From: Podospora anserina
Lineage: Eukaryota
Assembly: GCA_017654855.1 (NCBI GenBank)
Contig: CM030337.1
Coordinates: 1,488,001 to 1,552,000 of the forward strand
Length of the DNA: 64,000 bases
Direction: 5' to 3'
Shown here: piece after piece, positions 1 through 64,000 of the stretch
How the letters are laid out: every line of letters starts with the position of its first letter
Numbering within the stretch: position 1 is the stretch's first letter
Translations under genes and position numbers: made by a program
Notes under the pieces: generated by a model
What the model was told of the DNA's origin: nothing
What the model saw: only the letters and a program-made list of their open reading frames with translations
Database searches by the model: none

Positions 1-1106
1 TAAATTGCCCCCCTGAATGGGGGACTTTCAAGTAGACTTGGATAATACGGGGGGGTGTTGTACTGGATCAACTCTGGGGTAGTGGTCGTTCTGACGAAGA
101 ATCCAAGAAGGCGACGAAGTGGCAGGTAGGCACCTTGAATATGTAGACAGCAAACTAGGACGGACCTCTTAACAATTTCTGAGACAAATGACACGAAGGG
201 GGACCAGCTTGCTCCGACGTAATGAGACAAGGATGACGAGAGTCGGAGACGATAAGATAGGTGGGATGAGAAGTTCCCAATGTTTGGAAATCAGGCAAGC
301 AGCCGGAGGAATGCAGCGGGCTCTTTTGGGAAAGACGGGGAGCACTTACACCACGCCCACGAGGACATGCATGTAGGGGAACGGTGGGCTCCCCATGTGT
401 GAGCACTCACACCGCAGAGAGCCGGAGAAGGTCTCCCCCAGTCCACCCAGTCATCAGACAACACAAGTCCGTATCTCTCTGTTAGGGAATAGGAAATGGT
501 CGGGAATGGTTCCGTTGAAGGTCCCGGACAACGGGGCGGGCGTATCCATTGGCTGCCAACGGCTGCCCACAGACCGGGGGAAACCAGGGAGGTCCCAAGG
601 ACGGAACCATGAAGCAACGGCAGCGCCGGCATCCCCAACGTCGGTCAAAGGTGGGGGTTGGGATCTCGCCTTCGTCCAAACTCGCTATCCAATGAAGCCT
701 GCACGAGATGCAACCTGTACAGCATCCTGTTGACGAACAGGGTCCTTGTCCCCAGGCTCAACAGTCCAATTCCTAGCGGTTCAGCTGCACATGCCAAGTT
801 AGACGGACTAGGGGACTGGGGGGACTGTGCTGATCCGAGCATCGGGTCCCACCGGTGTTTGAGTGGAAAGTTGGCCATCAAATGGTCATGTAAGTCGCCC
901 TGTTCCAATCAAACGTCGTCAATTCGTGGCCTGTATGTACACGGATATGCAAGATGATCAGGTGACGCAGCCATGGGTGTCCTGACCGCACGCCCTGCCT
1001 GCAGCCGCTGGTTCCCGAGAGATAGTAATACCTGTCATGATAAGAGCTTGTCCAGTCGAAGACAGAGATAAACGGGTGGCATACTCAGCAGCAAGCACGA
1101 ACAGCT

Positions 1107-1137
<31 letters not shown>
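1107..1137. repeat. (TTG)~10 microsatellite
   Basis: Direct reading of the ttgttg... run. Confidence 0.95.
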
Positions 1138-1485
1138 CACATCGCATGGTTGCATGCCCGGAGCACCAATGTTCTGTACCCCCCGTTGCCGAATCTACAG
1201 GAAAATAGTTCTTCTGATTATTATTTTGGTAGAAACCCCCCACCCTAGCCCCCCCAAAGCAATTGCTCTGCGATTAAGTAAGACTACCAGTGTTGTGTAT
1301 GCAAGGTGCTGAAAAAGGAAGCAAGCGGCTCTCTGCCCGGCTTTATAAGTCGCCGGTCCAAACAAAGCAGAGAGCGGATATCTTAGGCATAAAAAGCGGA
1401 AACCAATCGGACGGCCAACGTCTCGAAAAACTGCACTTTTCTTTTGCTGTGTTTTGCTGTGTAATCCGAATTCCGATCCCGTCCA

Positions 1486-2427
<942 letters not shown>

Positions 2428-3172
2428 GGTAGGCGGTATAGATGAAGTGGGTGAGGTTAGGAGCGCGTCACGGGTGGTAGACAGAGGGTTTGGGCGCAAG
2501 TTATATTGGAAGGAATTAAGGTTCCCCAACAAGTCCACGATAAGGGTCAACACAGCTGCAATTTAAAGTGGGTGCCCTGAACCCTTCTGCTTTATTGCCC
2601 GGGTAATCGCCGGGCCCCGGCCCAGCAGCCTGGCACGAGGGGCAAATCGCGGGGACCTCTGGCAGCCGCCAGAACCCTTCAAAGAACACCCTTGCCACCC
2701 GAAGGGTGCACCCGCCACTTACACCCAAAGAGGAAGATAAACACAAGCTTTGCATCGAATGTCATTGTGCCCATCATGTGAGTTGAGGGCGGTGAAATGT
2801 TTTTAATGAAAATCGTCACCAAACCTAAAAAAATCGTCTTGGTTTTTGGTGGAAGTAAACATTGTGTACGTAACCATTAGGTACTAACCGGCATGGCCCG
2901 GCGGTTGATGCCCCTTTTTACCCCTATTCTCCAACTTCACCCGAGCCCCAAATTTGGGCATATATCTACTTATGCTTGCCTCACATCCCTTTGTAAATAT
3001 ACGCTGAAACAAGCGTTATGTGTATTTTTTCCCAAACCATCGCAATAGTCAACCCATTCATAGTTGTTTCATAGCCTATTCATTCTGCCATTCTTGTGAT
3101 GTCGTCATATGTTTCATCAACCCGATTTTCTCCTCTTCTCTTCTTCCAAATCTTTTTCTTGGATTTCTATCA

Positions 3173-5760
3173 TCAGCCGGCGTTGTTTCTGTTCTCAGCC
3201 TCTTTGGCTGCCTGATCCCAATCAGATGCCCAGATAAACGCATATTCAACCAACGACACGCTAAACAGGAATATTAGCAATCGCATCATCAAATCTGGTT
3301 CAAGGAGTACTCACAGGCCTAGGCCAATCGTGACGCCGATCCAGAGGCCAGTCAACTTCCAGTCCAGGCCAAAGCCCAAGCCAAAGGATATGGGCAGCGC
3401 CACGACATAATAACAGACCAAGTTGGCGTATCCTCCGAATTCTTGCTTGCCAATACCACGCAGCAGCCCATGAGAGACAGCAGCCATGCCATCGAAGACC
3501 TGCATCAGCGCACAAACAGGAAGGACCTTCGCAACCAAGTTGATGACATCCTCATCGTCAGTAAAAAGCCGCGGGATTTGATACCGAAACACCGTCAGCA
3601 TCGTCAGGTTAAACACCCCCACGAGAAAGCCTCCAAATACAGTCACCTTGGCCGAAGTCTTCGCAGCGTCCACCAACTTAGCCCCCACCAAATTCGCAAC
3701 CCTCGTCGAGCCCGCAATCGACAACGGAAACGGAATCTGAAAAGTTGTCGAAGTAATAGTAACCAACACACTCTGCGCCGCCAGCGTCGTCACCCCAATC
3801 CTCCCACACAACAGCGTCAAAATCTCAAAAGCGAACCACTCCGCCACAACCATAATCATCCCCGGCAACGCCAACCTAATCATCGGTCCCCAATTCCTCA
3901 AGGCCCCCTTCTTAAACCCTCCCCACGCCTCCTTCCCCTCCACCTTCCACACATATAGCCCCAACAACAACGGCAACAAATTCTGCGTAATAGCCACCGC
4001 CATCGGAGCGCCCTTAAACCCCCAACCCAGCTTCCACACAAACAAAAAGTTCAACAGAACATTCACCGGCGCCGCCACAAGCAGCACATACGTAGTAGCA
4101 TGAAACAGTCCCTGGGCCAAGACAAACCGTTTCCCTGCTTCAAATATAGCATACGCCGGCGCACCCAACACAATCGTCCTGAGATAAATCCCCGCAAACG
4201 CCGCGCTCGCCTCTTCAATTCCCAGTTTGATCAATATCTCCTCCGACTTCCACCACACCCCCATCACCGGCACGAGCACCAACATCAAAAAGTACACCAT
4301 CCTCTGCATCTGCAGCCCCACTAGGGTCTTGTGCCCAGATCCAAACGCCTGCGCACAGAGGGTATCCAGACTCGTGGCCAGACCCTGGATAGGAGCGTAG
4401 CAGGTGATGTTTGCTGTCATGGTAGCCAATGTCACTGCTCCTAACTCGACAGTTCCTAGTCTTGCAACAGCAAAGATGGACGTTACTGTCAAGGAGTACT
4501 GCAGCAAAAAGGTGACAATCAGTGATTTGGAATAACCAGCAATAGTTTTCGCCTCCCGCTGCCAGGTGGTGCGGATTTGTCCTGCCGCCACGGCAGCTTC
4601 CCATTGCTCGTTGAGATTTTCCGGGGCATCTGATGGATGACGAGAGGTGCTTCCCAGCAAGGGAGCCCGCTCATCCGGACCGATGATGATGCGAGGTGCT
4701 TCCTCATCACTGGACGGAAGAGGGACCTTGGTGCTGAAGAGTCGTTTGTACAACCGGGAGAACTGGCCGGCGATGCCTTTTGGTGGTGGCTCATGGTGGT
4801 GTTTAGGCGGAAGAATATGATTGTCCCTCAGCAAAGACCGTTCAGCATCACGGCTGCGGGCTCGCTCAGTGCGGGTGAGTAAGGCGGGATCATCATGTCC
4901 CAAGGGAAGAGCAAGAGCTGGGCGGGTAGTCCCAAAGGCTATCCCGCTTGGCCGGCGGTACAGAGTTGGTCCTTGGGTGGCATCGTCTTCTCCATGGTCA
5001 GATCCGTCAACTGCTTCTGTGTCGACGGGTATGTCTTCGTCATCGGAGAAAGCTGCAAGGTCTCGTGCCAGGACTTCTTGGGCAAGAGGCGAAGTGGAGA
5101 GGAAGGAGTTTGCTAAGGATGCGTGGCGGTCATGGTGGCTGCTGGGGATGGAAGATTCTTTTCTTGCTGGAATTGGCTGACTTCTTGGACTTGAGGGCAT
5201 TTTGATGACCTTTTTTACAGAAGTATTTTGTGTGTGTTGAAAGTGTTCAAGGTAAGTCCGCCACCGGAGAGAGCTTGACGGCTCGGCCTGTTCGGATGAG
5301 GCAAGCCGGACCGGACCCTGTGTTGGTAAAAGACGGGACGATGAACCGAATGCGACGCAGAACCCAGAGAGTATTTTTGACGTTGCAGGTTGAGCTGCAA
5401 TGCAATGCACGACGTTCGGTTTATCGAAGAGGTTTTCAGGGCAAGTGCATGAGAGTGAAGGTGAGAAGTCATGAGTCAACTCGAGGAGGGAGGTCCCCCT
5501 CTCTTGTGTAGGAACTGGCTGGGCCCTTGGAGGGGTGTGACTGCACAGCACCCTGGCAAAGGTTAGGTAAAGATTGACCGTTGTTTCGGAACCCGTACAT
5601 AGAGAGGATTAGTGCATGCTGCCGATAACCGGCATTACTATGAAGCATCATCGTACCTCCCCCGCTTCGAGAGGTAGGTGAGAAAAGTGGTTGGTGGCTG
5701 GGCCATTGATTGTGGAGGACCGAAGGTGCGAGTCGTAGAAGATCTCACAGATGCGGTCAT
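3173..5760 (-). CDS. MATE family multidrug/toxin efflux transporter (ERC1-like); exons 5760-5657, 5552-3315, 3260-3173; internal ATG at 5200 is an alternative start
   Basis: Motifs GLATSLDTLCAQAFG, EWFAFEILTL and STRVANLVGA with multiple TM segments. Canonical introns. The 5' exon is less certain than the body. Confidence 0.88.
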
Positions 5761-6210
5761 CCAAGCTGTCGTGCGAGGCCCCTGCAGGTCGTTGAGCTGA
5801 TTGTTCAGAAACTTGGGTTCGTGCCAAGATACGGGTTAGGGTTGTGGAGCAGAGTCGTTCTGAATAGTTCGCTTAGTTCTGTCCGCGTATGAAGCCAAGT
5901 AGAAAACCAAGATATCGAGTGAGAAACATATTAGATTAGGTATCTTTGAGCTTCATCGAGTAATTTAATTGTGTGAACTTTTAAGTTAGTTGGGTAGTTG
6001 GCTTCCTATCAATAGAATGGGGAACAGAAAGCTTGGTCTTATCTGACTGAAGCTAGTGATCTTATCGCCCGGCTAGTTCACGATTGGAAAGCGGTGACTT
6101 GGTGCAGAATAGTGAATTTCCCAGAAAGTTACCCAAGCAACGCTGTTTTGCGACAGCAAACCCGAATTCTTGTCGCATAGTTCATTCGACATTGGATTCG
6201 TTTGCGCAGA

Positions 6211-9200
6211 ATGGGGAAACGGTTCTCTTATGGCGGCGATGCTGCCGGTGGTCCGAGAAAAAGAGCCAAGGTGGTTCATGAAGCACCGACGTCCGAGGAA
6301 GTCCACGCCAGCAGACAGTTGAGGCAACTCCTGGTATTCGACCAGGACCCAGCGCGGTCAAGACATGGTTTGTACCTTCCGTTTTCAGTGTTGGCAGGTC
6401 AATTGTGCGGCTAACTTGAAATTCCAGGTCTTCAATCGCTCAAACTCTACCTTGACGAACTCCTCAGCACAGATGGCGGCATAAAGAGCGAACGCGCCAA
6501 AATTCTCCGAAATTATTTGGATTCAGAGAAACCCGCCGAAGATGGGGAGAACCCGGTCTACCTGCCAGATATTATGCACACATGGAGTCATGCCGGTCAA
6601 ACCAACAACGACAATCTCATGTCCGCTGTTCCCGTGGTGCTCGTCCTGCTCCTGAGGCTGCTCTCCCAGTCGCTTGAGACCGTCCCATACGGGCTTGGAA
6701 TTTGCAGAACACTGTTGATCAAAGAATTTCAACAGCTGATCAGTCGGAATTTAACCGCTGACAAGGGGAAATCCTTTGTCATCTCTCCCACACTTCGCTT
6801 GTTGAGGGAGGCGGTCAGCTTCGATGGAGGGACGATTGCGAGACCCCTTTTCAGGGCGAGGGCGACCATGTTGAAATCATTGGCCCGCAATATGGGTATC
6901 GTCCACATGGGAGAGGACAAGGAAGACACCAAGCGACCTTCGGCTCGCACCAATGCTATTCAATTCTTTCTCGCCGCAATCAAATACCTTCACCCAGAGG
7001 CGAAGAAGGAATTGCTCTCCCAAAGAGACATCGTCTCTGCGCTAACCAGGGACGTCAAGCAGGATCCTCCATATGTGCTCAAGGAGCTACTCGTTGGGCT
7101 GAAAAATCACATTATCATGGACGATAAGGTTCCCCGCGAGGCCAAGTCAAACCTGCTCAACACCTCGACCCTTGTTCGATTATCGGCGCTTTACCAGTAT
7201 CGCCTCGATTCCCCAGCCGAAGACGAGCCTTCGATAGCTGATATGGCCCACGAACTATTATTAGCTGTGTGCACAAACCCAGCCTGTGGCGTCTTGAGAC
7301 AGGACGCTGGATTCTACCCCCGGGAGATAGACCCAAACACGACAATACCAAGGGCGGAGCTCGACGACTTGGGCCTGGAAGCGGTTGCGTGGATGAACAA
7401 GTTCAAGACGGAAGTGCCTATTCGAAACTTCACGCTCTCGAACTTTCTACCAAATCTGCGCCCTTGGTCAAGCGTCAAACAAAGCGAACTCATCACCTCT
7501 ATCTTCAAGGTGGCACCGGAACTAGTGGCCAACTACTTCATCAACAACAAATCTTTCACCTTTGAACCGAAGCTTTCTGCCACATGGATTGGTTACGCGG
7601 CGTTTTTGTTCGATACCGTCATTCTCCCAATACCAGAGAATCTGTGCCGTGGTCCAAACGTCCCCGAGCTGCCCCCACCTACGTCAATTGTTCTTGACAA
7701 CGTCCTCCCGCTTCCTCTGAACCAAAAGGCCCTCGTCCGCTGCCTAGAACACAAATCAAATATGATCAAGTTCTTTGCCACGAGGATCCTGGTAGTGGCC
7801 ATAGAGAAGCTTGATGCTGTCATCACAATCTACCAGGACCCTTCTCACACCAATAAGTCGATATGGAACGAAGCCGCTCGAAGGCTGGTGGACGAGTTTT
7901 GCCAGCGCGCCCCTGGCATTCGCAATATGATTACTGCATGCCAAAAAATCCCCACAGAGGATCTACTCCACCGCGAAGCGGCAAGTCGGCTGCTACGTCT
8001 ATGCTATGAGGTGCTGCCTCAAGCTACGCTGAGTGCCAAATTGGATGTTTCCGCCCATCTAGACGCTGTTCTGGGCCGCATCTCCAACCAAGAACTGGAG
8101 GATCCGCGTGACTTTGCCCTCGGGCTGAAAGAACTTGAAAGTCTTCTGGCTATTGCTGGGTACTCTCCTGGCATGCGGTGGTTCGGGGCTTCGAAAGGAA
8201 CCACTTTGTCACCTTTCACTCAGCTGCTGAAGATCTGCGTCGAGGCCCCAAAGGGTGTTTCGCTGGAGGCGATGAAGCAGGTTTTGAACTTTGTGGCCGT
8301 CGAACAACAGCTCGTTCCAGGTCATGCCGGACACCCTGGCTTGCTTCCGTTGATTGAAGCTCTTCAGTCCTCTTCCAAGTACGCCTCTCAGGCATGGCCG
8401 TTCTTGGATAACTGCTTAACGCAATGCGCCAGCAAATCGGTGAAGTATGTCGAAATGCTGCAAGATATTGCACAAGAGATTGCCGAGTCCACTAGTCAAA
8501 ACATCGATGGGCCACTCGTGAGCCCCATCATTCTTGCTATCCGGGACCAACTTCCCCACGCATCTAAGAATGGAGGGGAAGAGGTGCTCAAGGCTCTTGG
8601 CCGAATTTTGCCTAGCTATCTGGGGCTGTCAGTCACTGTTGGTGAGAGCAGGCCGATACTCAGCTTGATCTTTTCCAAGATGGTGAGTGACCTCCCAGAT
8701 CCCAAGGGCAAGCTTGCCAAGGCAGGCGTTCCTGAGAGGCTTGAATTTCAGCACAATTCTTGGTCATCTTCGAAACCAAAATCCGAGAAGAAGGCAGTGG
8801 ATACACAGGATGCGGCCACACTCGCAACGAACATCGATCAAGAAACCTTGGAGGGCATGCTGCATGTCCCAGATAGTTTGGAAGCAGAAAACTCAGCTTT
8901 GATGAAGTGGGCAAACAAGACAGCAGATGAACTTGTCGACGAAGGTTATGCGACCTCCTTGATTGCATTGCTGGCATCTGAACATGCCAGTATCCGTAAA
9001 GAGGCGCTTGTTAGTATTCTCAAGGTGGCAGACAAGATCAAACAATCACAGTATGAAGAGAACGAGCAAGTTTGGCTGCTTTTGTCTGAACTCGCGGAAA
9101 CGGCCAAAGACAATATCAACAACGGACCTCTGCCCAGCACAATAGTCGCGTTTGCCAGCCACGCCTTGCATATCGTACGCGACCCGCTCCATGGCCTTTA

Positions 9201-9675
9201 CCCCAAGGTCAACATTTTTTTGACTCGAGGACCATACTGGAGTCTGGACAAGCTGCCTCTGGTGGATGAGATCCTGACCGAGGAGCCCAATGTCGGCGAT
9301 GCCTTTTATACCCAGATAAGTTGGCTGTTGACGTACCTCATCGACGGGTTACGTTCAGCTTCTGACCTGGAGCTTTACCACAAAAAGCGTAGCCGGGGAC
9401 CAATCTTGGAGAGAATCCTTGCTCTGGCGGTCAACCCATACATGAGGCTACCACTACGCACCCAGGTGTTGAGATTACTCTACCGGGCTAGTAGTATCGA
9501 GGGTGGCAGTACTACGCTCACGACGAGATTCAGCGTGATGAACTGGTTGGAGGAACGACGGTCCGCGTGCGCTGATTCCAGTGAAGCTGCAGTCTATGAT
9601 GGCCTGCGCAGGAGGATATGGGAGACGTGTGACCAGCAAAGGGTTACAGAATGGAGTAAGAACGGGCTGCCTTGA
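6211..9675 (+). CDS. URB1: Nucleolar pre-ribosome-associated protein Urb1/Npa1 (60S biogenesis); exons 6211-6367, 6428-9675
   Basis: Large helical ~1130 aa protein with MGKR...RKRAK N-terminus, FTFEPKLSATWIGY, DPLHGLYPKVNIFL and GGSTTLTTRF. Intron GTTTGT..GCTAAC..CAG. Confidence 0.8.
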
Positions 9676-10812
9676 GCATTTAAATGTATAATTGTAGAGC
9701 ATGTACGAGACAATACCAAGATACCAAAGTCGTTTTGAAGATTACCAGCGGAAGCTCGAGTACTGTTCTCAAAGGAAGTTGGGGGCCTGTGATTTGTTGA
9801 ATGAAAGGGTTGTGGCTGCCTTGACAGCTGCAGCAAGGAGTTCCCGTCTTGGGGACACAAGGACTCCCCCACATTTGCATCATGGTCCCTTTGATGCCTT
9901 GCGCGGGAGCTGAAATTGTTGGGCTAGGAATTGATATGACCAAGTGAATGGTCTTGTGAAAGACATGATTGGTGAGGCAAGTCTACTGCAAGAGAAAGCG
10001 AAAGGCAGCTCTTATCGATAAGGATATCTCGCCAGTGAGGTGTTTGATTCAGGCTTCGAAACAAGAGACAACGACCCCGCCACCTGCTCCCCAGCAACTA
10101 CTTCCATCTCTGCCATTGCATTGCACCGAAAAATCTAACCCTGCGGACAACGGCGGAGTGTGAGTTGAATATCCACATCCACACGTAGTCGGTAGCACTG
10201 TCCACCGGGCCACTGCTTGTCGCACCGCCACTGCCCGTTCTACCGTACCTAGTGCCCAAAAGCCAGTCGCCTGAGACCCTCTCTCCTTCCAGAACGAACT
10301 CCGTTTATCATTGATTTGCTCGACCGCACACCCACACCCACACCTCACCCACACCACACCGCAGCACACACCCGCAAACAAGAATCTAAGAGCCCAAAAT
10401 CACCGCGCTTCCACCGACCGTCCTACCTCGACATCACATCCAATTCCCCATCCGCCGAACCTCGAGCAACAAGTTCCCTTCCCATCGTCCCGTAGACCTG
10501 CCTTTTCTGCACCGCTCCACACCTTGTCACCTCGCCCGCAATTCACCTGCCAACACAGCCGACTCCTGATCAATCTCGGGTGCTGGGATAACCTCCTCCG
10601 GTGAGGACCGCCATCAATCACTGCGCTGCCATCAATCGAGCGCTTGGTTTCACATTCGATAACTCTCGAGCCTCTATATTCTAACCAAACAAGCGTCAGC
10701 CAAATACTCCTCTGCGGACGTCTGGTCGACATCATTCGGCCACGCCTGCCACAATCTCCATAGACAGGAGCGCCCAACGACCCTTTCATGGTTGCTGCTT
10801 AATTTAACCACG

Positions 10813-13556
10813 ATGGCTCAAAGATACTCTTACACCGAGGAGCACCTCCTCTTCTTGCGCCAATCTCCGCTATGTGTCAAGCCACCGGGCCTTCCACCCG
10901 CTGAAGAGTGGATGGGGTATGCGACGAAGGCCCAATTTCAGATCATACGTACAGGTTTGGCTAACCCCTCTATTTTCTCCAGGCCACCTCCCGAAACATT
11001 CCGCAATCAGCCCGGAAAGGTCAACGATGCTCGCAAAGGCGGCGACAGTCTGTTGCTGGGCCAGGAAAACCGGCGTCCGACATTGGATCGCAATGCTAGC
11101 CGAACTTCAGGATGTATGGATTACCCCTTTCCCCCCCCACCCAAACTGCGTTGGAGAGAGTGCATGGCGCCCAACATCAGCCCAACAATTCATCACCAAT
11201 CTTTGCTAATTCGACAAAAATAGTTGCTGATGACTTGATTCTCGGCCCCCCGCGCAATGCCTTCGCATCTGCAACCGCAATCCGCGGCGCCCGGAGCGGC
11301 GATGCGGATAAAGGATCGAAGGATCTCGACAGACCGGACCGAACCGATCGCTTCAACTTCCGTAATCGTACCAACGACGCGGACTCAACCGGTGACCGAC
11401 TCGGTCGGGATAATCATAATCGAGACGGCAAAGATGGCCGGAACAACAATGGTTTCCGGCGACGTGGAGACCAGGACCAGGATACCGAGGGCTGGAGTAC
11501 CGTGAAGCCTCGCAAGAGCTTCGGCGCCGAAGGAGCCGAACGCTTTCAGGGACGTATGGGTGGCGCTGGTACCGACCGCTTCCCAGCTCGCGACGACCGC
11601 CGGACTAGGGACCGTGAAGACCAGGATGGTGGAAACCGCCGTACCTTCCGCCCACGTGATCAAGAAGACGAGGACCCCGAAACACCACGGAGGAATGGAC
11701 TCACCAGAGGCAAGACCGACCCATGGTTCAGCAAGGACAGCGGGACCGCCACTGCCACCGAGGCCTCGACAGGACAGAAGCATATCGAAAGAAAGAGCTG
11801 GAGAGACCGTGCCCCTCCAGAGGAAAGGCCTGCGGAAAGACACAATGACCGCCAGGACAGAAACTTTGAAAGGCGCTGGGATCGCCAACAGAAGGTTGAG
11901 AACGACCCGGAGTGGATGGCCGAGCCTGCGGAAGAACCTTCTCAGGGCCGCACCGCGGACGATTTCCGCAAGTTCATGGAAGCTATGAAGAGCGGACCCA
12001 AGTCGGATGAGAAGCCCGCTTCGATAGCTCTTGACAAGCCTTCAACTGACTCCTTTTTCGAACTGGAGCCCAAGGTGCTCTCAGCACCCGCCGTCGAGAA
12101 TAGACCCGATAAGTTTTTTGAGGCTTTTGGAGGTACAGGCCTTGATGCAGGCACGCCCGCTGCCGAAGCCAAGGACGCGGCCAGGCCCAAGGGAGCGAAG
12201 CCATCACGGTTCTTGTCATTCCTGGCGCAGCAGGAGAATGGCCAGCCCAAAGCTGAACCACCCACCCCGGCACCAGCCGCATCTGTTGGCGATGGGAAAC
12301 CGCCATCGGGCGAGGCCGACAAGCTTGCTTTCCAGCAGCTTATAGAGAAGCTCCATAGCAGTCGTCTGGGAGGCTCAGGCAGCCCTACCCCAAATGGACC
12401 TCCACCCCCTGGCCCTCCCCGAGATGCCCCTGGAGGACTGTATAATTTGATGCCACAGAAGAGCAATGTGGCATCTCCAGAGCCATTTCAACAGTACGGA
12501 AATGACAGGCGTGATGATCCCCGCTTCCGTCCTCCACCACAGCCGTCTCCTTATGAGATGATGACATCTCGCATGGGTCTGCCGGGTCCATCTCATTCCC
12601 CGCCAGTCAGTCGGCCGGAGCATGCCTTACAGGAACTCCTTTCTCAGCGCCAGAGTCAGTCCAATCCTCGCGGGCCTCAAACACCTGGCGTGGTCAACGA
12701 AAATACGGAATTCTTGATGCACCTTATGCAGGGCCACCGGCGCGTTGAAACAATGAGGCCTGAGCAACGGCAGCCAGATCAGCATTTGCCCGAACAGCTC
12801 CTCGCCCGTATGCAACAACAGCAGCAATCCAGCAAGCAGGGGCCTCTTCCCGGAATGCCAGACCGTGAGCACCTTGAATACCAGCGTGAGAGAAGCGCGT
12901 CCCAGCGTCAGCAGCAACTTCGTGGACAGCCGGGACCACAAGGCTTCATGGATGAGAGTCAATTCCACCCCGGAGATATGAATGCCCGCCCTCCGCAACA
13001 GCCGACACAGATCCTGCAGCGGCCGATGCCTCCTCCTGGCTTGGATCACCAAATGCATCCTTTCCATATGGGTGGCCCCTCGGGCGGTGCGGGCCCGGCG
13101 CCTCAGATGCAGCCACAACGGCCAATGATCCCACCTCCCGGGCTGCTCAACAGCGGTCCTCGGAATGCCAATGTCGGGCCCATGCCCGGAATGCAGTTCC
13201 CACCAAACTTCCCGCCCCCACATGGCCCCCCAGGTCCCAGCAACTTCCCATCTGTACCGCTACCTCCACACATTGGCGGCCCCCCTCCTGGACCCCCTGA
13301 GGGCATGGCAGGACCTCCCAGGCAGATGCAACCGCCTCCGGGCTTCTTTGGCGGACCCCCGCCCCCGGGCTTCATGGGACCTCCCGGTATGGGATTCCCA
13401 GGCGGTCCCGGCGCGCCGGGCGGACCGGGCGGACCAGGGCCTGATGGTCTCGGGCCAAATGTAATGGGCTATGGCGGGCTTCCCAGTCCCTTTGATAGGA
13501 TGGAGCGGATGGACAGAAGGGGCATGATGCCTCCTCCGGGAAACTTCCGCGGCTAG
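10813..13556 (+). CDS. Putative eIF4E-binding / mRNA-decay scaffold (4E-T/Eap1-like), intrinsically disordered; exons 10813-10916, 10983-11113, 11224-13556
   Basis: N-terminal YTEEHLL fits the YxxxxLPhi eIF4E-binding consensus. Also PEWM and SRFLSF motifs and repeated PPPG[L/F]. Two GTATG..GCTAA..AG introns restore the frame. Confidence 0.7.
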
Positions 13557-15572
13557 AGGAATGACCGTGAAGGAAATCCGGACCAGCGCGTGCAAATGGC
13601 CTTGGAGCATATTATGCAGGTGCGGGAACACGAGGAACGAGTTCGTGAAGAGCACAAAAGGGAACATGGGCGGCCTCATCTTTAGCAAGCCTTCCGAGGC
13701 TCTAAAACAACGGAGGTTAACCTGAAGAAAGCAGAGACAGTTAGGGGCGTTAGATGACGATGTCACGAATTGGAAGGAGGTGACGCGTATCTTGACCGCC
13801 CACGTCTACAAGCGTGCTGCCTACCTCGACGAACAGCTGGCGACTGGTATAAGATGGGTTCTCTTTTAATTGTGTACGGGCATGGCCTACTCCCAAGAAA
13901 AGCGGGCAATTTTGGAACAGCGGACGGTGGTGGTGGCATAGTTCTTAAGAAAAAGGTTTTGTCGATAATGGCATAAAATCAGGGGTAGGGACGGAAGGAG
14001 TGTCTGGTGGTGATTTTACCTAGGCAAGGAATGAGATGATAGGAGTATGGGACAGAGGTTGGTGAACGATTAACCACTGATCTGTGGTGATTTTTGGGCC
14101 TCTTTTCTTTCTTTGTGAAGTCTAGTACTACTACGTTTTCTGTTTGGTGTGGATGTTGTCTGAACGGTGTGCTGTGTGGTTTAGCAGTATGTAGTAGTTG
14201 TTTGATTGGTACCTCCTACTTTGAGATAGCGCGAGGCTAAGGGAAGCGAGGGGGGGTTGAAAGTGTAGGGTTATGTTTTCTGTGAGGGGGTTTAAAAGGT
14301 GAAGGGCGAGCAAGGAGGAGCGTTGAAATGATGAACTAGCAGCGTTGCTGTTGTGACTTGTGTTGCTGAGGGGGGAATCAAGCGAATAATGAAGATGAAA
14401 AAGAATTTACAGTGAGCCGGGGAGCATTGTGAAATCTTTGTGGCATAGTGATATGGAACCTGTGTTGTTGCCTTTTCCAAGATGGCACTTTAATAAAGAA
14501 GACTACAAAATGAAGCGAGAAGTACAAAAGAGAAGTGTGCTGTTGTGAGGAAACAGCAGCATGGAAAAAGATATGGTTTTGATTTCGTCCAGGCTCGAAC
14601 TGGAGACCTTCAGTGTGTTAGACTGACGTGATAACCAACTACACCACGAAACCATTGGTTGTTGTCAAAAATAAGTGGTGGAAGATTGGTACATGTGGAG
14701 AATGTTGCGGTGGGGGCGTGATGGGTGGAGAAAAATGGGAGGCGATGAGACGATGGATAAAGAAATCCGGGGATGTTCGTGGGAAGTGTTTGAAGAGGTA
14801 GCCTTGGGCTGTTGGAAAGATTCAACTCCAGAGAGAAGGTGCTGGTCTCTTTTGGGTGGCTATTGGGCACCTTGAGGGTCTTGCCGTTGATAAGGCAAGC
14901 GGCAAAGCGGCAAATGACCTGTGGCACCATGGAGCTCTTCACTCAAGACGCCGTCTCAAATGTGATTACGATGCAGTCAACTGCAATAAACATCATGCCA
15001 TGGGAGAATTGAACAAGTCAAAGAAATAGAAATCCCCAGAATCCCCAGCTCGGGATGGCGGAAAGGCGTGTAAGTGGCCGGCCGGTCTCGGCAATTGGGC
15101 CCCCGGCCCAAGCAATCGCCAATCAGTGAGCTGGTCCCGTGCCTGGGCGACATCGCGCCTGTTGCCTCGGCATGTGCTTGCTGGGTTCGCCGTCACCAAC
15201 CACTCGCACTCGACTTGTCGAACGCCTCTGCTTTCTCTGCGGTTCTACGACTGCAACATTAAAGAACCAGGGCGAGTTTCTGGTAAATTTTCAACAAACC
15301 TCTCCGCTGCAGTGTTTAACTGTCGGGCTTTGAGTGGCAGATGGTGATAGTAACGTCATCAATTGTCGATTCAACGCATCACTAAAGAAACAAATAACAT
15401 CCATTGACCTAGCAACCCAAACGACAAAGACATCATTGAATAAACGTTTAATTCCAACGAACCCGATTCAGTATAATACCTCCTTTCGCACGCCTCGATT
15501 TCCGAACCAACAACCTCTTCTCTACCGATAAACAACAACTAAACCTCACCGGGCTCCCATCAACAACAAACC

Positions 15573-18531
15573 ATGCCCCGCCCAACCCAAACCATAACCC
15601 TCCCCATCCTCCCCCTCCCCCCAGGCGCGGTTCTTCTCCCGGGAGTAATCCAACGAATCTCCGTCTCCTCCCTCCGCCCCGACGTCGCCTCCCTCCTCGC
15701 AGCAGTCTACACCCGCGCCGCGGCCGCCTCCACCTCGTCCAGCAAATCCGGCCCCAGCGGAAGAATAGACACCATCCCCATCGCCTGCCTCCCCCTGGCC
15801 TCCCCGCTGATCAACTACAAGGGTCAACAGCTCCTCCTCCAGAAAGAAGACTCTCCATCTACACCACCCCCGAAAATCGACCCCTCCAAAGCCACCAAGA
15901 ACGACCTCTTCCCCTACGGCGTCGACGCCAAAATCACGGGTATCGAAGGTCGTGGAACGGGGGAGTTTACCCTCCTAGTCGAGGGCATCTGCCGCGTAAA
16001 GCTAGAAAAAGCCTGGACCAACACCGAAAGAGGCTTTCTCGAGGGCAGGGTAATCGACCTCGTCGATGATGCAACCGAGCTTGAAAAGGGCGGGGTGGTG
16101 CTCCAGGAATTGTTTAACCACCTCAAAATGCTGAGTCGGGAGTTGGTTGCGATTCTTAGGTTGACTGCCATGTTGCCGAGATCTGGTCAGCAGGGTTTGT
16201 CGCCTTTGTTGGCTAGGAGACTGGATCTCTTTATTACACGGCAGAAGCAGCCGGGGGCGTTGGCGGACTTTATGGCGAATATTGTGGAGGCTAGTTATGA
16301 GGAGAAGTTGATGGTGCTGGCGGCGGTGGAGGTAAAGGTGAGGGTGCAGAGGGTGATTGATTTGTTGGATAGGCAGGTGAATGGGTTGAAGAGGGGGATT
16401 AAAATTACGGCTATTAGCACGACGGGGAGTGGGATGTTTCCGTTTTTGGATAAGGGGAAGGAGGAGGAGGAGAGGGAGAGGTTTAGGAGGGGGGGGACGA
16501 TTGTGCCGGTTAAGGGGGGGTTGCCTGGGGTGGGGGGGTTGCCGGGAATGTTTTCGGGGGGGCAGCAGCCAAAGGGGATGATTGGAGGAGGGGGGCAGGA
16601 TGGGGAGGATCAGGAACCGAATGAGATTGAGGAGTTGGCCAAGAGGCTGGAGGCTGCGAAGCTTTCGCCTGAGGCGGCCAAGGTGGCGGAGAGGGAATTG
16701 AAGAGGCTGAAAAAGATCCATCCCGCGCAGGCTGAGTATGCTGTTACGCGGACATATCTGGAGACGCTGGCGGAGATTCCGTGGACGGTTACGACTGATG
16801 ATCGGCTGGGACCGCATACGCTGCCGAGGGCGAGGAAGCAGTTGGATGAGGATCATTATGGGTTGGAGAAGGTCAAGAAGAGGCTGCTGGAGTACTTGGC
16901 GGTGCTGAGGTTGAAGCAGAGTGTGAATGAGGAGGTTGACAAGGAGATCAAGAAGGTGGAGGAGGAGCTTGGGGCCGCTAGTGCCCACAGTGACACTAAG
17001 GAGGCGGAGGAAGCGGCCGAGAAGGCTGCTGATGCAACTACTGCCCTGGAGGAGAAGATCAAGGCTAATAGTGCCAAGGTTGAGATTCTTCGCAGCAAGA
17101 GAATGGTTGATAAGTCCCCCATTCTTTTGCTTGTCGGCCCCCCAGGTGTAGGCAAGACCTCCCTTGCCCGCTCCGTCGCTACAGCCCTCGGCCGCAAGTT
17201 CCACCGCATCTCCCTCGGCGGCGTCCGCGATGAGGCGGAAATCCGCGGCCACAGAAGAACCTATGTCGCAGCCATGCCAGGTCTTATAGTGCAGGGCCTC
17301 AAGAAAGTCGGCGTGGCGAACCCAGTCGTCCTGCTCGACGAAATCGACAAGATTGGCGGCTCCAACCACCACGGCGACCCCTCTGCTGCCATGCTGGAAG
17401 TTCTCGACCCGGAGCAGAACCACAACTTTGTCGATCACTACATCAACATCCCTATTGACTTGAGCAAGGTCATGTTCATTGCCACAGCCAACAGCCTGGA
17501 TACCATCCCGGCGCCGCTGCTGGACAGGATGGAGACGATTTACATTCCGGGGTACACCACGTTGGAGAAGAGGCATATTGCCATGCAGCATTTGGTACCG
17601 AAGCAGATTAGGGTCAACGGGTTGAGGGAGGAGCAGGTTGTTTTTACGGAGGAGGTGGTGGGGAGGATCATTGAGAGTTATACACGGGAAGCGGGGGTCA
17701 GAAATCTGGAAAGGGAGATTGGGTCGGTGTTGAGGGGGAAGGCGGTTGAGTACGCGGATGCGAAGGATGCGGGACACCCGGAGAAGTACAATCCTGTGCT
17801 GACGGTGGATGATCTTGAGCGATTCCTCGGCATTGAGAAGTTTGAGGAGGAGATTGCGGAGAAGACGAGCAGGCCAGGGATTGTCACGGGCTTAGTGGCG
17901 TATAGCTCGGGAGGGAATGGGAGCATCCTGTTTATCGAGGTGGCGGACATGCCGGGCAGTGGAAGGTTGCAACTCACGGGTAAACTGGGGGATGTGCTGA
18001 AGGAGAGTGTGGAGGTGGCGCTTACGTGGGTGAAGGCGAATGCGTACGAGCTTGGGCTGACGCAGAACCCGGGGGAGGATATCATGAAGGGGAGGAGCAT
18101 TCATGTGCATTGTCCTAGTGGAAGTATTCCCAAGGATGGGCCGAGCAGTGGGATTGCGCAGGCGGTGGCGATGGTTAGTTTGTTTAGTGGGAGGGCGGTG
18201 CCGCCTACTATGGCCATGACGGTATGTCTTTTCTTCTCTCATTCTACGCAAGACGCTAACTTTCTCTGTCAAGGGCGAAATCTCCCTCCGTGGCCGCGTC
18301 ACTGCCGTCGGTGGCATCAAGGAGAAACTTATTGGTGCGTTGAGGGCGGGAGTCAAGATTGTGTTGCTACCTGCGCAGAACAGGAAGGATGTGAAGGACT
18401 TGCCGCAGGAGGTGAAGGATGGGTTGGAGATTGTGCATGTGGAGCATATCTGGGAGGCGATACGGTTTGTCTGGCCTGATGCGGAGTGGCCGGTGGATAG
18501 GAAGGGTGTTGCTGTTCAGAGTCGGTTGTAA
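15573..18531 (+). CDS. Peroxisomal Lon protease (LONP2/Pln type); exons 15573-18221, 18274-18531
   Basis: LON N-domain, Walker [10 protein letters not shown], Walker B LLDEIDK, catalytic PKDGPSSG and GGIKEK, and C-terminal PTS1 -SRL. Intron GTATGT..GCTAAC..AAG. Confidence 0.95.
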
Positions 18532-19106
18532 GAAAGGGGTGGTCATGATGATGGATGATGAGGCATGGCTATTATGGGTACATATGTGAGCGGAGTTTGT
18601 TTTTGTTTTGCTTTTGAGGGGAAAGGGGGAAGAGTAAGATAGCGTGTATTGGTATTGTAATTGAGATATTTTTCATGGTTTTTATCACGAGGAGTTTCGA
18701 GGGCGTCAATGAGTGGAGATTATGATCATAGGTTGTGAGGTTCATTGATTATTGTCCACTTTTGATATCAGGGTTAGATGTTCTCATCACCAACCAGGGG
18801 TCGTAAAATTCCGGGTTATGTATGGCCTACGATCAGGGGGCCAGATTCAGGGGTAGGGTTGATCTAGACTAAAACAACAACAAACAGTTGGTTTCTCGAA
18901 CCTCTCCCTCCCTCCACTTTCCAACGTGACATGGAACTGCTGCAGAAGACATGTGTGTACGTACCTACCTACCTTGACCTACATATGCATTACGCATCCT
19001 GTGGCGGCGTCGCATGCAATGCAATGTAATGTAATGTGGATGTATGGTACTAGGTTACTAGTTACTTAACTTTTTCGCTGCGGTATTATGTAGTGCAGAC
19101 TGACAC

Positions 19107-19258
<152 letters not shown>

Positions 19259-22200
19259 GGAAGCGGCGGAAGAAGAAGCAAGCTGAACTTGCTAGGGGGA
19301 AGGTTAAGAGGAAGGGTGGTACTGCATTTTTTGCATGGATGGGATTTTGTTACACTGCTTGGGAGGTACCCTTGTTTTTTTCTCTCTGGACTTTTGGCAT
19401 CCTGCTGGGCTGTGTGGTGATGTATAATTATAATACCTATTTGGGGCACTCACTGATGGTTGTAGTAGCGTGGGTTTTGGTTTCGAGGTTTGATGGTTAA
19501 GATTGGTATTTTAATAGCTCTGTTGATGTGAGATTCAGTGGGTGCAATACAAAGTCATGAAACGAAGGGAGCACGGAAACACGCGGATGGTCTGTGTACG
19601 ATATATTAAATTCTTTTTTTTTGTGTATGTGTGTGTGTGCATGTTGTTTTTGTTACTTGCTTACCCAAGGTTGCAAAGGGTTACGGTTACCGGAAAAATG
19701 TCTCAGTTGTTGGTGCCAATGAAGGGGGAGGGATTTAGGGGTGGTTGGGGTGATGTGGTGTGATGACGAGGTTATGCTGTGGCGAGGCGGTGTATTGTAG
19801 TTAGGTAGCTGATTGTCAATATGTCAGTTTTGGGGATTGTTGGGGTTTTGGAAAGAGTGAGTATCTGTGTCTGGTTGAGGGTTGTGAGGCAAGTTTCCTT
19901 ATCTTTTGATGGGTTTGATAGTGCTGCTTAGATGGTAAAGATTGATTTGGATAGGGGCGTATGGGGATCGGTTTTGTATAGTGCAATGAGTGTTTTTGAA
20001 CTACTTGGTTGCCTACACAAGGAAGTGTTTCAGAGTTCCACGTTGACAATGCATCATCTTCATGTGTCTATTTTGTCTGTTGACATGTTGTATTATCTGG
20101 TGCTTTGGTACCTATAACGCTTACAAGTAAAGCTTGTTGCCCTGGCGACTAAGACAACTAACACTGAAATGTTGGTGCTTGAGCAACTCCCTTCTTACCC
20201 CTGAATTAGCCCATGAGGTCTCCAGGCCACTTTATTTGAGACCTGGGAATAGACAAAAGAAGTAGATCGCTCCGGAATGTCAGGTAGGGCTCTTACAGGT
20301 GCCTACATGGCACGATCTTTCTTATCATGCGGTGATCACGGCCGTTGGCTCTGTAACTCATGGACACCAGGATGGGGGCTACATGTCAATTTCAGCGTTG
20401 TATACACGTTCTTTCTGCAAGCTCATGCCGTGCCATCATTGAACCACATTTCCCATCTGATCTGCGCAGCAAGCCGCCGTCGCTAACACTGGGAGATCAA
20501 GACATCTTCGGAAGGGTACTGGAGAAAAGAAAAGTGAATCTATGTGGAAGGGTGATACAAGAAATGGAGAGGGGTATTTATCTCCTTCTTCTGCGATCTG
20601 CCGAAGCCTTTTCCTTCTCTTACTGCTTCGATTGGGAGAGGGACTTTGTTGCTGGCGGAATTGTGGAACACCGTTTCCAACTAGGTTAGGCGATACGAAG
20701 TGGTTGGTAGTTGGCTGGTATCATTGGGTTGTGGCTTCGTTGTCTTTTTGACATTACTATCGTTACCTACATCGATGACTGGATCTCCGGCTGAGCGAGA
20801 AAAAATTCCCGGTTGGCATAGAAAGCTGGGTAGTAGTGTGGACTTGTCATACAGGTGGGCCTGGGGACTGGAGGTTGGAAAGGGGATTGTATCTCTGCAT
20901 GCATTGTACTGCCTCTTGAGGGCCCTTAGGTGGAAGTCTGCTGTATATCAAGTCTATTCGAGTTACATGACATCAATTACACATGAATTCATCTCTTCCT
21001 TCAATACTCCTAGAAACATCACATTCCCCCCTGTCTTTCATCGGACCTCTCACCCTCCAACCCGCCTCCGAACACGCCCAAGTCGTGTAGTCACCCGCCG
21101 CTCAACCCTCGGCACCGATTACCACCAACCCACACCCGTCCAAATCTCCAGCTCCAACCAACCCAATCCCGTCCCGACCGTCAGGTTCATGGCACCCAAC
21201 GATAGGCTCTCCATCCAACACTCTTTGTTTCCGGGTCTGGATGCGGGTAAGTTGAACGACGGGTACGGGTGTTACCAACAACGGCGGACTGGAACCTTTT
21301 CACGAAGCGGATATAGAACCAAGTTGCCGGGATTGTACGGAATCTTCTTTTTTTGACTGGGACAAAAGATTAAGGTTACATTGTCATATCCCTGGAATGA
21401 TATTCTTGGGGTACGGATTCGCGGCCCTTTGGGAATATATACTGGGCTTTGCTTGCTTCATATGTGTGTGTGGTGGGCGTTGCAATGAGGGAAATAATGT
21501 TACACTCATCTGGTGTTGCTTTATCTTGGTCAGCCCGGTCTTTGCTACTGCTCCTGATTGATGATGTAACTGATCAAACTTGGGCATCCTTCTTACTGTC
21601 TACCTGCGGCAACTGTAGCCGGAGAGAAAATTGCTTCCTGCTCAGGGTTCCCTGTCTTTTTTGTCTTGAGCAAGTTATCTGACCTTGTTTCGTGATGGAG
21701 TCATGAAAGGTACCCAATCCCGGCTGTAAACAGGGAAAGACATGTCCTGCAAGAAAGGAAACGGAAGCAAGGAGTTAATCTCGCCGTGGTGGTCAAGCAA
21801 GAATATACCGCGCATCTGGCGGAGGTCGCGGGCTAAAGTACCGTGAAATCATCGTGTACTATTTCCAGAACACATTCCCCTCGCTTCTGCGTGGGCCTCT
21901 CGGGTTGAATATAGCGTCTCACCGATGAAGGCCATGTCAACCGATCGAGACGGACGAATGAATGGCAACTGATCCGTGGATCGAAGCGGGAAGAAAGTGG
22001 AAAGCCATGGTGGTTCAACGGGATGAGGAATGCTTGTTGTCAACCTGGAAGGCAGCTGGGAGTATGGGGTGGTAGTCAGTAGCTGTTTGCTGATACTCCA
22101 ATCCCCCGTTGATCAGCTCCATGATATGATGGCATGATCCTGAGTCCCAGAGTCCATTACCCATGAAAATCATAATCCTCATGTCATCCTCACTCATCAT

Positions 22201-25200
22201 GCACCAAGCAAGCAGTTGCAGGAAAGAGCTGCATCTTCCCAACATTCTGCCCAAATTTAGGGAAATTTTCCAAGGAGAATATTCTCCGTCGGAATAAGCA
22301 CCCGAGCCGTGAGAAAAAAAGAAAAAAGCCTTGGCCTGCGTTTTTGAATACCCTTTCTCCTTCCTATAATTGTCTCATCAGCAGGTAGAGATCCACCAGT
22401 CATCATCACAGTGAGGTAGCCAGTCAGTCATATCCACCGGACAACCTGCAAGCTCAGGGCCAGACCAGCCTTACAACACCCTCCGACTTTCCTACTTTGG
22501 CCAAGTCAAGCTCTCCCTCCTCCTCATGGAGCATGCGTGGCACCCCATTCTGGTAAATACCTTGTAACGCAAGAATGCTACCCTCTCCCGCCTCAGGACC
22601 AATGCAGCCGAGATTAAAGGACACAACGGCGTAGATCTGCGAACCGCATGCATAGGTCAGGGCGATCATATAAGGCCTCATACACTTAAGACTGCAGCTA
22701 TTGGATGAGCGAGACTCCAACAAAAATCACTGGGCGGCTCTTGAAGCCTTTTCGCTGTGCCATTTGTGTGTGTGTGTGTGTTATCCTTCAATCCCAAAAG
22801 TTGACCAAGTGCCAGGTAAGATCGACCTCCTAGGCGGGGAGATCTCTTGTCAGATCTGAGCATCTAGGCCCTTGTTTTTACCCCTTGGGCCGTGCGGTCT
22901 TTACCACCTCTTATCCCCTTTTTATATCCGGGGTTGAGCAAGAGAAGATAAATAACTTATCGTCACCTCAGGGTCAACGAGCGGATCCTCCCTCCCCCAT
23001 CCCCCCATCACATCTGACGCAGCCCAAGAGCTTCTAGATGGATGACGGGACACATTTGCGGGATATGTTGCCGCCCAGCCAAAAGTCAAGTCATAAAAAG
23101 GGGGGGCCAGCATTTTGACAGGGGAGGCAGCCCCCAAGAAAAAACCCAGGGTTTGAGTAGTAGTAGAAGAAAGCGAACCCGTCAGTGTGTACATAGAAGT
23201 TCCAGGATGCTGCCGTGTCATTCTGGGTTGTTGCGTGGTGGAGTGGTAAGCACAAAGCGCCGTTGCATCGCGAGCGGGTCTTCCGTCTGTTAGAGCAGAA
23301 TCTGGGACAAGACCAAAGCCGTTCGCAGTCGCTACCAAAGGTTGCAACCCTACGGAGCTGGCCCTCAACCAGCATCCGTGGATGGTTACTTTTTCATCCC
23401 ATCTTTTCTTCCGTCCCGTTTCGCAGGAGCAAGCAGGAATTTGTCTGTGGGTTGCTCGCCCCAAGCACCCCAAGCACCCCAAGCGCTCGGCGATGGATCC
23501 TGCCGCGGAACCCCCTTTCGTCCGATGTTGACGTGATGGTTTCGGCAGGTTTTCCACTACACACACCTTCTCTCGAGGAGGCCTGATGATGATATGTACT
23601 GAGATTTCTTGAAAGGCCGGTCCAGTTGACGTTCAAATTCCTGGAAGAAGGAGCATGATCTGCAGCGACCTGGTGGCGCCGAAAAGCAAGCTGCAAGCAA
23701 TGCAGAAGCGAATGCGGGACTGGAAAATGCTGGAATAGGATGGGCAATGACGGGGGTGGTATGATAGCCCTGGGGTCTAGAGCTTTGAGTATCAGATGAA
23801 AAGTCAAAGAGTATCTAGATCCATCAGACAACGTGTGGTCTTGACATGTGATCGGTTATCAGATTAGTTGGCGCACTCCGGACTCAGTGACATAGCAAGC
23901 AAACTGGGAGGGTATCCAGACTCGGAATGAGCCCCGTGGTGATGGGTAAATTTCCCGGCCACGAGGAGACAAGGAAAGAGAAAAGAAGATTTGACGGCGG
24001 TGCCCGGTGGCCGACGGGAAAGCTCATGGTTCCCCACACTACATGGGCTTTTGGAGCAAGGATGAGAGAAGTGAAGATAGAACCAATGGGTCCAAAAGTC
24101 CTATCATCAACTCTTTTTGCTCGCAAATGATGGTCGACGGCTCTGGCAAAGAGGTACAGAGTGCTGACGGAAGACAGTGGTTCCGTGTCGAGGGGCACAT
24201 AGCCCTGGACGAGCTGAAAGCTGACCCTGACTGATACCAGTGTCCTACAAGAGGTCTTTCTGGAGTCAACACACCATTGTAATTTCTTCCTGCGGCAGGT
24301 ACAGCAGTCACAGACGGGACGATGCACCGTGATAGCAGTGATAGAGGGACCGTTTGTGGACATCCGTCATGACAGCAAAGACAAAGAAGTCGAAGCTACC
24401 CTACATGCTGCCACTGGCTACCCAGCATGCAATTTGGGGAAGGATCGTGTCGATCTCCCATCGATCAAAGAAATGTTCCATTCTCTGTCTCTGCCCTGTT
24501 GACGTCGATAAGAGACAAGACCGGACGAGCCCAACCGAGGCTACGCGAGACAAGACGATACGAGACGAGTGCAACCGTCTGTGGGGTGCACAGCGCTTCG
24601 ATGGGGAAATGCAAGATTGCAGATGGACCCGTAGAACCAAAGAGGCATCCATTTCATCGCTTCTGTCGACGATGTATTTTTCAACGAGCAGTGTCGTTCG
24701 GACGCTTTTCTCAAGTTCCAATTCTTTCGGCGACTTGCCCAGCCCAACTTGATGCTAAAATGGCCCCTGCATTCCCCGAAGGTAACCTCTCGACGCAAGT
24801 CTGGATTACCTCGGAGAACGGAAAGTGTGATGATTGGCGGGGTGTCAAGTCGGCGGGGGACCAGCTACAGTAGTGTATGCAGACTGAGAAAGATGCTGAT
24901 AACTGGTGATGGGGCGGACCAGTTTTCCCCTAGGCGTCCGCATGAGCACCGGTAGACATGGCCAGTAACTGAGATCAGGGTGTTGGTGTTGATTCTTTTT
25001 CCCAAGTGCCGAGCTGGGCAAATAATAGTGCCTTTGCCCAGGTTCGTCATGCTTGCTGTTGATACAAAAGTCAAGTTTGATCAACGACAGGCGCCAAGCT
25101 TCCAGACACTGAGAATCATGGAAGCGATTTTCCATGGCCAAAGCGCCGTGGTTCCCCCACATCACTAACTGCAAACGGGCGCTTGGTGCTACCGACGCCT

Positions 25201-28200
25201 GTTCGGCCGTTATTTGCGTGTTCGCGTCTTTCTTCGTAGCGTACAGAGCACTACCGGAGCTTCAGGACGGGCCCGACTCGGCACGTCCCCAGTTCGTATA
25301 TCTCCGAGACTTCCAGACGTCCTCCGTCCGTAGCCATGACCTGTCACGACCAACGCAGGTAACCGAGGCATCTCGACCTTGAATCCTTGAAGAATGCGAC
25401 GTGAAGCTCATGGAGGTGACAGCATGATCCTCGGCAGAGAGCTTCTCCGGCGTGTTGTTGTCAAAGGACAGTGATGAGAGTGGCATCTGCTGCTCCAAGA
25501 CACGCACCCACGAAGGGCCACACGATGCTCCCTGTAACCCCTGACTTATATTAGCCCAATTAAAGGGAGCAGTGGGTGATCTTGCCGTCGTCCGTCGGGT
25601 GTTGTCGTCTGGGCCCCGGCCCCAGGATGTGACATGGGATCTGATCAAATCTTGTTGATGCTCGGGTGGCCCCAGCTTGCGTCTTGGGGATCGACGTCCT
25701 GCACGATGTTACCCTCTTTGGCTGGCCCACGGGCATGTCGCACCAGACCCAACAAGGAAATCAATTAAAGTTTAGGGGTTGATGACTTACACGTACTTTA
25801 TCTTGACTTCGCGCCCACCCACCCCCAGATATCCGCGCTAGAAATCCATACTGTGGAGGATAATGCCTCCCCTTCCACATGATGCTTCCACAGGTGTTCA
25901 TTGCGCCGGACGCGCACCGTTGTGCGTGCTTTCATCTCGAGGTCTGTGCCTTTTTCTCTGCCAGGACATCCTGTAAAGAACAGCACCGGCGTGGAAAATG
26001 CTAAGGAGCCACTGGGGTGCCAGGGGGAGCACCACCATGACGGAACAGCATGCCACGCCCGCAATTTGTGCGCGCCGTGGAGGGGCGATCTGCCGTCCAA
26101 ATGAGAGTTCGCAGCACACGGTTTACCGACCTGTACCTGCCTCTATTGGGGCAAAGCAATCAGATTGTTGGGCGAACTCCTGCCGCACATATGCGCGTGA
26201 GTTGGGATGACGAGATTTGTGTGCTCAAACCGATGGAAGATGTTCGTGCTGTGTAACCAGCTTCCAATCGACTGAGACACCGTCTGCAGCTTTCATTGGT
26301 CGATTTTTGTGATTCGCTCCTGCGTGCTCCGGAGCTCTGGTGAAGTGCCATACTGGGAGTGGTGGGGTGGTTCAACCACCCTCAGCAATCCGACCTGATT
26401 TTTGTTCCGAGCTTCCAAGGTTGGTGTAGGTGGTCGGATGCTTCTAGGTTCCCTCCTCAGCAACCCGGAATCCCCTCTCATCCTGAGACGGCCGCCGACG
26501 TTGAGGTCTGACTCCCCGGAGAGGGCCCGGCTGTCCACCGTCGCCGTGCTTCGGAAATTTTGTGACGGCGGGGAGATCAGATAAAAGCGGTAAGGCTAAT
26601 GTTAGCGCATGTAGGGGACAGCTGCTCGGCACGCTCACGGCGGCTCCAAAACGGAAGAATGTGGCCACGGGATGGGCCTTCTCTTGATTGTGGGTGGGAG
26701 CTGCTTCTCATTTAGAAATCCACCCGCCCAAACGGCTCGCTTCCCGAGTCGAGCGTGCTGCAGGCAACGCATTGCCTGGCCGAATTGGGAGGGGCATGAT
26801 GTGTAACTCAAAGACCGGATGAAATGTGATGGACACCGGGACATTGGAAAGATCAGACGACTCGGTTAGGGCGAGGTTGGCAGAGAGGAGAGAGGGGTGC
26901 ACCGGTAAATCTTCGAGGAACCCCCGCCCACGCCGTCGGGAATCGGGATCCGTACGATAGCGGCCTCGCTGCCAGGATGGGGGCAAGGTGGGTACAGCAA
27001 AAAAGGTGTAACCGCCTAGCACTGCAACGCAAACGGTCACTAATGTAGCAGATGATGAAAAGATGCAAAGAGGTGTAAAGACTTTTCTTTGAGGGAGACG
27101 AAGAGCAAAGCGGAGATAAGCGTACCTATAGCATCGTCGATAACGCCCATGATCACCGTCAACCCAAGACAAGACCCCCTCCAAACTTGACACAGCATGA
27201 ACTCGGGAGATCCTTGGTGATGCTGTTGACGAAGGAGATTAGATCAGACTGTACACGATGGGTACACCACCTCGCCGTGGACCTGAGCGAGATGTCGTCA
27301 CAGCGGGCTGCTGCAGGTGCATATCCGCACACCCCATTTCTTCCAAAGCTGAAGAAAAGAACTTTTGATGTGCCCGTGGCGCTGACACATTCGAGGCACG
27401 GCCATGTAGGGTTTCAGAAGGGTGCATGTACTGGAGGTCAGCCTTGCACATATCACCCTCTAAATTGGTCCTGCTCGATAAAATACCTCACGACGTGCCA
27501 CATCTGGGGTAATTCCTGTCAAAAGCTGCGCGCCAAGATGAGGAAGTTGAGGTAACTCTTAATTACATTGATATTATTACCACAAGAGCATGCCACCACG
27601 GTGCCTTTACCAGTCTCCCAGTGCACTGCTGTACGGGTTTTTGGTAGCGGCACCTAGGTTGTCCCCCCATGCTCTGGTGCCCGGGTCCTTGTCAGGGGAG
27701 CTCGTGCTTGCCGGCATACCCCTCCAAGATCTCATGTTGGTGGTTCCTTCCGTCCTGGGACCGAAATGTCAAATTCTAACGGCAACTGTGACCCAGCTGT
27801 CGATAACCGGGGCAAGAACGGCCGTCCTACCCGTAATACTGGAAGGAGCAATCCATCACCTGAGCTGTCACCCCAGATTACTCCGTATCTACGTACACTA
27901 CTCTTCCCCGGATCGGCTCCCAGCGAGACAGGAATAGCTTTACTCACGTCTGGGTCCCTCCTCATCTCGCGCCAGCGGATCAAGATCATCGACATCCGGC
28001 CCCACCCCCGTCATCTCGGCGGCACTCGGAAGATAGCTCTTGTGGGCCCCTGTTGCGCATCCGTTCTGGATTTCCGGGGCAGGCCAACTCCAGACGGGAG
28101 TCTTGATACGGGACACGGACGCGTTGATGAACGTGCGAAGCTCCCTCTCTCTCTCAAATCTCAGTGCTGTCACTAAAAGAGACGATACAGCGGAGCGGCC

Positions 28201-29449
28201 CTGGGCCAATCGACGTCTCCCATCGGCGACCCGTCTGCATGGTGCGTTACTGGGTGCGTTGCCCAGCGTTCGGTTCCAACTGTCTGCAACGGCACTGGTG
28301 CACTGCTACCCAGTCTAGCTGTCGGTCATATTAACCGTAGCAGAAGTAGCAGGGAGGCACCCAGACGCCCAAAAAGTACTTACCCATTCCCTCCCACCGC
28401 AGCGACTGGGCTCGTTCTCGATTTTGAACCCTCCCCTCCCCCCCTCCACTGTCTGTGCCCTGTAACAGCCCTGAGATGACCGGGGGGTTTGCTGGCATTG
28501 TGGTTTACCCTTCGATTTGCAGCCATCCATAACCATCCACCTACCAGGGTGACCTGCCTACGACTATCCCTGCTCCGTCTGGCCCCATCTCAAATGCGCC
28601 GTTGCTCTTCTTTAAGTCGCACAAAAACCACCGGCTTCCACTGGCTCCAAATCTCTCCTTCAACCGACCGACTCTCACTAGCCGCCCAGCCTGAGAGCAG
28701 TATCACCGAGCATCGATATATACGGCACGACGACCACCCGGCACCTGGCACCTCTCCAGCACCTTGGGCACCAATCCATACGCGCGCCTTTTCACGCCTC
28801 CAGCTCCCCAGACGACGAACAGGGTGACGATACACTTCTTCTGCAGCTCTCCGATAGTCTTCCTCCAATCTTCGGTCATCTGGCGCAGAGCACTAACACG
28901 GTTGTGCGCGCTGTGCTGTGATACTCGATTCACCAGGACTCCCCATACCGGGAATCACCCTCTGCGTCATCGCTTGTCTGACAACCAGGCCTCCTTTCTC
29001 GTGCGTCTGCAGCCGACTCCTTCTCCAGTAAACAAGCGGCCGGTTCAGTTCGGCCGGATCCTGCTGTCGTCCATCCTCAAAAGGGGACCGCTGTCTTGGA
29101 CCAAAGAAGAGGCGCCAAAGGCCCGCCTCCGAAGCACTTGCCATCTCGCCCCACGTCAGACTTTTGCATCTTTTCGAAAACATCATAAAACCTCTTTCAG
29201 GAGACCCGCCAAATATTCTGGCCCCCGAGGACACCGGGCAGTGACACTCTTGAACTTGGCTGCATCGGGTAATGTCGATCAGCGTCTCTGGATCTGGGGT
29301 ACGGTCTGGAAGTTTGTCTCCCCAGGCGGAGACTTCCGTGAGACCATCGTGTTAACTGAGCTTACACCGACGCCGTCCTCATCGAAGCCCTCGAGCAGAG
29401 TTAGACGGTCCCCTTCCGGGCTCTTGGCTACGCCAAAGCCGCCTCCTCC

Positions 29450-32047
29450 ATGCAGCGCAGCCATCCAGGTGACGACTCCTGGACACCTCTCGGCCAACGC
29501 CGAGGGATATCAGACCTGGCGCGATCCGCCTTGAGTCTCGACTTGCACTGGGTCAGGGCAGACACTGAAAGTGCTGCTCGTCAGAGGAGCTATCCCTCTC
29601 CCCCCATGTCAGGATCTCCATCGATCCCCCCTAAACTCAGCCAGGAGGCAGCCGAACGGGCGCAGGGAAGCTATCAGCCCATCACGCAGGATGTTTACCG
29701 TGGAATCCCAACATCACAAGGTCACGAAAGGGCGCAGGCGAGCAACATAGCCGGACCTTCTCGGCAGTTCCTCACCGATCCACCAGAACGAACCGCATAT
29801 TCTTTCCCTCCACAGCAATCTGAGAGACCGGCACCTCAGCCTCTTACTTACTCCCATTTGTCCAGCCAGATCGGTGGACAACCAGGGCCGGCATATCTCC
29901 CAATCCCAGGCACAGGCAGTGCAGTTGGGCCATCGGGACAGCTAGCAGCTTCGCAAACCTATCCTTCAGCACTTCACTCACAGCTGCAAGATCCTCTTCA
30001 ACATAGCTCTGCAAAGGCGAGGAAGACCAAGGGGCATGTGGCATCCGCATGTGTGCCGTGCAAGAAAGCCCACCTTCGGTTGGTTGCCCCGTCAAAACCT
30101 GTTGGCATTGCCTAAAGACACGAGACTGACAGCTTGCAGATGTGACCGTAGGTACCCAGAGCCCTTTCGCCCCGATTGATCACAAGAAGCAGGACAGAAA
30201 TTGGACGCAGAGTGTGAGCAGGCATCGCCAACCCTGCGGCACCGCAAATGCGATCCCTGGTTTTGATTGACATGATATTGTTAACAATTCCGGGATTGTT
30301 TTAGGCGCGGCATCGACTAGCGCCTAGCACCAGTGTGATGCGGTATACCCCCATGAGCAATTTCTGTTTTTGGCACGGCATACTCAAGATGAGACGACCC
30401 ACTAGGCCAGTGACGAATGGGTTGGGAACTCTTGGGCCGCCCGACTGCAGGAACGGGTGGAGGTGGTTCTCAAGCGGGTTCCATGCTGTTCCGGGCCCGG
30501 GTAGGAGAATGCAGATAATCCAGCATGCTTATGCGTGGATGAGCTCGCCGACAGTTGGCTCGCTACTGCAGCGCGGATGCTTGGTCCTGCGGCAAAACCG
30601 GGCCGCTGCCCTCGAGGTGTGGTGGGATTCCCGCAAATACACGGCCCGGACGCCTCTGTTTCCACCATCGTTTTAGCCATGGTGGCGCCGAGATGGGAGT
30701 GGGCTTTGTCGATGAGGAATTCCAACTGCTTGTCCTTTCTGTTCACCAAGTACTTCGAAGTTGCGATTAGAGAATCTGCTGACTGTTTTCACAGCGGAGC
30801 GACCTTGTAGCCGATGTGTCTCTCAAAACAAGGCCGATCAATGCGTCGACGTCCAGCACAAGAAGCGCGGGCGACCCCGGCTTCGAGACGACAACCAGAC
30901 GAGATATGAAAGCGGGGGGAGGATGGGAAGTGCAGCAGAGGCCATGAGAAGGCCCTTGACATCCGTGTATGGCTCGGGTTCCACGATGGGTATGGTTCAA
31001 AGTGACAGTCTCCGACGCACTCAGTCGTATCGCGTGCTGAAATCTCAGCCAGCCGAATCAATCGCACCGAGATTCCTCGAACGAGGTTTGGCAGCTGATG
31101 CAAACGTTTTTCCAGCTCCCCTATCGATATCGACAACGAGGGTTCCCGAAGAACCAGTGGCATACTTGAGGGTTGTTGGCCTGGAGTTTTTGAAGGCATC
31201 GGCAACCTTCTACAGCGCCATAGGACGGCCGTCGAGAACGGGTTTCAAACTGCTGGAGGATGTACTTGCACCCGGTGATCGCGGCAAGGCCGAGAGAATT
31301 GACCGACAGACAAAGGAGGAGCAACGGAACAGAGAGATGGGACTGCCGGCCATGACGACCGTCGATGAGCAAGCCCACTTTGCTCAAAGACTCGGGTTCG
31401 GCGCAGATGACATTGCAAGATACCAGACAGACTGGAGGGTGGAGCATCTTACCTTTGAGGGAGAAGATGGTCAGCATCGACAATTTCCAACTCGATTTGG
31501 GCTGGTGAAGGAAGATTCGGTTTGGTTTGTCGTACTAATCCTCCAGATCCAGCCACCTAGACCATATCAGTACCCGACGCCCTCGCCGAACCCAAGAGAC
31601 AACACGTATCCTTATCAGCCCACGCCCCTATCGTTTTCCCAGCCCACGCCCATGTCAGCGACGTTCGATCCGAGGCAATCAAGGCTAGGAGAGCCTTCGC
31701 CCTACGGAGCGAGGCAGCCGATGGCCATTGGAGCCCCGCCACCATCGATAATGACGGGAAGGAGCCCTGGCCTTCCCTCAGGTTACGTCCCATCTCCAAA
31801 CAGGCCTAGCTACCCAGAAACGTCATCCTCCTACCAGGTACCCAGAAGCGAGATTCATCCTCCATCAAGTCGGCCGCCTCAGATGCAAGGGTACCAGCTT
31901 CCACCGTTGAACCTTGGGCCTTCCACGGGTCCTTCCCAACCGCAGCCACAAGAGAGGCAGTCTCGAGGAGATCGACCACGAGTTGATATTGGCGGTCTCC
32001 TTGATCACCCGGGTCACCCCAGGGATCCACCACCATCACAACAATGA
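29450..32047 (+). CDS. Zn(II)2Cys6 transcription factor with a possible PAS-like central region; exons 29450-30078, 30140-30147 (8-nt microexon), 30795-32047
   Basis: Spliced product reads ACVPCKKAHLRCDPERPCSRCVSQNKADQC followed by KKRGRPR. All splice sites are GT-AG with CTGAC branch points. Confidence 0.88.
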
Positions 32048-33547
32048 TGCTCATGATGAGATGGGCTATTCAAAGACCAGGATATGGGAGCGGCGGTGCG
32101 ATTTGCCGTGGGATGTCAAAAGCATGTTGTTGATCATTTTTTGGTTAGCTCCGCAGGTTTGGATGCAAGTTTCGCCGGGCAGGAAATTTCGTGAAGTTGA
32201 TCGCGCTTTCGAGTGGCTTTGCATAGATGATACCACTGTACAATTGGCAGAAGTTGTGGGCCGCGGTGCATTTTTGGGCGTTGGAATGTCTTTGTGGAGG
32301 ATGTTTGGGGCATATGCCATTGTGTGGCACTTTTCTCTCTTCTTTTTTGTGACTTTCTGTTTCTCTTCTGTGTTCTTCTTCAGACTCATTTTTCGCTTCT
32401 TTTCATTCTTCGACATCTTTTGACTTCTCTTCTTTGAGCACCGCCGCGGCGGGCTTGGTTGTTGGCTAGGCGGCACCGGGCTTTTTTTCTTCTTGTATGG
32501 GATTGTTATCCCTTTTCAGGCAGGCGGAAGGGATGCCGCGCTTTTTTGGGGAAGGATTATCTTTGGTGAACTTTTCTTGTATGAACTATAGTGTGGTGGA
32601 TAAATGCGGACATAGCGATTGGTACGTGTGAGTCGGAAAACCGGGAGTGGGAAAGGATATACTGGGAATTAACTGTCAATGTCTTGTTGGCTGTGTGCTT
32701 GGGAACTGTTTGTCGATGATGTTTGTTGTGTGTTGTGTGTATATGCTGCTGTCGTTTGGGTTGTTGTGAGAAGTGAAGAGGGGGGGGGAAGAGAACGAAT
32801 GAGATGGCATGGGAGATTCGCCTATGTCGGGTCGACATGATCATCCCGGGGTTCCTTCCTTTCCCCTCTCGTATGTATGCTGATATGCGGCCCGTCTGGT
32901 AGGCCGGCCCACCATCACTCATTCCTTTGCAGATCCGGACGGTCCAGGCCCAGCATGGGATCTTTTTTGGGAAATGAAATAGGAGGTGCGGTTGCTAATC
33001 AATAGATGTTGACTCGGAGTTTCGGTAACATGGCTCGAATGTGTGGGTGGTGATCTGATGGTTGTGTGGGGCAACCGTTGTTGAGATGGGGGGACGTTGA
33101 TTTAAGGTTGGTTTTTAGTCGACCGTTGGAAAGTTTGGCGGACCTCCTCCACCCGTTCCGCACATGCCACCTCTCCGTGCCGGGCCGTTGCTCAGGGGGA
33201 GGAGGGAATGGTGTGCCGACGGGACGTGCCGGTTGTGGGTACTGATCTGGGTCGTTGTTGAAGATCGCACACCCGGTGATGACGAGAAGGAATAGGAAGA
33301 AGTGCCCGGGGGGAATCAGACGACCATGGCGGCGGGTAGGTGTGTGTGTGTGTCGGATGAAAAGGGAAACGCCACATGTCTCTTCGCTTGGCCGAGGAGG
33401 GAAGGTCCTTTATTTTTCGAGGTTTTGCAACCAAAGGGCCCTTTTAGGTCGTACCCGAAATACGCGGGTGGAAATAGATTGCGGTGCCTTGCTGCTGGCT
33501 GCTTGCTGACATGAATGAATCCTGAATGTCGGTTGTCGGCACTTGCT

Positions 33548-33577
33548 TCCATCCATCCATCCATCCATCCATCCATC
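33548..33577. repeat. (TCCA)~7 microsatellite
   Basis: Direct reading. Confidence 0.9.
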
Positions 33578-34987
33578 CTTTTCCTTTCCCCCAACACATC
33601 GTTGACATAGGCAGTTGGTTTTTTGGTGACGTCGAAAGAGTCGAGAATTGGACCGCTGCCGGGTGGATTCTATGGGGACGGGTCAGGTATTAATATCGAT
33701 AGCGTCAGAAATTCCAAATAGGAGATCGGGCTGGGTGAATCATGTTGTGGTCTCGCTCGGGTCTGGTTGAAGGAGACGGCCGGCTGGCTGGCTGGCGCTC
33801 GGTCGGTCGGTGTGTGTCGGTCGATCGGTGTAATGTGAATCACTTTTCTTTTCTTTTCCTCATCACCCGTGTTGAAGGCTTGGGGTGTTTGTGAGACCCT
33901 TTTCGCAAACAAGAAACGAAACGGGAAGAAACAAAAAAGTGAAGCAGAGAAAGGGAGGAGGAGGAAGGCATGAACAAGTAATGAACATTTTCAAGTAGCA
34001 CCCAAAAATAGGGGTTTTTTTTGTTGCTCTCTGTCCAAGGCATATATATCAGACTTTCAACCATCCTGACATGTTATAATAACACAACATCCAAGCAGCA
34101 TGAATAAAGCATGCCCGCCAAACCGCACGATCCCACCAACCCATCCCCGATCCGGCCACCCCAATGAAACGACAATTCCCAAAAGGAAAGAAACGTTGCA
34201 GCGGACCGCTTGGAAGGTTGCTTCTTTTGGCTTGGATCTTGTTTTTTTGGCCCGCTGGTTCAAACCGGTGAAAAGAAGAATGGAGTGCAGGGGATTGGTG
34301 CGCATGTGAAAAGAAAAGGGAAACCCCTTCAACTTACACTATATAAAATATCATCGTGATCGTGGAAGTTGCATCGGAGATTTTTATTCCCAATAGAAAA
34401 TGCCCCGACGCAGCGCTCGATCGGTCGCGGCGGCGGCAGGGCCGTTTACGCTACCCACTGTTGAGATTTTGGAGGCGCATGAGCCATTCGGAGATTTTTT
34501 GGTTCAATTGCTTTTTTTGTGGGCGCGACAAGAAGAGGGTCAACAGCGGAAATGCAACAGTGGACAGGGTTGGCAGGGCCCAACTTGCTTGGTCGTCCAT
34601 CCGTTCATATCAAACCAAATCTGGAGGTGCAGCAGAGAGGTGGTGCTGATCCAATGACGCTGTGGGAAACGGATAGGGCAGGCAGTTGAAGGAAAAAAAG
34701 GGGCCAACCAAGGACTGACACGATTGGTCTGCAGGCTTTTGTTCACTTTGAGATACAGAGGTAAAACACGGAGGAGAATAATAGGATGGTGAGACACAAG
34801 TTCACATTATCCTGATAAAACATGCTTCGTGTTCGCTACCTATAAACTATGAGCCGCCTGATATAAGTGCACCGCTGTATCTGAGTACATACTAGAATTA
34901 TCAAACGACTCTGCAACTTTCTATTATAAGAAAACCATCTCACTTGCCCAACAAACCCTTCTCAAAAACACACCCCAGTCAGAAATG

Positions 34988-35757
34988 TCACCTCCTCCGA
35001 TCCTCCTCTGCATCACCTTCTCCCGACTGCCCTTCGATTGGTCTCCCACTTGTGCCAGGCACATTCGTTGACTGCTGTGGCGGTAACCTCCTCGACACGG
35101 ACCGAATAGGCAATGTTCTCCTATTCCCAATCACCACCGTCTGAGGATCCGACTGGAATAACGGATCTTGTTGTCTTTCCGGAGACAAAATTCGATCGAT
35201 GTCATCAAAGTCTGCCACGGATATCGATGGAACCTCCGTGGGGGCAGACGAAAATGGGAAAGATGTCGTTGGTGCTTCCGTAGATGGAGACATGAGCTCG
35301 AGTTCCTCCGTCATTCTATCCCTTTTTGCATAGCGTTCTTCATCTTCATCGATAGTCTCACTGTCATATGGTCGTTTCTGGCCCGAGTGGACGCCGCCAG
35401 AGGTCAAACCCAGCAAGACATCCTCGTTAGGAAGTAATGGGTCCTCTCCGGATTGTCGAAGCAAGAAGTCGATCGACAGTTGGGAGGATTGCGAATTCGA
35501 CTGGCTTGGATGTTGTTCAAAAGCCGGTTCGGGCTGTGATGGTGAAGGTAGTCTTGATGGTGTTTGTGAGGGGCCGGTTGCGCTTCTCCCCCTGTGATAG
35601 GTGAGGATGAGCACCATGGAAAGCGAGATTTTGCCGGGTTAAAGTCTTACCTGTTGCTGAGAGCATCAAGCTGAACTTGGACTGACGAGTTGGCGTCACT
35701 CCCATTGGGGTCCGGACTCGAAAGTCGGGGAAATGGTAGTCGTGAGTCGTTTGACAT
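34988..35757 (-). CDS. Orphan acidic/Ser-Pro-rich protein of ~236 aa; exons 35757-35651, 35591-34988
   Basis: ATG in good context (GTCACAATG). A GTAAGA..CTCAC..CAG intron joins in frame to the 34988-35617 ORF. Contains GQKRPYD...AKRDR (NLS-like). Confidence 0.6.
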
Positions 35758-37174
35758 TGTGACTTGAGGCGAGTCTGTGAGATGTGATGGATATAGTCAA
35801 GAGTGGAGGTGTGGGGGAAGCTGCACACTAAATGCAGATCTGAAGGGAATCGATTGCCGAGCGGGGAGGCTCTGCATATTTATGAGGACAAAAGAGATGG
35901 GAGAAAATGTAGGTAGAAACAAAAAAAAAAAAAGACATGCAATGCATAGCAAAGAAACGAAACGGAGGGAAACCGGACGTTGCCCGAGAGACTGCAAGGC
36001 CCGCCCAGCTTGTGAGCCCTCCAGGAAGCCTGGAAATCACAGGGCTGCATCCATTTCCCCCCCTAGGTGAAAAGCATTTGGCATGCACCTAGTTGGCACG
36101 GTAGGGCATCGTGCAGCGGGTGTGTGATGCACGCAAGAGCGGGAGCGGCGCGCCGCCTAGTTGGGTGAATGCAGAAGCCATCACACAGTCACACCCGCCT
36201 CTTCAACGGCCATCAAGAATGGCCCGCTGGCCACTGGGCCCCCCTGTTGCCCATCCACCCAGTGCTACCACATGCACATGGCCCGATGGCACATCACAAA
36301 GATGGGCTTCGACACATCAGAAAAGCCGGGTAGGAGACATGCTTTGCACTGGCGCAGCACTCCAGCGGTCTTCACCTAAAGGCGAGGTCGGTCTTGATCT
36401 TCTCCATCATTCAGTTTCGGGCCATGGGCGAGATGGGATTAAATGGAAGCCTGGAGATCTTGGAGACCTCAAACGATTTGAAGGTTGAATTCGAGCCCTC
36501 CGAATTGGGCCGGGAGGTCGTTTTGTTTCCGCGAGGGCAAAGGAACCGTGGCTAAGCATCGAGCTGACTTTTCTGCGCCCTCTCCTAGAACCGATTGATC
36601 TCCAATTGCAGTGGCTTAAGCGGCTCAAGTAGAGGTTGGGGCCGCGATTATGGCCTTGAAATATGACAAATGGGGTAAAGGCGGAATTGTTGGTCTGCTA
36701 TGCTCCAAATATGATAATCAAGTTCGGACTGCTGTATCTGAAGAGCCTGGTGGGAGAAAAACACAAAAGAGAACGTCGGTTGTGGCTGTGGTGTTTTGTT
36801 GGTTCTTGAACAGTTCGGGACTGGTCGATCGAGGTCGGGTTCCCTCCACGCCAAGCATTTCCATTATCAGCACGCCAAGATATTAGTCCTAGAGTGGGGT
36901 GACAGGCCCCTGAACCGAGCGGGCCGGACGGTGCACGAACAATCCGGGGCAAGCACGGTCCACCCAACCCCGGCAGGAAGAAGGTTCAACGGTGAATGCC
37001 TAGCAGAACTCGGTGTGAGCCTTTCATCGGCTGTTCTTTCCTCTTCTCCCTGTCCAGCTGAAATGTTAAGGTAGGGGTGAAAATCTGGATGCCTGGATAA
37101 GACCTTGACGAAATCCTCCTGCTCTTTCTCCGCATCGCGCTTTTCTTCCGCGTCGAACATTCAACGGCGCCACT

Positions 37175-39573
37175 ATGAGTGATGCAATGGAGGTGGATTC
37201 CGAGGTGGATGGGCCTCGCGGTGCCAAGAGGAAGGCTGATGCTCTTGACGACAACACCCCCCAACGTCGAATCAAGGTACAGCTCCCGACACCATCTTTT
37301 TTTGAGACGAGCTGCACTAACAGCATGCTAATAGCCCCTGGACGAAGATGTCATCAACAAAATTGCTGCCGGGGAAATCATCGTGGCTCCCGTGAACGCC
37401 TTGAAGGAGTTGATGGAGAACTCTGTCGACGCGGGATCAACTACCGTAGATGTGTCGGTGAAAGAGGGAGGCTTGAAGTTACTACAGATCACTGATAATG
37501 GCTCTGGCATCGAGGTTCGATCCCCCCTGTTAGCGTCCGCTATCACCCGCTCGCTTCCTCGCCGCCCCCTTCATCCCCCTTGTTCCGAGTGGTTACTCAT
37601 CAAAGAAACAGAAAGAAGATCTGCCAATATTGTGTCAACGTTTCACGACGTCCAAGCTCCAAAAGTTTGAAGACCTCCAGACCATCGCTACCTATGGTTT
37701 CAGAGGCGAGGCCTTGGCCAGCATCAGCCACATTGCCCATCTTACCGTGACCACGAAAACACGGGACTCAGAGTGTGCCTGGAGGGGTCACTATGGCAGC
37801 GGAGTGTTAGTCCCAGCCAAACCTGGCCAGTCTCCTGACCCAAAGCCCGTATCTGGCCGACAAGGCACCCAGATTACCGTTGAAGATTTGTTCTTCAACG
37901 TTCCTACAAGACGGCGTGCGTTTCGATCACCAGCCAACGAGTACAACAAAATACTGGACATGGTTGGGAGATATGCTATCCATTGTACCGGTGTGGGGTT
38001 CACATGCAAGAAACATGGCGAATCATCCAAAGGCATCTCCGTATCTCCAACAGCGCCATGTCTGGACAGGATCAGACAAATCTACGGCGCAAGCGTTGCC
38101 AACGAGCTCACCGAATTCGAGACGAAAGATGATCAATGGGGGTTCAAGGCAAAGGGACTTGCCACCAACGCCAACTACAGAACCAAAAAAACTACCTTGC
38201 TGTTGTTCATTAATAACAGATGTGTTGAGTCAACCAACATCCGCAAGGCACTCGAGCAGACCTATGCGTCATTCCTCCCTAAAAACGGTCATCCGTTTGT
38301 ATACCTCAGCCTTGAGATAGACCCACGCCGGGTCGACGTCAACGTCCACCCAACCAAACAAGAAGTCAACTTTTTGAACGAAGACGAAACCATTCAAGCA
38401 GTATGCGAACACTTGCGCTCCAAACTAGCCGAGGTAGATGCCAGCAGGACCTTCCTCACCCAGACCCTCCTCCCAGCAAGCAGCCGGGCTGCCTCCTCCA
38501 CTCAACTGCCACCAGCCCCCTCTGCACCCTCTATGGCGACCCCGGCTTCCAGTCGAAGAGCCCCTCCTAGAAGCGACACCAGCCTCGTCAGGACAGACAC
38601 TAACCTTCGGAAAATCACGAGCATGCTCCCCCCTGCCAGACCAGGCGGCAGCACGCCATCCCGCCCAGGCCCAGAGCCCATGGAATTTGACACGGCACCC
38701 GAGCCTCGTCAGCCCACATCTTGTCATTTGCACAGCATCAAAGAGCTCCGCGCAGAAGTCCGCGAGGAGATGCACAACGAGCTCACTGATATCTTTGCCA
38801 ACCACACTTTTGTCGGAATTGTTGACGAGCGCCGCAGGCTGGCTGCTATACAAGCTGGCGTTAAGCTCTACATGATTGACTACGGCCGGGTGTGTTACGA
38901 ATACTTTTACCAGTCGGGCTTAACAGATTTCGGTAATTTTGGTGTGGTACAATTTCAGCCTCCTCTTGACATTCGCAACCTACTGTCATCGTCCCCAAAT
39001 CTCCTCACTGAATATGAAGAAGAGCAGGATGATGATGAGGAAGAGGACATTGACCCCGAAGAAAAGGCCGAGATCATCGAGGCTGTGGTGGAGAAGTTGA
39101 TTGAGAGAAGAGAAATGTTGCTGGAGTACTTTAGTTTGGAAGTATCTCCCGCGGGAGAGTTGTGCAGTGTGCCGCTGTTGGTCAACGGGTATGAGCCACC
39201 TTTGACAAAGTTGCCAGGGTTCTTGGTGAGGTTGGGGCCTTGTGTCAACTGGACGGAGGAGAAGGCTTGTTTTGAGAGCTTCCTGAAGGAGCTGGCTAGA
39301 TTTTATGTACCAGAGAGGTTGCCGCTGAAGAAGGTAGCCAAAGAGGAGGATGATGGGACGCTGGATAGTGCTGATGAGAGGGAAGAAGATAGTAAAGGGG
39401 AAGAGGAAAAGAGGATTGATGCGAGGAGGAGAAATGTGAAATGGGCGTTGGAGCATGTGCTTTTCCCGGCGTTTAAGGCGAGGCTGGTCGGGACGAAAGG
39501 CATCATGGAGGCTGGGGGTGTGGTGGAGGTGGCGGATTTGAAGGGGCTGTACAGAGTCTTTGAAAGGTGTTAG
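37175..39573 (+). CDS. MLH1: DNA mismatch repair protein MutL homolog 1; exons 37175-37276, 37335-37514, 37612-39573
   Basis: [45 protein letters not shown] and the invariant C-terminal FERC. Confidence 0.97.
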
Positions 39574-40634
39574 GTAATGGATGTTGAAATTGGGGTTGTT
39601 GGGGAACATGGGTAGAATATACGGGGATGCTTTTCAATTTATTATTGATCATGCCTGGCATTTGTATGTGCACAACCATGTACACGAGCAACGACCATCA
39701 GGTAGGTAACATGTGAAATTAACTGAGGGCTACTTGCGGCTGCCTAAAGTTGTACACAACCTTCCATTTTCACAGACCAAGACCTGATGGAGGAAGGTAC
39801 GAGCGGTTCAACGTATCCCTTCTTTACTCCAACGCCTGCCACTCAAATCTCAATGGCGTGCCCGTTGGCCTTGACTTTTTGGAACGTGGGCTGATGAGAA
39901 CTCTCGCTGTTCGTAAGTTCTATCCCTACCTACCTCGATCTCCAACCACCCAGAACTTGGACAGATGGCATGGAATTAACAGAGTTATAGGAGCAAATGG
40001 TAGGTTGAATGTAATCTCTGGGGTCCGGCTGGCACACTGCCTTTAGGCGGGCATCTTTTTTGTTCGGGGCTCGAGGTTTCATTTTTCTCCCCCCCAAGGT
40101 CCCCAAACCAATCCTGGATGGCACAGTGGTCCCTTATGGCATGCGAAAAATGTGAGATGGTTGAGGTAGTGATGAATTGTAAAATAACTGCTAGGTAGGG
40201 TCAAAGGCAGATAGATATGCGCGTGGTTGATCTTGGTGCTAGGCAAGGCTTGACTTGCAAATTCCTTGCAATATGAGGTCCGCAGATGCTGGTGTCCTGG
40301 CTCATATTCCCTTTGTGATTTCTCATGAGGACAGCCCTCGATTCGGCCCTCAGTGTAGCAATTCCTCCGTTCCTTCCATGTTCAGTTTTGGCGATAGCTT
40401 CATTAAAGGAGCCCTGCAAGGGCAGCTGAACTAACATAGGTAGGTACGAGACATCCGATTGACCTAGAATCATAGGTTTCCCGGCGGGCAAGGTAGGCTG
40501 TCGGCTGATGCGTGCGGATGTTATATGACGATTGGCTCAGATCACCTCCTCCGCCCGAGTCGTTCTTGGACGTGTATTGTTGGGTTAAGCATCGAACGTC
40601 CAATGGCACGTTGCTCTTGTACAAATGCGCCTTT

Positions 40635-41831
40635 TCACACCGCCTGAACTGTACTATGGTGGTTCAAACAAGACAAATCTTTGCAAACAGGCCATATATT
40701 CCCAAACCGGCTTATATCGTCGTCGAGATGGTACGAGTCGGGGTCCATTACGTGGAGCCATGAGTGCGATGGATTGAATCGAGCTTTCCCGTCACGCCCA
40801 TACCTGACTGACTGACCCCTCTGCTCCTGCATTGTTTGGTCCGTCAGGCCCCTTAGGTCGGACCAGAGGCCGGGTGTGATACCCCGCCGGTTATGTGAAA
40901 AAATTACTGCACCCAAGAAAGTGATCCGTTTGTCTGAGACGAATTCTAGCTGAAACTTCAAGCTTCTCTCATGTTCGGGATTTTCGCAGGCGATAAGCTG
41001 TACAGTGGCTGCCTTTGCCTCTCGGAAGATATCCACCTCAAACCAAGAACCGACCATCTGGGGCTCTTTGGTCAGAAGATCAATTGCATGGGTCTCTATA
41101 TCAGCCCAGCTGACTACCCGATGCTTGCATATCCTCACCACCCCCGTCCTCATGATGCAAATCCGTTGGCTACCTTTTACCTCCCTCTCTGCGGTTGAGA
41201 ACATTCGGTGGTGGTGGAGAGTATCGCAGCCTGAGCAATACAGTGGCCCAATCCCCTTGACGTGATGGCTTTCAAACTTGCAACGATCCCAGAGGCGCTT
41301 GCCAGACGGGTGACGTGGCACAACCCTACCATCCCTCATCATTCGGAGATCGTTCCGTGGCAAGCACGTCTTGCAGAGTAGGTCTTTGCGAAGGCAATAT
41401 CTGATGGCGTCTTGGGCACCGCGAGTGCGTATGTAATTGGACGGAGGCTCAAAACCGTATCGGGAGCTGAGGATGGCTAAGCTGGGCCAGAGTGGCCCCG
41501 CCAGATCGTGTTTTATGATACGTCGTAGAACTTGAGAGACACGACCGAGGCAGAAAACGGCCGCTACGTCGACAGCAAGATCCAGGTTGAACCTTTTCAC
41601 AATTTCGAGTATGAGCTCTTCGGGGAGTTTGAGTAGTCGGCTGTGTTCGCGATTGTGAAGTCTGGTCACCATGACAGGATCTCTCGTGTCATGAGCAGCC
41701 GACGCTTCAGGATCATGTGGGGAGTGAACAGCCGCCTCGTTCTCGGAAGAGTTGGCAGTCGATTCGGATTGTTGATGGTTGTCTTCCGGCGGTTTCGGTC
41801 CCTCTTGGTGGGGATTCATCTTGTCCGTCAT
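40635..41831 (-). CDS. F-box domain protein with Cys/His-rich central region (398 aa)
   Basis: SRLLKLPEELILEIVKRF is an F-box signature. Also LCKTC and YCSGCDTLH...RIC...RICKH. Single long ATG-initiated ORF. Confidence 0.65.
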   Translation of the reverse strand: MTDKMNPHQEGPKPPEDNHQQSESTANSSENEAAVHSPHDPEASAAHDTRDPVMVTRLHNREHSRLLKLPEELILEIVKRFNLDLAVDVAAVFCLGRVSQVLRRIIKHDLAGPLWPSLAILSSRYGFEPPSNYIRTRGAQDAIRYCLRKDLLCKTCLPRNDLRMMRDGRVVPRHPSGKRLWDRCKFESHHVKGIGPLYCSGCDTLHHHRMFSTAEREVKGSQRICIMRTGVVRICKHRVVSWADIETHAIDLLTKEPQMVGSWFEVDIFREAKAATVQLIACENPEHERSLKFQLEFVSDKRITFLGAVIFSHNRRGITPGLWSDLRGLTDQTMQEQRGQSVRYGRDGKARFNPSHSWLHVMDPDSYHLDDDISRFGNIWPVCKDLSCLNHHSTVQAV

Positions 41832-42289
41832 GATAGAGAAAGGGAGTTTGATGGAGCTTCCGAGAGATACTGGATGTTGCTGATCCTAACTCTGTCGATA
41901 AGTCGCCCTGTCGCTTGATGCTTCAACGAATCTCGGCGGTAAGGATACGTCCGGGGAACTGACATCAAAGGATGACGAGAGAAACAGCAAAGAGTTTGGA
42001 ACTTTCAATAGGCTGCAAGAATTTGTAGGGTGTGGCTTTCAAATATCAAACTGTATTCTTGTTCCAGCCCAGGGCTTGCACAAAGTTTCTGCCTGGTTAT
42101 CCACCCCGTGGCCCTGCTCCCCAGCCTCCATGCCGCCATTGTCAAATCTAGTGCACAACTGCGCCCACAGAATTAAATTCAAACAGTTTTGGCTTTGTGG
42201 CTCGAAAATATCTTTTCAATTTGACGCTTTCCGATATGGAGCCTATCAGGTTACTGGGTCTGGTTGGAAACAAGGTGCGGCAGGAACTG

Positions 42290-42897
42290 GTATGGCAGTG
42301 ACCTCAAGACCTTCCTGTCCCTTCGAATCTGTACCCAACTGAAAGAAACAGTAAAATTCATCAACGACAACGCCATAGCCAAACGAAGAGGGCTAAGAAC
42401 GCATCCAGGAAGAAGAGGGACCAGAAGGCCGGTTCAAAAATGGGGAACCCACAACCTTTGTATGTGGCGGCAAACTGTGAAAGCAAGCCCCGACTCTACA
42501 CGAAATTACGTTGGCACAAAGTGTGGCAAGCAATGGTTGGAGCAGTAGTTATACCTTAATTGTTTTGCGTTAATCCTTCTCACCAGAGACAGCAAGCAAA
42601 TCCAGCCGAAGAACTCTGGCAATCGAAGCATCAAGAGACGAGCCAATATCCATTCAAATCCAAGAATGCAGGGAGCAGGCATATAAATATGCTCTCGAAG
42701 CGGTGCAATTACCGCCCATAAACCCACAGGAATATCAAGCGCGCCTTGAGAGGGAGTTTGACGAGGCAATGGAAGAGCGTAGGAAAAAAAGGATTGAAGA
42801 GACCATACTACAGCAAGAAAAACGAGGTCTGAATGTGAAGGCGGGGGGACGCGTGACTTGGGCCAAGGAAGAAGAAAATGAACTGGAAAATGAGTAA
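42290..42897 (+). pseudogene. Possible relic of a charged coiled-coil protein gene
   Basis: The frame 42587-42897 reads as E/R/K-rich helix (EYQARLEREFDEAMEERRKKRIEETILQQEKR) after an acceptor-like CTCACCAG. Upstream frames do not splice into it without a stop. Confidence 0.3.
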
Positions 42898-43528
42898 TGA
42901 CTCTGCCCGGTGACGGGAGACAGTCCAAAGCAGGATCATCTGGACCATCAAGGTTGAGGTAGAGATTGGTATAGAGAGCATCGGTACATTAAATAAATTA
43001 GACATCCAAAGTCAACAACCTCTTCACCCTGAGATCCTGACGTGATTTGATTACCTTGATCGCGGACTGTTAAATCTCTAGATTCTTTGTTTGATTAGCT
43101 GGTCCAAGAACTTCATGAATTAAATTCAAGGTCGACAGGAGCCATTGATTCAATAGTGAACTTCTTGGTGTGTATCAAGTCTCCCAGCTATCAAAGTTAG
43201 GAAGTAACCATCTATTTATCTATCCAAGCTTTTACTCTTTATTGTCTAATTTTCGGATAGATATTATCTAAACTTTTCATATCTAAGATCCAAGCTTACA
43301 ACTTATTTCCACTTTGAGTCAAACGACGTATCTTGACACGTAGCTCATCTGTGGGAGGTAATACTCCTGTGGGATTAGTCAAGCAGGTTGCTCCAGGGCT
43401 TCGGCCTTGAGGCCCACTTGCCAATGTGAAGGATAAAGAAAGGTTTTTGCTCTCCGGAGCTGTTTGTTTTAGTACCCAATAATATCATAAACTATTTTAC
43501 AAATCCTCGCAGCCGTATAATATCATTA

Positions 43529-45373
43529 ACGTAGATTATAAGCGAGTGACCCACTTCCTTCGTAACATAATACCTTCGCACTCAACAACAATTTCCTTAA
43601 CCATCCAAGATGCCTTCTAATTTAAATGAAGCCCATATAATTTTAGCCCTCTAAACACTTTAAAACGACAAGAATCTAAGCAAACGAGCCGTAGCTAAGA
43701 TCTATAGAGTCGATCGTAAGACTCTAGGGCGTCGGCGCGCTGGCTGGCCTGCACGACGTAATATTACGCCTATATTAAAAAAACTTACTTAATCCGAAAA
43801 GGAAGTTATTATTTAATACATTATTAAACTATATACGTAAGCTTTTTTACTAAAATTATATAGTATAAAAGATATAGCTAATTAATTATTATACGTACGC
43901 GACGCGCCTCTTATTAGTAAGCTCTAGGTATATAACTTCGTTAAACGTTAGTTATAACTCTATACGCGTTTTACATATAAATACGATTATTAAAGGACTA
44001 AGTACGAAAATTTAAAGGTTATTACCGAGTAGTTTACGCTTATACGGAATATTAAAGCTAAATATAATATTATAAATAATAATATTTATAATTTCGACGA
44101 AACTAGGTTTATAATAAATATTATTTTTATAAATATAGTAATTATAATCTCGAACAGCTTTAATAAAATAAAACTAATTTAGTTTAATAACCGCGAATAA
44201 GTAACTGTAATTTAAAAAATTAATATCCTTGGTTAGGCTATCCCACCTTTTATTATTTTAATCGCGTAATATTATTTTATTAATTAATATATTAAATATA
44301 ATTTATTATTTATTTAATATATTATAATTATTAATAATAATTAAATTATTAATATAATAAATTTAAATTAAATTAAGTATTTCGATTATTATACGGCGCC
44401 CCGTATAAAAAGTAAATACCAGTTATTAATCTTCGATAATTATAAAAGTTATTACTTAACCGAATTTAAGTATTATTATTAATAAAATAATATTATTACG
44501 TTTTATATACCTTTATATTCTTCCTACTTCCTTTAGTTACTCGATATTAATTACTTTAAACCGTTAAAATAAATATATAATTATTAAATCGAGGATTTAA
44601 TATATATATATATTAATTATATAAATAAGTTCGAGTTCCTTTATACTTTCCGCGAAACCTTTTTCGCCTTTATAATAGAGAAAAATATATAAAGAAGCTT
44701 TACGGGTACTAACTTTATACTATATAATTTAGAGAAAGTATTTTTTAAACTAAATATAAAGCTTCGTACGTTAATACCTTTAAACTTACGGCTCGGTATT
44801 ATATAACCTTAGGTCTCTTAAATACTATATAACTTTCGAGAAACTAACTTATAGTTAATATTTATTAAGACTCGTATTATTAATTATTAAAATAGCTCCC
44901 CGACTTTAATATTAATTACAGTAAACTAATTTACTAAAGATATAACGGTTATAATATATTAGGTGGCTCTCTTTCGTGCAAAGGTCTTTTCGCTCCGTAA
45001 GGCTAATAAGGCACTAAGTAAGCGCCGGAGAACCAAAAAAACACGTGTAAGGCTTGGAGGGTCACTTACTATATAAGAGGTACAGGATCTACTAGATCAG
45101 AAGGCTGTAGATAGGGAGGAAGTGTAAAAAACGTAGCTAGATAGTAGTAATATAGGAGGAGATCGTGCGAGGGTTCGGTGCTATAGTGTGTGCGGCAAGC
45201 CTAGCCATAACGCGCGCACTTGCCAAGAGGCTGGGGAATCATCTGATTCAGCCGTTTTTAATATAATTGTAGTTACTTCCTAGTGTTATTGCAGTATAAT
45301 TGAGGATAGTTTGTTACGGTGTGGTGGGAAGTGGGTCACTCGCTTATATGGGTCACTCGCTTATAATATACGT
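43529..45373 (+). mobile_element. Fot1/pogo-family (Tc1/mariner superfamily) DNA transposon, 1845 bp, inactivated by RIP
   Basis: TA duplication at 43527-28 and 45374-75. TIRs ACGTA[G/T]ATTATAAGCGAGTGACCCA. Interior is strongly AT/TpA-rich. Confidence 0.93.
43610..45283 (+). pseudogene. Degenerate Fot1-type DDE transposase
   Basis: N-terminal HTH-psq-like sequence (IILAL*TL*NDKNLSKRAVAKIYRVDRKTLGRRRAG), a decayed YNFDETRF motif and a C-terminal zinc knuckle (C..VCGKPSHNARTC). Many TAA/TAG stops. Confidence 0.9.
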
Positions 45374-45743
45374 TATATTGAAATAGTGAGAAAACACACA
45401 AGACAAAACAACCACAACACCACAAATATACCCTTAACAGGTCCCTGAATGAACACACCTGCGTGACAGTGACTCGCTCGCAGGCCGCACTTCACGCAGG
45501 ACAAAGAAAAGACACTATGGGCTCGCAGGCCACATAATAAGCACCGAATTGGCCTGATCAGAGGACCAGAATTGCCTGCACGCGTGCAAGGCACAAAATA
45601 CGAAGAAAAATAAAAGTCGATGATTTGTCTAAAATAGAATGTCCGAAGCAGACCGCTTATATACATGACCCCTGAACCCCTGAGTCCTCCGAGAGCCCCG
45701 CTTCCTTACTCATACTCTCAGGCCTGTGGCCGCACCCCAAACC

Positions 45744-45788
45744 AGTACTTAGGTAGGTGACCACTGGGGAATCTTCGGTGTTATATGT
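45744..45788 (+). rRNA. Truncated 5S rRNA gene (3' ~45 nt only; pseudogene) with Pol III T-run
   Basis: AGTACTTAGGTAGGTGACCACTGGGGAATCTTCGGTGTTATATGT+TTTT matches the Pezizomycotina 5S 3' end pattern AGTA..GGTGGGTGACCAC....GAATCC....TGTTGTATGT apart from transitions. No 5' half was found in the window. Confidence 0.8.
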
Positions 45789-46084
45789 TTTTAAATAAAA
45801 AATAAACTTTTTTTAAATTTATTTTTTACTTATTTTTTAATTTTTTTTTACATATTTTTTACATATTTTTTACATATTTTTTTACTTATTTTTTACTTAT
45901 TTTTTACTTATTTTTTTTAGTTATTTTTGATTTATTTTTGATTTATTTTTTACTGATTTTTTATTTATTTTTTATTTATTTTTTATTTTTTTTTTATTTA
46001 TTTTTGATTTATCTTTATTTATTTTTTATTTAAATTTTTTTATTTATTTTTTTTTTATTTAATTTCTTTTATTTAATTTTTTTT
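45789..46084. repeat. ~300-bp T-rich low-complexity tract of degenerate TTATTTTT/TTTTACATA/TTTTACTTA units
   Basis: Almost G/C-free with a strong T bias on the + strand. Confidence 0.95.
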
Positions 46085-46592
46085 GGCAGTGTTATTCAGT
46101 GTTAGGCTTCGAGTAAAGTGTGATTAAAGGTACTTTTGCGGCTCTGCTGGCTGCAGTTCGGTGTACAAGCTCACTATCCCATAGATAATCCTTCAGCTGT
46201 GATTTGAAAACGAAACTTTCGGTGGTCTGTGCTGACTTTTTCTCCTCTGGACTTCAAAAGGCTCTTAACGTGGGAAAATAGCCCTCGAGAGTGTATTAAT
46301 TGAGCTAAAAGCAGTCTCCCGTCGCTATGGTTACATAGCCGTGCTGTCGAGAGATGGAAAGAAAGCCTTGGCAAATGCTTTCGAGTCCTTTGCCTTCTGT
46401 GACGAACCCCTGTACAGAACCTCTGAAAGGGATACTGGTTGAAGGTAACTTCTGACAATTGGTTCGGTGCAGCTAAACAGTGCACAACAAGATGTCTCAA
46501 TGTAAACACAAGATACCGTGAAAACAATTGTGAATTGCATACTGCGGAACTGTCTATCTACACCAGCCGGTTCCTCCATATATATAGACCTG

Positions 46593-46690
46593 TTTATCAC
46601 CATTATCACCAGTGATAATGTCGATTATCACTCGTCGTTCACCGAAGGCTGGTGATAATCGCGATTATCACCCTTGGCGCTAGTGATAAT
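46593..46690. repeat. Cluster of seven RGTGATAAW motifs arranged as inverted pairs
   Basis: CATTATCAC-ca-GTGATAATG, AGTGATAAT-gtcg-ATTATCACT and the perfect 22-bp palindrome GGTGATAATCGCGATTATCACC (46651-46672). Confidence 0.85.
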
Positions 46691-47223
46691 CTGACTTCCC
46701 CACTTTTCCCTTCCTAGTGGTTGGACGGGTCGCGCCCCGCGCTCCCCACTTATGTCAGGTCCGTGACACCTTCCCGTTTGCCCATATTACAAAAAACTAT
46801 TTAGAGGACAATCCAGCATAGCAGAAGAAAAAGCTAGCACGGGCCACCGAAAGTTTTGTTTTTAAATTTACGGAGGTACAGTTTTATTTAAAAGGAAAGT
46901 TGTGATTGGTTGGAACTGGCACTGTGCGGACCCTTCACTTTTGGCACGGTGTTGCCGACCTGCTTGGTTTGAACCTCAGCATCAGGATACACTGAGCCGC
47001 GGGGAAAGCAGGTGGAATACATCCATCCGTGTGTATATTTCATCAGGCTGGTTCTACTTACGTCTAGCTTCAATTCTTTTGCACGGTTGAGAATCTTATT
47101 GATGTGGAGGTTGCAGAGGCGTCGACTAAAAGTTTTTGACTCACTCGGCGAGCGTTTTCCAAGGCCCAACAGTCACTCATTATCTTAACCTCGACCAGTG
47201 GAAAGAGCGACCAAACTTCTCAC

Positions 47224-48989
47224 ATGCACATTCGACTGGGAATCACACAGGGATTCCGGTCGTTCAGGCACCCGCCTCGAGAGCTTGGTAGCGTTTTCTT
47301 TCTGATGAAACGCAGGTACTGCGACAGCACATCGAAACATAGCTTATCCTCCCCACCTGCTAAGAAACATCGGCCATATACCGCAACAATGGTTTCCCGC
47401 ACCATCACCCTCACCGAGCAGGAAGAACAGCTCAAGCGCCTCCTTGTAGACGTCGCGCGCTACATTGACTCTTCTTCCAGCGAGAACAGCCCGACTATCC
47501 TCCGCTGGGCTGGTGGCTGGGTTCGCGATAAACTACTTGGAATTAAGAGCCACGACATCGACACGGCTATCAACAACTTGACCGGTGAGGCCTTCGTTGG
47601 AAAGCTTCGTGACTATGTCGAGATCCCAGGCAACAAGCAGCTACACAACCTGATGGACTCCGACATTGGCCGCCTTCACACTGTGGCCCGCAACCCAGAC
47701 AAGTCGAAGCACTTGGAGACCAGCACCATCAAGCTCTGCGGGTTGGACGTGGACTTTGTGAACTTGCGGAAGGAAACATACTGCGAGAACAGCAGGAACC
47801 CCGAGGTGGAGTTTGGGAAGGCCGAGGAGGATGCTGCTCGCCGAGATGCGACCGTCAATGCTCTCTTTTACAACTTACAGACGGGCGAAGTGGAGGATCT
47901 TGTCGGGGGTCTGCCAGATCTGGGGGCGGGGATTATTCGGACACCAATGGAGCCACTGCAGACCTTCATGGACGATCCCCTTCGTGTATTGAGACTGGTG
48001 AGGTTTGCTAGTCGACTGGGGTTCAAAATCGACAAGGCGGCAGAGGAGGTTATGGCGGATGAGAATGTGCTGAGAAACTTGAAGATCAAGATCAGCAGGG
48101 AGAGGATTGGTGTGGAGTTGGAAAAGATGCTCAAGGGTAAGATCCAGACGACATTTTACAGAAGTGAAAGGCACAATAATGCTAATATTGTCTTTCAGGC
48201 AAACACCCGGTCGAGTCCCTGAGGCTGATCAACAGGTTGGGGCTTTACCATGCTGTGTTCACTGTACCGGAACGAACCGACATGCCAAAGCCAGATATCT
48301 CCAAGTGGGACCGCGCATATGAATGCTTGGTCTTCCTTGAGAGCAACAACACTCCTGGTTCCATCTGGGAGTTGCTCGTCACCACAGAGGAAGCGAGATA
48401 TTTCGCCTGGTCATTGGCCACCATCACGCCTTGGGAGCAACTTCCTGATGATCCCCCTCTCAAGTCAGGAAAGTTAGCCATGCCCCTTGCTACTCAAGCC
48501 GCGAGGGAAGGATTCAAGGCACCCAACAAGCTATCTGACGTGATCACTGCCGCCCATCGGCACCGTCCTGCTATTCTGGAGCTCAAGGCACTTGTTGATG
48601 AGAACAAGGATGAAATGAAGGATAGGGCAAAGTTTGGTATGGCGATCAGAGAGTGGGACTCAAGAGCCAAGGGTAGCTGGCGTCTACAAGTTCTTTACTC
48701 GATCTTGGTTGATGTTCTAGAAGGATCAACGAGCCGGGAAGAGATTCTGATGGGATGGCTGCGTTTCTTGGACCACCTGGTAGAACTTGATCTGATGCAT
48801 GTCACGAAACTCGACAGGATCATTGATGGAACTGACCTCTCGAAGGCACTTGGAGTTAAGCCAGGGAGGTGGATGGGTGCGGCGCTCGAAGTTGTGATGG
48901 AGTGGCAGTTAAGGAACCCAGGGGTCGAGGATCCAGCAGGAGCAGTTGAGGAGGTGAAGAAGCGGCGGGTTGAGTTGGGGATTAAATAG
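47224..48989 (+). CDS. CCA1: CCA tRNA nucleotidyltransferase; exons 47224-48136, 48199-48989
   Basis: RWAGGWVRDKLLG..SHDID, DVDFVNLRKETY, EEDAARRDATVNALFYN, DDPLRVLRLVRFASR and KISRERIGVE. Confidence 0.95.
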
Positions 48990-49314
48990 GCAAGAGAGTG
49001 ATAAAAAATACATCATGAGTTGAATATTTTATATTTTGTGTCTTGGTTTGAACCTGAGGTTGGCCTTTGTTTTCTGTTTCCCGAATTTGGCGGGTGTAGA
49101 GCGCTGTAATTATAGCGGTTAACGCCCCCACCAGAGCAGATGGGAGGGCTTTCCTCAGATTTTCGCAAGGCTCTCACAACCACTCATCAACAACCTCAAC
49201 ACAGTTGCCATTTCAGACCAGTAGCGCTGACCTTGAGGACCGGAATCAAACTTTACGCGTTACTTCATATTTTATTTCTCAACAACTTCAAGCGCTTGTC
49301 TCCTTGTCAGAATC

Positions 49315-51318
49315 ATGTCCTGGTACAAGGTGCTGCTTGATGCGGCGTCGGCAATGAATGAGAAGCCAGACTCAATTGGAGATGCGATCCAGGCTTTATC
49401 ACAGGGTATGAATCCTAATGAACATGATCAGCCGTGATAAGGCAGTAACAACTAACTGGTAATGTATAGAGGTCCCGGATTCGATAACACTTGATGAGCT
49501 GCTCACGGGGGTGAGTGAGACTGTTGCCTCATCTGACAAGACGAGGCCCGAGGTCAGTAGGCCCGTCAACTCAACAACGAGTATTACAGAATGACTGACA
49601 TGCGAAACTAGAACACAGAAAGGGTGCAAAAGGCCTTGGTGGTTGCACTCACATGTCTGCAACAGCCAGACAGGATACAAGAGAAAGCAAGCGACCAGGC
49701 CACTGCACAGGAGCTAGCGAGAGTAATATCAACAGCAATTGCGCCTGTTTTGCCTGTTCTCAACGACGACAATGGCTTACCAGCATGTATGTTTGAACTG
49801 CCTTCTACTATATGGACTCTGGTCAAGCCTAACTGGATGTAGCCTTCAATGATGCTCTGTCCAACAACAGCAAAGCCCTCAATACCCACTGCAAAGCCGC
49901 CTCCACGATAGGTCTCCAATGCCTAGAAGCCATCGACAATGTTTTCAATCCACCCACCCTGGACGACGACACTCTCCTCACTCTCATTGCCTACTGTCAC
50001 CCCGACCAAAACTGGTCTGATGATCCCACCAAAATTGCCAAGATAGCCGCCGCCATTCTCAAGACTTACCCCTTCCCCAATAAAACCGACTTCATCACCT
50101 CTACAATCCTCCAGTCGTATCTCCGGCCTCTTTTCTCAAAGTCTAAACCGTCTACTATCACCTCTTCAGGCCGCAAAGCAGAATACCAAACCGACAACTC
50201 CCGAGATGGCATCCCCGACGACACCGCTGCAACTAAACCATGGAAGTTTACTGACCTTCGCTCCATTCCGGTGTTCTCATGGGCAGTGACAGAAGCTAAT
50301 GTACGTATCATCTCCTATATCTTGTCCTGTCTCACGCAAGAGTGGCACTCGTATAAAGAGGCATGTATCACTTTGGTACTGTCACTAACCTTCCTTGAAT
50401 GACAAAACAGAACGCCCTGATAAGCACCCACTGGCCCTCCTATATCCCCGTCCTCCTAACCCTCGCTGACGACTCCACCACCCCCATCCGCCAAACCGGC
50501 CTCAACATCCTATCCAACTTCCTCACCAAGATCCCCGCCAAAACCCTGCAGGACACCGGTCTAGGCCAAGTCTTTGCCGATGCTGTATTTCCAACACTGT
50601 CTTACCTTCCTTCTTTAACACCCGAGGATGAATCCCTTCAGCTCTTGGAACCAGCCTACAAAGCTTTGCTAGTTTTGGCAGGGAAGCAGTCCGCCACAGG
50701 AGGCAAAGAGGGGAGAGGTAGTAGTCCCAGGCACAAGCTACTCGACCACCTGATCCGCGAGGGCATCTTCACAGGGTACCTTCACGCCAAAAACCATGTC
50801 AGGATTGTCGAGCTGCTCTGTCGAGAGACGGTGGAGATTGTAGACGCGATGGGGGTTCATGCTGTTAAACATCTCAAGGTACTTCCTACCCGTTTTTATC
50901 TCTGATTTTCCGATTCACAACGCTGACCAACCTAAAGGATATGATTCCCATGATCTCCGCCATCCTCACCGACCCATTCGCTTCCGCCGCACCGCGGACT
51001 CTCCTCTCCGCTGTCAAAGCACTCCAGGCGGTTCTGAGGAACTGCTGGCCCAGGCTTATGACTGGGTCGGTTTGGCAGGATGAGATTATTAACGCGCTTG
51101 TAATGTGCTGGCTGAATCTTGATGAGCCGACTAACAACATCAGTGACGACAGCCTGGAAGAGGTTAGAAAGGAACTGGTTACTTCTTTCCAGGCTTTGTC
51201 TGCTATTGCAAGGACAGAGGGGACGGACCTCTCTGCGAGGGTTGAGCCATTGGTGGCGAAGGCTGGGTCTTTGGCTGGGTTGTTTTTGGGTCTGGTTGAT
51301 GATGATATGGGGTTTTGA
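49315..51318 (+). CDS. Tti2-like (TTT complex) HEAT-repeat protein, multi-exon; internal exon boundaries approximate
   Basis: YLRPLFSKS..TITSSGRKA, KPWK, HWPSYIPVLLTLADD, LSYLPSLTPEDES, VKHLK and VLRNCWPR. Several canonical introns. Confidence 0.7.
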
Positions 51319-52165
51319 GTGTACAATGAATAAGGCACCTGCCAGTATCATGAGCAATACGGATGATATACTCTTCTCGGATATGAAAGGGTCCCAGCAC
51401 TGCAAGTCAGCCAAACGTGTAGTAATCGTTACAGCAGGACACAAGCCTCTGAGTTATCCTTGGAGGGCTATGAACCATCTTTTAAGATCTATCAACATTT
51501 CTTCAACATATATTAACTCTCTTACGACGCCTGCTGACTATCTTTCAAGGCCTTCCACTTATGTTTTGAGGCGTAGTTCAAAATACTATGCAGTGTTAGA
51601 TAACTTTGTAGCGCCGCTGATTTATCTATAGCGTAAGACCACTTAACTTCTCCAAATCCAATCGTGATGGCCCTGCCCGATTCCCATAATAAAAGTAGAC
51701 CTATACAAGGCCTATAACAACAAACATAATAGAATAGTAAAAGCTGAGACAAAAGACAGAAAAGGTTAATACTAATGACTGGGAGAGCTGGAATCAAAGA
51801 CTGAAAAAGCCCCGCCTAAAGACTGCGAAATTGAGACCAAAACTGGAACAGCTGGGCTCAAAGACTGAAAGCTAATAGGTACAACCGAAATAGGGAATCA
51901 CAGACATATCCATCGTACACTCCATTCTGGTATCAAGTAAGGTATCCATAACACTGTCATCACTACATTAAACCGCCCCCCCCCCTACTTCCCAACCCCA
52001 ATCCTCCTTCTCAAACTCAACGGCTCCAACCTCCTAGCAACTTGCACCACCCCATTCGAAGAAAACAACGTCTCCAACGACCTCATCTTCAGCCCCACGC
52101 TGATAAGCCCACTCCCCCCACCACTCCTCCCCCTCGCACCACTCGCCCTCTCCAAACAAGAAGCC

Positions 52166-52206
52166 CCACCACCACCACCACCACCACCACCACCACCACC
52201 ACCACC
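52166..52206. repeat. (ACC)~13 microsatellite downstream of FIG4
   Basis: Direct reading. Confidence 0.9.
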
Positions 52207-52257
52207 GCTTGCCCCAAACGTTCCCCCCACCCCGCCTTTCCCCCCAACCTCAGACTC

Positions 52258-55200
52258 CTAATCCACCGGCTGCTGTTTAAACAAGCTCTTCCCCCTCAAC
52301 CACTTCCTATAAGCCTTATACCTCTTCTTCTGCGCATCCTCCTCGGTAACCGTCAGCGGGTTCTCCCCTACCGTCACAGTCTCCAAATATAACTCCCTAT
52401 CCTGCTCCTGCTCCTCCTCCTCCTCCCTATCATCCCTCCTCGGCATCCCCAGCTTCTGGGGCCAGGGCGTCGAAATCGGCAGCCCCTCCCACTGCCAACT
52501 CCCATTGACATACTCCTGGTATTCTGGCTCGATTTCCGAGAGCGGTATCTCGCTCGACACCACCAGCGGTAAATTCTGCGGGTGCGAAATGTAACGCGCG
52601 TAGTCTTCCGCTTCTACCGCGCTGACGGTGGGGTTGAGAGATTCCTGGACTACTTGGGTAAAAGTCCATTGTGCCGCGCGGGATTTCTCAAGGGCCGATT
52701 GTTTGTTTTTTGCTGCTTCGTCGCCGCTGTTGTCGTTGGGGTGGTGGGAGGTGTCTTTCATTATACCATGGGTGGCATGTTTGTCTGGTTGGAGCCAGCG
52801 GTGGGAGAAGATGCTTTTGCTGCCGCTTCCTGTGCTGGCTGTTGTGGTGGGAGTTGGTCCAGCATGGCCTGTCTTTTCGTTGATCGAGGATGTTTCCGCG
52901 TCGTCGGCCATGCGAACCATGTCGTGGGGAGCAACGATTGTGACTTCTTTCTTGGCTTTCTTCTTTTCTTGCGCTTCACTGTCGCCCAGCTCGGTGCGGA
53001 CTCGGAAGGGGCTGAGATCGTACCGGCCGTCGAGGGTTGATTTGAAGGGGATGTATCGGAGGGTGGAGTTCATTTTGTAAGAGAACATCTTGAGGAAGGA
53101 AGATAATGTGGAAGGGCGATAGTACTCAAGCCAGTAGTCATCGTAGGCCGACATTGGCTTGCTGGTGTGGGGAGCCTTTCCTTTGGTGGGCTGGTAGGGT
53201 GGGAGGACTCGCGGTTCGAGGAATTTCGGTGTATACCAATGAATGTAATCTCTTTTTCTCTTGTCAAGCCACGTGCGTGGGTTTTCGTGATGAAGGTAGT
53301 AGTCTGTTGCTAGATCCCACAGCATTGGCTGGCCGTGGGCAAAAATGTAGTTGCCCAGAAAAAGGTTGTAGGCTTCCTGGCGCTGCCCATCAAGAAAGGA
53401 GTTGTTGTAATACCGCTTGAAGCTCTCAATCATATCTCGGGAGTGACTTGTCCACTGGTTGATCTTGCGGTAAGTCTCCATCGTGTTGACGAGCTGTGAG
53501 CCGCCGTATTGGACGGCTATGGTGTCACCATGGTCATGGTACATGTGTGTGAACAAGTTGACAGCGTCGGTATCATAGTTGATGGCTGTGTCCCCAAGGA
53601 TGCCGAGCGCGTAGAGTTGATGTCCAAGTGCTCGCTTGCCAATGACAAACTGAGCGGCATTGGTTCTGTCGAGACAGTCTATGCAGTTTGTGCGCGCCAC
53701 CCCGTTCTGGACGCGGATGGGAGATGTGTAACCGTCCCCATTGTGAAAGAAGCCCGTGGTGATCAATACATCTTCTGCGATCTCCTCAAGCGTCCCGATG
53801 ACATCTTGATCACGACTCTTCGCGGCACGGGACATGTCCCAGGCACGATGGATGATCTTCTTGTCTGCTGGTAAGAACTGGTTGAGGTAGTTGATGGCAC
53901 GCGTGTATTCTTCGAGTAACTTGCTTTCTCGAGGTGTCCTCTCACGAGACTTTACCAGATTAAGTGCGTAGATGGGTGCCCCATAGCGCTCGAAGAGGTT
54001 GTCAAAGTGCAGGGCGGCCGCACTGTAGAAGGGGTCGACCAGGTTCAGCTCGATTGGAGGTTTCGGAGTCACACCTGTGTTGTCCTGCGTCCAGTAGAGA
54101 GGAATAGACCCACGGTGTTGCACATACGAAGTATAAGAAGGGTTGGCAAAGAACTTGGGACCAGGCGCATGGAACGAGGTCGTGAGGGCCTCTGATACAA
54201 TCTGCTCAGTCTCTACATCATTGGCGACATAGCCCAAATCATTGGCGCCTCTCTTCAAGAAACGAGCGCCAGCAAAGTACCGACTGCGGCGAGCAATGAC
54301 AGTGATGTGTGCTGTCCTGCCGTAGACCGAAACGGCGGCTTGGTCAATGTACCCGTGGATTATAGGGCGACACCAGTCATACGGCGCATTGAGAAGTTTC
54401 GCAACTGGCTGAAGCAAGTGGTTATTCCAGACAAACATGGAGTTGAAATCATCGTCAACCGCACAGGGGTGGCCATTGATCAGCGCAGCCCGCTCTCTGG
54501 TGATGTTGTACTGCAATGTCCGCGTGATATCATACGAGTAGCTGTAGTAGAAGGAGCGCGTTAGATCCAGGTTGTTCAGAATGCCCAGGAATCTCGACTC
54601 CTCGGTGTTGGTGTTTCGTTGATCCACCTTGAGGTTGGGTGATGTTAAGGGAATGAGGTCGGTGCCGTCGATTTGGTAAACGTAGTGGCCGCCTATCATG
54701 GCCACAGTGCTCTTCTTGGTGATGAGAAGCATGTACCAGGGTCCGGTAAACTTGATGAACCCCAGCAAACCCCATGTCGTACATCGAAGCTTCAGTCCAC
54801 CCGTTCCCTTGTTCCCATCGTCGATCGTATCTAGCAGCTCGTTCATGTCCTTCTGAGTATATACTGTCTTGTCGTCGGTGATACTTAGTTCCGACTCGTC
54901 ATCGTTGATCCTGTCGATCTTGAGGATACGATAACGCTTCTCTGTGACATCGCCGCCGACAATATAAAAGCGACTGGCTGTCTCGTACAAACTGAACCTA
55001 TGCATCTTGTGCATCAACCTCGACCTGGGGCCTGCCCCATCGATACCCCCATATCCGAGGCGAACCTCCTCGTCTTCGTCGTCTTCTGCCATTACTCCTA
55101 CACCTGGCCGCGATGATGCTGGGTCGGGGCTCGATGTTCGCAGGAAGGGTTTCGCGACAGCTGGCTCCTCGTCGTTGTCGTCGCCTAGCCCCGCGCCAGC

Positions 55201-55491
55201 GCCTGTGCGCAAAGGTGCCGATTTACCAGAGGCTACCGAGTCTGTGTCGGCACTGTTGTGAAGCGGGGGAAACAGGACGGGCTCGGTCTCTGGGAGCTCG
55301 GGGACTCGGGAAGGGGGAGGAGGGCCATTTTGGCTTTGGGCTTGGGACTGGCGTGGTAGCACTGGAACGGGAGCGGGAGTGGGAGCTTGGGGCACTGGAG
55401 CTGGTGTCTCGGGACCACCACCACCGCCTGCAGGTGTGGCAGCAACTAGGGCGCTGATCGCAAGTTGGGTTTCTGCTGTGTCGGCAGCCAT
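52258..55491 (-). CDS. FIG4: SAC-domain polyphosphoinositide phosphatase Fig4
   Basis: RRSRYFAGARFLKRG, VANDVETEQI, catalytic RTNCIDCLDRTN (CX5RT) and HGDTIAVQYGGS. Single exon. Confidence 0.95.
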   Translation of the reverse strand: MAADTAETQLAISALVAATPAGGGGGPETPAPVPQAPTPAPVPVLPRQSQAQSQNGPPPPSRVPELPETEPVLFPPLHNSADTDSVASGKSAPLRTGAGAGLGDDNDEEPAVAKPFLRTSSPDPASSRPGVGVMAEDDEDEEVRLGYGGIDGAGPRSRLMHKMHRFSLYETASRFYIVGGDVTEKRYRILKIDRINDDESELSITDDKTVYTQKDMNELLDTIDDGNKGTGGLKLRCTTWGLLGFIKFTGPWYMLLITKKSTVAMIGGHYVYQIDGTDLIPLTSPNLKVDQRNTNTEESRFLGILNNLDLTRSFYYSYSYDITRTLQYNITRERAALINGHPCAVDDDFNSMFVWNNHLLQPVAKLLNAPYDWCRPIIHGYIDQAAVSVYGRTAHITVIARRSRYFAGARFLKRGANDLGYVANDVETEQIVSEALTTSFHAPGPKFFANPSYTSYVQHRGSIPLYWTQDNTGVTPKPPIELNLVDPFYSAAALHFDNLFERYGAPIYALNLVKSRERTPRESKLLEEYTRAINYLNQFLPADKKIIHRAWDMSRAAKSRDQDVIGTLEEIAEDVLITTGFFHNGDGYTSPIRVQNGVARTNCIDCLDRTNAAQFVIGKRALGHQLYALGILGDTAINYDTDAVNLFTHMYHDHGDTIAVQYGGSQLVNTMETYRKINQWTSHSRDMIESFKRYYNNSFLDGQRQEAYNLFLGNYIFAHGQPMLWDLATDYYLHHENPRTWLDKRKRDYIHWYTPKFLEPRVLPPYQPTKGKAPHTSKPMSAYDDYWLEYYRPSTLSSFLKMFSYKMNSTLRYIPFKSTLDGRYDLSPFRVRTELGDSEAQEKKKAKKEVTIVAPHDMVRMADDAETSSINEKTGHAGPTPTTTASTGSGSKSIFSHRWLQPDKHATHGIMKDTSHHPNDNSGDEAAKNKQSALEKSRAAQWTFTQVVQESLNPTVSAVEAEDYARYISHPQNLPLVVSSEIPLSEIEPEYQEYVNGSWQWEGLPISTPWPQKLGMPRRDDREEEEEQEQDRELYLETVTVGENPLTVTEEDAQKKRYKAYRKWLRGKSLFKQQPVD

Positions 55492-56427
55492 ATTCACCAG
55501 TCCCCCATCGTACCAGAGTTAATGTGTCAGCCGTGATAGGCGATAGGGCGGTAGGGTAGTGGAGGAGAGGTCGGTGTGGGTTCAGTTGAGGTCGGTCAGC
55601 GGCAAGCATGAAGCACGGTGATGTAATAGGTGGGGGTGGGACCAGCTTGTACAAAATAAACGAAATTGCTTACACAAAACACACAATAAACAGTGGCTAA
55701 TTGAATAACACGAAGACCTTTTCAATATCAACCAACACACCTTCTATAAGTTCTGTCTCTGAGGGCCCTTCGATGGTTTTCGAGGCAAGTCTGTCATCTT
55801 CGAATACCTGCTATTCTGTCCAAAATGTGGTGGACCGCACTGGATGGACGCCTGAATCAAGTGATCCACCTCATCTCATCCCACAGTCTCAGACGCAGTT
55901 CTTGAGATGAGGTTCACAAAGAAAGCCTTGTATTACGACATTTCTTACGTATTAACTGCATTCTGGCACTCAAATGTTGTGTATAACATTACTCTTGACA
56001 AATCTGCGCTCTTGGGTTCCTGAGCACGGTTGACCCGTTTAGAGTTTGAGTTTCAACGAGCACTCTTGGCTCAGAGTTGGTCGAAGAAGAACCACGACAG
56101 CTTCATGTCCGGGCGCAAGATGTTCCAGCTTAACCTTCTGTCCCTCGGAATAGTGGATGATCAGGATTCCCTGACGGGTTATTCCTATCGCGTTTGTTCA
56201 TTTTGTCACTTGCTGAGGCTTCCAACATGGTTCTTAGGCATTTGCACGGGTTCAAGGGCACCAACATGTCAAGAGACATCTCAATCTTTATTAGTGCTAT
56301 GGGGAAAACAAGCTGTCTTGCGGTTTTCTGGTCCTGCATGTCATTCGTTTTGCCTTGGTTCCATGGCTCCCACTAAATAAGCTTCAGGCTGGCGTTCAAG
56401 TGGCCCGGCACCTCTTCACCTTGAGCC

Positions 56428-58492
56428 ATGCCCTCGAGCACCTCGGAAGCATGCGAGTCGTCCGCGCGTCACCTTGTAATCCTCACTCGTCTCGGAGATT
56501 CAACATTGCGGTCTAATCCTTCCCGTAGGACCATGGCCTACTCGACGAAAGTTGTCGGGCATTTATCGAGTCCGCGCGGTAGGGAAGACAATGTCCTGAT
56601 CATTCCCGAACCTCCTCCTCCTCCAAGGCCATCGCTCCCTGGCCGCCGTGTCAACCAGGTTGCGCCTTTTTCTCATCCGGAAATCACTCGCCAACGACCC
56701 TTACGATCCACTACCGTCTTGACAGAGTATACCACTATTACCACCACCCCCGTCGTTGTTGTCTTGGTCGAAGGTCCTTTCACCACTGGCCATCCCCAAG
56801 ACACGACCACCACACAAAAAGCAAACCCTTTGTTTTCTACCAAGCGAGGAACACTGTTAACAAGGACAAGGTAGGAAGAGCTTCACCAGCCGCAGGAGCT
56901 GACGGCTGACACCAGATCCAGGATCGCTGGAGTGGCAGAGCCCACTCGGACAATCTCTGTGGCCATGGATGCCGTGTGAGTGTGCTCGATATCGGCAGTT
57001 ATATGGTGGAGAAGTTGAGCTGACAAAGCCTCTCCAGCCCGTATGCCCCTCCGCCGGAACCGACAGCGTCTGCGGCCGTCGACCTCCCTCAGGATCCAGG
57101 AAATGGAGCGATGCTCACAGGGGAGTGTGCGTCGGCGCAGTATACACTCATCGATGATGGCGGGCCGACCATGATATATGCGCCCTTTGTGGGCTGTATC
57201 AACAATAAACCAGATTGCTGTCCCTATAAACCCGCAACCATGGCTCAAAAGTTCAAGGCCGTTGTCACAGCCAGTTCCGGTGTGTTTCCCACTCCGCAAA
57301 ATCAAATAGATTCCATAATGAAAAGTTGTGCTGCCGATTACTACTCCGTCTCTGGAAGTTGCTGCCCAAGGTACGTCATCATGTCGTCTGAAGAAGAAGC
57401 CGTGAACATCAAAAACTGATTACAGGTCATAGCGGCTACGCACTTTGGACCTCCGTCATGGGTGGCCAAACACCATGTATAAGGGCTCTCACAGCAACCA
57501 CCGGGGTGCAGACCATCACCAACGCGCCGGCCGCGACAACAACGAAACCGACCATGGCCGTCACGGGCGTTGTCTTTGCCATGGCCTATCCACTGGAGGA
57601 AACCTCGGGAGGACTCCCGAGTGGAACAATCGCAGGCATAGTCGTGGGCATCATCATGGGAGTATTCTTCCTAGCGGCGGTGATATTCTTCAGTTGCCGC
57701 TACCGGCGCAGCAAACAACTGAAGAACTTCAAGAAGGAACTTCATCAAAACTTCTATGGCGATAACGGGACTAGAACGTCGGAAGTTCCGACGCTCGTTA
57801 ACAATACGAACGCCAACAGTATACGGGGAAGCACTACTACCACGATGGCGCATCATCGGCCACAAAGCTCCCTTTGCGGCACCCAGTACCTCCACCACAA
57901 GACCATCAAGCGCGGCTCGGTCGCCAGCCTCGGGCACAAAGAGGAGCGAGACTTGTCCCAGGTCGATAACCCCGCCGAACGATACACACCCGACTCGGCC
58001 TACCCCCAAAGACCACCAGCCAGGGAAGCGATGGTAAGGCGGGAATCATCAGTACACAGTCTGGATTCGCAACTATCTCTCCATGACGAGAACTGTTACG
58101 ACAACATCTTGCCCTCCCCGGGCACGCCAGGGATTTTGGCAGATGGGAATAACAATCACAATATCCACAACAGCAGCAATAATCCAACCAACGATTGGGT
58201 TGTCTCTGGGTCGGAATTGCACCTGGCAAAACCGCAGAGGCTGTCGAGGGGATACCCGAGGATAGTGTACACTCATTCCCATGGACATGGGAGCAATACA
58301 AGTGTGCCGACTACGGTGACTGGTGGCGAGGGTGGGGGAGCGGGGAGGCCGTCGACCTCTACGTCAGGGAGTGCGAGCGGGTCGGGGAGTATTTGCAGTA
58401 GGCCGTCGACAAGGTTGGAAGTTATGCCGGGAACGCCGGAGGAGGATAATAAGACCAATGGGAATAGGGAGAGGCAGAAGGTTGAGGTTTGA
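56428..58492 (+). CDS. Single-pass membrane protein with a Cys-rich (CCP) ectodomain and Ser/Thr stalk (Mid2/Wsc-like topology); 5' exon structure uncertain
   Basis: FVGCINNKPDCCPY, CAADYYSVSGSCCP and TM GTIAGIVVGIIMGVFFLAAVIFF followed by CRYRRSK. Introns about 56871-56915, 56976-57037 and 57371-57431. Confidence 0.65.
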
Positions 58493-59919
58493 GTTGGAAG
58501 GTTGGAAGGAGATTGGAACTTTGAATGTTATGATTGTGATAGAGATTGATGTGGATGATGGATATGTTTATAAAGATGCTTTTGGGATATGAAGGAGAAG
58601 GGGGGAGGGATATCGACAGGGGGATACGACAGAGACAGACAACAACAACAACAACCACGGACATAGGAGGTTAGAGTGGACGGCCTATGGTCAGAGCAGT
58701 TGGTGAGAGAAGGAATGGTGGATGAAGACGAAGGATGATCTAGAAAGTGGGAGGATATCTGTCTGTGACCTGTTTTGTCTCATGATCCGTCGTTGGAGGG
58801 TGAGTAGGTACATGACCTTTTTTCTTTTTCTTTTAATACGTCAAAACAAATGAACATATGTCGTACATGGACAAGAGATGGATAGGAACAAAACGAAGAG
58901 AATGAGTATTCCGGGGACGGCCTCCGGGGGTTAAGATTAAAACTGGTCGTTATGGGTTGGGTTTGGGGATACACCGTTATGCTGTTCTTTTTTTTCTGGG
59001 TCATATCTCTCGTTGTCCACTTCACCTTGCACAGGTCTCTATCCTTCTTTTGATGGGGATATTTTAATAGTGGGTTCTCTTCTGGAACTATTGCATGATG
59101 AGTGATATCTGTGATGCACAATGACAACTTCTGTGTCCCCTATATCCAACTCCCAAGCCCGTCATCCTCCAAGTTGTGTTAAAGAACCCAAAACCTATAA
59201 CGTGACATCAACTTACATTCCACCCTTTCGTTTCACAGAATCATCCCGTCCATCGACACAATCGGATTCGCTGGACCAAAAACACAACAACCCTTATCTG
59301 TTCCCACTCGGCAATCAATACCGAACAATTTAAAAACCTCCGATCTTCAGGGTCCTTTTTTCCCACGGCAGTGCAAACTGCACAATGATATCAGCTCTTG
59401 GCTTTTGCACCGCCCCTAACTCCAATCGTCCGATCGGTCGGGCACCAGAGGATGGAACCTCGTCAGTCATGTTGTGTAACCCCTCACTTCTTTTCTAGAA
59501 CTCTCGTTGGGTGGTGTATGCTGACTGGCTCAGATTTTATAAAAGCAGGGAAGTGATCGACAAGAGTGACGCACCGCCCGGATTCTTACAGCTCAACCAC
59601 CATCCACGCTTCACCAACGCGGGGTATGGGGTAAAAATCAGGTTATTCGTCCGGGAACACAAAGAACAGAAAAAAGTTAGTTATATCCCCATCCCCATGT
59701 CCAGACGGGGAAAATGGAATTTCAAAAAGGGGTGTGTGCTTGTTCAATAAAGAATTCCGTCAAAAACAACAAATATTTGTCATCTGGTCTTGGCAAGGGT
59801 GAATAGGGGTCGCTTCAAGACTCAAAGTCATCACTCATCACCTCACTAGTTTCATCTCATGACACTTTTTTTTCTTCACTTTTTATGATTTACGATCTAT
59901 AGAGAGAAAATAATCTGTA

Positions 59920-61056
59920 ATGCCTACCCGTCCATCAAGATTACCCCGGCGCATCAGTCATTCCACGCCCCCGAGCACAACGTACGCTCGGGATTACGCC
60001 GAACACGACGATGATCATGACAGTTCCAGAGGACCGCGAAGGGGTCGAGCAGATGATCAACATCATCGACGACACAGAAGAAGGAGGAGTGTCGAGTCAG
60101 ACGATGGAATTTACCATGATCCAAGAGATCGCCGCTCTCACAAGAGTCGAGGAAGGGGAAGAAGTGTCGACTCAGACGACGACACTTCCCGCGAGTCAAG
60201 AGAGAAGCGCTCTCGCAGAAGCCAAAGAAGGGACAGAAGCACCGATTCCGAGGACAGCACTTACCACGGCAGGTCCCGACATCAAAGCCGAAAAAGAGAC
60301 AGGAGCATCGACTCACAAGACAAGCGCCACCACTCGCACGACGAAGAAACCTCAAGACGAGGTCGACATCGATCAGTACGCCACCCCCTGAGAGGTTCAC
60401 ACCGGTCGCCATCTCGATCATCATCAGCCTCTTCCTCCTCATCAGAGAGCGACTTTGACCGTGTCCGTGACCCTTCCCCCAAACAGCCCGGTCGTCTCCG
60501 CCGCCTAGCCCGCAGCGTCAGCCGTCTAGGTCGTCGTCGCAAACCATCCGTCTCATCGCGTTCCAGGTCCAGGAGTCGCAGGGGCAGGGAAGACTCGCAC
60601 CTCCGCTCCAGATCCCACCCACCCCACCACCACCACTCCTCATCAAAACGCAACGAATCCCACTCTCCCGCAGACATCATCTACACAGCCGCACGCACCG
60701 CCTTTGAAGCAGGAGCAGTGGCCGCTCTCAAGCTGCGGGATGATCCCTCGCCATTGATAGGTGCCAAAGGTGGCAAGATTGTCGCTGCCGCCGTCGGAGC
60801 TGCTGTTGTCGACACGTTCATCGACCAAAAGCACCCTAAGCGGAAAGGAGGGTTGAGACACACTGTCATGAGGCAGGCTACTCAGATGGCGATAGGAAAC
60901 ATCGTTATGCCGGCTGTCATACACGCTGATAAGAGACACGGAAAGGGAGTCCCAGTGCAGACAAGTGTAAGGGGCAAAAGTGCATGGTTTGGGAATATGA
61001 AGGCTGCTGGTGCAAAGGCCGGAGGGGGCGTGAGAGCGGGTGGTGGGAGGAGGTAA
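59920..61056 (+). CDS. Arg/Ser/His-rich protein with C-terminal Gly/Ala-rich segment (DUF3824-like)
   Basis: 378-aa ATG ORF with RS repeats followed by AARTAFEAGAVAALKLRDDPSPLIGAKGGKIVAAAVGAA. Confidence 0.65.
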   Translation: MPTRPSRLPRRISHSTPPSTTYARDYAEHDDDHDSSRGPRRGRADDQHHRRHRRRRSVESDDGIYHDPRDRRSHKSRGRGRSVDSDDDTSRESREKRSRRSQRRDRSTDSEDSTYHGRSRHQSRKRDRSIDSQDKRHHSHDEETSRRGRHRSVRHPLRGSHRSPSRSSSASSSSSESDFDRVRDPSPKQPGRLRRLARSVSRLGRRRKPSVSSRSRSRSRRGREDSHLRSRSHPPHHHHSSSKRNESHSPADIIYTAARTAFEAGAVAALKLRDDPSPLIGAKGGKIVAAAVGAAVVDTFIDQKHPKRKGGLRHTVMRQATQMAIGNIVMPAVIHADKRHGKGVPVQTSVRGKSAWFGNMKAAGAKAGGGVRAGGGRR

Positions 61057-61963
61057 GTTGGAGAGATGCATAATTTTCTGCCGTTGTACCATGTTTGGTC
61101 TCGTTTCATTATGGGTGCTGACTGCGGGATTGATGTCGTTCTGGAAGGCGGCTGCAATAATGACCTGATGTCTGTAACGAATAAAAGATTGGTAGAAAAA
61201 AGACATTAGAGATGGCGTGAAACAATTGACTTGCATTTACATGACAGCAAGAATGTAGCCTGCCTTTGTCAATCAGCGTTCTCCGAAACTGTAATTAGAC
61301 GTTCTTCTAGGCCTGTCTGATACAGACAATATGAGCTCGCCTAGTCTTACCCACCAAACATCCCTTTGGTGGCATCTTTCACCTAGTGTCTCCAATTCGT
61401 GGCAGTAAAACGGTAGACTGTTGATATCTCCGCATCGCTGACCTTTATTAGTGCGCACTTTGAAGGGGACCGTCGGGTCTAGGCTGGAAACCGACAGCTT
61501 TTTATCTCTGAATATCAGGCCCAAGGCCATTGAACGGGCATCGGTTCCTGGTCCGGCTCCTGTACAGAGGCAGGTTCCTGTCTTAGATCTTGGCATGGAC
61601 TCGGTGTCCGGCAAAAACAACACTAGGGAATGTCGGACGGCGGTTTATTGCCGCTTTAAGGTATTCAGCTCCAGCCGGTCAGCCACGGACTCTCTCCAAA
61701 TCGGACCCCGAACCAGCTTATGTGAGGCGCTCTGCAACGGCGCTCTAAGCAAGACCGATGCGGTTGTTTAAATAGAAAGGCAACGGCCGTAACGGTTTGA
61801 TTCAGAGTCAGCCTCACCTTCCAAGCATTGTCCCAGTGGTTTTCTGTAGATAGCATCCAGACTTACAAAGAGCCTCTTCCCCGAATCCACCGTCCATCTC
61901 GACCTCGACTTGCTACATTCCAACATCTGATCTCGCTAGGCAACCCACCAAGTCAAAAAAAAG

Positions 61964-62835
61964 ATGAGAATTCTAGGTCTCCATGGTCAAGGGACAAGTG
62001 CCTACATCTTCAAATCTCAAACAGGTAAGTTGCAATGCCCCAAATCTTATCAGATCGCACACTTACAGATGCAATAGTTGCTTTGAGAGCAAAGCTCCCA
62101 AAAAGCTACGAATTCGACTTTGTTGATGCCCCATTTCATTGCGCCCCAGCACCAGGTATCAAGGTCTTGTTCGACTCCAGTCATTACACTTGGTGGCCAA
62201 AAGCGACCATCAACGGCATCAAAGGTGCGCACAAGTGGTTGATCGACTACATCGAGGAAAACGGACCCTACGACGCCGTGATTTGCTTTTCCCAGGGCTG
62301 CTCCTTAGTTAGCAGCTTCCTTCTCTACCACAACCTCGAAACACCCGAGGAACCTCTACCATTCAAAGCAGCCATCTTCATCTGCGGCGGTCTCCCTCTC
62401 GGTGTCCTCGAAGATCTCAACTTGCCCATCACAGAAAAGGCCCATGCTGTCAACGATGCCACGGGTGCGCTGCTCAAGAAGAAGGCCGGCGCATTGATTG
62501 ATCTGGCGAAGAATCTCGACAAAATCAAGCCGGGCATGGGACTGTGGGACGACGTCAACGGGTTGCTTCACGACCCGTCAAAGATGCCAGACGAGACAGA
62601 TGTGTTTGGGATTGACTTTACCGCCATGCCAAAGGAAGCCATGATCAAGATTCCAACAATTCACATCTACGGTGCTAAGGACCCAAGGTGGCCATCGAGT
62701 GTTCAGTTGGCGTACTTTTGCGAGAACAGGAAGGAGTACGATCACGGCGGTGGACACGATATCCCTCGGTCGACGGACGTTTCCATCAAGATTGCGAAGA
62801 TGTTGGAGGATTTGAGGGAGGAGATTGGAGCATAA
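61964..62835 (+). CDS. FSH1/OVCA2-family serine hydrolase; exons 61964-62024, 62078-62835
   Basis: MRILGLHGQGTSAYIFKSQT, GPYDAVICFSQG, IPTIHIYGAKD and HGGGHDIP (Ser-Asp-His triad). Confidence 0.9.
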
Positions 62836-63719
62836 TGCTTGTCGGAAAAGTAATTGATGGTACTGGCATAATATCGGCGTTTGATCGTGGGGGCGGGTTT
62901 GTGTTGTTCGGGCTCGGCTTATCGGTATTGCGTTTGGGACTCGGGCATTTGGATATACCATTTGGCGATAAGAGCTCATAAGTTTCGATGATTTTGGAGA
63001 CTTAGAGTGACGATGCAAGAAAGAAAAGCGATTGTAATCAACAGTGCGTTTGCTCAGAGGGAAGGCGCACGCAAGGCTAGGAACAGGTACCTTGATTTTG
63101 GCAAGTACAAGCAGTCACTGTCGCAGGAGTTCTTTCCATGCAAAAGTAATACATCTAAGAATCAGGCTTCGTATCCTCTTATTTTCATAAGATTTAGATT
63201 CTCCATCAGTATTACTCCATTATGCAAGGTACTGGTGAAGGGCCATCAACCTCGACTTATACGGTAGGCGCGTTGAACCCTAACCCTCACCGGCCACACT
63301 CTGACCGACGATGTATCAGGAGCCTGATGCGAAACATCAGAAACAATTGCGCAAAACTTCTTATGAACTCCATATGGTGTCTTTTGCGTCCTAAAAATCA
63401 CAAGAAACCCATTTGGGCATCTCCGTGTCGTCATTGCAGCAAAGCTGAGGGTCCCGGCGAAGCCCGCCCCGCCGAAGACCGAGTTCGGCCGTCCGCTATC
63501 AGCGGGGCAAAATCCGCGCTTGTTATCGGTCACCACCGACATCAATTAGTGATAAAGATCCTGGCCGATAGATAAGCATCAACGTCATGACGGGAAACTT
63601 GGGAAGATATAAGAGACGGCTGCTCTCCTTGTTTGACTTCAATTTTAGCTCCTCATCCTCAGCCCGGACTTACAAGACAGAACAAATCAAGAACCTTTAA
63701 ACCCCAAACACTCACAACC

Positions 63720-64000
63720 ATGCCTTCAGCCACCGGCCCCGTTGTCCAACCTCTCACGCCTCCCGAGGGCTCCAAGATCAACTTCGGAGCCACCATCACA
63801 GGCATTGACATTGAGAACCTCACTGGTAAGACATGAAAAAGCATCATACATGATGAAAAAATGTGACCTCTGTAGAAAAGGGAGAATACCCGTGAAATCG
63901 GTAACCTCCTCGGTAAGCCACCCCAATCATCAAACTAACCCCAGAACACCCTCCACTAACATCCCCCACCTAGACTCTGACTTTGCCCTCATCCGTGACG
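63720..64000 (+). CDS. 5' part of a TauD/TfdA-family 2-oxoglutarate dioxygenase (XanA-like); truncated by the window end; intron 63826-63973
   Basis: VQPLTPPEGSKINFGATITGIDIENLT|DSDFALIRD resembles the N-terminus of fungal TauD-type enzymes. Catalytic motifs lie outside the window. Confidence 0.6.

Follow-up and report, generated by a model that had tools for sequence, protein, structure and literature searches.

What broke the 5S rRNA gene that lies between MLH1 and CCA1 in Podospora anserina, and does the break mark the place where a giant transposon once sat? In the 64-kb window analyzed here (the whole stretch of 64,000 nucleotides), the initial annotation had described half a 5S gene fused to the promoter end of a decayed Cys-motif gene, and had read the two as one terminus of a degraded 5S-inserting element. 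Table 1 summarizes the features of the region as they appear from our analysis.

Table 1. Features of the MLH1-CCA1 interval (positions within the 64-kb window).
Feature	Position	Strand	Basis or remark
MLH1, left neighbour (outer limits of ORF pieces)	37109..39573	+	Pfam, ORF 37534-39570
Gene for an F-box protein, lineage-native in Podospora	40635..41885	-	protein matches
107-codon ORF without conserved homologue	42574..42897	+	protein search, Pfam
Fot1/pogo (Tc1/mariner superfamily) DNA transposon, RIP-wrecked, 1.85 kb	43529..45373	+	TIRs, TA, RIP indices
Transposase frame, 561 codons, 37 stops	43610..45292	+	no frameshift
Non-5S flank, 361 nt, from transposon to 5S piece; candidate distal element end	45376..45736		not RIPped, no gene
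TATA-like word, readable on both strands	45655..45665		sequence inspection
5S rRNA gene fragment, decayed, nt 68-120	45737..45789	+	blastn and alignment to fungal 5S
T5 run, Pol III terminator position	45788..45792	+	aligned full-length 5S genes end alike
T-rich tandem array, period 11/22/33, ~6% GC	45806..46084		repeat and composition analysis
MITE-like element, 666 nt, 45-nt inverted ends 84% complementary	46202..46867	
CCA1 (tRNA nucleotidyltransferase), right neighbour	47140..48989	+	Pfam

The position of the block between MLH1 (37.1-39.6 kb) and CCA1 (47.1-49.0 kb) agrees with Pfam, which gives Mlh1_C (2.4e-101) and DNA_mis_repair (4.3e-34) for the MLH1 ORF, and PolyA_pol (8.6e-25) with a weak tRNA_NucTran2_2 for CCA1. 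The F-box protein is 92% identical to P. pseudoanserina QC764_602930 and 41-56% identical to proteins of Cercophora samala, Triangularia and Apiosordaria; its protein cluster includes 5 named Podospora species, while the ORF itself has no Pfam match at E<=1. For the 107-codon ORF the sole match is a 64-aa Logan ORF from the same species, and it belongs to no Pfam family. In 19 of the 24 listed sequencing runs (6 studies), 0.78-0.87 of the words sampled from 39600-47200 were found, a figure that is silent on polymorphism.

The 3' part of the 5S gene on the plus strand is real. Of its 53 positions, 45 agree with nt 68-120 of fungal 5S; all eight differences are transitions, seven of them C>T or G>A. 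When eight full-length fungal 5S genes taken from metagenome contigs were used as blastn queries, five of them aligned nt 75-120 to 45744-45789 with 41 of 46 positions identical (E 1.5e-9), and the remaining three gave shorter matches at the same place. Of 15 metagenome loci with a common 18-mer, nine contain 5S genes; the other six have no 5S similarity beyond the 18-mer. An Infernal run with RF00001 gave the fragment 18.2 bits, short of the gathering score of 38 (701 nt searched with 4227 families, E 0.54): a full-length gene of ~120 nt at that score was not found, and only nt 68-120 remain. Both the homology to the 3' domain and the T-run terminator are present. The initial annotation had the gene cut at about the AGTA loop (nt 75-78). 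The cut does lie just 5' of it, and the homology probably starts at nt 68 (45737), where the aligned letters place it, though the reference genes are from soil fungi rather than P. anserina and the breakpoint may shift by a few nucleotides. The similarity is lost sharply at nt 67/68, since the flank matches nt 38-67 at only 9-11 of 30 positions without gaps (chance level), compared with 45 of 53 downstream. The covariance model also placed 45722-45734 on nt 1-13 with 53 positions deleted, as if a "mini-5S" with an internal deletion were present. Counting wobbles, 8 of the 9 helix-I pairs are possible in our own pairing count. Nevertheless, only 6 of the 13 letters agree with the fungal 5' end, and we therefore rejected the candidate as a forced global alignment. 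What is left is an orphan 5S piece that lacks the front of the gene, has drifted by transitions and has no function today.

The absence of the 5S 5' half from the window, as initially noted, is borne out by RF00001, which has no further match in 39500-47200 or in the whole 64 kb, and by blastn, in which the eight fungal queries gave no match to that half at E<0.05. Two candidates were discarded. A 14-nt 5S box motif occurs twice in the window, against 5.6 matches expected by chance; the match at 1475 proved not to be 5S. Downstream of the fragment, a 12-mer at 46177-46188 is identical to 5S nt 45-56 (blastn E 0.34); we judged it to be chance, because by our count its surroundings are only 13/44 identical to 5S. 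The recombinase is likewise absent: a six-frame Pfam search of 39600-47200 returned DDE_1 only and no tyrosine recombinase, and there is no DUF3435 among 47 ORFs picked from the window's 135 ORFs of at least 110 aa. No partner repeat or inverted end for the 5S junction was found in the 64 kb.

The flank left of the break has normal RIP indices, and no second copy of it occurs within the window. Its last 9 nt, GCCGCACCC, agree with 5S nt 60-68 at 2 of 9 positions in our own comparison. The TATA at the junction is present as a TATA-like word, which spans -15 to -7 relative to a 5S start assumed at 45670; in most of the eight full-length fungal genes, by our reading of their upstream sequences, such a word lies at about -32 to -24. 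Being out of register, it was rejected as the 5S gene's own upstream box. Between this word and nt 68 lie 73 nt that bear no likeness to 5S and whose register does not suit a simple deletion.

The multi-exon Cys-motif relic proposed for the minus strand was not confirmed; the only minus-strand ORF at the junction has 110 aa (45376-45705) and contains CxxC words. In the version built on this relic, the locus would be the captain-side end of a 5S-inserting family, undescribed or non-autonomous, in which the first gene codes for a Cys-motif protein instead of a tyrosine recombinase. The arrangement has some appeal, with the TATA-like word and the start of the 110-codon ORF ~30-70 nt from the junction. 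However, a search of 5.8 billion proteins gave no homologue of the ORF, its one Pfam match is at chance level and names no credible family, and when the transposon is removed in silico it reaches only 120 aa, a gain of just 10 codons. What has decayed in the block is instead the coding sequence of a pogo/Fot1 transposase on the plus strand. The transposon lies 363 nt from the junction, to which no gene is fused. We regard the captain-side version as largely refuted and give it hardly any credence.

The transposon itself is an ordinary Fot1/pogo relic. Its terminal inverted repeats (43527-43558 and 45327-45375) are 96-100% complementary, with a TA on each side as expected of a TA duplication. 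The transposase frame ends in a Cys/His word, CYSVCGKPSHNARTC, and all 37 of its stops are TAA or TAG; with 37 stops per 561 codons, no intact transposase ORF, and hence no autonomy, remains. Read through, the frame matches Pfam DDE_1 at 22.2 bits, and a phmmer search with it gave 3593 matches at E<=1e-3. The best full-length match has 551 aa (E 7.7e-113), full-length relatives ranging from E 1e-103 to 1e-113. Among the six top relatives scanned, all have DDE_1 and HTH_Tnp_Tc5 and five have HTH_psq. The interior has a GC content of 0.14-0.27. Within 43800-45000, (CpA+TpG)/(ApC+GpT) is 0-0.38 compared with 1.2-1.3 in the flanks, and TpA/ApT is 1.1-1.7. The element is a RIP-mutated repeat, with CpA/TpG depletion, TpA excess and a confined drop in GC. 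It is a bystander, unrelated to the 5S event.

The break in the 5S gene gains meaning from a published Starship, pyrory2_s09328 of Pyricularia oryzae, which was annotated with starfish and whose captain carries DUF3435 and belongs to fam09 (PMC11162782). Its direct repeats, agtgagggccgaactagtactc and agtgagggcaaaagtagtac (PMC11162782), fall on 5S nt 60-81 in the numbering that we obtained by blastn with the fungal 5S genes. As far as GGGC (nt 68) the two repeats are alike and beyond it they differ, so that the crossover falls at nt 68/69. Arwing, which is family 9, is among the three families found mostly in 5S, with the core CCCG/GGGC (PMC11162782). A plus-strand annotation of terminal inverted repeats that overlaps the same coordinates shows the repeats of minus-strand elements to be written in element orientation. 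The 5S sense then runs with the element, with the captain towards the 5' part of 5S and the distal end towards the 3' part, and no captain is expected at a junction such as ours. The missing recombinase, taken initially to suggest an undescribed family, is therefore no sign of a new one, because the captain-less end is the one that adjoins the 3' part of 5S.

We tentatively favour, at a little short of even chances, the view that the locus preserves the distal junction of a 5S-targeting Starship, now old and decayed. A dispersed 5S gene would once have stood between the F-box gene and CCA1, oriented towards CCA1. A site-specific element, most likely an Arwing-type (family 9) 5S-targeting Starship, would have entered it at the GGGC core (5S nt 65-68). 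The remnant would then be an attR-like junction composed of the final few hundred nt of the captain-less distal end (~45376-45736), 5S nt 68-120 and the terminator. Later losses would have removed the 5' part of the 5S gene and the remainder of the element, the tyrosine-recombinase captain included, and Fot1/pogo would have landed afterwards at a TA 363 nt from the junction, to be destroyed by RIP. That a Starship caused the break, that the flank is element DNA and that the events came in this order is what we infer; what is seen of a Starship junction is one boundary, the break at nt 67/68 within the published repeat nt 60-81. The initial idea of a scar left by a 5S-targeting element finds its support solely in the position of the break inside this Arwing repeat. 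Several points count against the Starship reading. There is one junction, with no captain, 5' half or partner repeat in 64 kb, and GCCGCACCC shows none of the mimicry of 5S nt 60-68 that is seen at the Pyricularia element end. Almost the whole element must have been lost, as at most ~6 kb separate MLH1 from the junction and the F-box gene in between is native to the lineage. A random break would fall within nt 60-81 with a chance of ~18%, and the match to the target was recognized after the fact. Furthermore, in the single Arwing element described from P. anserina the repeat is TCTC and not 5S sequence.

Ordinary decay is the main rival, and we hold it to be a serious possibility, well below an even chance. 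The first 67 nt of the gene would have been lost by non-specific deletion, rearrangement or untidy repair of a double-strand break, in a gap that collects transposons, and the position of the break would be a coincidence. The gap does hold the pogo relic, the MITE-like element and the T-rich satellite, neither the machinery of a mobile element nor a second junction is present, and 15 of the 87 5S loci of P. anserina are partial, the other 72 being full length (PMC2441463), a count that can be cited for the Starship reading as well. Against such decay, the break lies at a crossover point that was deduced independently from a published 5S-targeting Starship, and both the sequence and the spacing from the TATA-like word to nt 68 fit poorly with a simple deletion.

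The site may also never have had a 5S gene, and the piece could stem from 5S RNA or DNA, either as a retro-copy truncated at its 5' end or as filler DNA captured here. Retropseudogenes have a complete 3' end and lack the 5' end through abortive reverse transcription. The fragment has this shape, and beyond the T5 run come 14 A-rich nucleotides, AAATAAAAAATAAA. This stretch is, however, indistinguishable from the long AT-only low-complexity array there, the T run is as long as in genomic 5S genes, and no target-site duplication was found around the 5S piece. We consider such an origin improbable.

Returning to the proposed insertion of a Starship at GGGC, a wider claim can be made, which we consider doubtful. 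The ~15 partial 5S copies of P. anserina would mostly be footprints of one Arwing-like 5S-targeting Starship lineage recombining at GGGC (nt 65-68), and this locus would keep the distal recognition end of an extinct element. Taken singly, the locus adds little: its DNA is dead, elements of this kind have been described before, and the adjacent "gene" is an ordinary transposon killed by RIP. If a Starship did break the gene, half 5S genes would offer a cheap way to search for former insertions of giant transposons, even those that have lost all machinery, and the frequency with which such elements came and went could be read from a census of breakpoints across Podospora. If the partial copies are indeed footprints, they would together allow the invasions and losses of giant transposons in a model fungus to be dated, and the signal of the element's captain-less end would lie in the 361-nt flank.

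When compared with known systems, the bystander is like Fot1/pogo of filamentous fungi in its DDE_1 domain, its length of ~1.85 kb, its terminal inverted repeats, its TA duplication and RIP; intact relatives also have HTH_psq and HTH_Tnp_Tc5, while in the window's frame DDE_1 is found. The 5S junction resembles the Arwing element pyrory2_s09328 in its break at the GGGC core inside that element's repeat and in having the 3' part of 5S at the captain-less end. It differs in having no captain, assignable cargo, second junction or recognizable repeat left of the break, and is at best a candidate member of Arwing. In favour of the Starship reading, the family occurs in the host lineage: P. anserina S has one recorded fam09 captain and P. 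comata has three, whose set includes a 15.6-kb element, podcom1_s08798, absent from P. anserina (PMC11162782). Starship-2_Pans is another element of the Arwing family. Our literature search, which included a term search of PMC8092012, found no 5S-targeting Starships described in Podospora. Voyager, a giant transposon of Macrophomina phaseolina (PMC9156397), splits a dispersed 5S gene whenever it inserts and has segregating empty sites; it enters 20 bp from the 5S start, compared with nt 67/68 here. In Aspergillus fumigatus, 5S genes at a 5S-rich hotspot have likewise been fragmented by Starships, with degraded remnants still in place; the elements there, Osiris of the Enterprise family and a "degraded Starship", are of another family and host, are polymorphic among strains and still have their captains (PMC12153272). 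Within P. anserina itself, the section of PMC2441463 on the partial 5S copies gives neither their breakpoints nor their cause, and the fragment in our window would count among those 15.

At the level of sequence comparison, the last 53 nt of a 5S rRNA gene, decayed and with a sharp break, are recognized between MLH1 and CCA1 (5S positions follow the full-length fungal gene of about 120 nt). In the Rfam scan of the whole window, tRNA-Val was the sole family, and the only RNA gene, at the gathering score (14579-14654, minus strand, anticodon AAC, 58.8 bits). A permissive scan of 45400-46100 returned an RF00001 match at 45722-45789 (+) with 18.2 bits vs. a gathering score of 38, and no second one was found within 39500-47200. 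Comparison 5S genes were fetched from metagenome contigs with an 18-mer taken from the 5S piece; 9 of the 15 loci sharing it held 5S genes (65-95 bits), while the remaining 6 shared the 18-mer and nothing else of 5S. When eight full-length fungal 5S genes were used as blastn queries against the window, the sole significant match was nt 75-120 at 45744-45789 (41/46 identical), with an E value of 1.5e-9 for five queries; the remaining three also matched there, over a shorter length. The partial gene of the initial annotation, with the 3' end only, is thus confirmed by both searches. The cut it had placed agrees with the start of this match at nt 75, but similarity reaches further, to nt 68 (45/53 identical), a position that may shift by a few bases because the reference genes come from soil fungi and not from this species. 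Upstream of nt 68, ungapped identity falls to 9-11 of 30. All eight differences are transitions, seven of them C>T or G>A, and a T5 run follows nt 118. The half gene is real but dead, in a gap that gathers junk.

Features around the 5S piece
Feature	Position	Strand	Remarks
MLH1	ends ~39.6 kb		left neighbour; Pfam on ORFs
F-box gene	40635-41885	-	relatives in Podospora and other genera
Fot1/pogo-type DNA transposon	43529-45373	+	inverted ends, TA on both sides, DDE_1
ORF touching 5S junction	45376-45705	-	CxxC words
5S piece (nt 68-120)	45737-45789	+	
T-rich tandem array	45806-46084		279 nt; period 11/22/33; ~6% GC; starts 14 nt past 5S terminator
MITE-like element	46202-46867		666 nt; 45-nt inverted ends, 84% complementary; between 5S piece and CCA1
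CCA1	starts ~47.1 kb		right neighbour; Pfam on ORFs

The two housekeeping neighbours are as first annotated. The F-box gene is shared by five named species of the Podospora anserina complex, with relatives at 41-56% in three further genera; these matches assign the window to that complex and indicate that the gene is native to the lineage. The gene is followed by a 107-codon ORF, for which no conserved relatives were found, the pogo relic, a 361-nt flank that is unique within the window, the 5S piece, the T-rich array, possibly expanded by slippage from the T-run of the terminator, and the MITE-like element, which has internal GTGATAAT...ATTATCAC palindromes and no Pfam match in any ORF. Elsewhere, 19000-36000 (about 17 kb) has normal GC and ORFs of up to 443 codons (e.g. 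30716-32044), none with a Pfam family at E<=0.001.

The neighbour of the 5S piece is, from its sequence features, an ordinary RIP-killed pogo transposon. Its inverted ends (22-27 nt) are 96-100% complementary, and the transposase frame has 561 codons with zero frameshifts and 37 stops, all TAA or TAG. Pfam detects DDE_1 in this frame (22.2 bits), and phmmer against 1.84 billion representatives gave 3593 matches at E<=1e-3, among them full-length relatives of 551 aa (1e-103 to 1e-113); the top relatives scanned carry DDE_1 and HTH_Tnp_Tc5 (6/6) and HTH_psq (5/6). The interior has a GC of 14-27% and a RIP index of 0-0.38, and the flanks are normal. At the right end (45332-45365), 17 nt are duplicated perfectly in tandem, TGGGTCACTCGCTTATA x2, a feature absent from the left end. 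Within the 3' end of the transposase coding region, 31 nt (45231-45261) share 74% identity with the 3' end of the 5S piece (45764-45794), CTGGGGAATC and GTTTTTAA included; the likeness is probably chance.

The decayed minus-strand, multi-exon Cys-motif gene proposed initially was not recovered: the decayed gene is this plus-strand transposon, with a Cys/His word at the C-terminus of its frame. For the minus-strand ORF at the junction, a protein database search found no homologue and Pfam gave a chance-level match only; in-silico removal of the transposon lengthens it by ten codons only, and no relic of a host gene is recognized. The 5' half of 5S was not found anywhere in the 64-kb window by Rfam, motif and blastn searches, as had been stated, nor was DUF3435, the domain of the Starship recombinase (captain), in the 47 ORFs selected from 135 of at least 110 aa. 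Pfam on these ORFs gave MatE, Npa1, Eap1, Lon, Mlh1, CCA-adding enzyme, Tti2, a SacI-domain protein and FSH1, and six-frame Pfam of 39600-47200 gave DDE_1 only. A 12-nt exact match to nt 45-56 at 46177-46188 (+), about 390 nt downstream (E 0.34), has surroundings unlike 5S and was judged chance. No second copy of the flank or junction was found within the window.

In the available portion of Gluck-Thaler and Vogan (2024; PMC11162782), 5S rDNA holds 23% of 222 curated Starship insertion sites, with at least five distinct internal targets. Its table S7 includes a Pyricularia oryzae element whose DUF3435 captain belongs to fam09 (Arwing). Both of its direct repeats correspond to 5S nt 60-81 and are identical up to GGGC (nt 68) but diverge beyond, suggesting a crossover at nt 68/69. 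From an overlapping plus-strand annotation there, it can be seen that the repeats listed for minus-strand elements are given in the element's own orientation; the 5S sense therefore parallels the element, so that the captain would lie beside the 5' part and the captain-less end beside the 3' part. The same portion describes Arwing insertion in both directions, one Arwing captain in P. anserina S and three in P. comata, one of these in a 15.6-kb element that P. anserina lacks. The sole P. anserina Arwing element in the descriptions available has the repeat TCTC, not derived from 5S, and the available part of PMC2441463 counts 87 5S loci in P. anserina, 72 of full length.

The break point fits a known class, the 5S-targeting Starships, with membership at candidate level. 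An element of this kind would have entered the 5S gene, leaving the 3' part beside its captain-less end, and nearly all of it would then have been deleted. Such a scar, to which we give slightly less than an even chance, is favoured by a sharp break that coincides with a documented target, by the correct geometry and by a family known in the lineage. Against it, there is a single junction only, the interval between MLH1 and the junction measures no more than about 6 kb and is in part native, so that nearly the entire element must have been lost, the bases left of the break match the Pyricularia element end at 2 of 9 in our own comparison and show no 5S-mimicking repeat, and a random break would fall in nt 60-81 with about 18% chance, the target match having been noticed after the fact. 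Ordinary truncation of the 5S gene is a serious possibility, if a somewhat doubtful one. Deletion alone does not fit, since the 73 nt from a TATA-like word (45655-45663) to nt 68 are unlike 5S, and relative to the hypothetical 5S start this word would lie at -15 to -7 vs. about -32 to -24, by our reading, in most of the eight compared genes. A retro-copy or captured filler DNA is unlikely.

The original proposal, a 5S-inserting element whose first gene is not a recombinase, is very improbable, as the junction ORF has no homologue and the decayed gene is a pogo transposon; what survives of it is a possible scar at a target documented in the available source, and not the gene relic. On the same source, the missing recombinase does not hint at an undescribed family: its absence is expected because the window holds the 3' part of 5S, the captain-less side, and is therefore uninformative on a new Starship family. 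Compared with the Pyricularia Arwing element as reported in the available portion of that study, the window junction is without a captain whereas the element has one (DUF3435), and the break lies at 5S nt 67/68 beside a crossover at nt 68/69.
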